Shown one piece after another: positions 1 to 64,000 of a stretch of DNA of 64,000 bases. Both the position numbers and the translations under genes were made by a program. Positions within the stretch are counted from its first letter, which is position 1. The number at the start of each line of letters is the position of its first letter. The notes under the pieces were generated by a model that saw only the letters and a program-made list of their open reading frames with translations, was not told the origin of the DNA and ran no database searches. Source of the DNA: Actinomycetota bacterium (GTDB taxonomy: Bacteria; Actinomycetota; Humimicrobiia; Humimicrobiales; Humimicrobiaceae); NCBI GenBank assembly GCA_028717265.1, contig JAQUOE010000005.1:4190-68189 (forward strand), written 5' to 3'.

Positions 1-391
1 GCCTTTATCTATCATCATGGGAGATTCAAATGGTTTAAAACTGATAAATGATACGTTTGGCCATGCAGAGGGTGACAAGTTGTTGCAAAAAACTGCAGAG
101 GTATTGAAAAATTGCACCAGAAAAGAAGATATCGTTGCCAGATGGGGAGGAGATGAGTTTTTGATACTTTTACCCAGGACAACGAAAGAAAAAACTGTTA
201 TACTTGTTAAAAGAATCAAGGGAAAATGCATTAAAGCAAATACGAAAAAAATACCAGTAAACATATCTCTTGGTGTAGCAGTTAAAGAAAAAACCACCCG
301 GAAGATAGAGAACGTAATAAAAGAAGCTGAAGATGATATGTACAAAAATAAAATTAATGATAAAAAAGATAATATTCCTTTATCATATTAA
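1..391 (+). CDS. GGDEF-domain diguanylate cyclase, C-terminal part (5' end lies outside window)
   Basis: Translation carries the RWGGDEFLILLP signature and GGDEF-domain flanks. The ORF is open to the window edge. Confidence 0.75.
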   Translation, partial: PLSIIMGDSNGLKLINDTFGHAEGDKLLQKTAEVLKNCTRKEDIVARWGGDEFLILLPRTTKEKTVILVKRIKGKCIKANTKKIPVNISLGVAVKEKTTRKIENVIKEAEDDMYKNKINDKKDNIPLSY

Positions 392-741
392 GATTCACTA
401 ATTTACTATCTCTATTAAAAAGAAGAGGCTTATTTAGGCTTATTTTTATTGAATCTTTTAAATCACTCGTCGTTTTATTTAATTTTCTGAATTTAGCATA
501 ATATGAATATAAGAATGACCTGGAATTATTATGATGGTAAAATATTATTAAGGGCAATGGGGGAACATGACTGGACCATTAAGAATCCTTAAATAGATAT
601 AAAAGATTCACAATTTATTCGGGTTTCTTTAATACTCGATTTTTTTATATAATTTAAAGCTTAATTTGCCAAATTTCAGGGAATATGGGAACATAAAATC
701 ATTAAGTTAAAAATAATTTTTGAACAAAATGGAGGTGTTAA

Positions 742-1194
742 ATGAAAACTCTGGTAGTATATGATTCTGTCTATGGGAATACGGAAAAGATTGCAAAATC
801 TATTGGAGAGGCTATCGGGGAAGACGTCAAAGTTCTTAGCACGGGTGCAGTTTCTTCTTCGGATCTGGAGTCGGTAGATCTTCTTATAGCGGGCTCTCCG
901 ACTTATGGCGGCAGACCGACACCCGGAATGCAGAATTTCCTGAACAATATCGTTGCCGGGTCTTCTCTTAAGGGTGTTAGCGTGGCTGCTTTCGATACCA
1001 GATCAACTGCAAATTGGGTAAAAATATTCGGTTTTGCTTCAGGTAGAATTGCAGGCAACCTTAAAGCAAAGGGCGGTACTCTTATTCTTACTCCCGAAGG
1101 TTTCTTTGTCACGGATACAAAAGGTCCGCTGAAAGAAGGAGAACTGGAACGAGCAGCAAGCTGGGCAAAAGAGATTGTCAGCAATAAAAAATAG
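742..1194 (+). CDS. flavodoxin-family protein
   Basis: N-terminus MKTLVVYDSVYGNTEKIAKSIGEAIG is a typical flavodoxin FMN-binding loop. 150 aa. RBS ggaggtg upstream. Confidence 0.7.
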   Translation: MKTLVVYDSVYGNTEKIAKSIGEAIGEDVKVLSTGAVSSSDLESVDLLIAGSPTYGGRPTPGMQNFLNNIVAGSSLKGVSVAAFDTRSTANWVKIFGFASGRIAGNLKAKGGTLILTPEGFFVTDTKGPLKEGELERAASWAKEIVSNKK

Positions 1195-1284
1195 TTTCAT
1201 AGGTAAAATATAGCCGGTTTATCCGGTTATAAGAATTACCTCAAAAAGAATGGTTATCATTGGGAAAAGAAAGTGCCTGAGTTA

Positions 1285-1563
1285 TTATTCTTTTATTTCT
1301 TTTTCTTCAGATTCGGTGATCATTTCGATATCTTCTACATTCAGGAATACGACTTCGTTCTTTCCGCTAATAGTCAGGTCATTTTTTGACCCACTATTTA
1401 AAGGATAAACTTCAGTATCTGTTACTGCTATGAACTTTTTATTTTGTGAATTTAAATAATCCAGGATTCTGCTGCCCGATATTATATGAATATAACCTAT
1501 TATTACCGAAGAAATGGTTTTTATCTTAACATATGTTTTTTCTTTGGGTACTCTTAAAGTCAT
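1285..1563 (-). CDS. hypothetical small protein (possible PRC-barrel-like)
   Basis: 92-aa ORF in an otherwise empty gap. No recognisable motif beyond a beta-rich composition. Confidence 0.3.
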   Translation of the reverse strand: MTLRVPKEKTYVKIKTISSVIIGYIHIISGSRILDYLNSQNKKFIAVTDTEVYPLNSGSKNDLTISGKNEVVFLNVEDIEMITESEEKEIKE

Positions 1564-1808
1564 ATTACCTGTCGCCGCTGTTAAATCAATAATATGATAT
1601 TAATTTTATACCATATCTGAGCTTATTGCAGTAAGTTTTATAACACCTGTAATAAAAAAGTCAGTCTGCTCTCCTGAAAGATTCCAATTAAAATATAAGA
1701 ATATTTATTATAATTGTATAATATTTTACATCATATGTTATTTTATGATATATTTATTAAAATTAATCATTATTTCTTTTAATAATTTGTTTAATAATTA
1801 TAGTTTGG

Positions 1809-3071
1809 ATGATGGGAAAAAGAAAAATAAAGAAAACAGATATAAGTGGATCCGTGATACTGAATGCTCTTATGGAATATATTCCGGATAGCATATTTTT
1901 TAAAGATTTGGACAGCAGATTTTTTCGGATCAACAGAGCATGTGCCGAAAAATTTGGAGTAAAGAATCCGGAAGAAGCAAAGAGAAAAACTGATTTTGAT
2001 TTTTTCAGTGAAGAGCATGCAAAACAGGCATATGAAGATGAACAGAATATAATAAAAACAGGTAAACCAATAGTAGGTTTCGAGGAAAAAGAGACTTTTG
2101 AAGATAAAGAGGATAAGTGGACCTACACGACAAAAATGCCCCTTTACAATAAGGAACGTAAAATAATAGGCACTTTTGGAATCACCAGTGATATAACCGA
2201 TAGGAAGAAATCGGAAGAAGCACTCAAAGAAAGCAGATCCAAAACAGAAGCAATACTTCATTGTACTGCAGACGGTCTTTATGCAACGGATAAAAAGGGT
2301 AAGGTTCTGATGTATAATAAAAAGTTTCTTGAGTTATGGGAAATTCCAAAGAAACTTATTGATATGGATTCGGATGAGATATTGCTGGATTTTGTTTCCG
2401 ATCAGCTTATAGAACCTCAAGTCTTTATGAAAAAAGTCTATAAACTTAATAGATCAAATAAAGAAAGCACCGATATCATCCACTTTAAAAATGGAAAAAT
2501 TTTTGAGCGTTACTCCTGCCCCCTGAAGCAGGATGGCGAGATTATCGGAAGGGTATGGGACTTCAGAGATATAACGGAGCAAAAAAAAGCAGAGGAAAAA
2601 ATCTGGTACCTGTCCTGTCACGACAAATTGACCGATCTTTATAATCGTGCTTATTTCGAAGAAGAGTTGAAAAGACTTGATACCGGGCGACAGCTTCCTT
2701 TAAGTGTTATCTTTTGTGATGTTAATGGACTCAAAGAAATGAACGATAATCATGGTTACGATAAGGGAGATCAGCTGCTCTGCAAAGTTGCGGATATTTT
2801 AAGAGGCAGTTTCAGAACCGAAGATATAGTTGCAAGGTGGGGAGGCGATGAGTTCATAATCGTACTTCCAAATACGGATAAAAAGATTGTAGATGATATA
2901 ATAGACAGAATATGTGAAGATTGTAAACTTTCAAACGAATTTGACTTTCCTATAAGTGTTTCCTTCGGAAAAGCTATAAAAAATAAAAAATCGCAGGATA
3001 TCGATTTGATCATAAGCCAGGCCGAAAAAAGAATGATTATGAATAAAAGAGCCATGAAGGCTGCGGTTTAA
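1809..3071 (+). CDS. PAS-domain sensor diguanylate cyclase (PAS-GGDEF)
   Basis: N-terminal PAS-like region followed by a C-terminal GGDEF domain (RWGGDEFIIVLP). 420 aa. Confidence 0.8.
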   Translation: MMGKRKIKKTDISGSVILNALMEYIPDSIFFKDLDSRFFRINRACAEKFGVKNPEEAKRKTDFDFFSEEHAKQAYEDEQNIIKTGKPIVGFEEKETFEDKEDKWTYTTKMPLYNKERKIIGTFGITSDITDRKKSEEALKESRSKTEAILHCTADGLYATDKKGKVLMYNKKFLELWEIPKKLIDMDSDEILLDFVSDQLIEPQVFMKKVYKLNRSNKESTDIIHFKNGKIFERYSCPLKQDGEIIGRVWDFRDITEQKKAEEKIWYLSCHDKLTDLYNRAYFEEELKRLDTGRQLPLSVIFCDVNGLKEMNDNHGYDKGDQLLCKVADILRGSFRTEDIVARWGGDEFIIVLPNTDKKIVDDIIDRICEDCKLSNEFDFPISVSFGKAIKNKKSQDIDLIISQAEKRMIMNKRAMKAAV

Positions 3072-3727
3072 GTATAAGTCAGAATCTTTTCTATTTTTTT
3101 AAATATCGTTTTAAAATCTTTTGTCTTTGAGTAGTATCTGTAATTCTTTTCAAAATCAAGCAGGATTTTTGACAGCAGATTTTCTCTTTTTATATCTTTT
3201 CCAATTATGATTTTGATGGATGTCGATTCTTTGACGACAGGCGCGATGTCTGTTGTATCAAGGTTTACATTAATCCCGATTCCTATTATTAAAAAGACAT
3301 TGTCATCTACTTTTTCAACTTCTGCAAGTATTCCACCTAATTTCGATTTCCCGCAGTATATGTCATTGGGCCATTTGATGATTGCATCGATGCCGTACCC
3401 TGCTTTTAGAACCGCTGTAACAGAATAAGCGGCGATGAGAACCACTTCGGGAAGTTCTTTTTCTTTAAGGGTCGTACGAAGTATTAAAGTGAACCACAGG
3501 CCCCCGGAAGGTGAGAGCCAGTTTCTTTCTAATCTACCCCTGCCTTTTTCCTGAGTTTCGGCAAGTATGACGGTCCCGTCGGGATTTTCATTTTCTTCTT
3601 TTCTATTTTTTATAAGCCGTAAAGCAAAATTGTTTGTTGAATCTACTTTTTTCAGGTAAATGATATTTTTTCCGATATAAGCAGTTTCAAGATATTTATT
3701 ATATCGGCTCAAATTAAAATTTATCAT
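3068..3727 (-). CDS. birA: biotin--[acetyl-CoA-carboxylase] ligase (group I, no HTH)
   Basis: GRGRLERNWLSPSGGLWFTLIL matches the BPL catalytic GRGRxGRxWxSPxGGLxFS motif. 219 aa, so too short for a DNA-binding domain. Confidence 0.8.
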   Translation of the reverse strand: MINFNLSRYNKYLETAYIGKNIIYLKKVDSTNNFALRLIKNRKEENENPDGTVILAETQEKGRGRLERNWLSPSGGLWFTLILRTTLKEKELPEVVLIAAYSVTAVLKAGYGIDAIIKWPNDIYCGKSKLGGILAEVEKVDDNVFLIIGIGINVNLDTTDIAPVVKESTSIKIIIGKDIKRENLLSKILLDFEKNYRYYSKTKDFKTIFKKIEKILTYT

Positions 3728-3746
3728 TTAGTGTTTCAGTGCGGAT

Positions 3747-3947
3747 CTAATCAACCCATTTTACATTGCTGAATTTATATTTTGTGGCAATTAGAATAAT
3801 ATCGACGAGCCACCATACACCAAAACCGCCAAAGGTTATGAGTTTTAAAATACCCAGTCCGACATGGCCCATAATGAACCTATCCACACCGAGTTGGCCA
3901 AAAACAATAGACATTACAAGCGCGAGGACCCAATTGACTTCTTTCAA
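3747..3947 (-). CDS. TM2-domain small membrane protein
   Basis: 66 aa with two TM helices. GHVGLGILKLITFGGFGVWWLVDII resembles the TM2 domain consensus. Confidence 0.55.
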   Translation of the reverse strand: MKEVNWVLALVMSIVFGQLGVDRFIMGHVGLGILKLITFGGFGVWWLVDIILIATKYKFSNVKWVD

Positions 3948-4193
3948 TTTTGCTCCTTTTTAAGATATTAAATAATAATGACTTATATTATATACAAAAA
4001 TAAAAAATAAATAATAAGAAAAACAGATTGTCTGATTACCTCTGATTGATGTCCGGTGTGAAACCATAAAAATATACCTGCGTCTATCTAAAAAGCCGTA
4101 AGGATTTATTTTGTATTCATCGGTAATATTTTTCCCATATGAGGAAAATGTCTTATTTTAAGAGAAATAATTTTTTGGAGGATATAAATTATA

Positions 4194-4619
4194 ATGGAAA
4201 TGAGCAGAAAAGATATCGAAAGCATTATTCCCCATAGAGATCCCTTTCTTTTACTGGATAAGATCGTAAAAATCGATTACGGAAAAAGAATCAAGGCCGT
4301 AAAATACGTAAAGAAGGATGAGCCTTATTTTAAGGGGCATTTTCCCGGTAGTCCCATCATGCCGGGAGTTCTCATTGTTGAAACTATTGCCCAGGCAGGA
4401 GCGGTACTTATGCTGATGATGCCTGAAAATAAAGGTAAGCTGGTGTTATTTGCCGGTATAGATAGAGCCAGATTCAAAAGGATAGTAAAGCCCGGAGATG
4501 AACTTACGATAGAACTCGAACTCAAAAATTCCAGGAGAAATATTGGGCGTGCGATAGGCAAGGCATTGGTGGGAAATGATGTTGTCTGCATCGCGGAGAT
4601 TTTGTTTGCCCTGTCATAG
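4194..4619 (+). CDS. fabZ: 3-hydroxyacyl-ACP dehydratase FabZ
   Basis: HRDPFLLLDKIV...GHFPGSPIMPGVLIVE hot-dog fold with the catalytic His. 141 aa. Confidence 0.9.
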   Translation: MEMSRKDIESIIPHRDPFLLLDKIVKIDYGKRIKAVKYVKKDEPYFKGHFPGSPIMPGVLIVETIAQAGAVLMLMMPENKGKLVLFAGIDRARFKRIVKPGDELTIELELKNSRRNIGRAIGKALVGNDVVCIAEILFALS

Positions 4620-4628
4620 AAAGGTTTT

Positions 4629-5639
4629 TTGTTGAAGAGTAAAAAAGAAGATTCCGGAGTTTTAAAAAATATTGCTCTTATGTTTCCCGGTCAGGGATCA
4701 CAATATACCGGTATGGGCAGTGAATTTTTGGGTACCGGTTACAACTGCAGGAGATATTTCGATATTTCGAGCGAAATTGCAGGGAAAGATCTATTAAAAA
4801 TAATTCAGGGCAGAGACGAAGATAATTCACTTGATGATACACGGTTCAGTCAGATTTCTATATATAGCCTGAGCTGCGCTTTGAATGATTATATTTTAAA
4901 TAATCTTTCCATAAAGAGAGAATATATACATACGGTTCTGGGTCACAGCCTGGGGGAATACAGTGCGCTTTACAGCAGCGGTGCCTATGATTTCAAACAG
5001 GGAGCGGCACTTGTGGGGTACCGTGGTATGATTATGAGTGAGGCTAACCGGGATGAAAAAGGAATGATGGCCGCTGTTCTTGGATCGGAGCCGAATGTGA
5101 TCAAAGATGTTCTTAAAAATTTTGCTGGCAGGGTGTTTATCGCAAATTATAACGACTGCTCGCAGATAGTGATAAGCGGATATGAAGGTTCAGTGAAGAA
5201 AGCAATGGAGGAGCTGAAATCAAGAGGTGCCAAAAAAATAATACCCCTTAAAGTGGGTATTGCTTCGCACTCTCCTTTAATGAAACGGGTTTCCGATGAA
5301 CTTGGCAGGTACATCGAACAAAATATCGATTTTATAGATATGAAATTTCCTTTCTTTTCCACAACCGAGATCACTTATCGTACCAGGGATGATATAGGAA
5401 GGACTCTAACGGGTCAGCTTGTCGGTCCGATAAGATGGATTGACAGTATCGAGTATCTGCTGGAAAATGGAACCGACATATTTATAGAAGTAGGGCCCGG
5501 ATCAGTTTTATCCGGATTGGTAGGAAGGATCGCTAAGAGAAACGGCAGGACCGTTACTATACTTAAAACTGACCGGATGGAGGATATAGAAAATTTAAAA
5601 ATTGTATTAGAAAAGGATGGAATTATAAATGAGGCTTGA
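4629..5639 (+). CDS. fabD: malonyl-CoA:ACP transacylase FabD
   Basis: FPGQGSQYTGMG and GHSLGEYSAL active-site motifs. Possible alternative start at the M of ...ALMFPGQG. Confidence 0.9.
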   Translation: MLKSKKEDSGVLKNIALMFPGQGSQYTGMGSEFLGTGYNCRRYFDISSEIAGKDLLKIIQGRDEDNSLDDTRFSQISIYSLSCALNDYILNNLSIKREYIHTVLGHSLGEYSALYSSGAYDFKQGAALVGYRGMIMSEANRDEKGMMAAVLGSEPNVIKDVLKNFAGRVFIANYNDCSQIVISGYEGSVKKAMEELKSRGAKKIIPLKVGIASHSPLMKRVSDELGRYIEQNIDFIDMKFPFFSTTEITYRTRDDIGRTLTGQLVGPIRWIDSIEYLLENGTDIFIEVGPGSVLSGLVGRIAKRNGRTVTILKTDRMEDIENLKIVLEKDGIINEA

Positions 5640-6375
5640 TGATAGAGTGGCCATCGTAACCGGAGGTGCCAGAGGTATTGGAAAGAAGATCTGTGAGACT
5701 TTTTTAAAAGAAGGCGCATCCGTATATATTTTCGATATCAATCCTGAGGAAGGAACGGGAGCGGTAAACGAGCTCAATTCTGCTTATAAAAACGGAAGAG
5801 TATTTTTTTTCGAGGTGGATATAACCAATGAGAAAAACGTCGAGCAGGCAATCAAAAAAGTTATAGAAGCTGAAAGCAAGATAGATATTCTGGTCAATAA
5901 TGCCGGAATCACCAGGGACAATCTTATACTGAGGATGAGTCTTGAAGATTGGCAAAAAGTTATAGATATAAACCTTACCGGGGCTTTTATATGCTCCAGG
6001 CATACGGTTAGATTTATGATAAAGAACAGAAGCGGGAAAATAATAAATATTTCGTCGATAGTAGGAGTTCATGGTAATGCGGGTCAGAGTAATTACTCCT
6101 CATCAAAGGCAGGAATAATAGGCCTTACAAAGACCCTTGCCAGAGAACTTGCCAGTAGAAACATTCTGGTAAATGCCATTGCACCGGGTTATATTGAAAC
6201 GGAGATGACAGAAAAACTCGGTGACAGTATAAAGCAAAAGCTAATAGAGCAGATTCCTACGGGGAGGCTGGGAAGTGTGGATGATGTTGCGAAGACAGCG
6301 CTGTTTCTGGCAGGCGATGATTCCAATTATATAACCGGCACCGTGATAAATCTGGACGGTGGGATGGGTATTTAA
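5629..6375 (+). CDS. fabG: 3-oxoacyl-ACP reductase FabG (SDR)
   Basis: TGGARGIGK Rossmann motif, NNAGI, YSSSKAG catalytic Tyr/Lys. Overlaps the fabD stop. Confidence 0.9.
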   Translation: MRLDDRVAIVTGGARGIGKKICETFLKEGASVYIFDINPEEGTGAVNELNSAYKNGRVFFFEVDITNEKNVEQAIKKVIEAESKIDILVNNAGITRDNLILRMSLEDWQKVIDINLTGAFICSRHTVRFMIKNRSGKIINISSIVGVHGNAGQSNYSSSKAGIIGLTKTLARELASRNILVNAIAPGYIETEMTEKLGDSIKQKLIEQIPTGRLGSVDDVAKTALFLAGDDSNYITGTVINLDGGMGI

Positions 6376-6423
6376 CCGGTAGAAATTATTATTAAAATTT
6401 TAGACTGAGAAAAGGATTTATAA

Positions 6424-7677
6424 GTGATAAAAGAGACTAAGAATAAAAGGGTTGTAGTGACTGGATTGGGAGTAATGTCGGCACTGGGGCTGGAAATCGA
6501 AAAGTTCTGGAGTAATCTGATTTCAGGAAAATCGGGTGTCTCAAGGATTGACCGATTCGATGTCGAAAAGATTGCTTCTAAAATTGCCGCACAAATAAAG
6601 GATTTCGAGTCGGAAAACTATATGGATCTCAAGCTGGCAAAAAGGATGGATAGATTTGCACAGTTTGGGGTTGCTACGGCTCAGAATGCCTTAGTTGACA
6701 GCGGTCTTAAGATCGATTCTTCAAATGAAAATGAAATTGGAGTTTATATCGGAAGCGGAGTGGGCGGACTTGCAACTCTGGAGCAGCAGTATGAGAGATT
6801 GCTCCATAAGGGTGCCGATAAGGTAAGTCCTTTTATTATTCCCATGATGATTTCCAATATGGCAGCGGCTCAGGTATCCATTATGAGTGGAGCCAGAGGA
6901 CCGGTGAGTACAACAACCACTGCATGTGCCGCAGGATCCAATTCAATCGGAGATGCATTCGAAATGATAAAAAGGGGAATTGCGGATGTCATGATTGCAG
7001 GGGGGGCCGAAGCAGCCATTACTCCTCTGGGGATGGCAGGATTTTCCAATATGCAGGCTCTTTCGAGAAGAAATGACGAACCGGAAAAGGCATCCAGGCC
7101 TTTTGACAGGGATAGGGATGGATTTGTAATGGGCGAAGGCAGTGGCATATTGATACTGGAAGAATTGAACCATGCTCTAAGAAGGGATGCAAGAATATAC
7201 TGTGAGATTTTTGGCTACGGTCTTTCCGGAGAGGCTTATCATATAACTGCTCTTGAAGAGTCAGGCGTGAATGTGGCCAGGTGCATGAAAAACTGTCTGG
7301 ACGAGGGTGGTATCGGACTTGAAGAAGTGGACCATATCAATGCCCATGGGACCTCGACCCTGCCAAATGATGTTATAGAAACCGCTGCCATCAAAAGGTG
7401 TTTTGGCGGGCATGCCTATAACATAAACATAAACTCGACTAAATCCATGGTCGGCCACTGCCTGGGAGCTTCAGGTGCCATTGAAGCAGTAGCCAGCGTG
7501 TTGGCCATAAGGGACAATATTATTCCTCCCACTATCAATCTCGATAACCCGGATGAAAAGTGCGATTTGAATTATACGGCAAAGGTCAGCCAGAGGAGAG
7601 AGGTCAATGTTGCCCTTTCCAATTCTATGGGTTTTGGCGGTCATAATGTAACCCTGGGTTTTAAAAGATATATGTAA
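6424..7677 (+). CDS. fabF: 3-oxoacyl-ACP synthase II FabF
   Basis: KAS fold with the active-site Cys in TACAAGSNSIG and the HAHGTST / GHCLGASG His-His motifs. GTG start. Confidence 0.9.
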   Translation: MIKETKNKRVVVTGLGVMSALGLEIEKFWSNLISGKSGVSRIDRFDVEKIASKIAAQIKDFESENYMDLKLAKRMDRFAQFGVATAQNALVDSGLKIDSSNENEIGVYIGSGVGGLATLEQQYERLLHKGADKVSPFIIPMMISNMAAAQVSIMSGARGPVSTTTTACAAGSNSIGDAFEMIKRGIADVMIAGGAEAAITPLGMAGFSNMQALSRRNDEPEKASRPFDRDRDGFVMGEGSGILILEELNHALRRDARIYCEIFGYGLSGEAYHITALEESGVNVARCMKNCLDEGGIGLEEVDHINAHGTSTLPNDVIETAAIKRCFGGHAYNININSTKSMVGHCLGASGAIEAVASVLAIRDNIIPPTINLDNPDEKCDLNYTAKVSQRREVNVALSNSMGFGGHNVTLGFKRYM

Positions 7678-7690
7678 CAGGAAAAAATAA

Positions 7691-8467
7691 ATGGAAAAGA
7701 ATAAATGTAAGAATTGTAATAAAGAAATAGAAAATGAGATTTTCGTTTTAAATCTCTGGGTGTGCCCATATTGCAACTATCATCATACTATAGATGCAAG
7801 AGACAGGCTGCAGATCACAGCAGACAGTAATAGTTTTAACGAACTGGGTAAAAATATAAGTTCTGTTGATTTTTTGAACTTTTATGATATAAAGTCCTAC
7901 GGTGAGAGGCTTAAAGAGACCAGACTAAAAGCCAGTCTGGATGATGCAATTATAGTAGGAGATGCGCAAATAGAAGGAAATGATGTGGCGCTGGGCATAA
8001 TGGATTTCGGTTTTATGGGAGGAAGCATGGGGAGTGTGGTAGGAGAGAAGATAAAGATATTATCGAATTACAGTATCGGAAAAAACATCCCTCTCGTCAT
8101 ATTCTGTACATCGGGAGGAGCAAGGATGCAGGAAGGTACGATATCCCTGATGCAAATGGCAAAGACGGTATCCAGTATCGGCAGAGTAAAAGAAAACAGG
8201 ATTCCTTATATAACGGTAATAACAAATCCTACTTCAGGAGGGGTCAGTGCAAGCTTTGCCACTATAGCTGACATTATTATAGCTGAACCGCATGCACTCT
8301 TTTGTTTTGCCGGACCCAGGGTCATAAAACAAACCATAAAAAAGAATCCGCCTCCGGATTTCGGAAGCGCGGAGAGAAATTTAAAAAACGGCCAGGTCGA
8401 TATGATTGTAAACAGAGGTGACCTTAAGGACACGCTGGCCAATCTATTAAGGTTATTCAGAGGTTGA
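7691..8467 (+). CDS. accD: acetyl-CoA carboxylase carboxyltransferase beta subunit
   Basis: N-terminal CxxC...CxxC zinc ribbon (CKNCNK...CPYCNYH) followed by a crotonase-like CT domain. Confidence 0.9.
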   Translation: MEKNKCKNCNKEIENEIFVLNLWVCPYCNYHHTIDARDRLQITADSNSFNELGKNISSVDFLNFYDIKSYGERLKETRLKASLDDAIIVGDAQIEGNDVALGIMDFGFMGGSMGSVVGEKIKILSNYSIGKNIPLVIFCTSGGARMQEGTISLMQMAKTVSSIGRVKENRIPYITVITNPTSGGVSASFATIADIIIAEPHALFCFAGPRVIKQTIKKNPPPDFGSAERNLKNGQVDMIVNRGDLKDTLANLLRLFRG

Positions 8468-8468
8468 T

Positions 8469-9443
8469 ATGGATCTAAAAAAACTGGAAGAAATTCCAAA
8501 GAATTATCTTAAAGAGATTTTAGGGTCATTGTCCAAACTTGAAAAATTAAAAAAGATACCCTTCTTTACGGGTATCCATTTTAAAGATGCCGAAAGAGCT
8601 CTTGAACGGAAAATTGAAACTTATAAAAGTGTAGAAAGGGACGCCAGAAGAGTCTGGAAGATTGTAGAACTTTCAAGGAATGATAACAGACCCCAGTGCC
8701 GGGATTATATAAAAGGTATATTCGAAGATTTTGTGGACCTTTCAGGTGACAGGCTTACCGGTGAAGATAAATCCATTATTGCAGGTCTGGGCAAAATCAA
8801 CGGGAGGACCGTTGCCGCTATCGGGCACAATAAAGGCAAGGATATAAAGGAGAGGATGATATATAACTTCGGTATGGGCATTCCTCAGGGATATAGGAAA
8901 TCTCAGAGGATCATGGAACTTGCCGATAGATTCGGGTTCCCCATAGTGACGTTTATAGATACGCCCGGAGCATATCCTGCAATTGAAGCTGAAGATGACG
9001 GGCAGGCCGGTGCCATTGCGAAAAGTATTTCCGTGATGTTTAAAGTTAAGGTCCCCATAATAGTCGTCCTTGTAGGTGAGGGTGGAAGCGGCGGAGCACT
9101 TGCACTTGCTATTGGAAATGAAGTGGCAATGCTCGAAAATTCAACCTATTCGGTTATTTCACCCGAAGGGTGTGCCGCAATCCTCTGGAAGAATCCATCC
9201 GGTACCAAGCTGGCCGCAAGGGAATTAAGATTGACTTCCGGAGATTTGTTAAAATTAAAGATAATAGATAGAGTTATTCCCGAACCACTGGGCGGAGCTC
9301 AAAATGCGCCGGAAAGAATGGTAAAAATTGTAAAAAGATATGTCACCGGTGCACTTGAAAGATATGTCCGTATTTCAGGAGATGAGTTAAAGTCCGCAAA
9401 AGCCAGTAAATTCGAATCAATGGGATTTTTCAATAAAGAATGA
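8469..9443 (+). CDS. accA: acetyl-CoA carboxylase carboxyltransferase alpha subunit
   Basis: FIDTPGAYPAIEAEDDGQAGAIAKS and GEGGSGGALA motifs. Start overlaps the accD stop. Confidence 0.9.
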   Translation: MDLKKLEEIPKNYLKEILGSLSKLEKLKKIPFFTGIHFKDAERALERKIETYKSVERDARRVWKIVELSRNDNRPQCRDYIKGIFEDFVDLSGDRLTGEDKSIIAGLGKINGRTVAAIGHNKGKDIKERMIYNFGMGIPQGYRKSQRIMELADRFGFPIVTFIDTPGAYPAIEAEDDGQAGAIAKSISVMFKVKVPIIVVLVGEGGSGGALALAIGNEVAMLENSTYSVISPEGCAAILWKNPSGTKLAARELRLTSGDLLKLKIIDRVIPEPLGGAQNAPERMVKIVKRYVTGALERYVRISGDELKSAKASKFESMGFFNKE

Positions 9444-9461
9444 AAAGCTTTTCACTGATGA

Positions 9462-11300
9462 TTAATTTCCTATAAACAAAATAACACTGGAAACAGGAGA
9501 AATATAGCTTTCGGCTTCAGGATTCTGGCCCAGGACCATCCCAATCTGTATCGAATAATCTGTATTTATATAACTTATTTCATAATTGATATTAACAGAA
9601 TCGAGTATACCGGCGGCCTGCTCGAGGCTGAAACGCATAAGATCGGGAACACGTACAAGATCTTCATTCGTAGAAATTACCAGTTCGACCATACTGTTTG
9701 ACTGCACTTCAGATCCGGGGGATGGAATCACATTTATAATCTTGCCGGGTCCTTTTATAGTACTCGTTTCAGTTATAGGAGCTTTGCTGCTTTTTACTAA
9801 GAGACCAAGAGACTCAAGGTAATTCGAAGCTTCTATAAAATCACGGCCAATGATATTAGGTATAAGAATAATCTCTTCACCCCTGCTGACTATCAGATTC
9901 ACGGATTCGCCTGACTCAATTTTTTCATTGAACTCCGGATCCTGGCTTATGATGAAATTTTCTTTAAAAAAATTTGAATATTCCCGGGAAATGTTACCCT
10001 GTGTGATTCCATAATCTTCCAGTACCTGCAGGGCTTCTTCCTGACTCAGACCGATCAGGTTAGGAACAAGAATATGAGTGACTTCAGGACCTTTGCTTAC
10101 AGTTACCTCGATATCACTTCCAACGGGGATGCTTTTTCCTGATTCAGGAGTCTGCTCTATAATAAATCCTTCGGGAATTTCGGAATGATATATTTCATCT
10201 TTTATAACCATGTTCAGGTCAAAAAGTGAGAGTAAGATTTCCGCATTTTCTACCGGGATATTTTCTACAGCGGGGACCGGTGCCATGGAGCTGGAAGAAG
10301 TTTCCTCGTAGTATTTGGAACTATAGATTATAAAAAGAGTCATGAATGTCAAAATAAAAATCGACATTACGACAGGTATGATAATATTTACTTTATTTAG
10401 CCGTATCTTTTCCGCAAATGCACCGGCTTTGTTTTGTTTTCCTTTCTTGATGGCGAAACCCAGAGGCCTGTCGGTTCCGTATTTTTGCAAATCTCCTATA
10501 AGCTCTCTAATATTCGGATAACGGTTCGCAGGATCTTTCTCCAGACAATGCATTATGATTTTTTCCAGTTTTTCAGGAATGTTTTCGATTAACTCCGATG
10601 GTCTTAAAGGTTTCTCATATATGTGTTTGAGGCTGATGTCAATGGAGCTGCCGCCCCTGAAAGGAACATCTGCGGTCAGCATCTCGTATAGTACTATTCC
10701 CATTGAATAAATATCGGTGCGGTGGTCCAGAATTTCTCCTCTGGCCTGTTCGGGTGAAATATAGTGGGCCGTTCCCATTATATTCAATGTCTTGGTGATA
10801 TCGGTAGAGAGAGATTTCGCAATACCGAAATCGGTTACTTTGACCTCGCCTTCCGTGGTTACCAGTATGTTCAGGGGTTTTATATCCCTGTGTATAAGAT
10901 TACTTTTATGAGCCATCAGCAGTGCACCTGCAATTTGTATTGCGTAATCGACGACTGTTTCGGGAGGAAGCGGGCCTTTTTTCTCTATGATTTCTTTTAA
11001 ATTTTCTCCTTCGATATATTCCATGCAGATAAAATAGGAACTGTCGAATTCTCCCCAGTCATAGATCTGGACAATATTCGGGTGATTGAGCTTTGCCAGG
11101 ATCTGCGCCTCGCTCTTGAATCTTGCTACAAAGTTTTTATCTGCTGCATAATTTGCAGCCAGTATTTTTACGGCAACTCTCCTATTTAGCTTCAAATCAT
11201 CTCCCAGGAAGACATCAGCCATTCCACCTGAGGCTATTTTTTTTATTATCCGGTATCTTTTTGAGATCAATTTATTTTTTTTAAAATCATTTTCAGGCAT
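9462..11300 (-). CDS. PASTA-domain Ser/Thr protein kinase (PknB/PrkC-like)
   Basis: Hanks kinase motifs (VAVKIL, HRDIKPLNIL, DFGIA, GTAHYISPE), one TM segment, and three C-terminal PASTA-like repeats. Confidence 0.85.
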   Translation of the reverse strand: MPENDFKKNKLISKRYRIIKKIASGGMADVFLGDDLKLNRRVAVKILAANYAADKNFVARFKSEAQILAKLNHPNIVQIYDWGEFDSSYFICMEYIEGENLKEIIEKKGPLPPETVVDYAIQIAGALLMAHKSNLIHRDIKPLNILVTTEGEVKVTDFGIAKSLSTDITKTLNIMGTAHYISPEQARGEILDHRTDIYSMGIVLYEMLTADVPFRGGSSIDISLKHIYEKPLRPSELIENIPEKLEKIIMHCLEKDPANRYPNIRELIGDLQKYGTDRPLGFAIKKGKQNKAGAFAEKIRLNKVNIIIPVVMSIFILTFMTLFIIYSSKYYEETSSSSMAPVPAVENIPVENAEILLSLFDLNMVIKDEIYHSEIPEGFIIEQTPESGKSIPVGSDIEVTVSKGPEVTHILVPNLIGLSQEEALQVLEDYGITQGNISREYSNFFKENFIISQDPEFNEKIESGESVNLIVSRGEEIILIPNIIGRDFIEASNYLESLGLLVKSSKAPITETSTIKGPGKIINVIPSPGSEVQSNSMVELVISTNEDLVRVPDLMRFSLEQAAGILDSVNINYEISYINTDYSIQIGMVLGQNPEAESYISPVSSVILFIGN

Positions 11301-11302
11301 AA

Positions 11303-12052
11303 TTATTTTTTAATGACTATTACCGTTATATTATCCTGGCCGCCCTTATTTATGGCGCCTTTTATGAGATTTTTTGTAATATCCCCGGCATTTTTATATT
11401 TATTGATGATGTTTGAGATCTCTATATCTTTCAACATAGAATTAAGGCCATCGGAACATATTAGTATAATGTCTTTCTTAAAGATTTTATGCGAGCTTAA
11501 GTCCGGATCAATATCTTCTGCAACGCCAAGGACCCTGGTGAGGTAATTTCTCTGAGGATGATCGAAAGTTTCGTCATAACTCATTTCGCCTCTTCTAAAC
11601 AGTTCGCCCACTATGGTGTGATCGGAAGTCAGGAGGTTGATTTCATCTCCTCTTTTTATATACAATCTGCTGTCGCCAACATGGATTATATATGCTTTTT
11701 GCCCATGGATAAAACATCCTGTAAAGGTAGTTCCCATACCGTAATATTCGGATTTCGATACAGCAGTATCAAAGACTTCTTTATTCGCGGTCCTGATGCT
11801 TCTCAGGAGCAGTTCTTCTATCTTATGAGGAGTTAAACCATCATTTTTAGCAGAAGAGGCTTTTTCTATTTTATCTTTCAGGCTCCTATCGAAATTCTTT
11901 GTAAAAACTTCAACGGCAATTCTGCTTGCAACTTCTCCGGCGTTATGTCCTCCCATTCCGTCGGCAACGATAAACAGATTATCTCCGGCGTAAAAAAAAT
12001 CCTCATTTTTTTTTCTGACTTTTCCAATATTCGTATCTGCAAAATATTCCAT
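11303..12052 (-). CDS. PP2C-family Ser/Thr phosphatase (Stp-like)
   Basis: ADGMGGHNAGEVAS, HVGDSRLY and CSDGLNSML PP2C motifs. 4-nt overlap with the downstream kinase, the classic stp-pknB arrangement. Confidence 0.8.
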   Translation of the reverse strand: MEYFADTNIGKVRKKNEDFFYAGDNLFIVADGMGGHNAGEVASRIAVEVFTKNFDRSLKDKIEKASSAKNDGLTPHKIEELLLRSIRTANKEVFDTAVSKSEYYGMGTTFTGCFIHGQKAYIIHVGDSRLYIKRGDEINLLTSDHTIVGELFRRGEMSYDETFDHPQRNYLTRVLGVAEDIDPDLSSHKIFKKDIILICSDGLNSMLKDIEISNIINKYKNAGDITKNLIKGAINKGGQDNITVIVIKK

Positions 12053-12246
12053 GTGTATTATTATATGTTATAATCTGCCATTAATAAAATTGTACATTTT
12101 GGAAAAATATATGGCACATAATCAATGATTTAAATTAGACTGTAAATAATAAATAAGGGCCGGACAGCGAAAAAAACTTGTATTATAAATATAAATAAAT
12201 GTTAGAATAAAATTAATTAAATCCGACAAAGCAGGGTGGAAATCTG

Positions 12247-13473
12247 TTGAATATTTATGAAGAGTCGCTTGAAATGCATAAGAGAAGTGCAGGCAAGATC
12301 GATGTAATAAGCAAGGTCGGGACAGCGGATGAACATGATCTGGCTCTTGCTTATTCTCCCGGAGTTGCGGAACCAAGCCGGGTAATTGCCGCAAATCCCG
12401 GGGAGTTAAATACCTATACTGCCAGGGGCAATATGATTGCGGTGGTATCCGACGGTTCAGCGGTTCTGGGTCTCGGGAACATAGGAGCAAGAGCGGCGCT
12501 TCCGGTAATGGAAGGAAAATGTGTCCTGTTCAAACAATTCGGGGGAGTATCGGCATTTCCTCTATGTATAGACAGTCAGGATAACGAAGTAATAATAAAC
12601 ACCATAAAAATACTGGAGCCGTCTTTTTCCGGAATAAACCTGGAAGATATCGCGGCGCCCGGATGCTTTGAGATAGAGGGAAGGTTAAAAAAGGAAACCG
12701 GCATGCTTATCTTTCACGATGACCAGCACGGAACCGCCATTGTAACCACGGCCGGTCTTTTTAATGCCCTGAAGATTTATGGAAAAAATATAACCGGAAT
12801 AAAAATAGTCATTAACGGAGCGGGTGCGGCCGGCACTTCAATTGTGAATTTATTAAAATACATTGGTGCGACCGATATGATCGTATGCGACAGAAGAGGC
12901 ATAATAAGCAGGGAGAGGAAGGACTTAAATAAATTCAAACAAAAAATTGCAGAATCCACCAACCCGGATAATATAACGGGGGATCTGTCCGGTGCGCTTG
13001 AAGATGCCGACGTATTTATCGGAGTATCGGCAGCAAATGTCCTGACCGCGGAAATGATAAAAAAGATGAGAAAAGAACCTGTAATATTTGCGCTGGCAAA
13101 CCCGGAACCTGAAATAAAACCCGAACTTGCCCGGGAATGCGGCGTTAAAATCATAGCAACCGGCAGGAGCGATTACCCAAATCAGGTAAATAACGTACTG
13201 GCGTTTCCCGGGATATTCCGGGGTTCTCTTGATGCAAAGGCGATAGAGATAAATATGGAAATGAAGCTTGCGGCAGCGAAAGCAATTTCCGGAATTGTAA
13301 AAAATGACCTCAGGGAAGACTATATAATTCCCAAACCTTTTGATAAAAGGATCCTTCCTGCTGTCGCAGTAAGCGTGGCAAAAGCTGCCTTTGAGACAGA
13401 TAATACCCATGGCAGTATAGACCTGGAATTCATAGAAAGAAAGTCCAGGTATATTGCAGAGAAAATGCTTTAG
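12247..13473 (+). CDS. NAD(P)-dependent malic enzyme (short form)
   Basis: LALAYSPGVAEP..., GAGAAG NAD-binding loop, FANPEPE and NNVLAFPGIFRG motifs. Apparent TTG start. Confidence 0.85.
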   Translation: MNIYEESLEMHKRSAGKIDVISKVGTADEHDLALAYSPGVAEPSRVIAANPGELNTYTARGNMIAVVSDGSAVLGLGNIGARAALPVMEGKCVLFKQFGGVSAFPLCIDSQDNEVIINTIKILEPSFSGINLEDIAAPGCFEIEGRLKKETGMLIFHDDQHGTAIVTTAGLFNALKIYGKNITGIKIVINGAGAAGTSIVNLLKYIGATDMIVCDRRGIISRERKDLNKFKQKIAESTNPDNITGDLSGALEDADVFIGVSAANVLTAEMIKKMRKEPVIFALANPEPEIKPELARECGVKIIATGRSDYPNQVNNVLAFPGIFRGSLDAKAIEINMEMKLAAAKAISGIVKNDLREDYIIPKPFDKRILPAVAVSVAKAAFETDNTHGSIDLEFIERKSRYIAEKML

Positions 13474-13528
13474 GAAAACGGGTGTATAACGAATATATAT
13501 CACATATATTTGAAGGAGGCATTTTAGT

Positions 13529-14548
13529 ATGAAAGCAGCAGTTATTGAAAAACCCGGGAAGATCTCTATTAAAGAAATACCATATCCAAAACCGGGAAGT
13601 GATGAGGTTGTTATCCAGGTAAAGAATTGCGGTATTTGCGGTACGGATTTTCATATCTATAATGGTGATTATTTAGGTTCTTATCCAATTGTCCCCGGGC
13701 ACGAAATTTCCGGTATAGTTGTCGAGGTGGGTCCGGATGTTCCCGGATTAAAAATAGGAAACAGGGTTACAGCTGATCCGAATATCTATTGTGGTGCATG
13801 CTATTTTTGCAGGACCAATCGCCCCAATCACTGTCAAAACTGGCAGGCACTGGGTGTTACCAGAAATGGCGGTTTTGCCGAATATATTGCCGTGACTTAT
13901 AAGAATGTTTATAAGATTCCGGATAATATGTCTTTTCTGGATGCTGCTTTCATAGAACCGGTATCCTGCATAGTTTATGGCTTGAGAAGATTAAAAATAA
14001 TTAGTGGTGACAACGTGTTGATATTTGGAGCCGGTCCCATCGGAATGCAAATGGCGCAGTTGGTCCAACACGGCAATGCAGCATCTGTCACTATAACGGA
14101 TTTAAATCAGGCTCGTTTGAAATTAGCAAAAAAATTAGGTATAAGCAAAACGGTACTGTCGGATGATAAGCTGTCTCAAACTCTGAAACGTATTGCACCG
14201 CTTGGATTCGATGTGGTAATAGATGCGACAGGTGTGGCTAAGGTGGCCGAGATGGCTGTTAACTTCGTTAAAAACACCGGAAAAATTATGTTTTTCGGTG
14301 TTTGCCCGCCGGAAGATAAGGTTATGATCAGCCCGTTTGAAATCTACAAGCGTGATCTTGAAATCTATGGTTCTTATGCATTATGCTATACATTTTATCC
14401 TGCACTTGATCTTATTAATAACGGGGCATTGGATGTGAAATCAATTGTTTCCAATCGTGTTAGCCTTAAGGATTTGCCAATGGTATTTAAATCAAAGAAA
14501 TTTAAAAATGATAGCATGAAGATAATGTTGGAGATTCGGATTTATTAA
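13529..14548 (+). CDS. zinc-dependent medium-chain alcohol/polyol dehydrogenase (MDR)
   Basis: GICGTDFHIY, GHEISG and CGACYFC structural-zinc motifs, GAGPIGM Rossmann. Strong RBS. Confidence 0.8.
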   Translation: MKAAVIEKPGKISIKEIPYPKPGSDEVVIQVKNCGICGTDFHIYNGDYLGSYPIVPGHEISGIVVEVGPDVPGLKIGNRVTADPNIYCGACYFCRTNRPNHCQNWQALGVTRNGGFAEYIAVTYKNVYKIPDNMSFLDAAFIEPVSCIVYGLRRLKIISGDNVLIFGAGPIGMQMAQLVQHGNAASVTITDLNQARLKLAKKLGISKTVLSDDKLSQTLKRIAPLGFDVVIDATGVAKVAEMAVNFVKNTGKIMFFGVCPPEDKVMISPFEIYKRDLEIYGSYALCYTFYPALDLINNGALDVKSIVSNRVSLKDLPMVFKSKKFKNDSMKIMLEIRIY

Positions 14549-14648
14549 ATGAAAGGAAAAAAATAAAAGCTTATAACGGAAAAAATTGATATGACATACT
14601 GCTTATATATTATAATTTTGTAAAATAAAACAGAAAGGAAATAATGCG

Positions 14649-15130
14649 ATGATTACGAATATGCAAGGCATAGGTGCCAGGTTTGATATCGGAAAAGTAG
14701 GCAGCGGATACGATACTACGGATTCACTTGCTGGAAGATTTTCTGGCAGGCAATTAATCCGGAAGAGATTGGTATTGCGTTCCTATATGAAGGAGACACT
14801 GCTGCTACTTTAAACGGTCGAGAGAATGTCTTCTGCATTGCTGTCCAAAGTCCGGACAGTGGCGTAATCGCAAAGATAAAGGAAGCATTAACTCGAAGTG
14901 AGGCGTTTAAACAAGTCTGTGCGGCTCCTATGTTTTTTGGAGGCTCATCCTGTACGGTAGAACCACTGCTTGATGCCGGTGAAATTGATACTGCGGGAAA
15001 CCTTGTTGGTGATGCTGGTGCGTCTCGTTCTGCTCCTGGTGCAGTAAAGAAAGAGCATACGGCAGAGATGGATAAAGCAGGGGATACTAAGATCCCTGGA
15101 AGGAACAAGCCAGCTTCAAAACATTACTGA
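14649..15130 (+). pseudogene. frameshifted gene fragment of unknown function, compositionally atypical (GC-richer)
   Basis: Two consecutive reading frames (MITNMQGIGARFDIGK... then ...IGIAFLYEGDTAATLNGRENVFCIAVQSPD...KHY*) read through the same stretch. It is visibly GC-richer than its flanks and has an Ala/Gly/Asp-rich tail. Confidence 0.3.
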
Positions 15131-15422
15131 TACTATATAGAAGAAAATTTTTGATGTATTTAAATTTGACTATGGTCCTAAGAAGATAACTTAGAAGAAA
15201 TATATTTCATTTGACTTTTTATTTCTGTAAAATTTTATTTATAAATCTTTATTAAATGTTTTTCTTATCATGAAATCTGGATATTTTAAAAGAGCGCAAA
15301 GCATGATTTTTTGTTATAACTAAGAAACTTATTTAAACGAAAGGAAAATAAATATTATCTAAATATATCTTATCAGCAATGAAAAAAGCAAGATATGAAA
15401 TACTTAAAGATGATAATACCTT

Positions 15423-15890
15423 TTATGGAGAGATTCCTGGATTTGAAGGTATACTGTTTTTTACCCTATTTGATATATGAAATATTTTAATAATATCAAT
15501 ATTTTCTTTAATATCCTTAAGGATTTCTTCCTGTTCCTTATGGATATGGGAAACAAGAATAATCCTTCTTTTTATTACTCCATACTTACCAATACCCGGG
15601 TTAATGACTATAAGATTACAATATAGCGATTTCGCAATCCTTATAGTCTTATCAAAAATCCTGGAAAATAAATCAAGGTTGGAAAGGCTAAATTGTGAAA
15701 AGTGTATTGATGAAGCTTTAATATTGGTTTTCTTGAAAGGTTCAAGTATATCTTTTATATCAATTTTTAAGAATAATTCAGGATTACGAAAGGCAACTTC
15801 CACAAAGCCTAAATCTTTATAAACTCCAATAGCTTCAAACCAATTATATTTTCCAGTTTCAGGATAAGAAACTCGGACTGAGAATTTCAT
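15423..15890 (-). pseudogene. truncated xylose-isomerase-like TIM-barrel protein remnant
   Basis: 155-aa ORF resembles only the N-terminal half of a sugar-phosphate isomerase/epimerase TIM barrel. No continuation downstream. Confidence 0.35.
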
Positions 15891-16046
15891 GGTCTCCTTA
15901 AAATTCTGAAATCTTAATATATTAAAATTATTTTACTATCCTGTATATCCGCATACTCTTGAACCAGAATAAAAGTTTGAAAGTTCCAACTGTATGTGAT
16001 GTTTGCAATCGAATGGAGCAAATTTGGGCGAGGGCATCAGCCCGCA

Positions 16047-16651
16047 TTATCTACCAATGGTCTCACCATATTTTACCGTTATTTTCAGCGCAAGCCTTAT
16101 CATTTCACTTTCACCATATTTTCTGTGGTTATCTTTTTCCGATTCCTTCAAAAGGATATGACTTCCTTTCCCGGGGTTATCAGATGCAAATAAAATAGAT
16201 GCTCTTTTCATCCGAAAATGTCTTGCGACTGCAAATGTAGAAGCTGTTTCCATATCAACTGCTACGTATCCTTTATTGTACCAATTTTCAAGTTCCTTCT
16301 TTCCCTCTGCAAAAAGTGCAGAAGTAGTAAAAATCGGTCCATGTGTGCTACCAGTGAAGTTCACAAAACACCAAAAACATGGGTTATTTCGGAGGCTATT
16401 GGAGAACCATATACTGATGCGTATCCAATTGGGATGCCTTCAATATCTCTTATAAAGACATCTTCTGGCGCGCCGTTCGGTGATCCCACTTCAAAAATAT
16501 TTGAAAAGAAACTTTTATGCTTTGCATATTGTATCTTCAAATTTCTCGTTCCGCGAAGGAGCAAAACTTTTAGTATAAGCTTTTCTGAGATTCCTAACAT
16601 TGAAAGCCAATCGGATTTGCTTAATTCCTTTAACATCTTTATCTCTCTCAT
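16047..16651 (-). pseudogene. PNP_UDP_1-family nucleosidase/phosphorylase (MtnN/DeoD-like), frameshifted
   Basis: Two abutting ORFs (96 aa, then 105 aa with the VAVDMETAS...FASDNP signature) overlap by 4 nt. The combined length is still short of a normal family member. Confidence 0.5.
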
Positions 16652-16731
16652 TTCTCTAAATAAATAACAGATAATGTTTTAGAAGCGTAAAACTCCAATG
16701 ACAAAATAAATATCCAAAATAAATATCCATA

Positions 16732-16771
16732 TTGACAATCATAAAAAAAAGTTGTATTTTATTATTGTCAA
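16732..16771. promoter_or_regulatory. inverted repeat TTGACAAT-N24-ATTGTCAA upstream of cyclase gene (candidate operator)
   Basis: Seen directly. Also a tandem AAATAAATATCCA x2 immediately upstream. Confidence 0.25.
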
Positions 16772-16810
16772 ATAGCATTTAGCATTATCAAACTTTTTTA
16801 TATTATCTAA

Positions 16811-17479
16811 ATGTATAAATTATTGAGTTATTATGTAAAGACAAATAACCCTAAATATCCCGGTCACCCGGGTAATGAGTTTGAAAGTGTATTGAAAATA
16901 GAAAAAGGGAATATTTGTAATTCAACAAGAATAAAACTATTTACTCATAACGATACGCATATTGATTCGCCATATCATTACAATACAAATGGCATAAAAG
17001 TCCATGAAATTAGCCCCGATAATTTTTTCTATAACAAAGTAGCAGTTGCAAACCTGGAAGGTAAAATTGGTAAAGAAATTACTATTTCTGATGTGGGAAA
17101 AATATCAGATGATGCTGATATGCTAATGATCCATACAGGCATTTCCAGATATTGGATTAATTCTCCCGAGGAATATGTTGCAAAAGAAAATCAACCCTGG
17201 ATATCAAGGGAACTTACAGATTATTTGATAAGGGAGAGCAATATAAAGGGCATAAGTGTCGATTTTATGAGCGTCGATAATATAGATGATATCGAAAATA
17301 AAGATCCTTTCGTACATCGGGTTTTTTTAGGTATGAATGATTTATCGAAAATCATTTTTATTTATGAAAATGTCAATATTAAAACAATATTGAATGAGAG
17401 TGTAAAAAAGATATATGCGTTCCCGCTGTTACTTTATGGATTAGATGGTGCGCCTGTTACTATGGTAGCTGAAATTTAA
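16811..17479 (+). CDS. cyclase-family protein (kynurenine-formamidase-like metal hydrolase), paralogue 1
   Basis: YPGHPG...HNDTHIDSPYH matches the HxGTHxDxPxH metal-binding motif of the PF04199 'putative cyclase' family. Confidence 0.75.
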   Translation: MYKLLSYYVKTNNPKYPGHPGNEFESVLKIEKGNICNSTRIKLFTHNDTHIDSPYHYNTNGIKVHEISPDNFFYNKVAVANLEGKIGKEITISDVGKISDDADMLMIHTGISRYWINSPEEYVAKENQPWISRELTDYLIRESNIKGISVDFMSVDNIDDIENKDPFVHRVFLGMNDLSKIIFIYENVNIKTILNESVKKIYAFPLLLYGLDGAPVTMVAEI

Positions 17480-17516
17480 TGTGTTACTAATTAAAAACGA
17501 TTATTTTATTTAAAGA

Positions 17517-18764
17517 ATGAAAAGTATTAAATTACCGCAAGGCGGAATATTCGATAAAAAAGACATAAAGCTTGATTTCCCAAAAAACTGGGATGTGGAG
17601 GTTTGCGATTCTCCTGCAAATAAAATGAAGGCCATTACTTCAAAAAAAATGTCTGATTTAATTAATAGTCCGGTTGGGTCCAGGACTATCAGAGAAGCTG
17701 CCCGTGATAAAAGTAAAGTGGTACTAATTATCGAAGATATCAGCCGTGGTACCAGGATAGATAAAGTTATCAAATTTATTCTTAAAGAGTTGATTTCAAC
17801 AGGCATAAGAGAAGATGAAATTGAAATAATTTGTGCCGTCGGGGCCCATGGTGCGCATGATCGTATAGATTTCGTTAAAAAGTTAGGTAAGGAAGTAGTA
17901 GAAAAATTTCCTGTTTATAATCACAATCCTTTTTTTAATTGTAAATATATAGGAAAAACAAGTAGAGGAACAAGAGTTCTGATAAATCCCGAGGTTCTGG
18001 AATGTGATTTAAAAATATCTGTCGGTACCATTGTTCCGCACCCTTTATTCGGATTTAGCGGAGGAGGAAAAATAATCCTTCCGGGCATATCGTCCATAGA
18101 AACCATATACAGCAATCATATATTAGAATCAGATTCCTTAAAAGGGATAAAGGGAAATTTTGTTGATGGATTGGGAAGAATTGAAAATAATGTAATGCAG
18201 AGAGAAATGGAAGAAGTATGTGAAATGGTCGGGATTGATTTTCTGGTCAACGCACTCGTGGATTATAATGGTGAAATCGTTGATCTGGTAGCCGGTCATC
18301 CTATTTATGCACATAAGGAAGGAGTTAAAAAAGCGAAGGAGATTTATGGCACAAGTTATAAATCAAAAGCAGATTTAGTTATAGCTAATGCTAATTTTAA
18401 AATCAATGAAGCGAATATAGCTCTGGCATTTGGAAAAAAGAGTCTGAAGAATAACGGAGATATTGTAATAATAAACCATTCAAGAATAGGCCAGGTTACA
18501 CATTATTTGTGTAGTGGGTTTGGATATAATTATGGAGGTAAATTCTGGAGTAAAGATAAAGGTAATACCACCAAAAATATAAATAAAGTAATTTTATTCA
18601 ATCCTTATATTAATAAAATAGATGAGGATTGGTTCGGAGGATTTGGAAAAGTCAAGTGGGCATCCGAATGGCAGGAAGTTATAAATTTATTGGATTATGA
18701 TTCTGATAATAACGTTTCGGTTAATTTATTTACAGATGCAACAATTCAATATTTCTTGAATTAA
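17517..18764 (+). CDS. LarA-family (lactate-racemase-like, DUF2088) protein, paralogue 1
   Basis: 415 aa. Conserved GTIVPHPLFGFSGGGKIILPG block (the GFSGGxK lysine region of LarA) and histidines in AVGAHGAHD. Confidence 0.7.
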   Translation: MKSIKLPQGGIFDKKDIKLDFPKNWDVEVCDSPANKMKAITSKKMSDLINSPVGSRTIREAARDKSKVVLIIEDISRGTRIDKVIKFILKELISTGIREDEIEIICAVGAHGAHDRIDFVKKLGKEVVEKFPVYNHNPFFNCKYIGKTSRGTRVLINPEVLECDLKISVGTIVPHPLFGFSGGGKIILPGISSIETIYSNHILESDSLKGIKGNFVDGLGRIENNVMQREMEEVCEMVGIDFLVNALVDYNGEIVDLVAGHPIYAHKEGVKKAKEIYGTSYKSKADLVIANANFKINEANIALAFGKKSLKNNGDIVIINHSRIGQVTHYLCSGFGYNYGGKFWSKDKGNTTKNINKVILFNPYINKIDEDWFGGFGKVKWASEWQEVINLLDYDSDNNVSVNLFTDATIQYFLN

Positions 18765-18826
18765 AAATTTAACCAATGTAGTTTTTAAAAACTATTTAAT
18801 TATAAAATATTATAGGAGAGTTTATT

Positions 18827-19585
18827 TTGGAATTTGATGAGAAAGTAATAGCCATAACAGGAGGAGGAACAGGAATAGGCAGAGCCATTGCCACCGGCTT
18901 TGCTAAAGAGGGTGCAAAAGTTATTATTTCCGGGAGACGGGAAAAACCTTTAAAGGAAATAAAATCCTTGATTGAAAAAATCAATAAAAATATTGAATAT
19001 ATGCAGGCTGACGTTAGTGATTCAGCTATGGTCGATAATTTTATTAATAAAGCAATTAAGCTTTATGGAAGTCTGGATGTCTTTATAAACAATGCAGCTG
19101 TAAGTATAGGTAAAAGCATAGTGGACACTACCGATGAAGATCTGGATTATGTGCTTTCGGTAAATTTGAAGGGTTATTTTTACGGAATGAGATCTGCTAT
19201 AAAAAAGTTTATAGAACTTAATAAAAAAGGCGTGATTATAAATATATCGTCGATTCTTGGACTGAAGGGTCATTTATACAGAGGTGCTTACTGTGCATCA
19301 AAAGCGGCAATAAATAATCTAACCAGATGTGCCGCCATGGAATATGCCGATAAGAATATAAGAATAAATGCAATATGCCCAGGAGTAATTGAAACAGATA
19401 TGGTCAAAACGCAGTGGGATTCACCGCCGGATCCTGTTAAAGAAATGTTAAAAGGCATACCAATGAATAGGATGGGAAGTTGTGATGAAGTCGCAAAATT
19501 GGTTTTGTTTCTTTCTTCAGAATCTTCTTCCTATATAACGGGTTCTGTTATCACGGTTGACGGAGGTTGGTCTGCAGGAAAATAA
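18827..19585 (+). CDS. SDR-family oxidoreductase
   Basis: ITGGGTGIGRAIA, NNAAV, YCASKAA motifs. TTG start with an aggag RBS. Confidence 0.85.
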   Translation: MEFDEKVIAITGGGTGIGRAIATGFAKEGAKVIISGRREKPLKEIKSLIEKINKNIEYMQADVSDSAMVDNFINKAIKLYGSLDVFINNAAVSIGKSIVDTTDEDLDYVLSVNLKGYFYGMRSAIKKFIELNKKGVIINISSILGLKGHLYRGAYCASKAAINNLTRCAAMEYADKNIRINAICPGVIETDMVKTQWDSPPDPVKEMLKGIPMNRMGSCDEVAKLVLFLSSESSSYITGSVITVDGGWSAGK

Positions 19586-19651
19586 TACTATTGGAAGATG
19601 AATATTTAAAAATTTAGAAATGATTATCAAACAAATTTATTATATGGTCCG

Positions 19652-20401
19652 ATGAAAGTTTTAAGTAAATGTTTCGGCATAATTGATTTAATAAAAAGCA
19701 AAGACATGAATTTGACTGAAATATCAAAAGAATTAAATATTAATAAAAGCACCGCTTATTCAATATTAAAAGATTTACAAAAATTTGGTTATGTATATAA
19801 GCTCAACACTAATAAGAAATACAGGCTTGGCTATAAGTTTTTTGAGATTTACAACTATTTAATAACTAAGATAGATTTAATGAAGGAAGCAGAGAAAATA
19901 GCCGATGAGTTAAATATATTGACAAATGAGACGATACACGTTGGAACCTTTATCAGCTCTAAAGTATATAATATTTATAAAAAAGAGAGCGATAAGCCGA
20001 TAAGAGTATATATCGAAGGATTCAAAGAAGTACCAATATATTGTACAGGTATCGGTAAAGCTATATTAGCAAATCAAAAAAAAGAAAAGATAGATGAAAT
20101 ATTAAATAAACTGGAATTTAAAAAATATACTAAAAATACAATTACTGATATGGATGATTTGAGAAGAGAATTAGAAAAAATAAAAAATTCCGGATATGCA
20201 ATTGACAACGAAGAGCATCAGGAAAATGTATGTTGTATTGCAACTCCTGTTAGAAATTATACAAATGAAGTAGTGGCTTCGATAAGTATCACATCGATTA
20301 AATATAAAACAGATGTTGATTATTTAGTGGATAAATACAAAAGTTTAATAATGCAAAAGGGTTTCGAGCTGTCTTTAAGGTTAGGTTACAATAATGATTA
20401 A
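19652..20401 (+). CDS. IclR-family transcriptional regulator
   Basis: N-terminal wHTH (LTEISKELNINKSTAYSILKDLQKFGYV) and a C-terminal IclR effector domain. Confidence 0.75.
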   Translation: MKVLSKCFGIIDLIKSKDMNLTEISKELNINKSTAYSILKDLQKFGYVYKLNTNKKYRLGYKFFEIYNYLITKIDLMKEAEKIADELNILTNETIHVGTFISSKVYNIYKKESDKPIRVYIEGFKEVPIYCTGIGKAILANQKKEKIDEILNKLEFKKYTKNTITDMDDLRRELEKIKNSGYAIDNEEHQENVCCIATPVRNYTNEVVASISITSIKYKTDVDYLVDKYKSLIMQKGFELSLRLGYNND

Positions 20402-20424
20402 ATTGAGTAAGGATAAAAAATAAT

Positions 20425-21960
20425 ATGAAAGTAAAAGAAAATAACTCTCTGGAACTGAAAAATATCAGTAAGCTTTACCCGGGAACGATAGCTTTAAGAA
20501 ATATTAACTTATCGATAAGCGGGGGATATATCCATGGCATAATTGGGAAAAATGGAGCCGGAAAATCAACATTAATAAACATTATTTCCGGCCTGACTTA
20601 TCCTTCCGAAGGCCTCATTTCTATAAATGGAAAAGAATATCCAAGACTTAGTAGGATTCTGTCTAAAAAGGAAAATATTGCTGTAATTACTCAAGAACCG
20701 CAATTAGTTCCCGAACATACAATTGTTGAGGCTTTATTCAGCCCTAATTATATCCAGAAAAACGGTATTATAAACTGGAAAAAGATGAAAGAGAAATCTG
20801 TTTCAATGCTCAATTCACCATTATTAAAAAAAATAAAAGGTAAAAGGGCTATTAGAGATTTAACAATAAGTGAGCAGCAATTGCTATTGGTTTTTAAAGC
20901 CATTAACCTGGAAGGTGCCAATATAATAATTTTAGATGAAACGACTGCTTCGTTGACGCAGGACGATCAGAATCTTCTATATGAATTCATAATAAATCAG
21001 AAAAATATGGGCAAATCAATAATTTTTATTACCCATAGGATGCAGGAGATTTTGGATATATGCGATAAAGTTTCTGTATTGCGTGATGGTGAGCTCATTA
21101 ATACCATTTCAACCAAAAATCTTAATATGGGAGAATTGTCCTCTTATATTATTGGGGATAGCAAGTTGGCAGAGATCGATAGTACAGATAGGAAAAAAAC
21201 AAAAAAGAAGATTTCCGATGAAACTGTATTACAGCTGAAAGATTTAAGCAAAATGGGCGATTTTATGAATATCAATTTGGAAATTAAAAGAGGAGAGATT
21301 GTTGGTCTTGCCGGTTTGAGAGGTAGCGGAAGGACGGAGTTATTTAATTCAATTATTGGTATAAATAATTTTGATACGGGTGTCTTAAAAGTAAAGAATG
21401 TGGAGAAAAAATTTAAAAGTCCTTCCGAGGCATTGGCCGGTGGGATAGCATATCTACCGGAAGAGAGAGATAGGGAGGGTATAGTAAATGAATTGGGAGT
21501 AATGGATAACCTGGTTTTAAGCTGTTTAAAAAAACTATGCGTTTTTAAAAATGTGGGAATTATCAAAGATAGCAAAAAGCGAGATCTGGCAAAAAATTTA
21601 ATAAAAAAACTATCCATAAAAACTATCTCACTTGATCAAAAAGTAAAGGATTTAAGCGGCGGCAATAAACAAAAAGTTGTTGTGGGAAAAATACTTTCCG
21701 TTATGCCGGATATATTTATATTGGACGAGCCAACCAAAGGAATAGATATAGAAGCAAAAAATAGCATATTAAATATAATTGAAAAAGACTTAAGCAGGGA
21801 AGCCGGTATTTTAATTACCTCACCGGGACTTGGAGATCTTATAAAAATTTGCGATAGGATAATAGTTCTTTTAAATGGGGAAATAGTTGAGGAAGTTGAG
21901 AGTAATAAATTTAATGAAAATAAAATTTATTTAGCGATGCAGGGTAAAATAAATTCATGA
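20425..21960 (+). CDS. sugar ABC transporter ATP-binding protein with duplicated ABC domains (CUT2; RbsA/MglA-like)
   Basis: Walker A GKNGAGKST in domain 1, LSGGNKQKV signature in domain 2. 511 aa fused tandem ATPase. Confidence 0.85.
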   Translation: MKVKENNSLELKNISKLYPGTIALRNINLSISGGYIHGIIGKNGAGKSTLINIISGLTYPSEGLISINGKEYPRLSRILSKKENIAVITQEPQLVPEHTIVEALFSPNYIQKNGIINWKKMKEKSVSMLNSPLLKKIKGKRAIRDLTISEQQLLLVFKAINLEGANIIILDETTASLTQDDQNLLYEFIINQKNMGKSIIFITHRMQEILDICDKVSVLRDGELINTISTKNLNMGELSSYIIGDSKLAEIDSTDRKKTKKKISDETVLQLKDLSKMGDFMNINLEIKRGEIVGLAGLRGSGRTELFNSIIGINNFDTGVLKVKNVEKKFKSPSEALAGGIAYLPEERDREGIVNELGVMDNLVLSCLKKLCVFKNVGIIKDSKKRDLAKNLIKKLSIKTISLDQKVKDLSGGNKQKVVVGKILSVMPDIFILDEPTKGIDIEAKNSILNIIEKDLSREAGILITSPGLGDLIKICDRIIVLLNGEIVEEVESNKFNENKIYLAMQGKINS

Positions 21961-22006
21961 CCATATTTCAATAAATATAAATAAGAAAGTATTCAGGAGG
22001 ATTACT

Positions 22007-23023
22007 ATGTCAAAGTTTTCAAAAATTTCATTGTGGTTAATTGAAAATATGATTTGGGTCATACTGTTAGTGTATGTTGTGATAAATATTTTTGTTACAC
22101 CAAAATTTGTGACTTATGGAAACATCACTAACATATTCTACCATTCTTCCGTATTAAGCATGTTGGTTTTAGCACAGGGGCTGGTTCTTTTATTGGGCTA
22201 TATGGATCTTTCAATAGAATCTACATTGGCTTTCGCACCGGTGATATCAGTACTATTGCTGGTTAAGTATATTCCGTGGATTACACCTGTTGGGGCAATC
22301 GTCTTGACTTTGCTTCTGGGATGTTTGGTTGGTGCATTTAACGGAACAATGATTACAAGATTTGGTATAAACCCTTTTTTACAGACATTATCACTTTTGA
22401 TAATACTCAGGGGCATTGTAATCTTCCTTTTACCGGTGTCGATATTTGAATTTAGTGATGTTTATAGTGCACCTGGAGCTTTGAGAACAATATTTAATAT
22501 TCCGGTGGCTGTTTTCATCATGATATTCGTATTCATAATTTTTCATTTTGTTCTAAATAAAACAATATTTGGCAGGCACCTTATTGCCACAGGCGGAAAT
22601 AATCTATCAGCATATATTTCCGGTGTAAATACAAAAAGAGTAGTATTTATAACATTTGTTATTAGTGGATTGCTGGCCGCATTAGCAGGTCTTATAATGG
22701 CAGGCAGGCAACAGGCTGTGACAAATGCGATGGGTGATGGAATGGTTTTTGAATCTTTTGCCGGGGCTATTTTAGGTGGAGTTAGTTTAAAAGGAGGCGT
22801 AGGTAAAGTTTCCGGAATGCTGGGAGGAGTCTTGCTGTTGGGTGCGATAGATAACTCATTAAATCTACTGGGCATTAACGTATTTTTAATCTATGCATCC
22901 AAAGGATTATTAATATTTGTTGCAATTGTATTGGATCAGGCAAAAGTTAAGCTGAAAAATTATATTTATTACCGTGAAGATATGAGAAGGTTTAAAGAAA
23001 CTAAGGAAATAGCAGGTGTTTAA
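22007..23023 (+). CDS. sugar ABC transporter permease (CUT2; RbsC-like)
   Basis: Polytopic membrane protein of the BPD_transp_2 type. Confidence 0.8.
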   Translation: MSKFSKISLWLIENMIWVILLVYVVINIFVTPKFVTYGNITNIFYHSSVLSMLVLAQGLVLLLGYMDLSIESTLAFAPVISVLLLVKYIPWITPVGAIVLTLLLGCLVGAFNGTMITRFGINPFLQTLSLLIILRGIVIFLLPVSIFEFSDVYSAPGALRTIFNIPVAVFIMIFVFIIFHFVLNKTIFGRHLIATGGNNLSAYISGVNTKRVVFITFVISGLLAALAGLIMAGRQQAVTNAMGDGMVFESFAGAILGGVSLKGGVGKVSGMLGGVLLLGAIDNSLNLLGINVFLIYASKGLLIFVAIVLDQAKVKLKNYIYYREDMRRFKETKEIAGV

Positions 23024-23148
23024 AAGCTTTATAAAAGTATATTTATATATTTAAGATTTTTATGAAATTTATTTACAAATCATTATATGTGAATGGCGAA
23101 AGTAAAAGAAGAAAGTTATGGATTCCGGTTCTAAAAGCCATAAAACTT

Positions 23149-23181
23149 CTTACTCCCTGCAATCATGTTATCGGGAGTAAG
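23149..23181. repeat. hairpin CTTACTCCC-N15-GGGAGTAAG in the permease-SBP spacer
   Basis: Seen directly. The same stem sequence recurs in the hairpin downstream of the SBP gene (24591..24626). Confidence 0.3.
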
Positions 23182-23408
23182 ATTTGAAATAAAACAATTA
23201 TTTTAATAGTCTAATACATAGTATAGGGGGAGGTGGTAAAATTTTAATTAAAAATAATATTATTAAAAATAAGAGTGTATTAAAAGGAGATGATAGTAAG
23301 AATAAAAAAATGAGATTTGCTTTAAATTTGTGTAGCGCATGCTCCATTTAAAAACAAATCTCGAGGATATTATAATAATGGGTCACAATTAAATCAAGGA
23401 GTATCAAA

Positions 23409-24566
23409 ATGAAAAAGTTATTAATTACATTAGTTATAGTGTGCTTGGTTTCTTCCATAATATTTATAGGTTCAGGGTGTAAGGCAGAGGAAACTCAGGC
23501 AGAAGAAGTTGGAGAGGAAACTCAAGCAGAAGAAACTCCGGCAGAAGAAGTCACTGAGGCAGATATTGGTGATGAAGATATAGTGATCGGAGCCAGTTTC
23601 CGTGTATTGACCACAGAGTTCCATAATGCTATTAACGTTGCTGCAGAGAAAAAAGCTGAAGAGCTGGGAATAGGATATTTGAGTGTAACAAGCGGGAATT
23701 CTCCGGAGAAACAAATTTCACAAATGGAGAACTATATTTCTCTTGGAGTTGACGGATTTCTTCAGGGCGGAACTATTGATAATAGAGCCATTGTCCCGGG
23801 TATCGAGGCATTGAATGCAGCAAATATTCCAGTAGTTGGTGTTGATTCAAAGCCAGCTGGTGGAAAAATGGAATTGTTTATCAGTTTTGATAATGTAAGA
23901 GCTGCTGAACAGGCTGGTGAAGCGATGATCAAAGTATTAAAAGAGGAAAATGGCGGTGTGTTGCCTGAAAAAGGTGTGATAGTAGAAATTACCGGAGATT
24001 TGAGGGATACTGCGCAAGCTTTGAGGCATGAAGGTTTTGATAATGTCGTTAACGAAGATTTATATCCACAGTTTACAATTGTTCAGGGTGAAGGTAAATG
24101 GAATCCAGATGAGGCATTTCAAGTTACTTCTGATATATTCACAAAATATGGCGACGATATAATAGCCTTATATGCACATACAGACCAAATGTTTTCGGGT
24201 ATATTTTCAGCAATCGAACAGGCAGGTTATGATCCTGCAGATTTAGTGGTAACCAGTATGGATGCTAATTCAGCTGGTCTGACTTATATGGAAGAAGGTT
24301 TAATTGATGCATTACCTATTCAGGATGCTGCATCTTATGGCGCTCTGGCAGTAGAATATCTGTATAAGAAAATAATGGGAGAGGAGATGCCGGAAGTCGG
24401 TGATACAGTTACAGTAGAAGGCGAATTGTGGTCACCTGCCATGATAGTAGAAGATGAAGAAGGTGTATGCCCAATAATGCTTCTGAACAGTCCTATCGTT
24501 CCCTGGGATGTGCCTACAACTGATCCCAGAATATGGGGTAATATAGCAAGAGGAATAACCGAATAA
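23409..24566 (+). CDS. sugar ABC transporter substrate-binding lipoprotein (CUT2; RbsB-like PBP)
   Basis: Signal peptide with a FIGSGC lipobox, then an acidic EETQAEE repeat linker, then a type I periplasmic binding protein fold. Confidence 0.8.
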   Translation: MKKLLITLVIVCLVSSIIFIGSGCKAEETQAEEVGEETQAEETPAEEVTEADIGDEDIVIGASFRVLTTEFHNAINVAAEKKAEELGIGYLSVTSGNSPEKQISQMENYISLGVDGFLQGGTIDNRAIVPGIEALNAANIPVVGVDSKPAGGKMELFISFDNVRAAEQAGEAMIKVLKEENGGVLPEKGVIVEITGDLRDTAQALRHEGFDNVVNEDLYPQFTIVQGEGKWNPDEAFQVTSDIFTKYGDDIIALYAHTDQMFSGIFSAIEQAGYDPADLVVTSMDANSAGLTYMEEGLIDALPIQDAASYGALAVEYLYKKIMGEEMPEVGDTVTVEGELWSPAMIVEDEEGVCPIMLLNSPIVPWDVPTTDPRIWGNIARGITE

Positions 24567-24590
24567 CATTCATTAGCTATATATTAGATA

Positions 24591-24626
24591 CTTACTCCCC
24601 ATCAGTATAAACTGATGGGGAGTAAG
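24591..24626 (+). terminator. GC-rich stem-loop after SBP gene (putative intrinsic terminator / REP-like hairpin)
   Basis: CTTACTCCCCATCAG-tataaa-CTGATGGGGAGTAAG followed by a partial T-run. Confidence 0.45.
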
Positions 24627-24694
24627 GGGATAAGTAATTTTAAATTTTCAGCTTTAGATATTTAAAAAATGAAAAAAAGGATTTAAGTTTTATT

Positions 24695-25726
24695 ATGAAA
24701 GCTGTATTTTTGGAAGAACCAAAAAAAATATCAATACGGGAAATACCTGAGCCAACTTGTTCTGATGATAAGGTGATCATCAGAATAAAGAGGGTCGGGA
24801 TATGTGGAAGTGATGTACATTTTTTTAATGATGGCAGAGTAGGCGATTTCGTTATGAAAGAGCCTTACATATTGGGCCACGAGAGTTCAGGAGTAATAGA
24901 AGAAGTTGGAAAAAACGTTAAAAATTTTAAAGTTGGTGATCGTGTAAGCATAGAGCCGGGTGTTCCTTGTTATAAATGTAATTTCTGCCTGGAAGGCAGA
25001 TATAATTTGTGTAAAAAAGTCGTATTTATGGATGTTCCTGGATGTGACGGAGCTTTAAGAGAATTGATAGAATATGATCCTAATTTTATTTATAAAGTAT
25101 CAGATAATGTAAGCCTTACGCAGGCAGCTCTGGTTGAGCCCCTTGCAGTTGGATATTTTGCTATATCAAAAGCAAAAATATTACCGGGGGACAAAATTTT
25201 TATATTGGGGTCCGGACCAATTGGTATAGCTATTTTAGAGATGGCAAGGATTGCCGGTGCTTCTGAAATATTTATTTCAGATATAAATGAATATAGATTG
25301 AAAGTTGCGAAGGAGCATGGTGCAAAATATACATTAAATCCCGGTAAGATAGATATAGAAAAATTTGTTTCGGACAAAACAGAAGGCCTCGGGGCAGATG
25401 TTGCAATCGAAGCTGCGGGTTCAGAAGAAACTATCAGGCAATCTTTAAGAGTTGTAAAAAGTGGCGGTAAAGTAGTATGGGTAAGTGTAGGAAAAGAGGA
25501 AATAACTATTCCTTTTCAAAAGATTATTTTTAATGAGCTAAGAGTGGAAGGAATAAATAGATATGCTAATTCATATAAAAGAGTTATTGAATTATTGGAA
25601 AATGGATTAGTTAATTTCGAATCATATGTATCAAAAAGAATTAAATTAGAAAACGTAGAGGAAGCTTTTAAGATTGCAAATGATCCTGAAGCTGAAGTTA
25701 TGAAAATAGTTATAGAAATAGATTAG
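24695..25726 (+). CDS. zinc-dependent MDR dehydrogenase (sorbitol/threonine-DH-like)
   Basis: GICGSDVHFF, GHESSG and CYKCNFC motifs, GSGPIGIA Rossmann. Confidence 0.8.
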   Translation: MKAVFLEEPKKISIREIPEPTCSDDKVIIRIKRVGICGSDVHFFNDGRVGDFVMKEPYILGHESSGVIEEVGKNVKNFKVGDRVSIEPGVPCYKCNFCLEGRYNLCKKVVFMDVPGCDGALRELIEYDPNFIYKVSDNVSLTQAALVEPLAVGYFAISKAKILPGDKIFILGSGPIGIAILEMARIAGASEIFISDINEYRLKVAKEHGAKYTLNPGKIDIEKFVSDKTEGLGADVAIEAAGSEETIRQSLRVVKSGGKVVWVSVGKEEITIPFQKIIFNELRVEGINRYANSYKRVIELLENGLVNFESYVSKRIKLENVEEAFKIANDPEAEVMKIVIEID

Positions 25727-25785
25727 GGGAGTATTAGCTTAAAGTTGTTAATGCATCGAATAGTTCTTACTGAAAGGAGGAAATT

Positions 25786-26556
25786 TTGAAAGAATTTTTT
25801 GACATTAAAGATTATTGCGTAATTATTACGGGTGCAAATAGGGGCCTGGGGAAAGAAATGGCATTAGCATTTGCGGATTGCGGAGCAAATGTAGTAATAA
25901 CTTGCAGAGACCTGAACTCAGTTGCAGAGTTAGTTAAGGTTATTGAAAAGAAAAATGTGCAAGTATTACCAATAAAAATGGATGTGAGAAATGAGGATGA
26001 AATCAATCAGATGGTTGAGGATGTCATGGAAAAATTTGGAAAAATTGATGTTCTGGTTAATAATGCTGCTATTTGTCAGACCGTAGAAGTGGAAAATATG
26101 AAGACAAGTGATTGGAATGAGACAATAGATGTTAATTTAACCGGTGTTTTCCAGGTTTCAAAAGCTGTCGGGAGGAAAATGATTCTACGAAAAAAAGGAT
26201 CAATTATAAATATATCATCAATTTCTGGATTTATTATGAATCATCCTCAGAAGCATACTGCATATTGTGTATCCAAAGCCGGCGTTATTATGCTTACGAA
26301 AGGTATGGCTGCCGAATGGGCCGAATATAATATAAGAGTCAATAGTGTCGCACCGGGTTACACAACCGGAGGGATGGCTAAGCCATCAGTAGAAGAGGGT
26401 GGAGAAATGGCTGAAAGATGGCGGTCATTAATACCTATGCATAGATTTGGAAAACCTGGTGAACTAAGCGGTATTTTAATTTATCTTGCTTCGGAAGCTT
26501 CGACGTATACCACAGGAGCTACTTTTTTGATAGATGGTGGTTTTACTGTTTGGTAA
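25786..26556 (+). CDS. SDR-family oxidoreductase (KduD/gluconate-5-DH-like)
   Basis: ITGANRGLGKEMA, NNAAI, YCVSKAG motifs. Confidence 0.85.
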   Translation: MKEFFDIKDYCVIITGANRGLGKEMALAFADCGANVVITCRDLNSVAELVKVIEKKNVQVLPIKMDVRNEDEINQMVEDVMEKFGKIDVLVNNAAICQTVEVENMKTSDWNETIDVNLTGVFQVSKAVGRKMILRKKGSIINISSISGFIMNHPQKHTAYCVSKAGVIMLTKGMAAEWAEYNIRVNSVAPGYTTGGMAKPSVEEGGEMAERWRSLIPMHRFGKPGELSGILIYLASEASTYTTGATFLIDGGFTVW

Positions 26557-26600
26557 AAAATATAATTTCAATGGTCATAGAGCATCTGGGAGTGTAAAAA

Positions 26601-28268
26601 ATGAAATTTGGTGATGATAACAGGCGTATACTTGAAGGAGATGAAGGAGCCCAATTAAGGTCTTTGTATAAAAGCATGGGTTATACCAATGACGATTTAA
26701 GAAGGCCAATGATTGGAGTAGTCAATTCGTGGAATACAGCATGTTCCGGTCAATTTAATCTGCGCGCAGTTGCAGAATCTGTAAAAAATGGGATTTATAG
26801 AGCTGGAGGTACGCCAGTCGAGTTCGGTACCATAGGGCCATGTGATGGTATTGGAATAGGTAACAATGGAATGAAATATATTTTACCGTCCAGGGACCTG
26901 ATCGCACAGAGTGTAGAAGTTATGGCATCAGCACATTCATTGGATGCTGTAGTTTTATTGGGAAGCTGCGATAAGATAGTGCCCGGATTATTAATGGCAG
27001 CCGCAAGGTTAAATATACCCGCGATTTTAGTGCCCGGTGGTCCAATGCTGCCCGGTAAATTTGAAAATAAATTTATTGATGTAAATCAGGTAATGATTAA
27101 TTTAGGTGCACTTTATTCAGGAAAATTGACAAAAGAAAAATTTAAAGAATTAGAGAGGGTTGCATGCCCTACTTCAGGTTCCTGCCAGATGATGGGTACA
27201 GCAAATACTTTTTGTAGTTTTTCAGAAGCTATTGGTATGAGTTTACCATCGAGCGCAGCTATACCTGCTGTTTATTCTGAAAGATTACATTCGGCGCAAG
27301 ACGCTGGGAAAAAAATACTGGAATTATTCCAAAAGAATATTAGACCAAGAGACATAATGACCAAAGAAGCAATAATCAATGGCATAAGAGTTGCGATGGC
27401 AGTAGGGGGTTCCACTAATTTAATATTGCATACAATGGCTCTGGTAAATTCTCTGGATATAGATTTTAAAATTGATGAATTTAATGATATCAGTGACAGT
27501 ACGCCTTATTTATGTTCTCTGGCACCTGCCGATAATTCAAAAACCATGATTGATTATTATTTTGCAGGAGGTGCCGCTGTTGTTATGAAGGAATTGGAGA
27601 GTTTACTTGATTTAAATTGTATTACAGTAAGCGGTAATACACTGAAGGAAAACTTGAAGGTTATTATAAATAAGGACAATGAAATGATAAGACCGATCAG
27701 CCGGTCTTTTAGAAATACAGGTGGTCTGGCGATTTTGAGAGGTAACCTTGCTCCGGATAGTGCGGTTACGAGACCCGCCGTGATTGCAAAAGAATGCAGA
27801 CAAATGTGCGGTCCGGCAAAAGTATTTAATTCGGAAAATGAGTTTTTTAAAGCAATTAATAAAAGTGCCATTAAAGAGGGCGATGTCATAGTTGTGAGAT
27901 ATGAGGGTCCCAGAGGTGGTCCGGGAATGAGAGAGATGTTCATACCTCTGGAAATTATAAAGGGTATGGGTCTTGAGGGAAAAGTAGCCATTATTACTGA
28001 TGGCCGTTTTTCCGGTTCTAATTCTGGCAGCTTTGTCGGACATATTTGTCCTGAAGCTGCCGATGGTGGCCCGATAGCTTCCGTGAAAGATGGCGATATT
28101 ATCGACATTGATATAGATAAAAAAACAATAAATATGAGAGTCTCTGATGATGAGATAAAAAATAGACTTAAAAATATTTCCGAAGTAAAAAGGGATATAG
28201 GCAACGGCTACTTATCATTTTATGTAAAACATGTGAGTCCATCCTCAAAAGGTGCGGTTTTAATATAG
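26601..28268 (+). CDS. IlvD/EDD-family dehydratase (dihydroxy-acid / sugar-acid dehydratase)
   Basis: CDGIGIG and LLGSCDKIVPGLLMAAARLNIPAILVPGGPM motifs, with C-terminal ITDGRFSG. Confidence 0.85.
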   Translation: MKFGDDNRRILEGDEGAQLRSLYKSMGYTNDDLRRPMIGVVNSWNTACSGQFNLRAVAESVKNGIYRAGGTPVEFGTIGPCDGIGIGNNGMKYILPSRDLIAQSVEVMASAHSLDAVVLLGSCDKIVPGLLMAAARLNIPAILVPGGPMLPGKFENKFIDVNQVMINLGALYSGKLTKEKFKELERVACPTSGSCQMMGTANTFCSFSEAIGMSLPSSAAIPAVYSERLHSAQDAGKKILELFQKNIRPRDIMTKEAIINGIRVAMAVGGSTNLILHTMALVNSLDIDFKIDEFNDISDSTPYLCSLAPADNSKTMIDYYFAGGAAVVMKELESLLDLNCITVSGNTLKENLKVIINKDNEMIRPISRSFRNTGGLAILRGNLAPDSAVTRPAVIAKECRQMCGPAKVFNSENEFFKAINKSAIKEGDVIVVRYEGPRGGPGMREMFIPLEIIKGMGLEGKVAIITDGRFSGSNSGSFVGHICPEAADGGPIASVKDGDIIDIDIDKKTINMRVSDDEIKNRLKNISEVKRDIGNGYLSFYVKHVSPSSKGAVLI

Positions 28269-28386
28269 TTCTTTGTCAATTTATAGTCATATAAATGTAT
28301 TTATTGAAATTTATTTTATGTTTTTATGAAATTATTATTATAGCTAATTAATTTAATGAATAAGTCCTGATCCTGGAGGTATATTA

Positions 28387-29268
28387 ATGAAGAAAATAAA
28401 AGGTGTAGTACCCCCGATGATTACACCGTTTAAAAAAAATGGGGATTTAGATGTTGAGAACTTGAAAAAACTCATCAGGTTTTTAAAAAATGAAGTTGAT
28501 GGATTGTTTATAACCGGTTCTTATGGCTCGGGAGCCCTGATGAATTTAGAAGAGAGAATGAAAGTAGCTGAAATAACATCAGAAATATTGGAAGGTAAGA
28601 TACCATTTATCACTATGGTCGGGACTACGAATAATAGAGACTCGGTTGAGCTGGCAAAACATTCAGAGAGGTCCGGTGCGACCGCAGTAGCAGCTACCGG
28701 TCCTTATTATTATAAGCACAACAAAGAAGATTTAATGAGATTTTATACAGATTTAATAGAATCTGTTAGTATTCCGGTTTATTTATATAATAATCCAAAG
28801 TTTCAGGGTTATGAAATTAGCTTATCAACTATAAAAGAATTAAAGAAAATAGGTTTAAGAGGTATAAAAGACGCAACTTTTGATATCCTGGTTCATGCCA
28901 ACTACCACAGGGTTTTAAAGGACAATGAATTTGATATTGTTTTAGGAACGGAAGCAATGTGGCTGGCCGCAAGAACCCTGGGTTGCGAAGCTTTTATACC
29001 GGGACTCGCAAATGTGTTTCCTGAAATAAATAGAAAAATGTATAAAGAGGGTATGTGTAACAATATTGAAGCATGCAGGGAAACTCAATTTATGGTAAAT
29101 AGAATCCGCGAGATAATGTACCTGGCAAGATCCACACAATTAGCGGTATATGCCATGTTAGACATAAGAGGTATTGTTAAATGCTATCCCAGAGCGCCGT
29201 TCGTGGAGGCGACAGGAGAAGAAAAAAAGAAAATAAAGGTTGAATTAAAGAAAATAAAAATGATTTAA
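28387..29268 (+). CDS. DHDPS/NAL-family class I aldolase (2-keto-3-deoxy-acid aldolase candidate), paralogue 1
   Basis: VPPMITPF..., GLFITGSYGSG, and the Schiff-base Lys context GIKDATFD. Confidence 0.8.
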   Translation: MKKIKGVVPPMITPFKKNGDLDVENLKKLIRFLKNEVDGLFITGSYGSGALMNLEERMKVAEITSEILEGKIPFITMVGTTNNRDSVELAKHSERSGATAVAATGPYYYKHNKEDLMRFYTDLIESVSIPVYLYNNPKFQGYEISLSTIKELKKIGLRGIKDATFDILVHANYHRVLKDNEFDIVLGTEAMWLAARTLGCEAFIPGLANVFPEINRKMYKEGMCNNIEACRETQFMVNRIREIMYLARSTQLAVYAMLDIRGIVKCYPRAPFVEATGEEKKKIKVELKKIKMI

Positions 29269-29314
29269 ATTTTAATTAAATTAGTGACTTTACTTATTTA
29301 TATTCAAAAAAGAT

Positions 29315-30337
29315 ATGTATGCAGCTATAGACACAGGTACTACAAATACAAGGATTTATATTATTGATGATAATTATAGGGTAGTAAATAAGGCTGAAAA
29401 AAAAATTGGCGTTAGAGAAACTGCCATTACAGGTTCAAAAAAGAAACTCAAAGAAGGACTGTTATCATGTTTTGAAGATGCAGTAAGAAATTCCGGAGTT
29501 GGTACCAGTGATATAAAATTTATTTTAATCTCCGGTATGTTAACTTCAGAAATTGGCTTATTGGATATTCCTCATTTAAAAGCGCCTGTTGGGATCCAGG
29601 AGCTGGTTAGTAATGTTAAAATCATAAAGGATACAGAAATTTTTCCGGTTAGCATACCATTAATATTTATTCCCGGTATAAAAAATAATATAAAAGATAT
29701 GAATATTACAAATATTCGAAAAATAGATTTTATGAAAGGCGAAGAGACACAGGTATTTGGGATTCTTCAAAAGCTGAAACCTGAGTTACCATGTAACGTA
29801 ATATTTTTCAGCTCACACACAAAACTAATTCATATAAGTATAGGAGAAAAGATTGCAGGTAGTATCACTACACTCAGCGGGCAGATTTACGAAGCGATAA
29901 AAAAGCAAACGTTTATAGGGAAAAGTATTACTCATAACGATTATGGCGTGGTTGATGATTTCTTTTCTGCAAAACTTCTAAAAATTGCGCTGGAAAGTGT
30001 CGAAAATGCTGGATTTTTACGTTCATTGATGATGCCGCGTTTCATGGAAGTATTAATGGATACCACGAGTTACGAAAGGGAATTTTTCGTAAATGCAGTG
30101 ATCTCATCGGAAGACATAAAAATTTTGCATGAAGCAAAAAAATTAATGGGTTTTGATATTAATAATGCCCCGGTTATTCTTATCGGAAACAAAACAAGAT
30201 GCAGAATTTTTAAAGAGTTACTTAAGATTAATAAATTAAATCTTTCAGTTCGAAGTATTTGTGATAATGATTCAATAGATGAGTTCGTCGTTGAAGGTGG
30301 GAAAATGGTCGTTAAGCAAATGATCGATAGACCATGA
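29315..30337 (+). CDS. 2-dehydro-3-deoxygalactonokinase-like (DgoK family) sugar-acid kinase
   Basis: N-terminal AIDTGTTNTRIY and IFIPGI...MKGEETQVFGIL align with the DgoK AIDWGSTNLRAW / IIPGL...MRGEETQLIG blocks. Confidence 0.65.
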   Translation: MYAAIDTGTTNTRIYIIDDNYRVVNKAEKKIGVRETAITGSKKKLKEGLLSCFEDAVRNSGVGTSDIKFILISGMLTSEIGLLDIPHLKAPVGIQELVSNVKIIKDTEIFPVSIPLIFIPGIKNNIKDMNITNIRKIDFMKGEETQVFGILQKLKPELPCNVIFFSSHTKLIHISIGEKIAGSITTLSGQIYEAIKKQTFIGKSITHNDYGVVDDFFSAKLLKIALESVENAGFLRSLMMPRFMEVLMDTTSYEREFFVNAVISSEDIKILHEAKKLMGFDINNAPVILIGNKTRCRIFKELLKINKLNLSVRSICDNDSIDEFVVEGGKMVVKQMIDRP

Positions 30338-30476
30338 TTTTATGAATTTTTAAATGATTTAATTCTATTATCTTTTATCATTTAAGAAAACATTTTTTAA
30401 TCACTTTAAAAAATATCCTGTAACTTATATTGATAAAGGTAGTGCGATTAATAAATATGATATGAGTGAGAAAAAA

Positions 30477-31973
30477 TAATGCTAAATTGTGATGTTTTAA
30501 TAGTGGGCAGTGGTGTCGTAGGTTCCAGCGTTGCAAGAGAACTTTCTAAATATGAAATAGAAATAATATCAGTCGAGAAAAATTCTGATGTCGGATTCAG
30601 CAATACAAGCAGAGGAAGTGCCGGTTGGATTCATTCAGGTATTGGTTCCGGAGTCGGATTTTTTGGTGACCTTGCCAACAAATTGATAGTGCCTGGAAAT
30701 AGGATGATGGATCGGTTATGTAAAGAATTAGAGGTACCTTTTGCGCGAAAGGCCGAGATCTTCGTAGCAAGAAGCGAAGAAGCAGAAAAAGTTTTTAAAG
30801 ATTTCGAATCACAGGGTTTGAAAAACGGAGTAAAGGGCATAAAGATATTAAAGAAAGACGAACTTGTAGAAATAGAACCATATATAACGGAAAAAGCCAG
30901 ATCAGGTTTTTTCTCCCCGTCATCAGGAGTGGTCTCGCCCTGGGAACTAATATATGCTCAAGTCGAGAATTCTAAGGAAAATGGAGCCGAAGTTCTTTCA
31001 GGCACCGAAGTAAGAAATATTACCAGAGATAACAATGGAAAGTTAATCGTAGAAACGACTGATGGCGAAATAAGCACAAAATATGTAATAAATTCAGCAG
31101 GTCTGTGGGCAGATACTGTTGCCAGCATGGTCGGCGATAACACTTTCGAAATAATTCCAAGAAAAAGCCAGGCACTGATCACCGATAAGATATCAGGGAA
31201 ATTAGTGAAGAATATATTTTTTGATGCCAGCCAGTGGATAAAACCATATACAGGAACTTGTATCGGACCCTCAACAGAAGGCAATATTTTCATTACCGGA
31301 AATGATGCGGAGGCAAATTCAAAAACCGATATTGCTGACAGCGCCGGTGCCATAAAGAATATGATAAAATACGCGAGAGACCTGTTTCCTTCAATAACAT
31401 CTAAAGATATCATTAGATATTATACAGGTATTCGTGCCTTAAATACCCTGAAAAATGATTTTATCATTGAGCCATCAAAAGTATTGCCCCAGCTAATAAA
31501 TGTCCAGGCCGGGAGCGGGGGCATGACCTGTTGCATAGCTATAGCAAAATATGTGGCAGAGATATTAAAAAAAGAAGGCTTGAACCTGGTCAATAAATCC
31601 GATTTCAATCCAAATAGAAAAGCCATACCCAGACCAGTAGAGTCATCAGAAGAGGAAATTACGGAACTTATAAAGAAAGACCCAAGATATGGGCATATCG
31701 TTTGTCGCTGTGAGCATGTTAGCGAAGGAGAAATTGTAGAGGCTATAAAAAGGGGAGCCAGGACTGTGGACGGTATAAAATTCAGGACAAGAGCCGGGAT
31801 GGGTCGCTGTCAGGGTGGCTTCTGCTCTTCCCGTATTCTTAAAATCATTTCGCGTGAATTAAATGTTCCGGTGACCAGCATCAATCAAAAAGAAAAGGAT
31901 AGTGAACTTGTCTTATTTAAGACTAAAGATTTACTGACAATCGGAAAGAAAGATGGTCATGAATAGTAAAAAA
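30477..31973. repeat. ~1.5 kb perfect direct repeat, copy A
   Basis: Sequence identical to 34395..35891 (offset 3918). Spans the entire glpA-like ORF plus the first ~20 nt of the partner gene. Confidence 0.9.
30479..31966 (+). CDS. FAD-dependent oxidoreductase with C-terminal BFD-like [2Fe-2S] domain (GlpA-like), copy 1
   Basis: VLIVGSGVVGSSVA dinucleotide fold. C-terminal CRCEHVSEGEIVEAIKRG...GRCQGGFC BFD-like cysteine motif. Confidence 0.75.
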   Translation: MLNCDVLIVGSGVVGSSVARELSKYEIEIISVEKNSDVGFSNTSRGSAGWIHSGIGSGVGFFGDLANKLIVPGNRMMDRLCKELEVPFARKAEIFVARSEEAEKVFKDFESQGLKNGVKGIKILKKDELVEIEPYITEKARSGFFSPSSGVVSPWELIYAQVENSKENGAEVLSGTEVRNITRDNNGKLIVETTDGEISTKYVINSAGLWADTVASMVGDNTFEIIPRKSQALITDKISGKLVKNIFFDASQWIKPYTGTCIGPSTEGNIFITGNDAEANSKTDIADSAGAIKNMIKYARDLFPSITSKDIIRYYTGIRALNTLKNDFIIEPSKVLPQLINVQAGSGGMTCCIAIAKYVAEILKKEGLNLVNKSDFNPNRKAIPRPVESSEEEITELIKKDPRYGHIVCRCEHVSEGEIVEAIKRGARTVDGIKFRTRAGMGRCQGGFCSSRILKIISRELNVPVTSINQKEKDSELVLFKTKDLLTIGKKDGHE

Positions 31974-33230
31974 TTAGATATGTTAATCATAGGCGGAGGT
32001 CCGGCCGGATTAGCTGCAGCTATTAAAGCTAAAGAAAGCGGGATTGATAATTTAATGGTAATAGAGAGATCCGAGGAATTAGGAGGTCTGTTACATCAAT
32101 GCATACACAACGGATTCGGATTGCACTATTTCAAAGAAGATCTAACAGGTCCTGAATATGCTTTAAAGTTTATAAACAAAGTAGATAAACTTGGTATCAA
32201 TTATCTTTTAAAGACAATGGTATTGGATATTACACCTGATAAAAATGTGTTTGCCATTAATTCTGAAAATGGATTAATAAAATTTTCACCTAAGACTATT
32301 GTACTGGCTATGGGTTGCAGAGAAAGAACGAGATACAACATATTAATACCCGGTACAAGACCGGCGGGTATTTTTACGGCCGGTAATGCCCAGAGACTGA
32401 TTAATGTCGAAGGTTATATACCTGGCGATCAAGTTGTAATCTTAGGATCCGGTGATATCGGTATGATAATGGCACGCCGATTGACACTTGAGGGGGCCGA
32501 AGTTAAAGCTGTTGTAGAAATTTTACCATACATAGGCGGTCTTATTAGAAATGAAGTTCAGTGTTTGAATGATTTTAATATCCCTACTTTTTTGGAACAT
32601 ACGGTCACTGAGGTTTATGGATCAGACAGGATAGAAGGTGTAGAAATAAATCGTATCGATAAAAATGGGAAAAAAACACTCAGTACGGGTAGATACATAA
32701 AATGCAATACTCTTCTTCTGTCTGTCGGTTTGATACCGGAAAACGAGCTTTCGATTAAGGCAGGGGTAGAAATCGACCAGGTAACAGGCGGGCCTATTAT
32801 AGATGAAAATATGCAGACAAATGTTCCAGGAATATTTGCCGGTGGTAATGTTGTTCACGTTCTTGATTTAGCAGACAATGTAAGCCTGGAATCAGAAATT
32901 GCCGGATTAAGTGCTTCAAAGTATTTATCGGGCGAACTTCACCGTTCACATAAAAAAATAAAAGTAAGTGCCGGCAAAGGTATAAGATATGTTGTCCCTC
33001 ATTACATAAGCGGCAAAGAGGGGATCAATCTGTATATGAGAGTCTCAAATCCGGAAGAAAATGCAACTCTTAAAATTACGGATAAATTTAATAATAAAAT
33101 TATTTATGAGAAAAAATTTCAAGCTTTAAAGCCCAGCGAAATGGTATGTACCATGATTACTGAAGATAATATTAATCTTATAAATAATGAATCCGGTGAA
33201 ATTATCATATCCTGTAATAAGAAAGAATAA
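31953..33230 (+). CDS. NAD(P)/FAD-dependent oxidoreductase (pyridine nucleotide-disulfide family) partner subunit
   Basis: IIGGGPAGLAAA and ILGSGDIGM dual dinucleotide folds. Start overlaps the upstream gene's stop. Confidence 0.7.
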   Translation: MVMNSKKLDMLIIGGGPAGLAAAIKAKESGIDNLMVIERSEELGGLLHQCIHNGFGLHYFKEDLTGPEYALKFINKVDKLGINYLLKTMVLDITPDKNVFAINSENGLIKFSPKTIVLAMGCRERTRYNILIPGTRPAGIFTAGNAQRLINVEGYIPGDQVVILGSGDIGMIMARRLTLEGAEVKAVVEILPYIGGLIRNEVQCLNDFNIPTFLEHTVTEVYGSDRIEGVEINRIDKNGKKTLSTGRYIKCNTLLLSVGLIPENELSIKAGVEIDQVTGGPIIDENMQTNVPGIFAGGNVVHVLDLADNVSLESEIAGLSASKYLSGELHRSHKKIKVSAGKGIRYVVPHYISGKEGINLYMRVSNPEENATLKITDKFNNKIIYEKKFQALKPSEMVCTMITEDNINLINNESGEIIISCNKKE

Positions 33231-33232
33231 AA

Positions 33233-33604
33233 ATGAATATAAAAAAAATCATATGTCTGGGGTGTCCCCTTGCTTGTAATATTAACGTAGAAATTAATAA
33301 AGATGAGATAATGAGAGTCAGGGGAGCTAAATGTAAAGTTGGGAAAAAGTATGCAATTCAGGAGTGTAAAGAACCAAGGCGCGTACTCACAACTACCATA
33401 AGGACTACAGAAGCAGACAGACCTCTTTTACCGGTAAGGACCGGAGATTCCATACCGAAAGAATCGATCGCTGAATGCATGAAAATTATGTCAAAGAAGA
33501 TAATAAGTCCGACTATAAAAGCCGGTGATATTGTAATAGAAAATATATCAGGTACCGGCGTGAATGTAATAGCGACCGGAAATCTTTTTGGTTCAGAAAA
33601 GTAA
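33233..33604 (+). CDS. DUF1667-like Cys-rich small subunit
   Basis: CLGCPLAC...C..G motif. Third member of the GlpA-like triad seen in anaerobes. Confidence 0.6.
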   Translation: MNIKKIICLGCPLACNINVEINKDEIMRVRGAKCKVGKKYAIQECKEPRRVLTTTIRTTEADRPLLPVRTGDSIPKESIAECMKIMSKKIISPTIKAGDIVIENISGTGVNVIATGNLFGSEK

Positions 33605-33639
33605 GAATATTTTAAAAATAAAAAAAGTAGGAGGTAATC

Positions 33640-34305
33640 ATGTTTGCATTAATTTCTTACCCGATCGGGGAAAAAGAGACCGTTCCATATAAAATAGAGC
33701 CCAAACCAAAATTAATCCCTAAAGCACGAATTTCAAAAGGTGATATAAATAATACAAGTATGCTGGAAATGAGTGTTCATGGGGGTACTCATATTGACGT
33801 TCCTTTTCATACAGACCCAAACGGATTGACGATAGATAAAATGGATATCCAGGATTTTATATTTGAAAGTCCTCTGCTGATAGAATGCCGGAAAAGTGAT
33901 TTTGAAACAATAACCAGGGAAGATTTGATCCCATTTTGCAAAGATTTAGAAAAAGCCGATTTTTTAATGATATATTCAGGTTTTAGTGAGTACAGATTTA
34001 CTGATTCAGATAGGTTTATCAATAACTCATGCGGTATTTCAAAAGATGGAGCTGAATATCTCGTAAATAATTTTAATTTAAGAGGCGTGATGGTTGATTT
34101 TCTTGGAGTCGAGAATATAAATGAAGGTCTTGAAAAAGGTTTCAAGGCTCATGAGGTATTCTTAGCAAGGGGAAAGAAATTTATTGTTGTAGAAGATGGA
34201 AATTTTAAGCATATTTTAAATAAAGAAATAAAAAGAGTATTTATCATACCTTTGATGCTGGTAGGTGCAGAAGCGTCTCCGGTTACTGCATTTGTTGAAA
34301 TATAA
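33640..34305 (+). CDS. cyclase-family protein, paralogue 2
   Basis: HGGTHIDVPFH motif. Strong RBS ggagg. Confidence 0.75.
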   Translation: MFALISYPIGEKETVPYKIEPKPKLIPKARISKGDINNTSMLEMSVHGGTHIDVPFHTDPNGLTIDKMDIQDFIFESPLLIECRKSDFETITREDLIPFCKDLEKADFLMIYSGFSEYRFTDSDRFINNSCGISKDGAEYLVNNFNLRGVMVDFLGVENINEGLEKGFKAHEVFLARGKKFIVVEDGNFKHILNKEIKRVFIIPLMLVGAEASPVTAFVEI

Positions 34306-34338
34306 AAAACAGTGTGAATGTTTGTAGTAAGATTTTTA

Positions 34339-34358
34339 TACTCCGGATATCCGGAGTA
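34339..34358. promoter_or_regulatory. perfect 20-bp palindrome TACTCCGGATATCCGGAGTA at the junction upstream of repeat copy B
   Basis: Seen directly. Confidence 0.3.
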
Positions 34359-34394
34359 GATACTTAAAGCAATGAATAAAATTAGAACGAGTTA

Positions 34395-35891
34395 AAATGC
34401 TAAATTGTGATGTTTTAATAGTGGGCAGTGGTGTCGTAGGTTCCAGCGTTGCAAGAGAACTTTCTAAATATGAAATAGAAATAATATCAGTCGAGAAAAA
34501 TTCTGATGTCGGATTCAGCAATACAAGCAGAGGAAGTGCCGGTTGGATTCATTCAGGTATTGGTTCCGGAGTCGGATTTTTTGGTGACCTTGCCAACAAA
34601 TTGATAGTGCCTGGAAATAGGATGATGGATCGGTTATGTAAAGAATTAGAGGTACCTTTTGCGCGAAAGGCCGAGATCTTCGTAGCAAGAAGCGAAGAAG
34701 CAGAAAAAGTTTTTAAAGATTTCGAATCACAGGGTTTGAAAAACGGAGTAAAGGGCATAAAGATATTAAAGAAAGACGAACTTGTAGAAATAGAACCATA
34801 TATAACGGAAAAAGCCAGATCAGGTTTTTTCTCCCCGTCATCAGGAGTGGTCTCGCCCTGGGAACTAATATATGCTCAAGTCGAGAATTCTAAGGAAAAT
34901 GGAGCCGAAGTTCTTTCAGGCACCGAAGTAAGAAATATTACCAGAGATAACAATGGAAAGTTAATCGTAGAAACGACTGATGGCGAAATAAGCACAAAAT
35001 ATGTAATAAATTCAGCAGGTCTGTGGGCAGATACTGTTGCCAGCATGGTCGGCGATAACACTTTCGAAATAATTCCAAGAAAAAGCCAGGCACTGATCAC
35101 CGATAAGATATCAGGGAAATTAGTGAAGAATATATTTTTTGATGCCAGCCAGTGGATAAAACCATATACAGGAACTTGTATCGGACCCTCAACAGAAGGC
35201 AATATTTTCATTACCGGAAATGATGCGGAGGCAAATTCAAAAACCGATATTGCTGACAGCGCCGGTGCCATAAAGAATATGATAAAATACGCGAGAGACC
35301 TGTTTCCTTCAATAACATCTAAAGATATCATTAGATATTATACAGGTATTCGTGCCTTAAATACCCTGAAAAATGATTTTATCATTGAGCCATCAAAAGT
35401 ATTGCCCCAGCTAATAAATGTCCAGGCCGGGAGCGGGGGCATGACCTGTTGCATAGCTATAGCAAAATATGTGGCAGAGATATTAAAAAAAGAAGGCTTG
35501 AACCTGGTCAATAAATCCGATTTCAATCCAAATAGAAAAGCCATACCCAGACCAGTAGAGTCATCAGAAGAGGAAATTACGGAACTTATAAAGAAAGACC
35601 CAAGATATGGGCATATCGTTTGTCGCTGTGAGCATGTTAGCGAAGGAGAAATTGTAGAGGCTATAAAAAGGGGAGCCAGGACTGTGGACGGTATAAAATT
35701 CAGGACAAGAGCCGGGATGGGTCGCTGTCAGGGTGGCTTCTGCTCTTCCCGTATTCTTAAAATCATTTCGCGTGAATTAAATGTTCCGGTGACCAGCATC
35801 AATCAAAAAGAAAAGGATAGTGAACTTGTCTTATTTAAGACTAAAGATTTACTGACAATCGGAAAGAAAGATGGTCATGAATAGTAAAAGG
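34395..35891. repeat. ~1.5 kb perfect direct repeat, copy B
   Basis: Identical to 30477..31973. Confidence 0.9.
34397..35884 (+). CDS. FAD-dependent oxidoreductase with BFD-like domain (GlpA-like), copy 2
   Basis: Protein 100% identical to copy 1. Followed only by a vestigial 'MVMNSK...' start of the partner gene. Confidence 0.75.
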   Translation: MLNCDVLIVGSGVVGSSVARELSKYEIEIISVEKNSDVGFSNTSRGSAGWIHSGIGSGVGFFGDLANKLIVPGNRMMDRLCKELEVPFARKAEIFVARSEEAEKVFKDFESQGLKNGVKGIKILKKDELVEIEPYITEKARSGFFSPSSGVVSPWELIYAQVENSKENGAEVLSGTEVRNITRDNNGKLIVETTDGEISTKYVINSAGLWADTVASMVGDNTFEIIPRKSQALITDKISGKLVKNIFFDASQWIKPYTGTCIGPSTEGNIFITGNDAEANSKTDIADSAGAIKNMIKYARDLFPSITSKDIIRYYTGIRALNTLKNDFIIEPSKVLPQLINVQAGSGGMTCCIAIAKYVAEILKKEGLNLVNKSDFNPNRKAIPRPVESSEEEITELIKKDPRYGHIVCRCEHVSEGEIVEAIKRGARTVDGIKFRTRAGMGRCQGGFCSSRILKIISRELNVPVTSINQKEKDSELVLFKTKDLLTIGKKDGHE

Positions 35892-35996
35892 CGGAAATTT
35901 TTGTATTTTATTGTATAAGCGAGAAAGGACAAAAATTTTATTTCCAGACATATTTAAAACTAATTTGAAAAATAAATCATAGGGAAATATATTGAG

Positions 35997-36887
35997 ATGG
36001 TATTGATATCAGCTTTTCCAAAATGTTGGTTAGAAGACATTTCAGAAGGAAGGATGGATTTATTTGAGTGGATAGAAATCTCAAAAAATCTTGATTGCGA
36101 TGGTTTAGAAATTTATTATCGTTTTTTGAAATGTTTGAAATCGGATTATTTAAAAAGAGTCAGGAGGAAAGTCGAAGAACTCAATATGACTATCCCTATG
36201 ATATGTTATTCTTCTGATTTTACAAATCCGGAAAGAGGTATCAGAAAAAAAGAAATAAAAAAGCAGATAGATTTTATCAAGATTACCTCCGAACTTGGCG
36301 GCAGTTATTGCCGTATTCTTTCGGGTCAGGGGCGCCCGGGAGTGTCAGATGAACTGGCCACAAAATGGGTGATTGATTGCATTGAGTCATGTTTGGGAGC
36401 TGCCGAGGATAATGATATTTGCCTGGTTTTAGAAAATCACTATAAAGACAGTTATTGGAAGTTTAAGGAATTTGCCCAAAAAAAAGATATTTTCTTAGGA
36501 ATAGTCAATAGAATCGATTCACAATATTTTGGAGTTCAATATGATCCCTCTAATGCAATTGTAGCCGGTGAGGACCCGATAGATCTTTTGGATGAAGTAT
36601 TGGATAGAGTTAAAACAATGCACGCCAGTGATAGATATCTGAGACCAGGTTTTTCTTTGGATGACATTATTAAGGCAGATGGGGATCCCGGTTACTCCAA
36701 AGGTCTCGTGCATGGTGTTGTTGGTGAAGGACTGAATGATTATGACGCCATATTTAGCAGATTATCCGGTGTAAAATTTAACGGCTGGATTTCAATAGAA
36801 GATGGCATGAATGGTTTTCACGAAATGGAAAAATCAGTTAAGTTCTTAAAAAAAATGAGAGATAAATATTTTGCCGGTAATGTCTGA
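35997..36887 (+). CDS. xylose-isomerase-like TIM-barrel sugar (phosphate) isomerase/epimerase, family A paralogue 1
   Basis: AP_endonuc_2-like TIM barrel. ~60% identical paralogue of 62195..63085 (shared SAFPKCW...ISIEDGMNGF). Confidence 0.75.
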   Translation: MVLISAFPKCWLEDISEGRMDLFEWIEISKNLDCDGLEIYYRFLKCLKSDYLKRVRRKVEELNMTIPMICYSSDFTNPERGIRKKEIKKQIDFIKITSELGGSYCRILSGQGRPGVSDELATKWVIDCIESCLGAAEDNDICLVLENHYKDSYWKFKEFAQKKDIFLGIVNRIDSQYFGVQYDPSNAIVAGEDPIDLLDEVLDRVKTMHASDRYLRPGFSLDDIIKADGDPGYSKGLVHGVVGEGLNDYDAIFSRLSGVKFNGWISIEDGMNGFHEMEKSVKFLKKMRDKYFAGNV

Positions 36888-36998
36888 TAATCTATGGCCA
36901 TTATAACTGTTCCTGATTTCAGTTTATCCCGATACTTTCATTCATCACCAGCTTTGAACCATTTTTCCGGCATCTTTGAGCCAGTTATTTGCTCTATA

Positions 36999-37478
36999 TT
37001 AAGAATTAATAAGTTCGTAACTGTGGCTATATATTTCAAATACTATTCCAAAAGGGTCTTCCACAAAACACATTCTATAAGAATTTTTACCTTTATTAAA
37101 ATATCTTACAGGCATCCTTTGCTTACCACCGGATTCCACAATCTTCTTTATAAGTTCTTCAAGGTCAGGATCTTTTATGCAGAAGTGAAACAGGCCTGTT
37201 TTTGAGTAGCTAAAACTGTCGGTTGTCGGTTTATTATCGGAAAATTCGAATATCTCTATACCTATGCCATCACCGGTTGACATATGGGCAACTTTAAATT
37301 TGGACCATTTTTCCCCGAATACGTCTCTTGCCATTAAACAATCCTCTGAATCGGTATTTTCAATTGTTTCCGGCTCCTTTATGATGTACCAGCCCATAAC
37401 TTCATTATAAAATTTTAAAGCCTTGTCTAAATTCGGTACGGAAAGACCAATATGGGCGAGTGTTCTGGGATAAGTCAT
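36999..37478 (-). CDS. VOC-family (glyoxalase/bleomycin-resistance fold) protein, paralogue 1
   Basis: AHIGLSVPNLDKALKFY start and paired beta-alpha-beta-beta-beta modules. Confidence 0.7.
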   Translation of the reverse strand: MTYPRTLAHIGLSVPNLDKALKFYNEVMGWYIIKEPETIENTDSEDCLMARDVFGEKWSKFKVAHMSTGDGIGIEIFEFSDNKPTTDSFSYSKTGLFHFCIKDPDLEELIKKIVESGGKQRMPVRYFNKGKNSYRMCFVEDPFGIVFEIYSHSYELINS

Positions 37479-37611
37479 ATTGCAGCTCCTTTTCTTATAG
37501 AGGTTAATAATATATACGAACTTTTTACTTAAAGCTAATTAATAAGAATCAATTCTGATTAAAAAACTTTTTGTGCTTCTTTTTTATAATAGTATTGAAT
37601 TTTGTATAAAC

Positions 37612-38361
37612 TTATATTACTTCAACCCCAAGATCTGTTATTTTTTTATATAAATTCTCGGGAAGGTTTGAGTCAACGATTACCTTATCGAAAATAGAAA
37701 TACTGCCAATGCTGCTTATATTTATTTTACTGAATTTTGTACTATCTGCTATTAATACTTTATATTCTGCTTTCATAAGCAGCTTCATTTTTAAATTGGC
37801 TAATTCAAAACTTGTAATCATAACATTCATTTCTGAAGATATTGAATCGCATGCCATAAAGGCTATATTAGCATGTATTTCTTCAATAGTTTTTTCAGCT
37901 AACGGACCTATAAGACTATTTGTATCTAAATGCAATTTACCTCCCGTAAGTATTACAACCACGTTTTTTACATTAGATAATTGTCTTGCAATATAAATAG
38001 AAGGAGTTATTACTGTTAATTTTTTAACTTCTCTTATATTTCTGGCCAGCATAGATGATGTTGAGCCTGAATCAATTATTATAATTTGGTTGTCTTTTAT
38101 TAATTCGGCTGCTTTTCTGGCTATTTCCTCCTTTTTCTCCCTGTTAATATTCAATCTGCTTTCAAAGGAAGGTCTGGCATAGTCGAGTGATGTTGCACCA
38201 CCGTGCCATCTTTCAATCAGGCCTATCTTTTCCAAGTCCAATAGATCACGCCTGAGGGTAGAAGTGGGTATGTCTGTTTCTTTTTTCAAATTTTGGATTG
38301 TTATGAAACCTTTTTCAATTATAGTTGTTTTTAATTTGTCCAGCCTGTCTTTTTTCTTCAA
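37612..38361 (-). CDS. DeoR/GlpR-family transcriptional regulator
   Basis: N-terminal DeoR HTH (ITIQNLKKETDIPTSTLRRDLLDLE) and a C-terminal DeoR sugar-binding domain. Confidence 0.8.
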   Translation of the reverse strand: MKKKDRLDKLKTTIIEKGFITIQNLKKETDIPTSTLRRDLLDLEKIGLIERWHGGATSLDYARPSFESRLNINREKKEEIARKAAELIKDNQIIIIDSGSTSSMLARNIREVKKLTVITPSIYIARQLSNVKNVVVILTGGKLHLDTNSLIGPLAEKTIEEIHANIAFMACDSISSEMNVMITSFELANLKMKLLMKAEYKVLIADSTKFSKINISSIGSISIFDKVIVDSNLPENLYKKITDLGVEVI

Positions 38362-38635
38362 TTTTCAATAAATTTTGTAAAAATGATAAATTTTAAATAA
38401 TAAAATATTATACATGTGTTATTAATATTGACAAGTATTTTGACAATTATTATTATTTATGATATATATTATAACTAATTAGTTCATAAATGTGAATAAA
38501 TTAGTTAATAATTCTTGATTATCTGATTTTGTTTTTAAATAGGAGCTTCATGTCTGATTTAACATATGGTTTAAAATAATATTCCTTTATTATCTAAAGA
38601 AGATTAATAACATATTTAAAATAAAGAGGCAGAAA

Positions 38636-39517
38636 ATGAGTAAAGAAATTAAAGGGATTATCCCGCCATTATTAACCAGTTTTGATAAGAATGGCAATAT
38701 ATATAAAAAGGGACAGAGAGAAATAATAGAATTCATATTGCCATACATCGATGGCGTGTATCCGTGTGGAACATATGGCTCTGGCCCTCTCATGAGTTCT
38801 GATGAGCGCAAGACAGTTGCAGAGATAATTATTGAACAAATAAACGGAAGAGTTCCCGTCATTATACATGTTGGAGCTGCAAGCACGAGAGAAACGGTTG
38901 AACTGGCAAAACATGCCGCAAAAGCTGGCGCAGATGCAGTGGGTGCTATTGCCCCTTACTATTACAGTTATAATGAAAAGGAATTATTAAATCATTATAA
39001 AATATTAATCGACTCGGTGAATATACCTGTATTTTTGTATAATAATCCACATACTTCAGGTAATAGTATTTCTCCCGGGGTATTGAACGAGCTGGCAAAA
39101 TATAATCTTGCGGGGATAAAAGATAGTGCTTTTGACCTGGTTAATTTTTATTTATACCAGATTGAAGTAGATAATCCGAATTTCAAATTTATTATTGGAA
39201 CTGAAGCTATAGCAATGGCTTCTTTCATGTCCGGCGCAAAAGCAGCAATTTGTGGCGTTGCCAATGTGATACCGGAACCGCTTCATAAATTTTGGGAATT
39301 AGTTCAGAGAAAGGAATGGGAAGAAGCACAAAAATTTCAGATGGAAATACTTAAAATAAGAAAAGTTATGAAAATGGGATCAACACTCACAAATTGTTAT
39401 GCTATTTTAAAAATCAGGGGCATAGATAGCGGTTGGCCGCGGATGCCATATCTTCCGGTAGATGATATGCTGCAGAATAAAATAAAAGCTGAATTGTTAA
39501 AGCTTAATGTTATTTAA
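38636..39517 (+). CDS. DHDPS/NAL-family class I aldolase, paralogue 2
   Basis: IIPPLLTSF, GVYPCGTYGSG, and the Lys context GIKDSAFD. Confidence 0.8.
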   Translation: MSKEIKGIIPPLLTSFDKNGNIYKKGQREIIEFILPYIDGVYPCGTYGSGPLMSSDERKTVAEIIIEQINGRVPVIIHVGAASTRETVELAKHAAKAGADAVGAIAPYYYSYNEKELLNHYKILIDSVNIPVFLYNNPHTSGNSISPGVLNELAKYNLAGIKDSAFDLVNFYLYQIEVDNPNFKFIIGTEAIAMASFMSGAKAAICGVANVIPEPLHKFWELVQRKEWEEAQKFQMEILKIRKVMKMGSTLTNCYAILKIRGIDSGWPRMPYLPVDDMLQNKIKAELLKLNVI

Positions 39518-39545
39518 GCCGGATAAATGAAAAAATATTAAAAGT

Positions 39546-40538
39546 ATGGATTTTCTTATGGATAAAGTTTTAATTTGTTCGAGTTCTTTCGGAAAATTTA
39601 CGGATATAGGTTTAGGTTTATTGAAGAAAAATAATTATAAAATTATAATCAATGAGCTCGGAAGAGGTTTCAAAGAAGATGATTTTTTCCCTTATATCAA
39701 AGACATTGAAGGCATGATTGTGGGGAGTATGGATGAAGTCACTAAAAAGGTGATCGAGGCAGGTAAAAGATTAAAGGTTATATCTGTTCATGGCAAGGGA
39801 ACTGATAATATTGACATCGAATGTGCGACTGATCATGGTGTTTATGTTGCTAATGCAGGTAAATCAGAGAATAATAAAATAGCAGTTGCAGACTTAACAT
39901 TTGGTTTGATTTTATCGATTGCTCGAAATATTCCTACTGCCAATGAAATGGTAAAAAACTGTGTTTGGCAAAGAATAGTCGGGAAAAATGTGGGCAAAAA
40001 AGTTATTGGAATAATTGGTGCCGGTGAAATTGGGAAAGAAGTAATAAAGAGAGCAAAAGGATTTGAAATGGAGGTACTGGTAAATGATTTATTCGAGGAC
40101 CAATATCTGCTGAAGAACTATAAAGTAAAATACACGACTTTGGATTATTTATTAAAAAATTCAGATTTCATATCAATAAACGTAACACTGACAAGTGATA
40201 CTGAAAAATTAATTAGTGATAGAGAATTTAACTTAATGAAGCCCGGTGCTTTCCTGGTTAATACATCCAGGGGTAAAGTAATCGATGAGAAAGCTTTGTA
40301 CAATGCTTTAAAGGAGAATAAAATAGCAGGTGCGGCTATAGATGTTTATAACGCCGAGCCTATAAAAGCGACGGATCCTTTACTTAAACTTGATAATATA
40401 ATCACCACTCCGCACTATGGATTACACACTATTGAATCTCTTGAAGAAGTTGATTATATTTCAGCGAAAAATGTAGTTGATGCATTAAGAGGTGAAAAAC
40501 TGATAAATGCGCTAAATGATCCGATTAGTATTGATTAA
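39546..40538 (+). CDS. D-isomer-specific 2-hydroxyacid dehydrogenase (PGDH-like)
   Basis: GIIGAGEIGKEV NAD-binding loop and the catalytic region ...TPHYG. Confidence 0.8.
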   Translation: MDFLMDKVLICSSSFGKFTDIGLGLLKKNNYKIIINELGRGFKEDDFFPYIKDIEGMIVGSMDEVTKKVIEAGKRLKVISVHGKGTDNIDIECATDHGVYVANAGKSENNKIAVADLTFGLILSIARNIPTANEMVKNCVWQRIVGKNVGKKVIGIIGAGEIGKEVIKRAKGFEMEVLVNDLFEDQYLLKNYKVKYTTLDYLLKNSDFISINVTLTSDTEKLISDREFNLMKPGAFLVNTSRGKVIDEKALYNALKENKIAGAAIDVYNAEPIKATDPLLKLDNIITTPHYGLHTIESLEEVDYISAKNVVDALRGEKLINALNDPISID

Positions 40539-40573
40539 CATGGCAAACGATGAGTTTTTTCAAGGAGGAAAAA

Positions 40574-41248
40574 ATGATAGTCGAATTATCGTATTTAATT
40601 GGCGATTTGAATCCGGTTGAAATGTTAGGATTGTTAAAACCCGATATTAAATGGAGAGCAAGGTTTGGAGATGGTCAGGGCAAAAGCAATCAAACAAGTA
40701 ATATAGAAATGTCCAGTCATAATGGTACACACATAGATGCTCCATTTCATGTTTTAGAGAATGGAAAAAAAATAACGGATTTCGATATTTCCAATTTTTA
40801 TTTCGAAAAGGTTTTAGTTATTGATTGCGAAAAGAAAGACCTTGAAAAAATAGAGATAAATGACCTGAAACCTTATGAGAAGAATTTAAAAAATATTCAA
40901 TTATTGTTGATTTATACTGGTTTTAGCAAGTACAGATTTACGGAGACGGAAAGATATATAAAAAAATCACCGGGCTTTTCAATTGAAAGTGCTAAATTTA
41001 TTAAAAACAATTTTCCGAATATTAGATGTATCGGCGTTGATCTTATGGGTATTGAGAATATTATTGAAGGTAGGGAATCAGAATGGGTAATTCATAAAAT
41101 ATTATTTGAGGGTAATTCTAATTATTTTCATATTGAAGATATGAATGTTAAACCTGTTGCAGATAAAGAAGTTAAGAGAGTATTCATAGGACCAATCAGG
41201 TTTATTGGGTTGGAAGCTTCTCCCGTTACGATTATGGCAGAAATCTAG
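40574..41248 (+). CDS. cyclase-family protein, paralogue 3
   Basis: HNGTHIDAPFH motif. Start placed at the ATG six nt after the aaggagg RBS (the ORF track's upstream start is less likely). Confidence 0.75.
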   Translation: MIVELSYLIGDLNPVEMLGLLKPDIKWRARFGDGQGKSNQTSNIEMSSHNGTHIDAPFHVLENGKKITDFDISNFYFEKVLVIDCEKKDLEKIEINDLKPYEKNLKNIQLLLIYTGFSKYRFTETERYIKKSPGFSIESAKFIKNNFPNIRCIGVDLMGIENIIEGRESEWVIHKILFEGNSNYFHIEDMNVKPVADKEVKRVFIGPIRFIGLEASPVTIMAEI

Positions 41249-41289
41249 ACTGATAAATATTATTTGAGAAAGAATAGGATAAATAAGGC

Positions 41290-41691
41290 ATGAAGAAACT
41301 TTTTAAGACTGTTGAGCATATAGGGATTTATTCTTCTGATACAACCAGATTAGCAAATTGGTACATTGAGCTATTCGGATTAGAATTATTATTAAAGATC
41401 GAAAAAAGACCTGAGAGTAAATCAGTATATTTTTTAAAATCTAATGGAACGGTCATTGAAGTCTTGCCCGCAAAAAGTGATGCCGGCATGGAGAGGGAAA
41501 TCGGTGATACGGGCATAAACCATATCGGAGTCATAGTAGAAAATTTCGATGAGGCTGAAAAATATTTTGAAAAAAGAGGAGTCGTGTTAAGCGATATAAG
41601 AGAAACCAGCCTGGGCTGGAAGATCGGATACCTGAGAGACCTGGAAGATAATATAATTGAGGTTATCCATAAACCGGAAAATCATTTTTAA
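41290..41691 (+). CDS. VOC-family protein, paralogue 2
   Basis: VEHIGIYSSD...GINHIGVIVENFDEA. 133 aa. Confidence 0.7.
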   Translation: MKKLFKTVEHIGIYSSDTTRLANWYIELFGLELLLKIEKRPESKSVYFLKSNGTVIEVLPAKSDAGMEREIGDTGINHIGVIVENFDEAEKYFEKRGVVLSDIRETSLGWKIGYLRDLEDNIIEVIHKPENHF

Positions 41692-41788
41692 TAAAATACG
41701 AATGTAGAATTAGGAAAAAGATATCCGGAAAGAAATCTATACAAATTTTATTGAATTGAATAAGAATTATAATAAGGAAAATTTATAG

Positions 41789-42175
41789 ATGGATTTTAAA
41801 AGGATTATGCATGTAGGAATAATGGCCAAGAATACCGGTTCTTTATGTAATTGGTATATAAAGAAATTGGGCTTTAAAAAAGTATATCAGTTGCCGGCTA
41901 CCATGGAAAGATCTGAAGTGTATTGGTTGAAATTTGAAAACAACATGATTGAGATAGTACCCGCAAATAATAATATGAGACGCAATCGTTCAATAAAAGA
42001 TCCGGGTATCAGCCATTTCTCGATAACTGTCGAATGTTTTGACGAATATCTGGAAAAAATAATTAAAAAGGGAATAAAAGTAGAGGATATACATGAATTT
42101 AAAGAGTTCAAATGTGGTTTTTTTAATGATGGGGAAGGAAATCTTGTAGAAATTTTGTCCTTCACGAAATTATGA
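41789..42175 (+). CDS. VOC-family protein, paralogue 3
   Basis: IMHVGIMAKN...GISHFSITVECFDE. 128 aa. Confidence 0.7.
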   Translation: MDFKRIMHVGIMAKNTGSLCNWYIKKLGFKKVYQLPATMERSEVYWLKFENNMIEIVPANNNMRRNRSIKDPGISHFSITVECFDEYLEKIIKKGIKVEDIHEFKEFKCGFFNDGEGNLVEILSFTKL

Positions 42176-42954
42176 GGATTGTTAGGAGGTATATATTGGA
42201 TAAAATTGAATTGGCTATAGGAGTTCCTGATGTTTGTAAGAAAATTACAATTTTTACGAAAACAGGAGAATTAATAAGTAAAGTTGATAAAAAGAAAATC
42301 GATCAACTTGGGAAAAAAGCCAGAGAAATGGCAGCCTCGTATTCTGCACCAGGTTGTGCTACCGATGCTTTTCTGGGTATTACGGAAGCCCTGGAAATAA
42401 AAGGCCGGGAAGAAGTATTTAAAGCTACCTTAGGATTGTCCGGCGGATGCGGTCAAATGGTAAGGGGAACATGTGGTGCCATATTGGGTATGGCAATGGC
42501 AATATCTTTAAGTTTTGGTATCGATAAAAAAATAAACGATGAAATAAGAAAAGACAGTGAAACGATGGTCCCTTTTTATAAGAGAAGGATGCCAAAGTGG
42601 AGATATATAATGTTCAATAAAATTTTGTATGTGATTGACAGAGTTAAAGATAAATATGGCGGAACCACCTGTGCCGATATACAATTCGAACGACACGGCC
42701 AAACCTTTGATTCCAGAGATCCCAGAATAAGAGAGTTATGGCATGCTGATATCCAGAAATGCAGAGAAGTTGAAGGAGATATTGCGGAGTGGGGAGTTTT
42801 TTCACTGCTGCAGTCAACAAAATGGGATGAGGGTCTGAAGGAATGGGATCTGCCAAAAGAGATCCTTAAAAGGGGAGATCAATATTTTAAAGAAGAGGAA
42901 GGATTTGATTTACCGCCAAGATGGGAGGATAACTGGGATAGACATAAATATTGA
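42172..42954 (+). CDS. C_GCAxxG_C_C-family putative redox-active protein with long C-terminal extension
   Basis: PGCATDAFLG...GLSGGCGQMVRGTCGA matches the C_GCAxxG_C_C family cysteine pattern. ~110 extra C-terminal residues rich in W/D/E. Confidence 0.5.
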   Translation: MRIVRRYILDKIELAIGVPDVCKKITIFTKTGELISKVDKKKIDQLGKKAREMAASYSAPGCATDAFLGITEALEIKGREEVFKATLGLSGGCGQMVRGTCGAILGMAMAISLSFGIDKKINDEIRKDSETMVPFYKRRMPKWRYIMFNKILYVIDRVKDKYGGTTCADIQFERHGQTFDSRDPRIRELWHADIQKCREVEGDIAEWGVFSLLQSTKWDEGLKEWDLPKEILKRGDQYFKEEEGFDLPPRWEDNWDRHKY

Positions 42955-43150
42955 CGGCTTATTTTAAGAGTTACTATGTAAAAAATTTATTTACCGATTC
43001 TATAGTTAATATCTTTGTAATAACCTTAATTTGCATTGTTAAATGTTGCCAGTATGATTTGTTCAATAAAAAATAATATTCTATTCAGTATTGAAATTTT
43101 TAAATTATTAGATAGTTATTGTCTATAAACAATATCAGGGAGGAATGTAA

Positions 43151-43636
43151 ATGGAAAAAGAAATATGGCTGCAACACGTTGGTATAGGAGCAAAGGATGC
43201 GAATAAACTTGTTGATTGGTACTGTGATGTTTTAGGGCTTGAAAAGGTCTATGAAATTCCTGCTACAGAATATAGATCCGGCATGCCCTGCATAGGTATA
43301 GGGAAAAAAGATAAAATAGTAATTGAAATTTTCCAGAATGGAGAATTTAATCCATTGACGGGAAAACCATTAACCGAAGATGAAAAATCAAGAGTTTTTG
43401 ATAAAAATGGAGAAATTAAGGATATAAAACGTGATTTAATTGATCAGGGCATAAATCATATAGGTTTTAGAGTGGATGACTTTAAAAAATTCTCAAAGAA
43501 TTTGGAAAAAAAAGGAGTAAATTTTATAAAAGAAAGAAAAACATCCAAGGGCTGGACAATGGGTATGTTATCAGATCCGGAAGGTAATCTGATTGAAATA
43601 TTTTGGGCCGATGAGCTGCTTCCATATGAAAAATAA
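43151..43636 (+). CDS. VOC-family protein, paralogue 4
   Basis: LQHVGIGAKD...GINHIGFRVDDF. 161 aa. Confidence 0.65.
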   Translation: MEKEIWLQHVGIGAKDANKLVDWYCDVLGLEKVYEIPATEYRSGMPCIGIGKKDKIVIEIFQNGEFNPLTGKPLTEDEKSRVFDKNGEIKDIKRDLIDQGINHIGFRVDDFKKFSKNLEKKGVNFIKERKTSKGWTMGMLSDPEGNLIEIFWADELLPYEK

Positions 43637-43691
43637 TTTTTTAATTCGGCATTGTTTATTATATGTAAAAAATTCTATATAAAAAGGAACA

Positions 43692-44456
43692 TTGAGAATG
43701 AATGAAGAATTTTCCAATAAAGTATGTATTGTAACCGGGGGAGCAACAAATATCGGGAAAGTTACAGCTCTGTCGTTTGCCAGAGGAGGCGCTAAAGTAG
43801 CAATTATCGATATCAAAGAGAAGGAAGGTAAAGAGACCTTAAAGGAAATCGAGCAGTATTCGGAAGGTTTATTCATTAAAACCGATATAGCTCTGTGCGA
43901 TAATGTAAAGAAATCGGTGAAAGAAGTATATGATAAATTCGGACATATTGATATCCTGGTCAATAACGCTGTTATTTGTTTGCATTGTTACGGCAAGGAT
44001 GTTTCAGAGGAAGTATGGAATAAAATGACGGATGTCAATCTTAAGGCCTTATTCTTTTTTTCACAGGAAGTATCGAAAATAATGAAAATCCAGAAGAGCG
44101 GAAGAATTATTAATACGGCATCTTCAACCGGGGTAGCTGCGAGAAAAGATTATTTAGTATATACCGGTCAGAAAGCAGGAGTGATCGGTCTTACTAAAGC
44201 ACTGGCATTAGAATTAGCAGAATATAATATTCTGGTCAATTCAGTTTCACCTGGTTATGTTTTAACAAAGGCAAAAGAGAAATTGGTTAAAGATAGGAAA
44301 TTTATGAATTGGCTAAAAACAAGAATACCAATTGGAAGATTTATATCTATGCAGGAAATTGCTAATGTGTATTTATTTTTAGCATCCGATAGATCTTCCG
44401 CCATAACTGGCCAGAATATTATTGTTGATGGAGGCTGGCTTATTAATCAAGGATAA
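43692..44456 (+). CDS. SDR-family oxidoreductase (tandem copy 1)
   Basis: VTGGATNIGK, NNAV, Y..K motifs. Full-length classical SDR. Confidence 0.85.
   Translation: MRMNEEFSNKVCIVTGGATNIGKVTALSFARGGAKVAIIDIKEKEGKETLKEIEQYSEGLFIKTDIALCDNVKKSVKEVYDKFGHIDILVNNAVICLHCYGKDVSEEVWNKMTDVNLKALFFFSQEVSKIMKIQKSGRIINTASSTGVAARKDYLVYTGQKAGVIGLTKALALELAEYNILVNSVSPGYVLTKAKEKLVKDRKFMNWLKTRIPIGRFISMQEIANVYLFLASDRSSAITGQNIIVDGGWLINQG
43705..43972. repeat. 268-nt identical segment shared by the 5' halves of the two tandem SDR genes (copy A)
   Basis: Identical to 44502..44769. A second ~50-nt identical patch lies at ~44043..44092 vs ~44840..44889. Confidence 0.85.
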
Positions 44457-44491
44457 ATGATAGTTTAATTTAATTATAAGGATGAAGAAAT

Positions 44492-45241
44492 ATGGATCAA
44501 AAAGAATTTTCCAATAAAGTATGTATTGTAACCGGGGGAGCAACAAATATCGGGAAAGTTACAGCTCTGTCGTTTGCCAGAGGAGGCGCTAAAGTAGCAA
44601 TTATCGATATCAAAGAGAAGGAAGGTAAAGAGACCTTAAAGGAAATCGAGCAGTATTCGGAAGGTTTATTCATTAAAACCGATATAGCTCTGTGCGATAA
44701 TGTAAAGAAATCGGTGAAAGAAGTATATGATAAATTCGGACATATTGATATCCTGGTCAATAACGCTGTATTAATAATTCCCAAATCCGTTCTGGATATT
44801 TCGGAAGAAGAATTTGATAGAATGCATAATATAATTTGCAAAGCATCATTCTTTTTTTCACAGGAAGTATCGAAAATAATGAAAATCCAGAAGAGTGGGA
44901 AAATCGTTAATATAGCAACCAGTCCTGGAGAAAACAAAAAGCATACCTACCATATTCCAAAAGCCGGGGTTATAAGAATGACCCAGGCATTTGCAGTTAA
45001 ACTTGCAGAATTTAACATAAATGTTAATTCGGTTTCACCAAATTTCACTCTCACTGACAGGCATATACCGGGGGTTTGTCCTGAAAAAACTTTGGAATTT
45101 TATAAAGAAAGAGCACCCATGGGCAGATTTGTTACAATGGAAGATGTTGCAAATGCAGTTTTATTTTTTGCATCAGAAAAGTCTTCAATCATAAATGGGC
45201 AGGATCTGGTTTTAGATGGTGGCTGGTCCATACACGCTTAA
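44492..45241 (+). CDS. SDR-family oxidoreductase (tandem copy 2, divergent substrate-binding half)
   Basis: First ~94 residues identical to copy 1, then divergent. Confidence 0.8.
   Translation: MDQKEFSNKVCIVTGGATNIGKVTALSFARGGAKVAIIDIKEKEGKETLKEIEQYSEGLFIKTDIALCDNVKKSVKEVYDKFGHIDILVNNAVLIIPKSVLDISEEEFDRMHNIICKASFFFSQEVSKIMKIQKSGKIVNIATSPGENKKHTYHIPKAGVIRMTQAFAVKLAEFNINVNSVSPNFTLTDRHIPGVCPEKTLEFYKERAPMGRFVTMEDVANAVLFFASEKSSIINGQDLVLDGGWSIHA
44502..44769. repeat. 268-nt identical segment (copy B)
   Basis: See copy A. Confidence 0.85.
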
Positions 45242-45268
45242 ATTACAAAGTAATTATTGTTTTACAAT

Positions 45269-46831
45269 ATGAGTAAAAAATATATTATCACTTATGATAT
45301 AGGTACTACAGGTGCTAAGGCATGTTTATTCGATCAAAACTTAAATGTTATCGCATCTGATTTCGTTTCTTATAGAACTTATTATCCTAAAGAAAATTTA
45401 TCGAATCAAAAACCAACTGAATGGTGGAATGCTGTTTGTAAAAGTACAAAGAGATTAATTGATGTTTCTAAAATAGATAACAAAGAAATAGTTGTTATCG
45501 GAGTTGCCGGGCAGTACCCTGTTATAGTACCAATCGATAGAAACAATGAATTGCTAACTGACGATGTCCCCGTATTTTCCGATATAAGGGCTATCAAGCA
45601 GGCTGAAAGATTAGTCAACGGAATTGGAAGTTCTGATGGTTTATATAAAATAATTGGAAGTGGCAGACAGGCTATGTTAAGTGTATGTAAGGCTATGTGG
45701 ATTAAAGATAATTATCCTGGTACATTTAAAAAAGTACATAAATTCGTAGCGACGAAAGATTATATAAATATGAAATTAACCGATGTTCTTAGTACCGATT
45801 ATAGCGATTTTTGTGCCAGTGGTTTTATGGATATAAGTAAAAGGCAATTTTCAGATGAAATTTTAGATGTATCAGGTATCAAAATTGATAAAATTCCGGA
45901 AATACGTAAGTCACATCATATTATTGGGGGTGTTAGCAAAAAAGCTGCAGGAAGCACCGGTCTGAAAGAGGGCACCCCGGTTATAGCGGGAGCTGCAGAT
46001 GCGCTGTGCGCCTGTATAGGTTCAGGAGTAATTGAAAAAGGGGAAGCATGCATGAGCATTGGCTCTGTAAACTGGACCAGTATAGTAGCGGGTGAGCCTT
46101 TTTTAAATACAAATTATAAGGTTTCCAGTCAATTACCTTTTCCATGGGAAAATGCTTATAATCCCTTGATTGATACTTATGCAGGTGGTTTAAGTCAGGA
46201 ATGGTTTAAAAACAAAATTTATAAGACTGAAGAATTGATATTTAAAGAATTGAATTTGAATATTTATGATTTCATGAATAAAAAAGTCGAGGAAATTAAT
46301 CCCGGATCGGATGGATTATTATTTTTGCCTTATTTAAAAGCTGAAGGTCCGCCTTATTATAATCCGAATATGAGAGCATCTTTTATAGGATTAAGTATGT
46401 ATCATAATAGGGAACATATGCTCAGATCAGTATTTGAAGGAACTTGTTTAAACATGAAACTTCTTTTAGAGATATTTAATAAAAATGGTGTAACAGTAAA
46501 TGACTTTAAAGAAATCAAGGTTGTAAGTGGTGGGGTAACTTCCAGAAATTGGATGCAGTGTTACTCGGATATTCTAAATATGCAATTAGCAGTAGTCAAG
46601 GATCCCAGGCAGGCAACGACAAAAGGTATAGCGATTGTAGCAGGTGTAGGGGCTGGAATTTGGAAAAGCTTTAAAGATGCCACTGCCCTGACTGGAATTA
46701 GTGAAATTTATGAACCTCAAATAAAATTTCAGGAAAAATATAGAAAATTATTTGAAGTTTATAAAAAATGTAGTTTAAAAATGGTAGAGATTTGCAATGA
46801 TCTGGCAGATTTTAGGGAAGATAAAAAATAA
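45269..46831 (+). CDS. FGGY-family carbohydrate kinase (xylulokinase/glycerol-kinase-like)
   Basis: YIITYDIGTTGAKACLFD N-terminal ASKHA motif. The ORF-track start at 45257 is a TTG; ATG at 45269 preferred. Confidence 0.8.
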   Translation: MSKKYIITYDIGTTGAKACLFDQNLNVIASDFVSYRTYYPKENLSNQKPTEWWNAVCKSTKRLIDVSKIDNKEIVVIGVAGQYPVIVPIDRNNELLTDDVPVFSDIRAIKQAERLVNGIGSSDGLYKIIGSGRQAMLSVCKAMWIKDNYPGTFKKVHKFVATKDYINMKLTDVLSTDYSDFCASGFMDISKRQFSDEILDVSGIKIDKIPEIRKSHHIIGGVSKKAAGSTGLKEGTPVIAGAADALCACIGSGVIEKGEACMSIGSVNWTSIVAGEPFLNTNYKVSSQLPFPWENAYNPLIDTYAGGLSQEWFKNKIYKTEELIFKELNLNIYDFMNKKVEEINPGSDGLLFLPYLKAEGPPYYNPNMRASFIGLSMYHNREHMLRSVFEGTCLNMKLLLEIFNKNGVTVNDFKEIKVVSGGVTSRNWMQCYSDILNMQLAVVKDPRQATTKGIAIVAGVGAGIWKSFKDATALTGISEIYEPQIKFQEKYRKLFEVYKKCSLKMVEICNDLADFREDKK

Positions 46832-46899
46832 GCATAAAATTTCTTAAAATCCGAATATTTTTATAAAGATAATTTTACCCTGAATACGGAGTTGATTTA

Positions 46900-47748
46900 T
46901 TGGATCTAATTTGTTATTCATGTTTGTTAAGACAGTTAATAGATTTATTATCATGTGCAAAAGTAAGTTCTGAAAAAAGTCACGAAGTCTTTTTTAAAGT
47001 ATATGATTACATAAAAAACAGGCCGTTAGATGAATTATGTCTACAGATTGGGAATGAGATATATTTAATTCTAAAAGAAGAAACGGGAATCGGGGACCCA
47101 TGCAGGGAAATTAAAGATATTAGCAATAAGTTATCATTAGAGATTTATCCCTGGTTAAAAAAAATTGTACAAAATTCGAAGAATAAGCTCGAAACGGCAT
47201 TAAAAATTGCGATAGCAGGTAATGTCATAGATGTTGGGGCGGGCATAGATCTGGACTTAAGGAAAGCAGTTGAACAAACCATAATCCAGGATATAGATGA
47301 AAGATATTATCGCGATTTTGTTAGCCTTATTTCGAATGCAAATAATATAATATTTCTGGCAGATAATGTAGGAGAGGTTGTTTTTGATAGAGTTTTTTTA
47401 GAAGAAATAAAAAAAGTTAATAAAAATAAAATTTATTATGTAGTAAAAGATAAACCATATCTTAATGATGCTCTCAGAAATGATGCAATCTGTGCCAGAA
47501 TAGATAAGATCGCAGAAGTCATTTCAAATAGCTCCGACTATGCAGGGACACAATTAGATAAATGTCATAGCAGTTTCTTGAAAGAATTCAATAAAGCCGA
47601 TTTGATTATTTCTAAGGGTTATGCGAATTATATGAGCTTAAAGAATATTGAAAAGCCTATTTTTTTTCTTTTTAAAATAAAGTGTCCGTTAATGCAGGAT
47701 GAATTTAATGTAAAAAAAGGCTCTATAATATTTAAAAATAATCTGTAA
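46900..47748 (+). CDS. DUF89 / ARMT1-like metal-dependent sugar-phosphate phosphatase (candidate)
   Basis: FLADNVGEVVFD matches the DUF89 DNxGxExxxD metal-site motif. Upstream IAGNVIDVGAG. Confidence 0.5.
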   Translation: MDLICYSCLLRQLIDLLSCAKVSSEKSHEVFFKVYDYIKNRPLDELCLQIGNEIYLILKEETGIGDPCREIKDISNKLSLEIYPWLKKIVQNSKNKLETALKIAIAGNVIDVGAGIDLDLRKAVEQTIIQDIDERYYRDFVSLISNANNIIFLADNVGEVVFDRVFLEEIKKVNKNKIYYVVKDKPYLNDALRNDAICARIDKIAEVISNSSDYAGTQLDKCHSSFLKEFNKADLIISKGYANYMSLKNIEKPIFFLFKIKCPLMQDEFNVKKGSIIFKNNL

Positions 47749-48267
47749 GTAACTCTGGTAACGATACTTCTTATAGAATAACTTTTTGATAAACTCTATT
47801 AAACCGGTCAGTATAAAAAAGGAATCCATAGTCTCTGAAAGCTTATTTTTAAAAGCAAAGAAAAGTCTGCTGCCAATAGATGTGACCACAACAGAAGAGA
47901 AAAAAATAATGTATATTTTATTTGGAAAACTCTTTTGCCATAGAGTGGAAAAGGTCTAAACAATGACTTTTAAATTATTGAAATTGAAAATAAAAAAGAG
48001 AAAATTAATAAAGAAATTGATATACTGGCGAAAATGTAGATAAAATTGCCACCGATGGGCTAATGGCAGAGGCAGTTCACCCGGCTTCTACCTTAAAAAC
48101 CCCAGGGATTTAGTACAGGATTTAATCAATGCTGAGGATAATCTAGCTAGTTCAGGTGTTACATTCAGGAAGAAAATTAAAGTTATTTAAGTATAAAAGC
48201 TCGGTATAATTTAAACCACTGGCTAATAATTATAACAAGTTAAAATCTTATTAGTTCTAATTATAAT

Positions 48268-49233
48268 TTATATAGGCATAGCAATATTACTAAAATCCTT
48301 CAATTTTTTAATAGCCAATATTATTGCTCCTTCTACCGGGCTTCTCACAAGTGGTTTAAAATTAATATGTGGAAACTTTTCCTTTAATTTATTTACTACG
48401 ATATTTTTAAAATACCTTTTACAATTGAATAAGCCACCAACAAAAACAAGATCAAACTCCTTATTTTTAAAGCCAAGCTTATTAGCAACAGCAGTAACAG
48501 AAATTACGGCTTCCTCCGCTTCACCGGTTAATATATCAATACTTATCCTGTCTTTTATTTGTGCAGTCGTACATACTATTTTAGCCAGTGAGCTAATTCT
48601 TTGTTTTGAAAATGTTTCTTTATATACCCAATTGGGTATATCCAATACTTCTTTTAAGTTCAAATTTTCCAATATTATTTTAGACAGCAAAGTTTCTTCA
48701 CCGCGCCCGTCATAGGCTCTCATAACTGCTCTTAAAGCTTTAAGACCTACATTGTAGCCGCTGCCTTCATCTGCAAGAATATAATCCCAGCCAGTCGATA
48801 CTACATTTTCCCCTTCTTCATTAATTCCAAAACAGTTGGAACCAGCCCCAGCAATAATTATTATCTTATTTTTACTTTCACTTCCTGCCTCAAGACCAAT
48901 TCTTGTATCATTACAGATAATAGTTCTTTTTGGATAAAGAAAACTTCTTAATCTGCTGTTAAATGCAATTTTCTTATAAATTTTAGAGTCCTTTTCTGTG
49001 TTGTTACCTGCAAAACCGAAACAAGAACTTATAAAATGAACTTTTCCATATACTTCTAAATTTTTAACGGCATCAAAAATAGCTGTATTAAGATTTTTTA
49101 TCGCATTATTTATTCCAACACTTTTACAATTACTTGAACTTGAAATGGCTTCGCTAACGACTTTTCCATTAGTTTCTGCAATTTGTACAGTGGTTTTTGA
49201 GCCACCTCCATCAACTGCTAAGATATACTTCAT
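48268..49233 (-). CDS. BadF/BadG/BcrA/BcrD-type ATPase (GlcNAc-kinase-like ASKHA)
   Basis: ILAVDGGGSKTT N-terminal phosphate-1 motif. 321 aa. Confidence 0.7.
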   Translation of the reverse strand: MKYILAVDGGGSKTTVQIAETNGKVVSEAISSSSNCKSVGINNAIKNLNTAIFDAVKNLEVYGKVHFISSCFGFAGNNTEKDSKIYKKIAFNSRLRSFLYPKRTIICNDTRIGLEAGSESKNKIIIIAGAGSNCFGINEEGENVVSTGWDYILADEGSGYNVGLKALRAVMRAYDGRGEETLLSKIILENLNLKEVLDIPNWVYKETFSKQRISSLAKIVCTTAQIKDRISIDILTGEAEEAVISVTAVANKLGFKNKEFDLVFVGGLFNCKRYFKNIVVNKLKEKFPHINFKPLVRSPVEGAIILAIKKLKDFSNIAMPI

Positions 49234-49312
49234 TTTTACCCTGATACCTGATTTATTAAGAACAACTAAAGCTTTTTTATAAAATATTTATATGAAATTC
49301 AGTAATTATATT

Positions 49313-49489
49313 GACACACGCATGTAGTAGTATGCGCTTAGTCCTGTATGAAAAGAAATGTCAAGTATAATACCCGCATTCTTAAACAAGACGGTCTAAG
49401 ATTAGTGAAGGGAGGCTAATCCTAACCATTTGACCACTACATACGTGTGTCTATGGCATAATTACTTAAAATTTTTCAGTAATTATGCC
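49313..49489. repeat. nested inverted repeats in the BadF-Gfo spacer
   Basis: Outer imperfect inverted repeat (GACACACGCATGTAGTAG / CACTACATACGTGTGTC), an inner perfect 12-bp hairpin (GGCATAATTACT...AGTAATTATGCC), and a flanking direct repeat TTCAGTAATTAT. Confidence 0.3.
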
Positions 49490-49501
49490 CTGTGAAACAT
49501 T

Positions 49502-50650
49502 TTATTTAACTTCTTTCCACTTTTCTTTTAGCGCACTGTCAAATATAACATCGCAAAGAATCAATTCTCTGTACCCATCTTCGAAAGTTGGAAAATCAAA
49601 CCCGGGTTCTTTTCCTGCTGAGATTTGTTTATATACGTTATTGAATAGTTGTTTTGACGTATCCGGAAATCCTTCAGCATGACCGCCAGGATAACTTGAA
49701 TATTGTCTTACTGAACTATTCATTATGGAAGGATCTTTTATTAACAGCTCATTTTTAGAATCTCTTTTCCCGATCCACATTTCATTGGGATTTTCACTAT
49801 TCCACGCTATTGACATCTTCGTCCCATATAATTCAAAGGCTAATCTATTCTTTCTACCTGCCGCAGCCTGATTAACTGTCATCGAACCATGTGCCCCGTT
49901 ATTAAATCTTAAAAGAACTGTTGCGTAATCTTCTGTATTTATCTTTATATCTTTGTAGTCCGAAGACTTAAGAATTTTCCCGGTATAAGTCTCAATAGAC
50001 TTTACAGGTTTTTTTCTTGTTTTGAAAAACGTGCAAAAATCTGCGTATACCTTTTCTATTTTTATTCCACTAATATACTCGACCATATCCAGCCAATGAG
50101 AGCCTATATCTACCACTGCTCTGGATTTGCCACTAAATTCCGATTCCAATCTCCAGTTATAATCTGTCCGATAAAGTAGCCAGTCCTGCTGATAAGAACC
50201 ATTTATTGCCAATATATCTCCTATTTCTCCGGCTTCTATCATTGCTTTTGCTTGCTGCACTAAAGGATAGAACCTCAGGTTAAAATGCACTGCTGCCACA
50301 AGTCCTGTTTTTTTTACCAGCTTCAACAAATCTCTACCTTGCTCAGGATTGATGGCTAATGGTTTTTCACATACAACATGCTTTCCAGCCAGTAATACTT
50401 CTTTTACAATAGGGTAGTGCAGATGGTTTGGTGTACATACATGAACAACTTCTATAGATTTCTCCGCAAGTAACTCTTTATAGTCTCCATAAAATTTATC
50501 CACATTTAACTGTTCTGCTTTTTCTTTTGCCACTTTTTTATTTATGTCAGCCGTAGCAATTATATTTACATATCCCAGGCGTCTTAAAGCTTCAATATGA
50601 GATGGTCCGATAAACCCGGTTCCTATTACTCCTGTATTAATTTTTTTCAT
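49502..50650 (-). CDS. Gfo/Idh/MocA-family NAD(P)-dependent oxidoreductase
   Basis: IGTGFIGPSHIEAL Rossmann start and the EKPL motif. 382 aa. Confidence 0.85.
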   Translation of the reverse strand: MKKINTGVIGTGFIGPSHIEALRRLGYVNIIATADINKKVAKEKAEQLNVDKFYGDYKELLAEKSIEVVHVCTPNHLHYPIVKEVLLAGKHVVCEKPLAINPEQGRDLLKLVKKTGLVAAVHFNLRFYPLVQQAKAMIEAGEIGDILAINGSYQQDWLLYRTDYNWRLESEFSGKSRAVVDIGSHWLDMVEYISGIKIEKVYADFCTFFKTRKKPVKSIETYTGKILKSSDYKDIKINTEDYATVLLRFNNGAHGSMTVNQAAAGRKNRLAFELYGTKMSIAWNSENPNEMWIGKRDSKNELLIKDPSIMNSSVRQYSSYPGGHAEGFPDTSKQLFNNVYKQISAGKEPGFDFPTFEDGYRELILCDVIFDSALKEKWKEVK

Positions 50651-50689
50651 ATTAATTCCAACTTTTAGTATTAATCTTGATCTATTTTT

Positions 50690-51664
50690 CTATGCCCAGT
50701 ATATTTCAGCAGGTTTTTCCTTTATCACCACTTCCTTTAAGAATTCAATAGTCTTTCTCATTCCTTCTTCACCGGACATAAGGGCATCTTCATGTTCAAT
50801 GCTTAAAACATAATCATAATTTTCCTTGGACAGCTGTGATACAAAATTTTTCCACCAATCATATCCATTGCCGTAACCAACGACTCTAAACAACCATGAT
50901 CTATTCTTTACATTTACAAATGATTTAGTGTCCAGAACTCCATTTAGCGCAGTATTGTAATTATCAATTTTTGTATCTTTGGCATGTACATGAAACAGTG
51001 CTCCTGCCTCAGATATTTTTTTCATTGAAACAATAGGGTCAATTCCCTGCCAGAATAAGTGGCTTGGATCAAAGTTTGCTCCAATTACATCTCCCACATT
51101 TTCTCTCAGCTTAAGAAGAGTCTCAGTATTATAGACAACAAATCCTGGATGCATTTCAAAGGCCAGTCGGACTCCGTGATCTTTTGCAAATTTACCAATT
51201 TTTTTCCAATAGGGGATTACTTTCTTCTCCCACTGCCAATTTAAAATTTTAGGATAATCATTTGGCCAGGAGCAAGTTACCCAGTTAGGATATTTATCAT
51301 TTTCGGAACTACCGGGACACCCGGAAAGTAAGGTAATTGTTGATACACCAAGCTTTTCCGCTAAAAGAATTGCGTTGTTTGTCTTCTCATTATGTTCTCT
51401 GGCTATGGATTCATCAGGGTGAAGAGGATTCCCATGTACGGCTAATGCACTTATTAGAAGATCTCTTTTTTCTACTTCCTCTTTATATAATTTTAATTTT
51501 TCATTACTTTTTAAAAGTTCTCGAGAGTTACAATAAATACTACCCGGGTAATTTCCCGCACCCAGCTCCACTGCTTCCAATCCTAAATTTTTAACTTTAT
51601 CTAACATATCCTCTAATCTGGGATATGAATTATAAAAAACAGCTGTTATTACTCCTACTTTCAT
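50690..51664 (-). CDS. xylose-isomerase-like TIM-barrel protein, family B paralogue 1
   Basis: Paralogue of 58669..59610 (shared LGLEAVELGAG...HVHAKD...EHED). Confidence 0.8.
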   Translation of the reverse strand: MKVGVITAVFYNSYPRLEDMLDKVKNLGLEAVELGAGNYPGSIYCNSRELLKSNEKLKLYKEEVEKRDLLISALAVHGNPLHPDESIAREHNEKTNNAILLAEKLGVSTITLLSGCPGSSENDKYPNWVTCSWPNDYPKILNWQWEKKVIPYWKKIGKFAKDHGVRLAFEMHPGFVVYNTETLLKLRENVGDVIGANFDPSHLFWQGIDPIVSMKKISEAGALFHVHAKDTKIDNYNTALNGVLDTKSFVNVKNRSWLFRVVGYGNGYDWWKNFVSQLSKENYDYVLSIEHEDALMSGEEGMRKTIEFLKEVVIKEKPAEIYWA

Positions 51665-52130
51665 TTTAACTCTTCCTTTTTTAATGTTTTTTATTTATTA
51701 TGGCGTTTTTATTGCTAGTAGTGTAAAACTGGTTCATACTGTCAAATGAGTCTATTTTTTCTCCTGGTTTTTTATACTCTCAATAAACTTTTTAATATCA
51801 AATAAAAAAATGCCGTTTTCACAGAATTGTTTTTTAATATATTAAATTACTTCCCAATAATATAAATTTAAAATATAACAACTTAAAGAAAGGTTATATT
51901 AATTAATCTTTTTATAATTAAGATATTATTTACAAATAATAGCAAAATGTTTTTCACAAGTAAATATAAAATGTCAAAATAATATGTAAATGGTTATATA
52001 ATTTTCTGTAAATTTATTAATTTATAAGTAGGGAAACACTTAAGTTTTAATGAAAATAATAAAAAGGAAATAAAGGAAAGAGTAGATGATAAGATAAAAA
52101 AGAATACGTCACCTTGGTCAACAGTTATAT

Positions 52131-53174
52131 TTATTCGATTAATGATGTAATCACAGAGGACTCTCGAATTATAAACTCTACATCAAGTAATATTTTACGT
52201 AAAGCTACATTTGGGTCAGAAATTTTTTCGATCAGCAATTCGCAAGCTCTAAAACCTAGCTGGAATTTAGGCTGTTTTACGGTTGTAATAGTCGGATTAG
52301 TCATTATTGCAATGTCGACGTCATCGAAACCAACAACAAGCAAATCCTGGGGGATTCTGAGTCCCACATTTGAGGAGGCTTTAATCGTTGCTGCTGCAAA
52401 AACGTCTGAAATAGCAAAAATTGCATTTGGTCGATTAGACAAATTAAGTAGGTGAGAGCAGGCGGAAACAGCCATGCTGTAATCAATTTCCGGTAAGTTT
52501 ACAATCCAGTTATTTTCAATTGGTATATTTGCGTTTTTGAGTGCATTCAGATACCCGCTAAGCCGATGCTGCGCATATTTATAATGCATCGGGCCGTTAA
52601 TTAGTGCAATTTTTCTCCTATTGTTAGATAAAATATACTCCATAACCCTTTTGCTGGCCAGAGTATCATCAATGCTGACATATGAAATATCTGAATCTTC
52701 ATTATATTCACAACACTGAACCAGAGGAACAGTTGAGTTCAATTTATCAAGTAATTCTGAAGATAAGTAGTTTGAGATTATTAATCCTGCTACATTAAAT
52801 TTTTTTAAAACATCTAATAAATGATTGAAATTCCACAGGTTAATATCGCTCTCGTTAATAAGGATATGATACCCGTGACGGGTGGCTGCAGCTTCTGCAC
52901 CATTTACAATTTGACTGTAAAAAGGATTATTTAAAGAAGGTATATTGAATATTATCAAGCTACTATTTTTAGGTTTAGGCTTAATAACAATTTCATTTGT
53001 ATCAAACCCCAGCATATTCATGGAATCTATAACTTTTTTTACTGTTTCATGTTTTACATGAGGATAATTATTCAGTATTCTTGAAACTGTTGCAATGGAT
53101 ACTCCTGCTTCTTGAGCTATTCTGACATAATTTGCTTTCTTTTTATTTCCCTTATTCTTTTTGATTCTATACAT
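52131..53174 (-). CDS. LacI-family transcriptional regulator
   Basis: HTH NYVRIAQEAGVSIATVSRILN plus a periplasmic-binding-fold effector domain. N-terminal ~14 aa extension, so start uncertain. Confidence 0.85.
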   Translation of the reverse strand: MYRIKKNKGNKKKANYVRIAQEAGVSIATVSRILNNYPHVKHETVKKVIDSMNMLGFDTNEIVIKPKPKNSSLIIFNIPSLNNPFYSQIVNGAEAAATRHGYHILINESDINLWNFNHLLDVLKKFNVAGLIISNYLSSELLDKLNSTVPLVQCCEYNEDSDISYVSIDDTLASKRVMEYILSNNRRKIALINGPMHYKYAQHRLSGYLNALKNANIPIENNWIVNLPEIDYSMAVSACSHLLNLSNRPNAIFAISDVFAAATIKASSNVGLRIPQDLLVVGFDDVDIAIMTNPTITTVKQPKFQLGFRACELLIEKISDPNVALRKILLDVEFIIRESSVITSLIE

Positions 53175-53494
53175 ATCTGCATTATATCATATTATTTTTG
53201 ATTTTTTCATAATATTATAATTTTTTGAATAGAAATACATAAATATAATTGGGATTAGTATATATATTTACAATATTAATATGAAAAAACTTGACAAATT
53301 TTATGTAAATGTTTTAAAATTTAAAAACATTATCTAAGGTTAATGATATATTTTTAGGGGCAAGGCAGTATAGTTCATATCACTTAGTTTTGCAGTACGT
53401 TTCTGATTGTAAATATTAAATTATCTTAAGGTGATAATAATAAAAAGGAACTAAATTTATAAAAAAGATCGCAGGGTTAATAATTCTTAAATAG

Positions 53495-54091
53495 GACAAA
53501 TGGAAAAAAAGATATTTTAAAATCAATAAAAAAGAAAAACTAAAAGAAGGAGAGAAGTTTTACACTGAAAAATAATTATCTGAAAAATTTAATATTAACC
53601 GTAACACAACAAAGTAAGCGATAAAGAGACTAATACAAAAAGAATCTTTAGTAAAAGGAGAATGTAACTATTTTATAATATCTAGACCGACCGCAAAAGG
53701 TTTAATGGTTTCTTTAATGAGTATAATTAACTTCAAAGAAAAAGATAATAAAAATTTAATTGAGGTAAGAAAACTTTTAGAAGCATATGTTACAACCACG
53801 GCTATTGGTCGAGCATTAAAGGATAATATTAAGGAGCTATCCGAGATAATTAATAGGATGGAAGAAAATATTAATAATTATGATATTTTCTCTGACTATG
53901 ATTATCATTTTCACATTAGGCTAGCAAAAGCATCAAATAATCCTATCTTTTATGAACTGATAAAAGGTATAAGTGAATTATTGAAAAAAGAGATAAAAGA
54001 ATTTTCCATATTTAAAAGGGATAGAAAGAAAGCGCAAAGACTTCATAAAGCTCCGTTAGAAGTGTTAGTGGTAAAAGATAAGGGTCAATGA
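53495..54091 (+). pseudogene. GntR/FadR-family regulator with decayed HTH (three in-frame stops) and intact FCD ligand domain
   Basis: One frame reads ...YTEK*LSEKFNINRNTTK*AIKRLIQKESLVKGECNYFII..., which aligns to the GntR HTH. Stops are TAG 53492-94, TAA 53573-75 and TAA 53615-17. The FCD domain is intact as the 128-aa ORF 53705..54091. Confidence 0.55.
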
Positions 54092-54343
54092 TTAAAAATA
54101 TGAACCTACACTTTGATAATATTGAAGCATGTTTCCAAATATTAAATCTTTAAGCAAAAAGGATGAATAATTCTAACATGTCTTAGTAAGATTATAGAAT
54201 TAGGTTTAGACAGTATTATATGAAAGGAGGAGTGTTAAGAAATTTAGAAGTAATATTCTTTAATAAAGGAGGTGGTGTGTATTTGCTTAGAAAAAAACAA
54301 GGTTTGTTTGTAAATATAGAATACTTAGTTTTATTAGGGAGGT

Positions 54344-55744
54344 TTGAAATTGAAAACATTTAAGATGCTAGCTTTATTTGTAATCGTAGTGTTAATGATG
54401 ATTATGGGGGTTTCAGGTTGTAAAGATACAGAAACTTCAACAAGTACTGCAGTAGAAGAAACTGCAGAATCAGAGGAATCAACAACAGAAACTGCAGAAC
54501 CAGAAGAACAACAAATTGTTCTGAAAATATGGGATATGTACACAGATGTAGGCCATGGTTCTGGTGGGGAAGCGATGGAAACACTTATTGACATGTATAA
54601 AAAAGCTAATCCTAATGTAGAAATTGAAAGAACTGTTATCGGTAGTGAGAATATGCAAGACCAAGTAAGTTTATCAATGGCTGGGGGAACAATGGCAGAT
54701 TTAGTTGAAACTTGGCCGGCATGCGGTGTTTTATCTGGTTATGCACAGGATGGAGAAGTTTATGATATGACTGATAAAGCAGAAGAATTTGGATGGTTTG
54801 AGCTTATGAATAGTTATTTAATGCTCGAGTGCTCAACTAAAGGAAGGCTTTATGGTTTACCATGGGAATTTGATCGTCCTGTTATATATTACAATAAGAC
54901 CATCTTTGAAGAATTAGGATTGAGCGAACCAAATAATTATGATGATTTCATTACTATTCTAGATACAATAAAAGCTGATGGTAAATATGATCCAATAACA
55001 ATAGGAAATGGAAATAGATGGCCGATTTGTAATTTATATGATGAAATACGTGCAGTCACAGTCGGTAAAGAAAAAGTATCAGATCTTTTCTTTGGAGATG
55101 CTGATTGGGATGATCCGGAATTCGTTGAAGCATGGACAATCCTGCTGGATTGGATAGAAAAAGGGTATTTTATTGATGGCTTTAATGGAGTAAAATATGG
55201 AGATTCAAACAGTAATTTTATAATGAAAAATGCTGCTATTAGCATAGATGGTAGTTGGATTTTAAGTAATTTAGTTGAAGCAGAGGTTGAAGGCGAATTT
55301 GAGGTAGGAGTATTTCCTTTTCCGATGATTAATGAAGATTTACCTCCAACGAGTCTAGCGGGTAGTGGGGCAAATTGGATTATTTCATCAAAATCTGCGC
55401 CTGAGGTTCAGGAAGAAGCTATGAATTTCCTTAATTTTATATTATCGGATGAAGCAGCTCAAATATGGATTGATGGTGCTTCCGTAATACCCGGTTACAG
55501 TGACATTGATTGGGATAGATTCACTGTAGATCCCTTAATGGCCGAGGTCTATGAGATAAATGAAGGTAAGGAAGATACAACATGGTCGCATGTGACAGTT
55601 CCAGAAAGTGTAGCGGAGACTCTTTATTCAACTTTTCAGAGTGTAGCAGGGCTGACTATGACTCCTGAAGAAGCTTTAAATCAGATTGAAGAGGATTGGG
55701 AAGAAGCGAAAGCTGAAGGCAGAGTCTGGAATCCGCTTCAGTAG
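54344..55744 (+). CDS. ABC transporter substrate-binding lipoprotein (CUT1, SBP family 1; oligosaccharide/glycoside type)
   Basis: Signal peptide with a VSGC lipobox, an acidic TETS/EE linker, then an SBP_bac_1-like fold. Confidence 0.8.
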   Translation: MKLKTFKMLALFVIVVLMMIMGVSGCKDTETSTSTAVEETAESEESTTETAEPEEQQIVLKIWDMYTDVGHGSGGEAMETLIDMYKKANPNVEIERTVIGSENMQDQVSLSMAGGTMADLVETWPACGVLSGYAQDGEVYDMTDKAEEFGWFELMNSYLMLECSTKGRLYGLPWEFDRPVIYYNKTIFEELGLSEPNNYDDFITILDTIKADGKYDPITIGNGNRWPICNLYDEIRAVTVGKEKVSDLFFGDADWDDPEFVEAWTILLDWIEKGYFIDGFNGVKYGDSNSNFIMKNAAISIDGSWILSNLVEAEVEGEFEVGVFPFPMINEDLPPTSLAGSGANWIISSKSAPEVQEEAMNFLNFILSDEAAQIWIDGASVIPGYSDIDWDRFTVDPLMAEVYEINEGKEDTTWSHVTVPESVAETLYSTFQSVAGLTMTPEEALNQIEEDWEEAKAEGRVWNPLQ

Positions 55745-55821
55745 TAAAATATAGGAAAATGGTTGAATAATATAATTTTAACAATATCTTATAAGGATGT
55801 ATCTCTCTGTAGCATTTAGCT

Positions 55822-56703
55822 ATGGAGAGATACATAAAAAAAATGAAAAACTTAAGAAACAATTTACTTGGCTATACATTAGTTCTACCTGCTTTTTTAA
55901 TTTATGGTCTTATTGTTCTTCTTGCAGTTTTTCAGAACTTTTATTACAGTTTTTTCAAGTTTACCAATATAACTTCTTACGAGTTTGCAGGTCTGGATAA
56001 TTATATCAATATGTTCAAAGATAAAGTATTTTATACTGCCATTGGGCATAATCTTTTATGGGCTTTTATGATTATAATTCTGCTGTTTTTATTTTTAACC
56101 ATAGCAGTTTTCTTATCAAAAATTAAGTCTCGCACCATTCTTGGTGCCATATACTTTTTACCAGCTACTATACCTTTTGTAGTAAGTGCAATAATGTGGG
56201 GCTGGATATATAATCCTAATTTTGGAATACTGCAAAGTATTGCAGATTTACTTAAATTAAATTTTTTAAGACAGCAATGGCTAGGAGATCCTAAACTAGC
56301 TTTTTATTCATTATTTTTAATTGGAGTATGGACCTATTTTGGTTTTACGGTTATTATTTTTTTAAGTGCTCTTCAGAATATTGATAGAAGTATCTACGAT
56401 GCAGCGAGAATTGACGGAGCGACAGAAACAAAAATCTTTTTTCATATAACGTTGCCTGCTATTAGAAATACATTGTCTTTCTTGATAGTGTTCTCAATCA
56501 TCATGTCAATGAAAGTTTTCGATATAATTTATGTTATGACACAAGGTGGACCTGGTTATTCTACAGAAGTAATGTCCACTTATATATTCAAATTAGCTTT
56601 TAGAGGACAGAATATTGGTTATTCTTCCGCTATATCTATAATTTTAATTATATTGGTATTAAGCTTGGCGGTTACTGTCTTAAGGAGAAATCAAAAGGAA
56701 TAA
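55822..56703 (+). CDS. sugar ABC permease (MalF/UgpA-like)
   Basis: Six-TM BPD_transp_1 protein with the EAA-like loop ...DAARIDGA. Confidence 0.85.
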   Translation: MERYIKKMKNLRNNLLGYTLVLPAFLIYGLIVLLAVFQNFYYSFFKFTNITSYEFAGLDNYINMFKDKVFYTAIGHNLLWAFMIIILLFLFLTIAVFLSKIKSRTILGAIYFLPATIPFVVSAIMWGWIYNPNFGILQSIADLLKLNFLRQQWLGDPKLAFYSLFLIGVWTYFGFTVIIFLSALQNIDRSIYDAARIDGATETKIFFHITLPAIRNTLSFLIVFSIIMSMKVFDIIYVMTQGGPGYSTEVMSTYIFKLAFRGQNIGYSSAISIILIILVLSLAVTVLRRNQKE

Positions 56704-56708
56704 AAAAG

Positions 56709-57518
56709 ATGAAAAAGACTTTTATATGGTTGTTTCTATTTGCATTTATTTTATTTTCAATATTACCATTTATAATTGTTATTTTTACTAGCCTTAAAAC
56801 TAATCAAGAAATGTACGCTAATGTACTTGCACCACCATCTTCGTTTTATTTGGATAATTATTTATTTGTATTGTCTGAGGCTAAATTTTATTTAAATTTT
56901 TTAAATAGTTTGTATATTTCTATTCCAGTTGTAATATCTATATCAGTTCTTTCTACTTTAGCTGGTTATGCGTTTTCGAAGATTAATTTTTGGAAAAAAA
57001 ATATTCTTTTTTTCATAATTTTAATAGGATTAATGCTGCCATTGCCCTCAATTATTATTCCCATATATTTAAATTTAGCTAAATTAGGTTTTTTAAATAC
57101 TCGTATTGGAGTAATTTTAACGCAAATTGGAATCGATCTTCCGTTTGCTATTTTTTTTATGAGGTCATTCTTTAATGATGTCCCTAATGAAATTATAGAA
57201 TCAGCTCGGATTGATGGTGCAAATGATTTGCAAATAATAATGAAGGTGATGGTTCCATTATCTAAATCTTCATTGGGAGCTTTAAGCTTAATACTATTTA
57301 TGTGGTCTTGGCAGAGCTATATAGTTCCTTTAGTGATTATTACTGATAATAACCTGAGACCTTTAACGGTAGCATTAACTGATTTTGTAGGTAGGTATAT
57401 TACAGCTTATACGTATATTGCTGCTGCTTCAGTTCTCATTTTCTTACCAATAACAATTTTATTTATAATTACTCAAAGAAGGTTTATTGAAGGCATCACT
57501 GCCGGATATGGCAAATAA
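56709..57518 (+). CDS. sugar ABC permease (MalG/UgpE-like)
   Basis: BPD_transp_1 protein with the ESARIDGAN EAA loop. Confidence 0.85.
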   Translation: MKKTFIWLFLFAFILFSILPFIIVIFTSLKTNQEMYANVLAPPSSFYLDNYLFVLSEAKFYLNFLNSLYISIPVVISISVLSTLAGYAFSKINFWKKNILFFIILIGLMLPLPSIIIPIYLNLAKLGFLNTRIGVILTQIGIDLPFAIFFMRSFFNDVPNEIIESARIDGANDLQIIMKVMVPLSKSSLGALSLILFMWSWQSYIVPLVIITDNNLRPLTVALTDFVGRYITAYTYIAAASVLIFLPITILFIITQRRFIEGITAGYGK

Positions 57519-57577
57519 TAAAAGTTTAAAAATGTATCTAAAGATTTTAGTGAAACTGGAAGAGGGGAGCATAATAA

Positions 57578-58603
57578 ATGTTAGGTGTTAAATTCTTAGG
57601 AAAGGAAAAGGTTGATGTAATTGAATACCCAGATCCTGAGCCAGGATTCAGGGAGGTTGTGGTAAGAATAAAGGCTTCTGCACTATGCCGAAGTGATTTA
57701 AATATCTATCATGATGTGAATCTAGATAGGAAAAGAAAAATGAATGTGATCCCCGGGCACGAAGCTTGTGGGGTAGTCGATATTTTAGGCGATGGTATTT
57801 CTGAGAATGAAATTAAAGTAGGTGATAGAGTAGCGATTTATCTTGGCGTTGGTTGCGGATATTGTGAATACTGTCGAAAGGGTTGGTATATTTTTTGTTC
57901 ACAGAGGAAGATTCTGGGCTTTGATATTAATGGAGGACATGCAGAGTTTATTAAAATTCCTGCAGAAAATTGCTTAAAAATCCCAGAAAAAATAAGTTTC
58001 ATTGAAGGAGCATTGTCTACCGATAAATTCGGTGGGTTGTATCATGCCCAAAAAACCCTAGAAGTTTCAGGGAAAGATACGGTAGCGATATTTGGCATAG
58101 GACCAATGGGCCAGATGGCTGTTCTAATGGCCAAAGCTTTAGGGGCAAAAGTAATTGCAGTGGATGTTGTGGGGAGCAGGCTGGAATTCGCAGAAAAAGA
58201 GGGAGCAGATTATATAGTTAATGGTAAAAAAAAGGATGTTATATATGAAATAAATAAATTGACCAACAAAGTTGGGGCGGATATAGCTATTGATTGTTCC
58301 GGAAATCCTATTGCCCAAAGCAATGCAATTGATTGTATAAAAAAAGAAGGTAGTGTTGCTTTTATAGGTGAGTCGAAAGTTTTACAAATTAATCCAAGTA
58401 AGCAGTTCATAAGAAAGCAGATAAAAGTTATAGGATCATGGTACTTTCCTGTTTGGGAATATAGTGAAATCGTGAATTTAATTATATCTAAAAATTTAAA
58501 TTTGGAAAAATGGGTTACAAATAAATTTAAAATTGAAGAAGCAAAAAAAGCTTATACACTTTTTGATAAATATCAAGCTGGGATAACAGTATTTACTATG
58601 TGA
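57578..58603 (+). CDS. zinc-dependent MDR dehydrogenase
   Basis: ALCRSDLNIYH, GHEACG and CGYCEYC motifs, GIGPMGQM Rossmann. Confidence 0.8.
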   Translation: MLGVKFLGKEKVDVIEYPDPEPGFREVVVRIKASALCRSDLNIYHDVNLDRKRKMNVIPGHEACGVVDILGDGISENEIKVGDRVAIYLGVGCGYCEYCRKGWYIFCSQRKILGFDINGGHAEFIKIPAENCLKIPEKISFIEGALSTDKFGGLYHAQKTLEVSGKDTVAIFGIGPMGQMAVLMAKALGAKVIAVDVVGSRLEFAEKEGADYIVNGKKKDVIYEINKLTNKVGADIAIDCSGNPIAQSNAIDCIKKEGSVAFIGESKVLQINPSKQFIRKQIKVIGSWYFPVWEYSEIVNLIISKNLNLEKWVTNKFKIEEAKKAYTLFDKYQAGITVFTM

Positions 58604-58668
58604 AAGTTCTTTGATTTTTATCAGGAAGGTGTAACCGATTATTATATTTTTGTAGTGAAAGGTAAATT

Positions 58669-59610
58669 ATGAAATTAGGAATGATGGCAAATTGTTTTTC
58701 AGATAAAACATTGGAAGAAGTTTGCATAATCGCAAGGGAAGAAGGCCTACAGGCAATTGAACTTGCTGCTGGTTGCTATGTTGGTAAAGCGCATTGTAAT
58801 CCAGAGATACTTTTGGGGGATAAAGGTGCGCTTGAAAAATTTAATAAAACAATTTCATCATATAAGTTGGAATTGAGCTCACTATCATGTCATGGAAATC
58901 CAGTTCACCCAGACAAAAGAATAGCAGATAAGCATACTGCTGACCTTAAAGCAGCTTTAGAACTGGCTGGCAAGTTGGGAGTGAAGGTAGTGACTACATT
59001 GGCAGGCTGTCCAGGGGCTGCTGATGATGAAAAATATCCTAATTGGATAACATGTCCAACCCATTTTGAGGAGCTAGTAAAATGGCAATGGGAGGAAAAA
59101 ATATTACCATTTTGGAATGAAATGATTAAAGTGGCTAAAAAATTTAATGTACGTTTTGGTTTTGAAATGGCCCCCGGAGATGTAGTATATAATCCTGAGT
59201 TATTACTTAAGCTACGTGAGAAAGTTGGTGCTGAGGAAATTTCCTGCAACTTTGATCCAAGCCACTTATTTTGGCAGGGTATTGATCCGTTAAAGGTCAT
59301 CAGGCGTCTTGGAAATGCAATTGTTCATGTTCATGCAAAAGACTGTAGGATAGATTCCGCTGTGGCTGAATGGAGAGGTGTATTGGATTGGAAAAATTTC
59401 GATGATGTGTCAAACAGAGCCTGGTATTTTTCTACATGTGGATATGGTCATGATGTTTTGTTCTGGAAGGATTTTATGAGTAATCTAAGGTTGATTGGTT
59501 ATGACGGAGTTATTAGTGTAGAACAAGAAGATCCCACCATGTCGATAAATGAAGGCTTAAAAAAGTCTATTAGCTTTCTAAAGAATATTTTATTTTATGA
59601 AGAGAGCTAA
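58669..59610 (+). CDS. xylose-isomerase-like TIM-barrel protein, family B paralogue 2
   Basis: Paralogue of 50690..51664. Confidence 0.8.
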   Translation: MKLGMMANCFSDKTLEEVCIIAREEGLQAIELAAGCYVGKAHCNPEILLGDKGALEKFNKTISSYKLELSSLSCHGNPVHPDKRIADKHTADLKAALELAGKLGVKVVTTLAGCPGAADDEKYPNWITCPTHFEELVKWQWEEKILPFWNEMIKVAKKFNVRFGFEMAPGDVVYNPELLLKLREKVGAEEISCNFDPSHLFWQGIDPLKVIRRLGNAIVHVHAKDCRIDSAVAEWRGVLDWKNFDDVSNRAWYFSTCGYGHDVLFWKDFMSNLRLIGYDGVISVEQEDPTMSINEGLKKSISFLKNILFYEES

Positions 59611-59685
59611 AGTCTTAATAAATGGTAATAATTAATATTGATAAACATATTTAGTGATGCGTTGGACTTAATAATAAACTTTTAA

Positions 59686-61014
59686 TTGGAATTTATTAAA
59701 AAGATATTAATTATAGAGAATGATTTTATGATTTTTCAAGAGGATTTAAAAAAGGGACTGAATGATTGCGAGATAGATAATCTTGTAAAAAAATCATTAG
59801 CGAAATTTAACAAATTAAATAAAATACTTATTATACATCCGGATTCCACAAGAAATGATTTTACGGATAAAATTGTTAAAGCCATATTAAATAGTATTGA
59901 AGAAAGAGAATATGAACACATTCACTTTTTAAACGCCTGTGGGACTCATGGGATTATGACAAAAAAAGAATTTTTGAACAAATTAGGTTTGGAAACAATT
60001 GGAAAAAACATGTTTTTTTTTAATCATATATTTAATGACAAAAGTAATCTCCGAGTTGTTGGTGAAGTTCCTTCTTCTTTTATTTCGAAAATAACTAATG
60101 GAAATTTAAAGCAGGAGATACCAGTTACTATAAATAAAATGATTCTTGAAAACTATGATGTCATCCTGACAATTGGGGGGACAGTACCTCATGAGGCAGC
60201 AGGTTTTTCCGGAGGACTGAAAATTTTTTTTCCGGGCGTTTCCGGTTCAGAAGTGATAGATCTCTTTCACTGGGTCGGCGCATTGATTGGGATTCCAAAT
60301 ATTATAGGGACAATTAATAATTATGTGAGAGAAGTGATTAACGTAGCTTCCAAATTCATATTCAAGGTGCTAAAAAAACCGGTACTATGTTTTAATATGA
60401 TTTATGATGGAACAGGCGATAAAGTAAGACCTTTAGGACTATATATAGATTATGGTTTTAAGGGTTTTATAAATGCTTATAAAAAAGCGGCTTCTGCCAG
60501 TTTCAAGATTCATATCAAATATTTGGATAAACCCATAGATATTGCTGTGCAAGAAATTCCGAAATATTATAGTTCCGTTTGGACAGCTGCAGGAAAAAGT
60601 TCTTCAAAGTTGCAAAGAAAAGGGGTCATAAAAGGGGGGGGAGCAATAATTATTTATGGTCCTCATATAAAATGTTTTCATTCCAATAAATACATGGACG
60701 AAATGATAAAACTTATCGGATATCATTGCAAAGATTTCGTATTAGATTTTCTAAAAAAAAATCCGGAGTTTTCAAGGAATATAGCTTCTCATGTAATTAA
60801 TGTAAACGGACCCGGATATTTTGATCGTTTATCTAAAAAGGAAATATCTGATTTGAAGATTATCTTAGCTACCTCGATATCGAAAGATGTTTGTGAGTCA
60901 GTTAATCTTGGTTATATTGACCATGAAACTCTAAGAAGAGAAGACTTTCAGACATCTGAAAAATTATGGATAAAAGAAGGGGGAAGGTATCTTTATAACT
61001 TAAAAGGCAGATAG
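59686..61014 (+). CDS. LarA-family (DUF2088) protein, paralogue 2
   Basis: GTVPHEAAGFSGGLKIFFPG block homologous to paralogue 1 and the LarA lysine region. 442 aa. Confidence 0.65.
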   Translation: MEFIKKILIIENDFMIFQEDLKKGLNDCEIDNLVKKSLAKFNKLNKILIIHPDSTRNDFTDKIVKAILNSIEEREYEHIHFLNACGTHGIMTKKEFLNKLGLETIGKNMFFFNHIFNDKSNLRVVGEVPSSFISKITNGNLKQEIPVTINKMILENYDVILTIGGTVPHEAAGFSGGLKIFFPGVSGSEVIDLFHWVGALIGIPNIIGTINNYVREVINVASKFIFKVLKKPVLCFNMIYDGTGDKVRPLGLYIDYGFKGFINAYKKAASASFKIHIKYLDKPIDIAVQEIPKYYSSVWTAAGKSSSKLQRKGVIKGGGAIIIYGPHIKCFHSNKYMDEMIKLIGYHCKDFVLDFLKKNPEFSRNIASHVINVNGPGYFDRLSKKEISDLKIILATSISKDVCESVNLGYIDHETLRREDFQTSEKLWIKEGGRYLYNLKGR

Positions 61015-61100
61015 AATAATCAGTAGCATTGTTTTTTAAATTTGAAATACTAAAAAAGTGTAATCTAAAAGGATGGTTAGGTCTATAAGGTGATTTTATT

Positions 61101-62117
61101 ATGAATAATAAGCCTAAGTTTTTATTGAATATGCATAGAGATATGTTTGATTATTGTTTTAGTTCCGAGGATAGAAAGAAATTATCGCTGTTAGTGGAAT
61201 TAATAGGAGGAATTCCATCTAAGAGTATGTATACAAAAGAATGGATTCGAGCAAACATTAAAGAAGCTGAGGGATGTATAACCGGCTGGGAATCAATACC
61301 TATAGATGAGCATATAATTAATTGTTCGAAATCTTTAAAGATAATTTTTCATACCGCAGGGACTGTCAGGGGAATTTTTAATAATATGAATATAAAAAAT
61401 TATAATTTAAGGATTGTGTCAAACGCAGGAGTTATAGCGATATATGTTGCAAGATTTACTCTAGGACTTATATTAAGCGGTCTAAAGGGAGTTTATTATT
61501 ATAATAATAAATTACATAAATTTGGAAAGGGGGGTTGGGATATAAAAAAGAATTTATCTCACGGATACTATAAGAAGAAAATAGGAATAATCAGTCTGGG
61601 ACATATAGGGTATAGACTAATAGGTCTACTAAAAAACTTTGATTTTGAAGTCTTGGTTTATTCTAATCACCTCACTGATAAAAAGGCAAATGAGCTTGAA
61701 GTATATAAAACAGAATTAGATGAATTAATGGCACATGCAGATGTTGTGGTATTACTAGCCCCAGATCTACCTAACTATCATCATATGATAAATGGGAAAA
61801 ATATACAACTATTGAAAAACAATGCTATTTTCATAAATGTAGCAAGAGGTGGACTTGTTGAGGAAAAAGCTTTAATAAAAGAATTAAGAAAGGGTTTTAT
61901 TACCGCTTTTTTAGATGTTACTGATCCGGAGCCCCCGGAAGATCATAGCCCCTTTTATGATATCCCAAATTGCATTCTTACTCCACATATTGCTGGTTGC
62001 ATCGGGAATGAATGTTATAAACTTGGAGAGAATACTCTGGAAGAAATAAAGCTATATATGAAGAATGAACCTTTAAAATATGAGATGTCAAATGAAGAGC
62101 TGAATTATAGAGCATAA
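61101..62117 (+). CDS. D-isomer-specific 2-hydroxyacid dehydrogenase family protein
   Basis: GIISLGHIGYRL NAD-binding loop and the catalytic region ...LTPHIAG. Confidence 0.75.
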   Translation: MNNKPKFLLNMHRDMFDYCFSSEDRKKLSLLVELIGGIPSKSMYTKEWIRANIKEAEGCITGWESIPIDEHIINCSKSLKIIFHTAGTVRGIFNNMNIKNYNLRIVSNAGVIAIYVARFTLGLILSGLKGVYYYNNKLHKFGKGGWDIKKNLSHGYYKKKIGIISLGHIGYRLIGLLKNFDFEVLVYSNHLTDKKANELEVYKTELDELMAHADVVVLLAPDLPNYHHMINGKNIQLLKNNAIFINVARGGLVEEKALIKELRKGFITAFLDVTDPEPPEDHSPFYDIPNCILTPHIAGCIGNECYKLGENTLEEIKLYMKNEPLKYEMSNEELNYRA

Positions 62118-62194
62118 TTAATATTTTAGATATGTATCATAAATAGTAATAGATTTGGAAGTTATTATAAAGTTATAAAGGATAGGAAATTAAG

Positions 62195-63085
62195 ATGGTA
62201 AATTTATCTGCTTTCCCAAAATGTTGGATAGAAGATATCACTAAAGGGAAAATGACTCTTTATAAGTGGATGGAAATTTCTACAGAACTAAAATGTGATG
62301 GTCTGGAAATGTATTTTAGATTTTTAAAATCACATGAGATCGAATACCTGAAAGATTTAAGAAATAAGGCTGAATCCTTGGGTATGGAAATACCGATGAT
62401 GTGCTATTCTCCTGATTTTACTTTCCCTGACAAAGACTTAAGAAAAAAAGAGGTTAAGAAACAAATCGAGATGATAAAGGTGATAGCGGAGCTTGGAGGA
62501 AAATATTGCAGAACTCTTTCCGGGCAGTTTAGACCTGAAATAACCATTACCGAAGGTATCAAATGGGTAGTTGAATGTATCGAATCCTGTCTTCCTACTG
62601 CTGAAAAATATGGAGTAAATCTAGTGATAGAAAATCATTATAAAGATGATTTTTGGAAAAACAAAGAATTTGCCCAGAATAAAGAGATATTTTTAAGTAT
62701 AATAAATCGAATAGAATCCCCATATTTTGGAGTTCAGTATGATCCTTCTAATGCAATTGTTGCTGGAGATGACCCAATCGATTTGCTTAAGATACTAATT
62801 AATAGAGTAAAGACCATGCATGCAAGTGACCGAAGTATATCAGATGGTAATTCCATTGAGCATATTCAACAATACAATGGAAAAATAGGATACCCTGATG
62901 AACTTATCCATGGTGTCATAGGAGAGGGTGTAATTGATTATGATTCTATTTTTTCAATTCTTTCAAACTCAAAATTTAATGGATGGATATCAATTGAAGA
63001 TGGAATGAATGGTTTTGAAGAAATGAAGAAATCAGTTATTTTCCTAAAAAAAATGATAAAGAAATATTTTAAAAGTGACAAATAA
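62195..63085 (+). CDS. xylose-isomerase-like TIM-barrel protein, family A paralogue 2
   Basis: Paralogue of 35997..36887. Confidence 0.75.
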   Translation: MVNLSAFPKCWIEDITKGKMTLYKWMEISTELKCDGLEMYFRFLKSHEIEYLKDLRNKAESLGMEIPMMCYSPDFTFPDKDLRKKEVKKQIEMIKVIAELGGKYCRTLSGQFRPEITITEGIKWVVECIESCLPTAEKYGVNLVIENHYKDDFWKNKEFAQNKEIFLSIINRIESPYFGVQYDPSNAIVAGDDPIDLLKILINRVKTMHASDRSISDGNSIEHIQQYNGKIGYPDELIHGVIGEGVIDYDSIFSILSNSKFNGWISIEDGMNGFEEMKKSVIFLKKMIKKYFKSDK

Positions 63086-63275
63086 ATTATAGATAATCAG
63101 TGCAGCAAAGAGATATCGGAGAAATCTTTTATATAGAAGTTCTATGGATTTCTATTCATGTCATGTTTTTATTGTGGATAAGGTTTTAATTAAAGCAAGA
63201 TAGATTATTGTTTTATTTACATTTCATTATACTGTTTTTAATAATGTAATACTAAAAAAATCATGGAGTTGCATA

Positions 63276-63677
63276 ATGAAAAAGATAACTACAGGTGTCG
63301 CAGGTACTGGTTTTATAGAACCAGTTCATGTTGCAAATTCAAGGAGGATCCCTAGCGTAGACGTTAAAGCTATTGTGAGTCATAGCATAGATTGGGCAGC
63401 TGCATTGGCTGAAAATCTATGTATAATGAAATTTTATGGTAATTGGGAAGAAACGATTAAAGACAATACCATGGAAGTAGTGTATATTGCTACATTAAAT
63501 GATTTGCATTACCCTATCGCGAGAATGTGTTTAGAGTTTGGAAAACATGTAATTTGTGAAAAACCATTTGAGGATCCACCGAAAACTAGTCTACCCATAA
63601 TGTTAAGATTTGGGGCTATTGAGGGGCCCTGTCAAGTAAAAATATTAAAGAGCGTAAATAAAAATAAGTCTATTTGA
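63276..63677 (+). pseudogene. Gfo/Idh/MocA oxidoreductase truncated after ~100 residues
   Basis: N-terminus VAGTGFIEPVH...HVICEKPF parallels 49502..50650 up to the EKPL motif. It then diverges and stops at 133 aa, with transposase-like sequence following. Confidence 0.55.
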
Positions 63678-64000
63678 ATTTGATAGCATGAAAATCCAGG
63701 GATGTTAACATATTAAAAAACAAAGTACTCCTCCTTTAAAAGGCCTATGATAAACTTAATTTATCAATAACCTGAGTTTATGCCAAAGGCGGTACACGGT
63801 GAAATACATAGGATTAGATTTGTACAAAAAAAGTATTTTTGCAACAGTTTTAGGAGGAGACGGTAAAATTTTATCAAGACCAAAATAGAGCCAACCACCA
63901 GAGATATCTGCTACTACCTTAAAAACGAGGGCAGAAGAGATGAACTCTCTATGGCTATGGAAGCATCATATAATTGGCCCTACTACTACCGCGCAGTTGA
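63578..64000 (+). mobile_element. IS110-family-like insertion sequence (partial; transposase N-terminus with in-frame TAG)
   Basis: From GTG 63799 the frame reads VKYIGLDLYKKSIFATVLGGDGKILSRPK*EPTTRDICYYLKNEGRRDELSMAMEASYNW... This resembles the IS110 (DEDD) transposase N-terminus and its MEAT-like block. The frame runs off the window. The left end is inferred at the point where the Gfo homology stops. Confidence 0.4.

Follow-up and report, generated by a model that had tools for sequence, protein, structure and literature searches.

The window analysed here, 64,000 nucleotides long, lies on a contig from the NCBI-deposited metagenome-assembled genome (MAG) of an uncultured landfill bacterium and carries the gene of a flavin-dependent dehydrogenase twice. 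Both copies are annotated, and the identical protein stands under two NCBI accessions, four apart (MDD5621885.1 and MDD5621889.1). The gene order is DAO+BFD dehydrogenase, Pyr_redox_2 partner, DUF1667 protein, cyclase, second copy of the dehydrogenase and AP_endonuc_2 TIM barrel, and the gene content given in the preliminary description was borne out by Pfam matches. We refer to the upstream flank, repeat, spacer and downstream flank as U, R, X and D, respectively. The features of the locus are as follows.

30478 to 31971, plus strand: repeat copy 1 (R), set by the exact limits of the repeat; gene at 30479 to 31966
30479 to 31966, plus strand: FAD dehydrogenase with a C-terminal BFD-like [2Fe-2S] domain, 495 aa, copy 1 (Pfam DAO, 2.1e-58; Fer2_BFD, 8.6e-15)
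30577 to 30664, plus strand: copy 1 segment matching the variable patch, with a SNP site at 30577 and a hyper-variable part at 30616 to 30664 (alignment, translations, outgroups, GlpO 4x9m)
31953 to 33230, plus strand: partner gene, NOX-like NAD(P)/FAD oxidoreductase (Pfam Pyr_redox_2, 1.4e-33)
33233 to 33604, plus strand: DUF1667 Cys-rich protein, the 'MOX' of the GlpTk complex in the literature (Pfam DUF1667, 3.7e-27)
33640 to 34305, plus strand: putative cyclase or arylformamidase-like gene, 44% identical to 40550 to 41248 and 30% to 16811 to 17479
34339 to 34358, no strand: perfect 20-bp palindrome TACTCCGGATATCCGGAGTA, part of the spacer in every strain
34396 to 35889, plus strand: repeat copy 2, flanked by the cyclase and TIM-barrel genes; gene at 34397 to 35884
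34495 to 34582, plus strand: copy 2 segment that differs in the Ontario strain (L002/L003) and is identical to copy 1 in the window (alignment, translations)
35871 to 35889, plus strand: partner-start stub, ATG GTC ATG AAT AGT AAA A (MVMNSK), from the sequence and comparison with 31953 onwards
35997 to 36887, plus strand: xylose-isomerase-like TIM-barrel gene (Pfam AP_endonuc_2), downstream of copy 2 and unrelated to the triad

Self-comparison of the window placed the exact repeat at 30478..31971 and 34396..35889, that is, 1,494 nt with no mismatch at an offset of 3,918, bounded by T (30477) versus A (34395) on the left and by A (31972) versus G (35890) on the right. It comprises a single nucleotide before the ATG, the 495-aa ORF and 5 nt past the TAG stop, and its 3' end takes in the ATG and first six codons (MVMNSK) of the partner gene; behind copy 2 this stub reaches a stop after 15 codons. 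The identity of the two spans and their content, the 495-aa gene plus the partner start, had been described correctly, but the limits (30477..31973 and 34395..35891) had been drawn 1 nt too far to the left and 2 nt too far to the right, and the 3.9 kb said to lie between the copies is the period of 3,918 nt, the actual spacer being 2,424 nt long (31972..34395). Likewise, the 20-bp palindrome is perfect as claimed, but it is situated inside the spacer, 37 nt upstream of the copy 2 junction at which it had been sited; it forms an 8-bp stem with a 4-nt loop, lacks a T tract and occurs once in the window, and no part for it in the duplication was found. Beyond the repeat, the flanks of the two copies share 20-37% ungapped identity, which is the chance level, with no local alignment better than those of shuffled sequences. 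A perfect 1.5-kb repeat cannot have originated by chance.

The translated dehydrogenase contains the four-Cys [2Fe-2S] motif CRCEH...GRCQGGFC. Canonical anaerobic GlpA (GlpABC) was rejected as its identity, with 140.6 bits against a cut-off of 552.8 for TIGR03377, 102 against 425 for PRK11101, and downstream genes that are not GlpB or GlpC. Type 2 glycerol-3-phosphate oxidase was rejected as well, since the NF033460 model gave 202.1 bits where 460 are required, and the gene has both a BFD domain and partner genes. The best solved-structure and NCBIfam matches, through the DAO domain, were to this enzyme (Mycoplasma pneumoniae GlpO, PDB 4x9m) and to L-2-hydroxyglutarate dehydrogenase/oxidase, with scores far under the curated cut-offs (202 versus 460 and 136 versus 299 bits, respectively); both enzymes are without BFD domain and without partner subunits. 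A further counterpart is the Thermococcus-type 'GlpTk' glycerol-3-phosphate dehydrogenase complex, which is described as consisting of G3PDH, the NADH oxidase NOX and DUF1667/'MOX' (Koga et al. 2019, via PMC11962113, bioRxiv 10.1101/2024.02.29.582781), with bacterial relatives in Thermotoga maritima and Clostridium perfringens. The triad of the window shares with GlpTk the three-gene order and the domains (DAO with C-terminal BFD-like [2Fe-2S], Pyr_redox_2 and DUF1667). In contrast to GlpTk, it has the catalytic gene twice, both window copies possess a 4-aa insertion after the IHxG motif, and it resides in a sugar-acid gene string, not adjoining glpK/glpF, so that its substrate is uncertain. 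The immediate neighbours are an ILVD-type dehydratase (ILVD_EDD), a DHDPS-type aldolase and a DGOK-like kinase, and the sole FGGY kinase is encoded 9 kb downstream (45257..46831).

Judged from gene context, copy 1 is in its native position at the head of a conserved triad and appears to be the original. The start codon of the partner gene lies within the 3' end of R, and the partner N-terminus (MVMNSKKLDMLIIGGGPAG) attains the length of its orthologue in L006 (MNKTSKNVDLLVIGGGPAG), a relative with 60% identity, only when starting inside R; furthermore, the order dehydrogenase-partner-DUF1667 is kept both in L006 and in the literature. Partner and DUF1667 genes follow directly downstream of copy 1, and copy 2 is followed by the TIM-barrel gene instead. 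Since none of 80 TIM-barrel orthologue loci had a homologue of R, the partner, DUF1667 or cyclase in the neighbourhood, the position of copy 2 is lineage-specific, and copy 2 is best regarded as a putative insertion derived from copy 1. To call it orphaned from its partner subunits, as was done earlier, is of little use: copy 2 encodes the same protein on the same strand and in the same gene string, 2.4 kb downstream.

Whether the two-copy layout is real can be judged from assemblies of other landfill samples, namely, the ENA MEGAHIT assembly (L002, L007 and L011), JGI contigs (L001 and L003) and Logan k=31 contigs (L005 and L008). The U|R junction was seen in L001 and L011, R|X and X|R each in L002 to L005, and R|D in L001, L007 and L008. 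Thus, L011 consists of U plus 328 nt of R, L002 of a 119-nt R tail, X and an R' head, L003 likewise of R tail, X and R' head, and L007 of a 537-nt R tail plus D, while L005 and L008 reach precisely 30 nt into R at either end. Because all four junctions recur in these independent assemblies, the layout is not a mis-join; and since X always has an R tail before it and an R head after it, any linear genome with X must have R on both sides. Taken together, the junctions argue that the window truly has the catalytic flavin dehydrogenase gene twice. In L001, one of the JGI contigs, U-R-D are joined with the 3,918 nt missing, so genomes with a single copy may also be present. The MAG itself was probably assembled by metaSPAdes from 2x150 reads; if so, both copies would come from one collapsed graph edge, and isolated SNPs between them could have been collapsed.

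In the Ontario strain the copies are not identical. Relative to the window, its copy 2 has a SNP at 34495, followed within 34534..34582 by 13-16 mismatches and a 12-nt in-frame deletion, making a 49-nt hyper-divergent, in-frame patch in the copy after the cyclase gene, with differences at synonymous and non-synonymous sites in addition to the indel. Comparison with outgroups and with GlpO 4x9m showed that the patch of window copy 1 is of a 'derived' form, with the 4-aa insertion after the IHxG FAD motif, and that of Ontario copy 2 of an ancestral-like form. Over R positions 100-187, L011, which enters R from U, differs from L002 and L003, which enter from X; both L011 and L002 end at R position 328, 141 nt past the last difference, as expected where two paths merge in a k=141 graph. 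The Ontario copies are hence told apart and each tied to its own flank, which a loop artefact cannot produce. A donor of the patch did not turn up: among known homologues the nearest shows 60% identity, and a metagenome scan gave only the same two contigs.

How much the perfect identity in the window signifies depends on the divergence of the strains, which is approximately 0.1% (1/2424 in X, 7/7956 in D and 1/1494 in R); the next relative, L006, is 60% identical and has a single copy within a 5.7-kb contig. At this baseline, a duplicate slightly older than the strain split would still show 0-2 differences, and about 1.5 differences or more are expected for copies predating it. The 'zero divergence' emphasised in the preliminary description is therefore real, but weighs less than was claimed, also on account of the possible collapsed edge if metaSPAdes was used. 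Both the youth of the duplicate and gene conversion, singly or combined, are in keeping with perfect identity; its earlier attribution to recent duplication and/or conversion is supported. The gross assembly artefact that had been considered (a single copy or a mis-join) is not supported, given the recurring junctions and the copies that differ in one strain.

Gene conversion operates in this genome, as seen from a mosaic in tandem short-chain dehydrogenase (SDR) paralogues, which share an exact 268-nt tract (43705-43972 and 44502-44769) and are otherwise diverged; their identity sets in some 10 nt into the ORF, and this tract is also a breakpoint in other assemblies. Mosaics of identical and diverged tracts were thus seen in Ontario copy 2 and in the SDR pair; the copies of the window strain are uniform, so no mosaic is readable from them. 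For bacterial duplicates that evolve in concert through gene conversion, the textbook case is tufA/tufB of Salmonella and E. coli. The present pair resembles it in having two (near-)identical copies per genome, a mosaic copy in one strain and the SDR-pair tract, but differs in that its copies are direct repeats separated by only 2.4 kb within a single gene string, that identity stops exactly at the ORF edges, and that youth alone could account for it. In the model of bacterial gene amplification, a tandem or segmental duplication is amplified or deleted through its repeats; here, too, direct repeats surround a 2.4-kb segment, and one contig has the form of the recombinational deletion product U-R-D, although the repeat takes in no more than the leading 1,494 nt of the 3,918-nt period, which sets the case apart from plain tandem duplication.

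The reading that we favour, with about even confidence in it, is that the second catalytic gene was copied from copy 1 recently, and that the copies still exchange sequence by gene conversion, the Ontario patch having been kept. Several observations sit uneasily with it. Perfect identity alone does not require conversion; identity up to non-homologous flanks is not easily explained by it; the patch could instead be a short stretch that copy 2 received from a relative, with no copy-to-copy conversion needed; an ancestral-like patch in copy 2 complicates its derivation from a derived copy 1; and there remain the U-R-D join of L001 and, if the MAG is a metaSPAdes assembly, the identity that a collapsed edge would give. 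A possible, if tentative, alternative does without conversion: copy 2 arose just before the strain split, and the Ontario patch was imported by homologous recombination from a related lineage. It needs the fewest events, zero differences in 1,494 nt are unremarkable at the ~0.1% baseline, and the same strains contain short imports marked by clustered SNPs (30106-30322, 29410-29505 and 28082-28181). Those imports are, however, 4-7% divergent, which the patch with its 13-16 mismatches and indel in 49 nt far exceeds; the failure to find a donor and the conversion evident in the SDR pair also speak against it. We consider it unlikely that the copies are old paralogues homogenised by repeated conversion, with homology left only in the ORF and the Ontario patch as the last unconverted remnant. 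The ORF-bounded identity between flanks lacking homology, the mixed nature of the patch changes (as in old divergence or a heteroduplex-resistant stretch) and the same kind of mosaic in the SDR pair would suit this history, but copy 2 carries the partner-start stub, a feature of the context of copy 1, no such second gene exists in L006 or at the 80 TIM-barrel orthologue loci, and identity reaching to -1 and +5 is hard to obtain by conversion, because conversion tracts need homology past their ends.

An assembly artefact is improbable, be it one copy (U-R-D or U-R-X...) with the second produced by wrong loop resolution, mixed strains or a small R-X circle, or, in a milder version, two copies whose identity stems from graph-edge collapse. 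The window is a MAG contig of probable metaSPAdes origin, L001 is exactly U-R-D, and X stands apart as a small contig of its own in all the short-read assemblies; the strong version is nonetheless opposed by the R tail and R head that invariably enclose X and by the different U-side and X-side R heads in Ontario, and a 3.9-kb circle would be without a replication gene. The milder version, in which SNPs stay hidden, may hold. It is very improbable that the contig is the minimal form of a dynamic, selection-driven tandem array, U-(R-X)n-R-D, varying in copy number in the population: 1.5-kb direct repeats are good RecA substrates, and the assembly graph is consistent with every n from 0 upwards (L001 would then represent n = 0), but the Ontario head after X differs from that after U, which fits n = 1, and nothing points to selection. 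Transfer by a mobile element or cassette system (IS, composite transposon or integron) is hardly credible. The sharp gene-sized boundaries and the palindrome 37 nt upstream might suggest it, but the palindrome occurs nowhere else in the window and belongs to the spacer; the neighbouring genes yielded no transposase, integrase or recombinase in Pfam and NCBIfam searches, and a repeat search and the junction sequences revealed no terminal inverted repeats, attC or target-site duplication at the repeat ends.

On the favoured reading of a recent copy with continuing conversion, copy 2 would have been made from copy 1, taking the partner-start stub along, and inserted downstream of the cyclase gene, ahead of the TIM-barrel gene, in a recent common ancestor of the ~99.9%-alike landfill strains. 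The two copies would since have been separate loci exchanging sequence by homologous recombination (gene conversion), with a short divergent patch retained in Ontario copy 2 and full homogenisation in the window strain. We infer the direction and timing of conversion, as well as the effects on dosage and stability: copy 2 would supply the same catalytic subunit a second time from within one gene string, and the 1.5-kb direct repeats would make the 3.9-kb unit (R, partner, DUF1667 and cyclase) prone to RecA-type loss or amplification, either of which is possible. There is a slim chance that the copies are a functional allele pair, canonical loop versus 4-aa insertion after IHxG, toggled or homogenised by conversion and served by one shared NOX/DUF1667 set. 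If this were true, it would mean cassette-like switching of a catalytic subunit, and the ORF-precise limits would reflect a non-random, gene-exact copying process. As it stands, the second gene is a young duplicate of an ordinary sort, its uniformity with the first probably maintained by recombination between the two.

Self-comparison of the window showed that positions 30478..31971 and 34396..35889 are identical throughout their 1,494 nt, at an offset of 3,918, and that the bases immediately outside the repeat differ between the two copies. Their flanks share 20–37% ungapped identity, which is the chance level, and no local alignment scored better than shuffles when the upstream flanks were compared with each other, the downstream flank with the partner gene, the spacer and the repeat, or the region upstream of copy 2 with the junction between repeat end and spacer start; a similarity of the form ATGAAT...AAAATTAGA upstream of copy 2 was dismissed on these grounds. 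The perfect duplication reported in the preliminary description was thus confirmed, with unrelated flanks; its limits (30477..31973 and 34395..35891) were 1–2 nt too wide, and the 3.9 kb given for the interval between the copies corresponds to the period, the actual spacer (31972..34395) being 2,424 nt long. The repeat takes in a 495-aa open reading frame (ORF) together with 1 nt ahead of its ATG and 5 nt past its TAG. The genes of the region are as follows.

Upstream of the repeat: ILVD/EDD-family dehydratase, DHDPS-family aldolase and DGOK-like kinase
30479..31966 and 34397..35884: DAO-fold flavoprotein with a C-terminal BFD-like [2Fe-2S] domain, encoded by the repeat (copy 1 and copy 2)
31953..33230: Pyr_redox_2 oxidoreductase, the partner, with its start inside the repeat
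33233..33604: DUF1667 protein, in the spacer
33640..34305: putative cyclase, in the spacer
35997..36887: xylose-isomerase-like TIM barrel, after copy 2
36999..37478, minus strand: glyoxalase-family gene, after the TIM barrel and followed by a DeoR regulator

By gene order, copy 1 and its neighbours correspond to the Thermococcus-type ‘GlpTk’ arrangement (G3PDH-NOX-MOX/DUF1667), which published accounts also place in Thermotoga and Clostridium (PMC11962113; bioRxiv 10.1101/2024.02.29.582781). The 495-aa protein fell below the curated cut-offs for both canonical GlpA and type 2 GlpO, and its best solved relatives (M. pneumoniae GlpO, L2HGDH and the P. horikoshii proline dehydrogenase beta subunit) match in the DAO domain only. 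NCBI holds 100% matches under two accessions, MDD5621885.1 and MDD5621889.1, which are four apart; both copies are therefore annotated in the NCBI metagenome-assembled genome (MAG). The next-closest homologue is 60% identical. A reference-genome scan with the protein gave 76 pattern matches and no relatives, a JGI metagenome scan returned two contigs, both already known, and nothing further, and a homologue search with the first 145 aa, aimed at head variants, yielded no matches.

Copy 1 does head a conserved triad, as had been proposed, since the order dehydrogenase-NOX-DUF1667 is kept both in the contig with the 60% relative (L006) and in the literature. For the N-terminus of the partner protein to be as long as that of its orthologue, translation has to begin at the ATG within the repeat, and copy 2 carries this start as a stub (MVMNSK, then nine unrelated codons and a stop). 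No relatives of the repeat, partner, DUF1667 or cyclase genes were found near TIM-barrel orthologues (0/80 loci). Taken together, these observations identify copy 2 as a lineage-specific copy of copy 1. A conserved pair of GlpA-like and TIM-barrel genes was rejected, being absent at all 80 orthologue loci. The vestigial partner start and the unrelated TIM-barrel gene behind copy 2 had been described correctly; the term ‘orphaned’ is a misnomer.

The two-copy layout was examined in contigs fetched from four other assemblies by exact-protein look-up and aligned to the window. They derive from landfill samples, among them JGI 3300029288 from the Southern Ontario leachate well LW4; the runs SRR223155xx are probably part of the NEUS landfill project, which used metaSPAdes (k 33–127) on 2x150 reads to build its MAGs, the tie to the MAG of the window being inferred. 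Logan contigs (k=31) of SRR22315506 break exactly 30 nt inside the repeat: one (L005) consists of 30 nt of repeat tail, the spacer and 30 nt of repeat head, and another (L008) of 30 nt of repeat tail and the downstream flank, with 100% identity to the window across 7,875 nt. Among the ENA MEGAHIT contigs, L011 joins the upstream flank to 328 nt of repeat head, L002 has 119 nt of repeat tail, the spacer and repeat head, and L007 has 537 nt of repeat tail and the downstream flank. The JGI contig L003 again comprises repeat tail, spacer and repeat head. The starting coordinates of L007 and L003 inside the repeat could not be matched to k-mer sizes. In all contigs bearing the spacer, the repeat tail precedes it and the repeat head follows it, and any linear genome with this spacer therefore needs the repeat on both sides. 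The second JGI contig, L001 (Ga0265297_10020830), joins 26200..31971 to 35890..37049, which gives upstream flank, one repeat and downstream flank, minus exactly one period of 3,918 nt; either metaSPAdes took a shortcut across the shared body or a genuine RecA-type deletion variant exists, and the graph fits both.

In the Ontario sample, the head attached to the upstream flank (L011, L001) equals that of the window, and the head attached to the spacer (L002, L003) carries an SNP at 34495 and a 49-nt divergent stretch (equivalent to 34534..34582) in which 13–16 mismatches are counted, according to how it is aligned, alongside an in-frame deletion of 12 nt. L011 and L002 both stop at position 328 of the repeat, 141 nt past the last head difference, as would be expected where two separate paths join in a graph built with k=141. 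These differing heads rule out a loop-traversal artefact. As the junctions also recur in independent assemblies, the assembly artefact (a single copy or mis-join) considered earlier is not supported: the gene was genuinely and recently duplicated. Duplications of this sort are commonplace; the enzyme system concerned is uncommon. It should be noted that a metaSPAdes origin of the window contig would mean that both copies were read from a single collapsed edge, so that scattered SNPs distinguishing them would have disappeared. An Ontario-type patch would survive assembly at k=127, since its first difference comes after just 99 nt of shared head. Amplification, or a mixture with deletion variants, may also occur.

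The Ontario patch of copy 2 looks ancestral: it has the shorter canonical loop, agreeing in length with the 60% relative (ASNAWVHAGIGFPG) and M. pneumoniae GlpO. Copy 1 and both window copies have a 4-aa insertion (within 30616..30664 and 34534..34582), reading SGIGSGVG versus AGVG/AGIG, directly after the IHxG of the conserved FAD-site motif TSxxxxxIHxG. The patch differences include synonymous changes and therefore stem from old divergence, not from a mutational burst. For either version, no donor was found elsewhere in the window at ≤3 mismatches (chance 10–11-mers only), nor in the databases searched by homologue search and JGI metagenome scan.

Outside SNP clusters, strains differ by approximately 0.1% (spacer 1/2424, downstream flank 7/7956, repeat 1/1494). 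Copies that arose only shortly before the strains separated should differ at ~1.5 positions, and the zero observed between the window copies is thus not significant. The Ontario and window strains have the junctions in common but differ in the copy 2 patch, which demands at least one recombination event after the duplication. The favoured reading is a duplicate of recent origin with sequence still passing between the copies, in which copy 1 would have overwritten the patch in the window lineage by gene conversion. That this genome undergoes conversion is clear from two tandem SDR paralogues, 43692..44456 and 44492..45241, whose proteins are 66% identical overall. They form a textbook conversion mosaic: an exact 268-nt tract (43705..43972 = 44502..44769) begins ~10 nt into each ORF, another block, around 44050..44100, is nearly identical, and the remainder is diverged. 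L007 (ENA) and L008 (Logan) break at the start of the 268-nt tract. The main rival is pure youth of the duplicate combined with import, whereby outside sequence would have overwritten the patch in the Ontario lineage. In its favour, strain SNPs are clustered against the ~0.1% background: nine of the 24 differences in 12,091 nt of upstream flank fall within 217 nt (30106..30322) at the 3′ end of the DGOK-like gene, whose protein gave no record in an exact look-up, seven lie within 96 nt in another strain (L013, window 29410..29505) and three within 100 nt of the ILVD gene (28082..28181). Judged from sequence, these clusters look like short homologous-recombination imports from a relative 4–7% divergent. 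A recent duplication, gene conversion or both, as suggested initially, are supported.

The limits of the repeat, exact to the ORF (−1/+5), are puzzling. No mobile-element hallmark accounting for them was detected by repeat search or among Pfam/NCBIfam matches of the neighbours, no tRNA was found, and conversion could hardly produce them, as it should not extend to non-homologous flanks. A seven-codon mini-ORF (34372..34395, MNKIRTS, stop TAA) terminates exactly where the spacer does, leaving 1 nt ahead of the start codon of copy 2; this arrangement could reflect translational coupling or coincidence. The perfect 20-bp palindrome noticed earlier (34339..34358) was verified and occurs only once in the window, 37 nt before the start of copy 2 rather than at the junction. 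It is G+C-rich within an A+T-rich intergenic region and kept in all strains. Roles as terminator (no T tract), member of an operator family (single occurrence in the window) or RNA element with an Rfam match were rejected, and it may be a protein-binding site or RNA hairpin. Promoter-like sites were no more frequent than in shuffles.

The stretch 16811..63085 is a dense sugar-acid/polyol catabolic island rich in old paralogue sets (three cyclases, two DHDPS, two TIM barrels at 63%, five SDRs, three glyoxalases and two substrate-binding/ABC sets), in which only the repeat and SDR pairs show recent identity. A plus-strand ORF at 36894..37205 (103 aa, no family match) overlaps the minus-strand glyoxalase-family gene; other assemblies call the latter, and the ORF is probably spurious. 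The window has ~35% G+C and best protein matches spread over Spirochaetes, Firmicutes and others, and the NCBI label ‘Actinomycetota bacterium’ may be coarse or wrong.

The main value of this locus is as a worked example of testing a perfect repeat in a MAG contig when no reads are used, via the break points of independent assemblies. It represents no new kind of system and has no bearing on a long-standing question, its sole puzzling details being the ORF-exact boundaries and the hyper-divergent patch beside the FAD site. What it does document is a very recent doubling of the gene for the catalytic subunit in a little-studied anaerobic GlpTk-type flavoenzyme complex, set within a sugar-acid pathway, together with strain-level evidence that the copies recombine.

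Follow-up and report, generated by a model that had tools for sequence, protein, structure and literature searches.

A gene cluster with four VOC-fold proteins in an Actinomycetota contig includes a previously undescribed, probable sugar-breakdown operon common to several phyla

Introduction

Four small genes for VOC-fold (glyoxalase-fold) proteins lie among about 12 consecutive genes in the window (the whole stretch of 64,000 nucleotides analyzed here), which raises the question of whether they act together and, if so, on what. The initial annotation regarded this density as atypical for a simple sugar pathway and proposed an unusual substrate (an aglycone, a 2-oxoaldehyde, or an epimerizable coenzyme A [CoA] or acid intermediate) under DeoR control. 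The gene set is indeed not a textbook one, and the density is far above chance (P ~ 1e-3 per genome, a rough estimate assuming that VOCs make up ~0.5% of genes).

Results

All open reading frames named in the initial annotation are present, with Pfam matches that all exceed the gathering cutoffs. VOC1 (36999-37478; 159 amino acids [aa]; PF00903, 57.5 bits; TIGR03645-like, "lactoylglutathione lyase family") and a DeoR-family regulator (37612-38361; HTH_DeoR plus DeoRC sensor domain; 57% identical to its orthologue in related locus L008) are encoded on the minus strand, the regulator divergently from the operon. The plus-strand operon starts with a DHDPS/NAL-family class I pyruvate aldolase (38636-39517; PF00701, 191.6 bits), followed by a D-isomer-specific 2-hydroxyacid dehydrogenase (2-HADH; open reading frame 39546-40538, gene-caller start at 39558, 326 aa), a cyclase-fold metal hydrolase (PF04199; open reading frame 40550-41248, gene-caller start at 40574, 224 aa), VOC2 (41290-41691), VOC3 (41789-42175), a C_GCAxxG_C_C protein (CGCA; 42172-42954; PF09719, 48.2 bits against a cutoff of 27), VOC4 (43151-43636), and a tandem SDR pair (43692-44456 and 44492-45241). 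It extends past 45241 with an FGGY-family sugar kinase (45257-46831; nearest to xylulokinase and gluconokinase, below both cutoffs) and ends with an ARMT1/DUF89 damage-control phosphatase (46900-47748). The same arrangement was found in independent assemblies (JGI, ENA, and Logan contigs). No transporter is directly attached to the window operon. Other genes in the vicinity, at 49502-51664, are of the GFO/IDH/MocA and xylose-isomerase-like types.

The DeoR and aldolase genes are separated by a divergent control region (38362-38635), in which the three best sigma-70-like sites from a scan of 35800-48400 stand back to back (38428-38456 on the plus strand, 38496-38468 and 38434-38407 on the minus strand). 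These promoter-like sites are overlapped by a tandem 12-mer, TTGACAAgTATT/TTGACAAtTATT (38428-38451), which has two matches in the whole window against 0.18 expected by chance, occurs nowhere else in the window, and is a candidate operator. Together, these features make the proposed DeoR control plausible.

Upon alignment, the H-E-H-E metal quartet was invariant in all four window VOCs (VOC1, H9/E75/H98/E148; VOC2, H10/E57/H78/E124; VOC3, H8/E55/H76/E121; VOC4, H9/E59/H103/E149), in all orthologues of the conserved module described below, and in Escherichia coli GloA (H5/E56/H74/E122). With the quartet kept, the four proteins look like catalytically intact enzymes, in line with the initial assumption, which loss of these ligands from all four would have refuted. 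The AF2 model of VOC2 (pLDDT 81) had 3r4q, 3l7t, 2p25, and 1f9z as top Foldseek matches, with TM scores of 0.66 to 0.71 to small glyoxalase-I-type VOCs. Such proteins (E. coli GloA, 1f9z; SMU.1112c/YaeR, 3l7t and 2p25) have the same length of ~130 aa and the same paired beta-alpha-beta-beta-beta modules and are the best fold matches; the chemistry expected from them is a metal-assisted proton shift via an enediolate. Profile searches placed VOC1 near TIGR03645, and fold comparison placed VOC2 with the glyoxalase-I type; scores of the window VOCs with glyoxalase I models (17 to 42 bits, cutoffs of 120 to 165) and methylmalonyl-CoA epimerase (MMCE) models stayed below the cutoffs. Unlike known glyoxalase I genes, the VOC2 gene sits within a sugar operon, immediately behind the gene for a cyclase-fold hydrolase, and the window VOCs show no sign of thiol cofactor use.

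The four VOCs are not equivalent: of them, only VOC2 belongs to the conserved module. VOC3 and VOC4 are old paralogues of VOC2 (29 to 36% identity by BLASTP; 34 to 35% for VOC3 and 32 to 36% for VOC4 against VOC2). VOC3 lacks the "TSxGW" motif of the subfamily, and VOC4 has an ~28-aa insertion between its two modules. Most of the VOC density is explained by this relationship, since three of the four VOCs are mutual paralogues. VOC1 gave no BLASTP match to the other three. It sits 133 nucleotides (nt) downstream of the DeoR gene on the same strand and scored 233 bits with TIGR03645 (cutoff, 262); its family comprises >1,500 homologues with 57 to 67% identity across phyla and in varied genomic contexts. 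VOC1 is thus an independent neighbor from a separate, widespread family, outside the conserved module, and the initial treatment of the four VOCs as one joint feature did not hold.

Related loci have a single VOC each, and VOC2 is orthologous to it (55% identity in L008, 45% in L002, 43% in L005, and 39 to 43% in L019 to L022). At every locus having a cyclase, this VOC directly follows it, with a gap of 0 to 41 nt in seven loci. The window cyclase, with its HxGTHxDxPxH motif intact, has 73% identity with its L008 counterpart and 41 to 46% with those of L005, L019, and L020; a VOC directly downstream defines this cyclase subfamily, in contrast to cyclases of ≤36% identity, which have no such neighbor. 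The pair belongs to an operon with a core of seven enzymes (DHDPS-type aldolase, D-2-HADH, cyclase-fold hydrolase, VOC2, two SDRs, and FGGY kinase) that is present in Anaerolineae and Spirochaetaceae metagenome-assembled genomes (MAGs) and in unassigned metagenome contigs, with full-length matches of 28 to 41% identity across phyla and a gene order that differs from that of the window. The order cyclase-VOC-AFOR-DHDPS-FGGY-SDR-SDR-2HADH, AFOR being aldehyde:ferredoxin oxidoreductase, is common to L019, from an Anaerolineales MAG, and L021, from a Spirochaetaceae MAG; in two Anaerolineae MAGs a variant reads cyclase-VOC-AFOR-DHDPS-2HADH-DHDPS and is accompanied by FGGY, GntR/UTRA, and an ABC transporter of the CUT2 type, and further versions occur in L008 and L005. 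Outside the window, the operon is linked to sugar ABC or phosphotransferase (PTS) transporters and often to AFOR, an immediate neighbor in the versions from Anaerolineae, Spirochaetaceae, and L005. In L002 and L005, a galactitol/ascorbate-family PTS adjoins the module in place of the ABC transporter and FGGY kinase, which suggests early phosphorylation. The linked solute-binding proteins permit no substrate call because they are only distantly like ribose-type binders. No recognized sugar-acid dehydratase was found in any operon version, so that a simple oxidative route by way of dehydrogenase, lactonase, dehydratase, and aldolase lacks a step. None of the operon members has been characterized, we found no paper describing the operon, and this probable sugar-breakdown operon common to several phyla is previously undescribed.

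None of the operon enzymes scored above a specific NCBIfam equivalog cutoff. In the aldolase, the lysine of "GIKDS" is the likely Schiff-base residue, and the "GTYGSGPLM" motif recurs in the Anaerolineales operon copy (39% identity); among PDB entries, the window aldolase is closest to YagE, which is a 2-keto-3-deoxy-sugar-acid aldolase, and to NanA (E ~ 1e-36). The 2-HADH (36% identical to the L019 copy) is nearest to PGDH, glyoxylate reductase, and 2-ketogluconate reductase. The SDR pair is mosaic, as first noticed: a 268-bp stretch of the first gene (43705-43972) recurs in the second (44502-44769) at 100% identity; SDR1 scored above the "glucose 1-dehydrogenase" subfamily cutoff, a sugar-1-dehydrogenase-like assignment reached by one SDR each in the window and L019 operons, and tandem SDR pairs are likewise found in L019 and L021. 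Full-length alignment of the FGGY kinase with its counterpart in the L019 operon gave 31% identity.

Right after VOC2, where other phyla have AFOR, sits VOC3-CGCA-VOC4, an accessory insert specific to this actinobacterial lineage. The stop of VOC3 and the start of CGCA share 4 nt, and the trio is kept in L014, with an 85% identical CGCA; in L008 and L103, VOC3 is replaced by an ABC-ATPase fragment and VOC4 is missing. CGCA has five invariant cysteines (C62, C93, C101, C167, and C197), and its cysteine-motif core aligns with the 160- to 200-aa members of its family (PF09719/TIGR01909; DVU_1555 type), from which it differs by an ~30-aa N-terminal extension and an ~45-aa Trp-rich C-terminal tail. 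The unusual Trp/acid-rich tail pointed out initially is real and conserved across the subfamily (W207, W218, D219, E224, and W225 invariant in 10 homologues). CGCA scored 28.3 bits with TIGR01909 (cutoff, 47.4), and an exhaustive search of 1.84 billion representatives returned a full-length match to only one representative, in one 50%-identity cluster; the protein belongs to a very rare subfamily. No PDB relative of CGCA was found by sequence or by fold, and neither the PDB nor the literature has a function or structure on record for the family overall.

Discussion

The likeliest reading, which we hold at about even odds, takes 38636-47748 as a catabolic operon under DeoR control that breaks down a lactone or keto-acid derived from a sugar. 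Gene content, intact metal ligands, paralogy and orthology, and conserved synteny are demonstrated here; the substrate and every chemical step are inferred, and the pathway could run as follows. The sugar would enter by ABC import and FGGY phosphorylation, or by import and phosphorylation in one step through a galactitol/ascorbate-family PTS, and would then be oxidized by an SDR, after which the cyclase-fold enzyme would hydrolyze the resulting lactone or ester. The H-E-H-E metal site of VOC2 may chelate neighboring carbonyl and hydroxyl oxygens and shift a proton via an enediolate, in a keto/hydroxy or aldose/ketose isomerization. Oxidation state would be adjusted by 2-HADH and the second SDR, the DHDPS aldolase would yield pyruvate and an aldehyde, and in other phyla AFOR would oxidize the aldehyde.

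The initial observation is thus confirmed, and its interpretation is partly supported: a 2-oxoaldehyde or alpha-dicarbonyl substrate stays compatible with the glyoxalase-I-like fold, and an aglycone or CoA-epimerase substrate is unlikely. The first of these substrates would fit an aldehyde salvage route in which VOC2 acts as glyoxalase I on the thiol adduct of a 2-oxoaldehyde (such as methylglyoxal or hydroxypyruvaldehyde) formed downstream of the aldolase, the cyclase is a glyoxalase II analogue freeing a D-2-hydroxyacid, D-2-HADH converts this to a 2-oxoacid, and CGCA could supply the thiol. VOC, metal hydrolase, and D-2-HADH, conserved as a trio, map one to one onto GloI, GloII, and D-lactate dehydrogenase, the fold and ligands of VOC2 are of the glyoxalase-I type, esterases occur within PF04199 (PMC5341072), a VOC2-type VOC lies within ~4 kb of CGCA in all three independent CGCA contexts, and AFOR, a frequent neighbor of the module, also handles aldehydes. 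However, sugar-transporter operons with sugar-type regulators fit main-line catabolism better than detoxification, CGCA was found in none of 80 cyclase loci (Anaerolineae and Spirochaetaceae operons included), PF04199 has no known thioesterase activity, and the closest relatives of the 2-HADH are those named above rather than D-lactate dehydrogenase; with glyoxalase I scores far under the cutoffs as well, we consider such salvage unlikely. That the VOC density is incidental, reflecting leftover duplicates or noncatalytic binding proteins without joint function, would agree with the lack of a fixed context for VOC1 and with the absence of VOC3 and VOC4 from the L008/L103 lineage, which bears signs of local rearrangement in the form of gene fragments and the remnant of a transposase. 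It is made improbable by the retention of every metal ligand in all four VOCs, the conserved position of VOC2 behind the cyclase across phyla, the intact trio in the relative with the 85% identical CGCA, and the overlap of VOC3 and CGCA.

The readings involving CoA and aromatic substrates fare worse. MMCE-like epimerization of an acyl-CoA or acid intermediate is very improbable: TIGR03081 matched the VOCs weakly (21 to 32 bits, far under the cutoff of 115), MMCE structures were listed among the Foldseek matches but at TM scores of only ~0.42, and no operon version encodes a CoA ligase, CoA transferase, or thiolase. Cleavage or modification of an aromatic aglycone after the manner of extradiol dioxygenases, suggested by marginal N-terminal matches to catechol and biphenyl dioxygenase models (16 to 21 bits), a single-domain L-DOPA dioxygenase among the VOC2 fold matches, and the genes at 49502-51664, is likewise very improbable. 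Extradiol dioxygenases use a 2-His-1-carboxylate ligand set, whereas that of the window VOCs is H-E-H-E; the VOCs are single units of 128 to 161 aa, other aromatic-pathway genes are absent, and O2-dependent cleavage is unlikely in that related operons encode tungsten/molybdenum-type AFORs and ferredoxins, which are typical of strict anaerobes.

The preferred reading, catabolism of a sugar-derived lactone or keto-acid, has partial counterparts in known systems. Its hydrolytic step would be carried out by a relative of KynB, isatin hydrolase, esterase MGS0169, and trans-dienelactone hydrolase, which have the HxGTHxDxPxH metal motif in common with the window cyclase; PF04199 includes a metal-dependent esterase and a dienelactone hydrolase, and hydrolysis of amides, esters, and lactones is documented (PMC5341072). 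KynB is the best PDB match of the window cyclase (4cz1; E = 4e-11), but the KynB equivalog scored 48.6 bits (cutoff, 223) and no tryptophan-pathway genes lie nearby.

The archaeal branched, non- and semiphosphorylative Entner-Doudoroff pathway (sugar dehydrogenase, lactonase, dehydratase, DHDPS-type KD[P]G aldolase, and AFOR) resembles the operon in its DHDPS-family aldolase, the "GTYGSGP" of which recalls "GTTGLGP" in the Sulfolobus KDG aldolase (NCBIfam Arch_KDGaldase, 158 bits, below the cutoff of 390), in the AFOR adjacent to several versions, and in one SDR like sugar 1-dehydrogenases. It differs in that the operon has no dehydratase, has a candidate lactonase of the cyclase fold instead of SMP30 or an amidohydrolase, and adds a VOC, D-2-HADH, a second SDR, and FGGY kinase. 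With the E. coli L-ascorbate genes (ula and yia-sgb), the locus has in common a DeoR-type regulator (UlaR is of the DeoR family) and, in L002 and L005, the galactitol/ascorbate-family PTS, but UlaG, UlaD, UlaE, UlaF, and YiaK are all absent, with all matches below equivalog cutoffs. The E. coli ascorbate and ketogluconate/idonate routes are similar in logic alone, in that a lactone is hydrolyzed first and a keto-acid is then rearranged; among the enzymes, the window 2-HADH is like 2-ketoaldonate reductases (PDB 9m0t; E = 1e-50), the SDRs are like gluconate 5-dehydrogenase, and the FGGY kinase is like gluconokinase.

Gene content and regulation of the operon

All genes that the initial annotation had named at 36999 to 45241 were present in the ORF listing, and all scored above the Pfam gathering cut-offs. 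On the minus strand, ORF and Pfam data placed VOC1 at 36999 to 37478 and the DeoR regulator at 37612 to 38361. The plus strand carries, in order, a DHDPS-family aldolase (PF00701; 38636 to 39517), a D-2-hydroxyacid dehydrogenase (2-HADH; 39546 to 40538, with the start at 39558 according to gene callers), a PF04199 metal hydrolase, here called the cyclase (40550 to 41248, with the start at 40574 according to gene callers), VOC2 (41290 to 41691), VOC3 (41789 to 42175), the 260-aa C_GCAxxG_C_C-family protein (CGCA; PF09719; 42172 to 42954), VOC4 (43151 to 43636), and an SDR pair (43692 to 45241). VOC2, VOC3, VOC4, and the SDR pair were likewise identified by ORF and Pfam. The operon extends past 45241 with an FGGY kinase (45257 to 46831) and then an ARMT1/DUF89 damage-control phosphatase (46900 to 47748, plus strand for both). 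The latter, directly 3' of the kinase gene and absent from the operon of the Anaerolineales MAG locus L019, may dephosphorylate, as a proofreading step, a sugar phosphate that is reactive or wrongly phosphorylated. Independent assemblies in JGI, ENA, and Logan data gave the same gene arrangement, and the cluster proteins match MDD5621891-99 exactly, from an NCBI MAG that carries the label 'Actinomycetota bacterium'. The tandem SDR genes share 268 bp at 100% identity (43705 to 43972 and 44502 to 44769), whereas their proteins are 66% identical overall, which suggests recent gene conversion. An Rfam scan of the window gave zero matches.

The best three sigma-70-like matches of the region from 35800 to 48400 (11 of 12 positions) all fell, in both directions, within the 274-bp DeoR/DHDPS intergenic region (38362 to 38635). 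This region contains the TTGACAAnTATT repeat, a tandem 12-mer (TTGACAAgTATT/TTGACAAtTATT, 38428 to 38451) that includes the plus-strand -35 box and is otherwise absent from the window (2 matches versus 0.18 expected); it is a candidate operator for DeoR. Regulators of the DeoR and GntR/UTRA families are typically sensors of sugar phosphates, so that an inducer made by the FGGY kinase, or by the PTS at L002 and L005, two loci with CGCA homologues, would fit.

VOC proteins: metal ligands and family assignment

Pfam scores of VOC1 to VOC4 (PF00903/PF13669) were 40.8 to 62.7 bits against a cut-off of 20.6. Upon alignment, the H-E-H-E quartet was intact in all four (H9, E75, H98, and E148 in VOC1; H10, E57, H78, and E124 in VOC2; H8, E55, H76, and E121 in VOC3; H9, E59, H103, and E149 in VOC4), so that the proteins look like the enzymes they had been taken for and not like degenerate paralogues. 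The ligand columns were invariant in VOC1 to VOC4, in seven orthologues from other loci, and in Escherichia coli GloA; the assignments were concordant with pairwise PDB alignments. In the AF2 model of VOC2 (pLDDT 81), the paired beta-alpha-beta-beta-beta fold was visible, and the model superposed on the small glyoxalase-I-type VOCs 3r4q, 3l7t, 2p25, and 1f9z with TM scores of 0.66 to 0.71.

Profile searches, by which the initial annotation had hoped to subclassify the proteins, found no protein that reached the cut-off of a curated family (glyoxalase I, YaeR/SMU1112c, methylmalonyl-CoA epimerase [MMCE], or dioxygenase). VOC1 to VOC4 scored 17 to 42 bits with the glyoxalase I models TIGR00068 and NF050074 (cut-offs of 120 to 165) and 33.6 to 41.8 bits with the SMU1112c/YaeR model NF050075 (cut-off of 140); despite the latter scores, 2p25 and 3l7t were the top sequence and fold matches. 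VOC1 is a near-member of TIGR03645 ('glyox_marine'), with 233.1 bits over model positions 1 to 157 of 162, where the cut-off is 262.05. The intact ligands, together with the failure to reach any curated cut-off, mark the proteins as intact metal-type VOCs of uncharacterised subfamilies.

Two of the chemistries that had been suggested for these proteins are disfavoured. A CoA epimerase is argued against by scores of 20.9 to 32.1 bits with the MMCE model TIGR03081 (cut-off of 114.95) and by TM scores of 0.41 to 0.43 between the VOC2 model and MMCE structures. Extradiol ring-cleavage dioxygenases have 2-His-1-carboxylate ligands and usually two VOC domains; the VOCs of the window are single-domain proteins with H-E-H-E ligands and gave only partial matches, at 16 to 21 bits, to dioxygenase models, which disfavours aromatic ring cleavage.

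Only VOC2 belongs to the core module

The four VOC genes had been regarded as one joint feature. Comparison among loci did not bear this out: VOC2 is part of the core, VOC3 and VOC4 are lineage specific, and VOC1 is unrelated. VOC2, VOC3, and VOC4 are mutually paralogous (29 to 35% identity by BLASTP), and VOC1 gave no BLASTP match to any of them. Homologues of VOC1 number more than 1,500 at 57 to 67% identity, in Bacillota, Spirochaetota, Verrucomicrobiota, Planctomycetota, and others and in varying contexts, and are named 'lactoylglutathione lyase family protein' in the sources. VOC2 is nearer to the single VOC of related loci (55% identity in L008, 45% in L002, 43% in L005, and 39 to 43% in the Anaerolineae and Spirochaetaceae loci L019 to L022) than to its own paralogues VOC3 and VOC4. 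The latter lie on either side of CGCA, with a 4-nt overlap between the VOC3 stop and the CGCA start. The trio VOC3-CGCA-VOC4 is kept in L014, in which CGCA is 85% identical; in the lineage of L008 and L103 (82 to 84% identical), VOC3 is replaced by an ABC-ATPase fragment and VOC4 is missing. Chance clustering of the VOC genes was disfavoured by specific tests. For annotation, the lesson is to use comparative synteny to tell the core from the accessory members of a VOC cluster before a functional reading is made.

The closest relative of VOC1 (67%) opens a CUT2 ABC operon in the Actinobacteria MAG GCA_030602575.1 (L099 to L101), where a 119-aa VOC-like gene on the opposite strand adjoins genes for a 2-HADH and a PfkB kinase; the pairing of VOC and 2-HADH thus recurs there in another form.

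A GTDB scan with the alignment of module cyclases found the closest cyclases (37 to 42% identical) in three Anaerolineae/Anaerolineales MAGs and one Spirochaetaceae MAG. Gene order in L019 and in the Spirochaetaceae locus L021 was cyclase-VOC-AFOR-DHDPS-FGGY-SDR-SDR-2HADH (AFOR, aldehyde:ferredoxin oxidoreductase); the genes ahead of the operon encode a GntR/UTRA regulator in L019 and, in L021, a complete CUT2 ABC transporter. The two other Anaerolineae loci, L020 and L022, had the order cyclase-VOC-AFOR-DHDPS-2HADH-DHDPS, with FGGY, GntR/UTRA, and binding protein genes upstream on the opposite strand. Seven enzyme families, including the tandem SDRs and the kinase, are common to the window and to the operons of L019 and L021. 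Full-length pairwise alignments of window and L019 proteins gave identities of 39% for DHDPS, 36% for 2-HADH, 31% for FGGY, 28 to 34% for SDR, and about 41% for the cyclase and the VOC. Among loci with CGCA homologues, L008 has genes for DeoR, DHDPS, 2-HADH, cyclase, VOC, and CGCA behind a CUT2 sugar ABC transporter, and L005 to L007 have cyclase, VOC, and 2-HADH genes beside a galactitol/ascorbate-family PTS, CGCA, ferredoxin, AFOR, and a pyridine-nucleotide oxidoreductase. The gap between the cyclase stop and the VOC start was 0 to 41 nt in seven loci, and cyclases of 36% identity or less (Flavobacteriales, Cloacimonadota, and Leptospira) had no neighbouring VOC. These synteny data come from ORF and Pfam checks made by hand at the seven best of 98 loci, a nonexhaustive set.

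Uncultured bacteria under the labels Actinomycetota, Anaerolineae, and Spirochaetaceae thus share the module, which also occurs on further unassigned metagenome contigs; tblastn with the cyclase gave no match in a plasmid collection. No AFOR gene was found in the left part of the window, where positions 1 to 14000 encode fatty-acid synthesis, PknB, PP2C, and malic enzyme. Literature searches (C_GCAxxG_C_C; PF04199 and lactonase; cyclase and VOC; AFOR, glyoxalase, and DHDPS) returned no description of the operon. The component families are all known; the operon, the cyclase-VOC pairing, and the CGCA subfamily are undescribed in the searchable literature.

CGCA is an accessory component

CGCA scored 48.2 bits with PF09719 (gathering cut-off of 27), contains the cysteine motif, including 'TCGAILG', and stayed under the cut-off of NCBIfam TIGR01909 (28.3 versus 47.4 bits). 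In 10 homologues, all metagenomic, C62, C93, C101, C167, and C197 were invariant and a Trp-rich tail was common. Among 1.84 billion representatives, searched exhaustively with an HMM, there were 172 family members, only one of which matched the profile end to end, the others being proteins of 160 to 200 aa that end at about profile position 205. The AF2 model was of moderate quality (pLDDT 71) and poor around C93 and C167, PDB searches by sequence profile found no relative, and Foldseek with the model found nothing at an E value of ≤0.001, so that no function could be assigned from the fold. Literature searches found no function assigned to the C_GCAxxG_C_C family.

A scan of GTDB genomes with the CGCA alignment gave 90 pattern matches and no relatives, and the species is apparently missing from the GTDB representative genomes. 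The same scan of metagenomes gave six loci only and no new type of context, L017 repeating the architecture of L002. A CGCA-specific DNA signature was absent from 80 of 80 cyclase loci; CGCA is therefore accessory to the module and not part of its core. Genomic position is the only clue to its role. In the window, CGCA with VOC3 and VOC4 directly follows VOC2, in the slot occupied by AFOR in Anaerolineae and Spirochaetaceae, and in L005 CGCA adjoins ferredoxin, AFOR, and oxidoreductase genes.

In L002, L003, and L017, CGCA lies amid yhf/php-like genes (PTE, PALP, SelA-like, RidA, aminotransferase, class II aldolase, and saccharopine dehydrogenase), surroundings that resemble the yhf/php cluster of E. 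coli. CGCA is followed there by genes for a 187-aa Pfam-less protein, a YHS-domain protein, PTS components, a VOC2-type VOC, and two DeoC-like aldolases; these contigs have no cyclase gene.

Proposed pathway

The initial annotation had taken the density of VOC genes under DeoR control as a sign of an unusual substrate; the observation was confirmed, and its interpretation was partly supported. We rate the operon as a putative pathway of the aldolase-based sugar-acid type. The DHDPS protein (191.6 bits with PF00701) has its likely Schiff-base lysine in 'GIKDS', conserved with L019, shares an unusual 'G(T/S)YGSGPLM' motif with the L019 protein, and is nearest to YagE-type 2-keto-3-deoxy-sugar-acid aldolases and NanA, with scores under the cut-offs of the specific equivalogs NanA, DapA, and KDG aldolase. 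The 2-HADH resembles glyoxylate and 2-ketoaldonate reductases. One SDR reached the cut-off of a sugar-1-dehydrogenase-like subfamily, both in the window and in L019; NCBIfam subclassification of the SDRs, the FGGY kinase, and AFOR gave otherwise generic results. The metal motif HxGTHxDxPxH of the cyclase reads 'SSHNGTHIDAPFH' and is invariant in four module cyclases, and its score with the kynurenine formamidase model TIGR03035 was 48.6 bits (equivalog cut-off of 223). PF04199 enzymes hydrolyse amides, esters, and a dienelactone (PMC5341072).

From the SDR subfamily match, this hydrolase record, and the resemblances of 2-HADH and DHDPS, we infer one order of the enzymes as the most likely. The substrate would be imported and phosphorylated, an SDR would oxidise it, the cyclase would hydrolyse the resulting lactone or ester, and VOC2 would isomerise the product via an enediolate; 2-HADH and the second SDR would then trim the redox state before aldol cleavage to pyruvate and an aldehyde, which AFOR, where present, would oxidise. 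By analogy, one possibility is a route like the catabolism of ascorbate, diketogulonate, or a ketoaldonate. Solute-binding proteins of the linked ABC transporters had only distant, ribose-type matches in the PDB, so that the transported substrate could not be called.

The main gap of the proposed route is that a recognised sugar-acid dehydratase is absent from every version of the operon: no IlvD/EDD, enolase-superfamily, or UxaA gene was found in the window operon, L008, L005, or L019 to L022, and the IlvD/EDD gene of the window lies in a separate cluster (26601 to 28268). This leaves two options: a substrate that is a 2-keto-3-deoxy or keto acid from the start, or new chemistry by the cyclase-VOC pair. 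An attractive alternative to the sugar-acid route is glyoxalase-like salvage, in which the VOC, the hydrolase, and D-2-HADH would take the parts of GloI, GloII, and D-lactate dehydrogenase and CGCA would supply the thiol. However, CGCA is missing from most operon versions, and the context is that of a main-line sugar operon. Unlike the classical glyoxalase system, the operon has no metallo-beta-lactamase-fold GloII gene, its only hydrolase by Pfam being of the cyclase fold. We consider it improbable that the cyclase-VOC pair performs chemistry new to both folds, whether (a) as a lactonase plus the dehydration or rearrangement of a sugar acid in an oxidative sugar pathway or (b) as a glutathione-free glyoxalase system with D-2-HADH and with CGCA as protein thiol/redox partner. 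Under (a), a dehydratase or keto-acid isomerase with the VOC fold would be without precedent; under (b), the partner would be the CGCA that in the window sits between two extra VOCs in the usual slot of AFOR.

For the sugar-acid route, the identity of the substrate would give functions to a clade of cyclase-fold hydrolases, to a VOC clade, and possibly to a first C_GCAxxG_C_C protein, which many genomes currently list as 'cyclase family protein', 'VOC family protein', and 'putative redox-active protein'. It could also explain an aldolase-based sugar-acid route that lacks a recognisable dehydratase in some anaerobes.

Wider window and assembly

The window is a carbohydrate island, with an IlvD/EDD dehydratase, a second DHDPS, a DGOK kinase, GlpA-like dehydrogenases, and several ABC systems. 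Its GC content is 29 to 43% (29 to 39% in the sugar island and 40 to 43% in the housekeeping genes at 4000 to 14000), which is unusually low for Actinomycetota. This hints at an anaerobic lineage that branches deeply or at a questionable label, the label of the MAG being the depositor's. Three PF04199 paralogues occur in the 64 kb, all in carbohydrate clusters (16811 to 17479, 33640 to 34305, and 40550 to 41248), the first adjoining a LarA-like nickel-pincer 2-hydroxyacid racemase (17517 to 18764), an SDR, and an IclR-regulated ABC system.

Two identical 1,494-bp copies of a gene for a GlpA-like FAD dehydrogenase (DAO and BFD domains) are present (30478 to 31971 and 34396 to 35889), with Pyr_redox_2, DUF1667, and cyclase genes between them. 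This repeat may be genuine or may reflect a mis-join in the MAG; short-read assemblies of this genome, such as the 7,875-bp L001, appear to stop near the second GlpA-like copy and the SDR repeat. On the minus strand at 49502 to 53174, separate from the operon at 38636 to 47748, are genes for a GFO/IDH/MocA oxidoreductase, a xylose-isomerase-like TIM barrel, and a LacI regulator, a set that recalls the processing of 3-keto-glycosides or C-glycosides. A 128-aa ORF (53705 to 54091), which lies upstream of a CUT1 ABC transporter, encodes only an FCD (GntR C-terminal) domain without an HTH; the regulator may be truncated, or its start may be mis-called.

Follow-up and report, generated by a model that had tools for sequence, protein, structure and literature searches.

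The human fetal globin genes are a classical case of 5'-restricted gene conversion between tandem duplicates. In prokaryotes, concerted evolution has been described for tufA/tufB in Salmonella and for 26 long-lasting cases, among them the tandem pair mtrA-1/mtrA-2, and conversion there proceeds processively, within limits set by sequence identity (PMC6053082, PMC5485169). Such long-lasting concerted evolution of prokaryotic protein-coding genes is reported to be rare (PMC6053082). Deletion between paralogs produced icd/icdC and cpsG/manB chimeras in E. coli evolution experiments (PMC13626634). Among short-chain dehydrogenases (SDRs), tandem-encoded paralogs make up the BbsCD heterotetramer, which contains two active and two inactive supportive subunits (PMC13418739).

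Here we describe two adjacent SDR genes, SDR-A and SDR-B, in a 64,000-nt stretch of DNA (the window) taken from a metagenome-assembled genome. Our reading, to which we assign a probability of about 0.87, is that recurrent gene conversion keeps approximately the first 270 nt of these old tandem paralogs identical. Partial gene conversion is a known process, and the locus involves no new mechanism.

Two tandem SDR genes and their shared blocks

The locus comprises the following features, in which R1 and R2 are the two blocks that are identical between the genes:

43151 to 43636, forward strand: VOC/glyoxalase-family gene (Pfam), upstream, a conserved neighbour
43698 to 44456, forward strand: SDR-A gene, 252 aa, NCBI MDD5621900.1, a classical SDR
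43705 to 43972, forward strand: R1 copy in SDR-A, 268 nt, residues 3-92, βA-βD, from TGxxxGxG to NNAV
43973 to 44050, forward strand: A-type middle segment, βD-αE loop and first half of αE, unconverted
44051 to 44098, forward strand: R2 copy in SDR-A, 48 nt, second half of helix αE, FFFSQEVSKIMKIQKS
44099 to 44456, forward strand: A-type 3' part (βE, active-site loop, αF, βF, substrate loop, C-terminus), unconverted
44457 to 44491, forward strand: A-B spacer, 35 nt, with its own ribosome-binding site
44492 to 45241, forward strand: SDR-B gene, 249 aa, NCBI MDD5621901.1, a divergent classical SDR
44502 to 44769, forward strand: R1 copy in SDR-B, 268 nt, residues 4-93
44770 to 44847, forward strand: B-type middle segment, unconverted, grouping with B orthologs (bootstrap 1.0)
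44848 to 44895, forward strand: R2 copy in SDR-B, 48 nt, 100% identical to the SDR-A copy
44896 to 45241, forward strand: B-type 3' part, unconverted, under strong purifying selection
45269 to 46831, forward strand: FGGY carbohydrate kinase (Pfam), downstream, conserved, its start matching an exact NCBI protein
46900 to 47748, forward strand: ARMT1-like (DUF89) damage-control phosphatase (Pfam), a conserved neighbour

Exact comparison within the window found no mismatch in either block, although assembler graph simplification could mask a few SNPs between the copies, and "100%" may therefore mean "at least ~98%". The initial annotation had reported the 268-nt identity between the adjacent genes, and both its coordinates and the absence of differences hold. 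Other details needed adjustment. The second patch, given as about 50 nt, exists and is 48 nt long. R1 does encode the cofactor half, with a span of residues 3-92 in SDR-A and 4-93 in SDR-B in place of the proposed ~5-94. SDR-A was taken to begin at 43692, where a TTG is merely the mechanical start of the open reading frame; the annotated ATG lies at 43698.

Outside R1 and R2 the two genes are only about 55% identical in nucleotides and synonymous divergence is saturated, in agreement with the strong divergence claimed at the outset. In codon alignments, identity is 52-54% over the 25-26 middle codons between the blocks and 56% over the 3' ~113 codons. A check of synonymous sites along the alignment revealed an abrupt change, with dS between A and B in the window at 0.02 in the 5' block, 1.36 in the middle and 1.74 in the 3' part. 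The 268-nt run compares with a maximum of 54 nt (mean 19) in 20,000 shuffles of the same differences, and its analytic probability is ~1e-32. In a gene of ~750 nt, homogenisation thus reaches the opening 268 nt, or ~36%, together with the 48-nt island. In other A-B pairs the R2 region is 63-90% identical with identical runs of 5-29 nt; against this locally conserved background R2 is less extreme than R1, yet still exceptional.

Both proteins match Pfam adh_short_C2 (SDR-A, 3.5e-62 and 210 bits; SDR-B, 3.1e-52 and 178 bits; cut-off 27). Their AF2 models (pLDDT 95 and 93.6, respectively) both have the β-α-β pattern, with Foldseek TM scores of 0.89-0.93 to FabG-like structures and, for SDR-B, ~0.9 to 4jro and 4nbu. 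On these models R1 corresponds to strands βA-βD and helices αB-αD and ends at the NNAV motif, while the divergent parts are the βD-αE loop, active-site loop, αF, substrate loop and C-terminus. The predicted structures therefore place R1 on the dinucleotide-binding half, as expected from the earlier proposal of a shared cofactor half and a divergent substrate half. The cofactor motifs TGGATNIG and NNAV and Asp38/39 all fall within the shared block and are thus identical in the two enzymes. NNAV replaces NNAG, a Gly to Val change in this clade, and the acidic residue after βB suggests a preference for NAD.

A motif check found the catalytic tetrad N-S-Y-K complete in SDR-A. SDR-B departs from the canonical Asn-Ser-Tyr-Lys: Tyr153 and Lys157 are retained, Ile115 occupies the Asn position (Asn in 59 of 67 relatives), and Thr143 the position of the catalytic Ser (Ser in 58 of 67), giving a non-canonical Thr/Ile set. 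The Thr is kept in all five B lineages, and a 3-residue deletion ahead of YxxxK shortens the active-site loop of SDR-B. It is plausible that the two enzymes differ in substrate specificity.

The genes lie among VOC, FGGY kinase, ARMT1-like, DHDPS-type aldolase and DeoR regulator genes, with no fab genes. We use L-numbers for contigs of relatives or of the same population, and W for the window's own lineage. The tandem order A-B-FGGY-ARMT1 is conserved: the VOC gene is kept upstream of A in L003, L024, L004 and L105, the FGGY kinase and ARMT1-like gene also in L002, and the A-B spacer measures 34-35 nt in L002, L003 and L006. No terminator-like site was found in the spacer, so SDR-A and SDR-B are probably co-transcribed. 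A second apparent SDR-SDR-kinase module at 18827-21960, with the same ORF lengths, proved unrelated (an SDR, an IclR regulator and an ABC ATPase).

Segment histories in related lineages

If the blocks are homogenised by conversion, different parts of the same gene should have different histories, and segment trees bear this out. In the tree of the 5' block, A and B from one genome cluster together in each of four lineages (bootstrap 1.0 in W, 0.97 in L002, 0.99 in L003 and 0.94 in L024/L006, the last counted as a pair on the assumption that both contigs come from a single genome of a single sample). For the middle and 3' segments the clusters follow gene type, A or B, with bootstrap 1.0. Within a genome the 5' block is 100% identical over the length compared (268 nt in W, ~100 in L002, 84-93 in L003, ~75 in L024/L006), versus 71-86% between genomes; in L002, L003 and L024/L006 contigs break in the repeat, and only 75-102 nt of the second copy's block are therefore visible. 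Between lineages the dS of the 5' block ranges from 0.8 to saturated, at or above that of the 3' part. Thus, constraint at the nucleotide level does not explain the identity within genomes. The A-type 3' part is 79-88% identical to A orthologs, and the B-type 83-87% to B orthologs, with dN of 0.03-0.05 versus dS of ~1.

Segment phylogenies, dS and independent assemblies together support the partial gene conversion first suggested from the window. That suggestion had been of a recent event; conversion stands, but as a process recurring in four lineages, that is, concerted evolution, rather than as a single event. The tract boundaries point the same way. The 3' boundary of R1 lies at the same codon, just after NNAV, in W and L002, and coincides with a drop in similarity to ~53%. 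The 5' boundary differs between lineages, which indicates independent events: W has it within codon 3, and in L003 and L006/L024 it precedes the ATG by ~8-10 nt. Homogenisation of R2 is restricted to the window's lineage (bootstrap 0.88); A and B of L002 are 73% identical over this stretch.

The mosaic architecture, with a shared 5' half and a type-specific 3' half, is present in every clade member. The A-B tandem occurs in the L002, L003 and L006 lineages, and the outgroup L115 has a single SDR adjoining an FGGY kinase, which answers whether relatives have one or two SDRs. L105 was rejected as evidence of a single-SDR ancestor: A is deleted but an A-type 3' remnant is left, so A was lost secondarily, and B is intact under purifying selection. 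L004 and L005, which carry VOC, the A-type upstream spacer, the 5' block and a B-type 3' part without the A 3' half, were set aside as evidence of such an ancestor, since they are ambiguous with an assembly shortcut. Independent tandem duplications in each lineage were also rejected, the 3' halves being orthologous across lineages. A scan of 185,579 species genomes returned no relative above 40% identity; with no more than six close relatives recovered by protein searches, the clade is thinly sampled.

On our reading, SDR-A and SDR-B are tandem paralogs of long standing within an operon for polyol/sugar catabolism (VOC, SDR-A, SDR-B, FGGY, ARMT1-like). B may have arisen from an A-like gene by tandem duplication, followed by divergence of its catalytic/substrate half, and the two enzymes may act on different substrates that feed the same kinase. 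Recurrent non-reciprocal homologous recombination between copies 797 nt apart would homogenise the first ~270 nt, and the 5' half would persist as a self-perpetuating conversion substrate. Conversion presumably needs flanking identity, and the diverged middle and 3' parts would therefore be out of its reach; otherwise, converted versions of these parts may be purged by selection. The window's lineage has, in addition, a separate homogenised tract of 48 nt in helix αE, an island flanked by heterology that simple contiguous tracts do not explain.

No signature of GC-biased conversion was detected in GC3: the block has 0.36 versus 0.29-0.30 for the rest in W, and 0.20 versus 0.23 in L006, differences that are small and not consistent between the two. 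A non-coding element as the cause of the identity was rejected, with no Rfam hit at E≤1 and no unusual fold (RNA fold z-score 0.02). We also set aside the template and variable repeats of a diversity-generating retroelement, as the copies are without mismatches and lie in the conserved half of the protein. Antisense ORFs at 43571-43963 and 44497-44937 merely mirror the repeat.

Alternative readings and assembly support

Conversion could also be the mechanism while selection maintains the identity. Homogenised variants might be favoured because A and B have to share an identical cofactor module and αE interface, for example as subunits of a BbsCD-like heterotetramer, or for the sake of balanced expression. 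SDR helix αE forms part of the main dimer interface, and R2 lies in this helix in the predicted structure. The visible parts are completely identical in all four lineages, there is precedent for heterotetrameric SDRs encoded in tandem (BbsCD, which the structural search matched as 7pcs), and the catalytic set of SDR-B is modified. We nevertheless consider this reading unlikely. The homogenised half, βA-βD, is not known to be a major oligomer interface, and R2, which does lie in one, is not homogenised in L002. L105 has lost A yet keeps B under purifying selection, so B works without A. SDR-B retains Tyr, Lys and a complete cofactor half, unlike the inactive BbsCD subunits, and high-rate neutral conversion between repeats 0.8 kb apart suffices. 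That conversion keeps SDR-A and SDR-B co-adapted as heterotetramer subunits while their substrate halves specialise is similarly doubtful.

The pair could instead have been born mosaic, with one partial duplication or domain shuffling event fusing the 5' half of A to the 3' half of a foreign SDR. The architecture shared throughout the clade and the 3' halves, just ~50% identical in protein, fit such an origin. However, it predicts that the 5' halves within a genome should have diverged as much as between genomes (dS 0.8 to saturated), whereas they are identical in four genomes. Outside the B group, the 3' half of B is closest to A-type sequences, which fits a full-length duplication. We regard this origin as the sole explanation as very improbable; a mosaic origin with later conversion is compatible with the data. 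The domain shuffling raised in the initial annotation is not required, and neither is the role in diversification that it proposed: conversion homogenises, and the 3' divergence is old, with saturated dS and orthology across lineages.

About as improbable is a recombination switch, in which deletion between the direct repeats would make a hybrid gene (promoter and 5' half of A, 3' half of B) and duplication would reverse it, giving variation in copy number or specificity. L004 and L005 have the expected topology (VOC, A spacer, 5' block, B 3' part), and paralog-deletion chimeras arise readily in E. coli experiments (PMC13626634). Yet both contigs are short (945 and 1360 nt), an assembler shortcut gives the same topology, as L106 and L114 from one sample illustrate, and the window's strain showed no hybrid variant. 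Direct repeats are in any case expected to give such deletions as a by-product, which is not evidence of a switch.

Independent assemblies of the same population show that the repeats are real. Five or more samples, assembled with three different programs, gave six independent contigs that break off at the edges of the repeats, and their overhangs of 30, 141 or 114 nt correspond to k-1 or k (JGI 3300029288 and 3300037067; ENA ERZ27247363; Logan SRR22315506, SRR22315509 and SRR8542065). In the SDR-A copy of R1, L111 ends 30 nt in, L110 ends 141 nt in and L112 ends on the last base, while L001 reads through VOC, all of SDR-A and the spacer into the first 114 nt of the second R1 copy. At the SDR-B copy of R2, two Logan contigs (L107 and L109) begin exactly 30 nt ahead of the end of the block, and the JGI contig L108 begins 22 nt ahead of it. 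Since contigs branch at the repeat edges, the same sequence must have two different flanks in the reads. For the window's strain, the junction of R1 with the B-specific middle segment appears in no assembly other than the metagenome-assembled genome itself. The window also contains a 1494-nt exact gene duplicate (GlpA), across which L106 joins; a loop contig, L114, is present in the same sample.

That the assembler made the block, as a chimera or collapsed consensus of genes that truly diverge uniformly, is what the initial annotation had named as refuting its reading. It is the least credible alternative and is already largely refuted. In its favour, the source is a metagenome assembly and short-read assemblers do shortcut across repeats here (L106 versus L114 at the GlpA repeat). 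Against it, the contigs above halt at the repeat edges, L001 independently covers SDR-A and the start of the second copy, relatives show the same mosaic with block sequences of their own, and an assembler going from the second spacer by way of R1 to B-specific sequence must have k-mer overlap at either end of R1.

Comparison with known systems

SDR-A and SDR-B share the traits of FabG-like SDRs, namely adh_short_C2, TGxxxGxG, NNA(V), YxxxK and a predicted fold with TM ~0.9. Identity to the group compared (PDB 2uvd, 4jro and 4nbu, and the sorbitol dehydrogenase 4npc) is just 30-38%, and their context is sugar/polyol catabolism, with an FGGY kinase and aldolases, rather than fatty-acid synthesis. 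Most likely, then, neither is FabG. With BbsCD they have in common that adjacent genes encode SDR paralogs, and for both proteins BbsD (7pcs_B) ranks with the best matches in sequence and structure. SDR-B differs from the supportive BbsCD subunit in keeping Tyr and Lys, in having the cofactor half of SDR-A, and in surviving alone in L105. L004 and L005 share the topology of the paralog-deletion chimeras, a single hybrid gene, which in their case may be an assembly shortcut; in the window, unlike in icd/icdC and cpsG/manB, both genes are intact.

Cases of concerted evolution are another close parallel. As in those, paralogs within a genome are closer than orthologs, synonymous sites are homogenised, and several lineages are affected. 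The tuf genes are nearly identical over their full length and far apart, whereas SDR-A and SDR-B are metabolic enzyme genes 0.8 kb apart in an uncultured lineage, homogenised over ~36% and saturated over the rest. The locus offers a clean natural case of concerted evolution limited to one segment of two paired metabolic enzymes in a bacterium: the cofactor half has been re-homogenised in at least four lineages, and the catalytic/substrate half is saturated and orthologous across lineages. For such paralogs, whole-gene trees or identities (67% here) mislead, and metagenome assemblies made from short reads systematically end or take shortcuts where such genes lie (at least six public contigs here).

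Like the fetal globins, SDR-A and SDR-B have a near-identical 5' part, a divergent 3' part and a sharp boundary between them. The globin case is eukaryotic, with its boundary at a simple-sequence element in an intron; in SDR-A and SDR-B the boundary is a protein-structural one, at the end of βD and NNAV, together with a collapse of homology. Given the reported rarity of such cases in prokaryotes, the pair adds a well-delimited example in which the boundary of the conversion tract is also a boundary of the fold.

A tandem SDR pair and its exact repeats

The window comes from a 68,435-nt contig of an NCBI metagenome-assembled genome (MAG) labelled 'Actinomycetota bacterium', in which MDD5621899-MDD5621903 are a VOC protein, SDR-A, SDR-B, an FGGY kinase and an ARMT1-like protein. 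Both SDR (short-chain dehydrogenase) reading frames match adh_short_C2 (3.5e-62 for SDR-A, 3.1e-52 for SDR-B), and no terminator was found between them. The exact repeats described in the initial annotation are present as written, though the start of SDR-A had been placed at a mechanically called codon.

Features of the SDR pair
43698-44456, SDR-A (annotated start ATG 43698; mechanical start TTG 43692)
44492-45241, SDR-B
43705-43972 = 44502-44769, R1, the 5' block, exact repeat of 268 nt
44051-44098 = 44848-44895, R2, exact repeat of 48 nt

Outside the repeats, codon alignment of SDR-A with SDR-B gives 52-54% nucleotide identity in the middle segment between R1 and R2 (25-26 codons) and 56% over the final ~113 codons, the 3' segment. 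When the same differences were shuffled 20,000 times, the longest identical run reached at most 54 nt, versus 268 nt observed. For dS, the values are 0.02 (5' block), 1.36 (middle segment) and 1.74 (3' part).

AlphaFold2 models built from 67-sequence alignments (pLDDT 95.0 for SDR-A, 93.6 for SDR-B) resemble FabG-like SDR structures in Foldseek searches (TM 0.89-0.93). On the predicted SDR-B model, R1 corresponds to the dinucleotide-binding half, with TGGATNIG and Asp39, and the earlier description of a cofactor half versus a substrate half is accurate.

Segments mapped on the SDR-B model
Residues 4-93, R1: βA (10-14), αB, βB (34-39), αC, βC (58-62), αD, βD (87-90), to NNAV
Residues 94-119, unconverted middle segment: βD-αE loop and first half of αE
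Residues about 120-135, R2: second half of αE
Remainder: βE, active-site loop, αF with YxxxK, βF, substrate loop, C-terminus

Could the identical block be an assembly chimera, as the initial annotation had allowed? Exact protein look-up led to publicly available assemblies from this population, which were 99.7-100% identical and which we mapped to the window.

Contig ends in same-population assemblies
L111 (Logan SRR22315506), 35860-43734: ends 30 nt inside R1
L112 (Logan SRR8542065), 42975-43972: ends at the final base of R1
L110 (ENA ERZ27247363, named k141_), 35353-43845: ends 141 nt inside R1
L001 (JGI 3300029288), 37141-44615: spans all of SDR-A and the spacer, stops after the first 114 nt of the second R1 copy
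L107 and L109 (Logan): begin at 44866, taking in the last 30 nt of the second R2 copy
L108 (JGI 3300037067): begins at 44874, taking in the last 22 nt of that copy

Where a node has two predecessors or successors, assemblers based on de Bruijn graphs leave contigs with an overhang of k-1 (30 nt) or k (141 nt). Logan uses k = 31, and by convention 'k141_' in a contig name gives MEGAHIT's final k. Contig ends with such overhangs thus indicate that reads of at least five samples hold R1 and R2, each with two different flanks, and a chimera is excluded. In the window strain, only the MAG shows R1 running on into the B-specific middle segment, and graph simplification by assemblers could mask a few SNPs between repeat copies.

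Other repeats and paralogs in the window

A gene for a GlpA-like FAD oxidoreductase (495 aa, DAO and BFD [2Fe-2S] domains) is also duplicated (30478-31971 = 34396-35889; 1494 nt, 0 mismatches, 3.9 kb apart). Behind copy 1 lie a glpB-like gene and DUF1667, and behind copy 2 a xylose-isomerase-like TIM barrel. Because the duplicated block includes the first 19 nt of the glpB-like reading frame, which comes to a dead end after 15 codons behind copy 2, copy 2 derives from copy 1. Both copies carry T (31336/35254) where strain L106 has G. The L106 contig (JGI 3300029288), compared over 26200-37049, joins DGOK, GlpA-like and AP_endonuc_2 genes and skips the 3918-nt inter-copy interval; the skipped loop (glpB-like, DUF1667, cyclase) occurs as separate contigs, L114 from the same sample and L113 from ENA. 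The join is an assembler shortcut across a true 1494-nt repeat, and it warns against reading gene content from such contigs. L106 differs from the window by 16 mismatches over 5.8 kb, 9 of them within 217 nt (30106-30322) in the 3'-terminal part of the DGOK-like kinase gene, shortly before the repeat begins, a cluster that may mark either DNA imported locally by recombination or a patch that varies between strains.

More broadly, the window is a dense catabolic island for carbohydrates, sugar acids and polyols, with a G+C of only 0.29-0.43 despite its Actinomycetota label. Its many paralog sets include two AP_endonuc_2 genes (36430-36872 and 62628-63070; 72% nucleotide identity), two DHDPS-type aldolases, three cyclases, at least four VOC proteins, several SDRs and two FGGY/DGOK-type kinases, alongside an ABC sugar transporter and IclR and DeoR regulators. 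A 41-nt inverted repeat (51036-51076 / 59248-59288; 93% complementary, the surrounding ~125 nt ~76% identical) sits in opposed reading frames (50690-51664, minus; 58669-59610, plus), which are probably paralogs sharing a patch kept alike by local conservation or by conversion. Near-perfect intergenic palindromes at 24591-24626 (36 nt, 94%) and 49455-49489 (35 nt, 91%) may be terminators or operator sites.

Concerted evolution of the 5' block

Close relatives are few: only six among 5.8 billion proteins, and none in the 185,579 species genomes scanned.

Gene order in relatives (A' and B', counterparts of SDR-A and SDR-B)
L002: partial A', B', FGGY, ARMT1-like
L003: VOC, A', start of B'
L006: partial A', B'
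L024 (sample shared with L006): C_GCAxxG, VOC, start of A'
L004, L005: VOC, then directly a gene joining the 5' block to a B-type 3' part
L105 (most distant, 71%): VOC, A-type 3'-end remnant, B'

In L105 (ENA ERZ27275859 k141_1198851), the remnant at ~600-665 reads '...IIDGGWLINQD*', an A-type C-terminus, so this lineage has deleted SDR-A and retained SDR-B. As to whether relatives carry one SDR or two, these contigs indicate that the tandem pair is ancestral to the clade, with A lost secondarily in L105. In L004 (ENA ERZ27247363) and L005 (JGI 3300029288), the VOC gene and A-type upstream spacer lead into the single gene of hybrid topology, which is either a genuine product of recombinational deletion or a repeat collapsed in assembly. 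This topology is what inter-repeat deletion would produce if the repeats served as a recombination switch (compare PMC13626634), but assembler shortcuts yield the same arrangement, as L106 versus L114 illustrates within JGI 3300029288; a switch is an unlikely alternative. Both contigs stop 23 nt past the stop codon, and L006 also stops at the B stop codon, hinting that these strains have a further break point shortly after B. An 8895-nt ENA contig, whose strain shares at least 90% identity, has the FGGY kinase that follows SDR-B split into two called proteins (P0130 and P0131; 214 aa and 259 aa), owing to a frameshift, to pseudogene formation or to misassembly.

Within a genome, the 5' blocks of A and B are 100% identical in all four lineages with both copies visible (268 nt compared in the window strain, W; ~100 nt in L002; 84-93 nt in L003; ~75 nt, including ~10 nt upstream of ATG, in L024/L006, treated as one lineage because the contigs share a sample). 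Between genomes, block identity is 71-86%. The other segments follow gene type: A-A 80-85% and B-B 75-92% in the middle segment, and 79-88% and 83-87% in the 3' segment, versus 49-56% and 54-57% for A against B in any genome. In neighbour-joining trees (500 bootstraps), A and B of the same genome cluster for the 5' block (W 1.0, L002 0.97, L003 0.99, L024/L006 0.94), whereas the middle and 3' segments cluster by gene type (1.0 each). Between-lineage dS in the block runs from 0.8 to saturated, equal to or above the 3' part (0.7-1.3); thus, the block is not shielded from change but repeatedly homogenised. The tract ends at the same codon in W and L002, after AATAACGCTGT, the NNAV motif, but begins inside codon 3 in W and upstream of ATG in L003 and L006/L024, which argues for separate conversion events. 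Within-genome identity, tree incongruence and the dS contrast bear out the proposed partial gene conversion, which is recurrent and segment-restricted: the cofactor-binding halves of SDR-A and SDR-B evolve in concert. At R2, clustering by genome is seen only in W (0.88), and the L002 genes are 73% identical there.

Selection on a heteromer of A and B would be a less likely source of the shared sequence, with BbsCD as precedent, but B persists without A in L105 and R2 is unhomogenised in L002. Birth of the mosaic in a single event is contradicted by the lineage-specific identity of the 5' block. A structured RNA behind the identity was rejected (no Rfam match, fold z 0.02).

Probable origin of the pair and proposed mechanism of conversion

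In the outgroup contig L115, a single SDR (P0122, ~51% identical to A) leads directly into an FGGY kinase and DeoC-type aldolases. The nearest relative of the SDR-B 3' half outside the B group is A-type (51%), and the SDR-A 3' half is slightly closer to outgroups (51-55%). These comparisons fit tandem duplication of an A-like gene, with faster divergence of the B 3' half thereafter. Strong purifying selection acts on B-type proteins (dN 0.03-0.05 versus dS about 1). All five B-type lineages (SDR-B and orthologs P0001-P0004) have Thr at the catalytic Ser position, four of the five have Ile at the tetrad Asn position (P0004, from L105, keeps Asn), and B-type SDRs carry a 3-residue deletion in the loop preceding the conserved YxxxK. 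Judging from these sequences, the B-type may be an SDR subgroup with altered chemistry. The gene neighbours (DeoR regulator, DHDPS-type aldolase, 2-hydroxyacid dehydrogenase, cyclase, three VOC proteins, C_GCAxxG, FGGY, ARMT1-like) suggest polyol or sugar oxidation feeding a kinase.

Our account of the conversion mechanism draws on what is established about homologous recombination. Two direct copies at a distance of 797 nt make a good recombination substrate, and every conversion restores perfect identity, so that the 5' block stays convertible. The middle and 3' parts (~55% identity) would offer no homology; alternatively, conversion there would ruin type-specific function and such variants would be purged. 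Contiguous tracts do not explain the 48-nt R2 island well. It may have come from an uncommon, discontinuous tract or from a separate, short event; the sequence here is locally conserved, and other A-B pairs have identical runs of up to 29 nt. The Salmonella tuf study supports a homologous-recombination account, and the SDR pair implies no new mechanism. What makes the pair noteworthy is that few protein-coding genes in prokaryotes are considered to undergo concerted evolution over long periods (PMC6053082).
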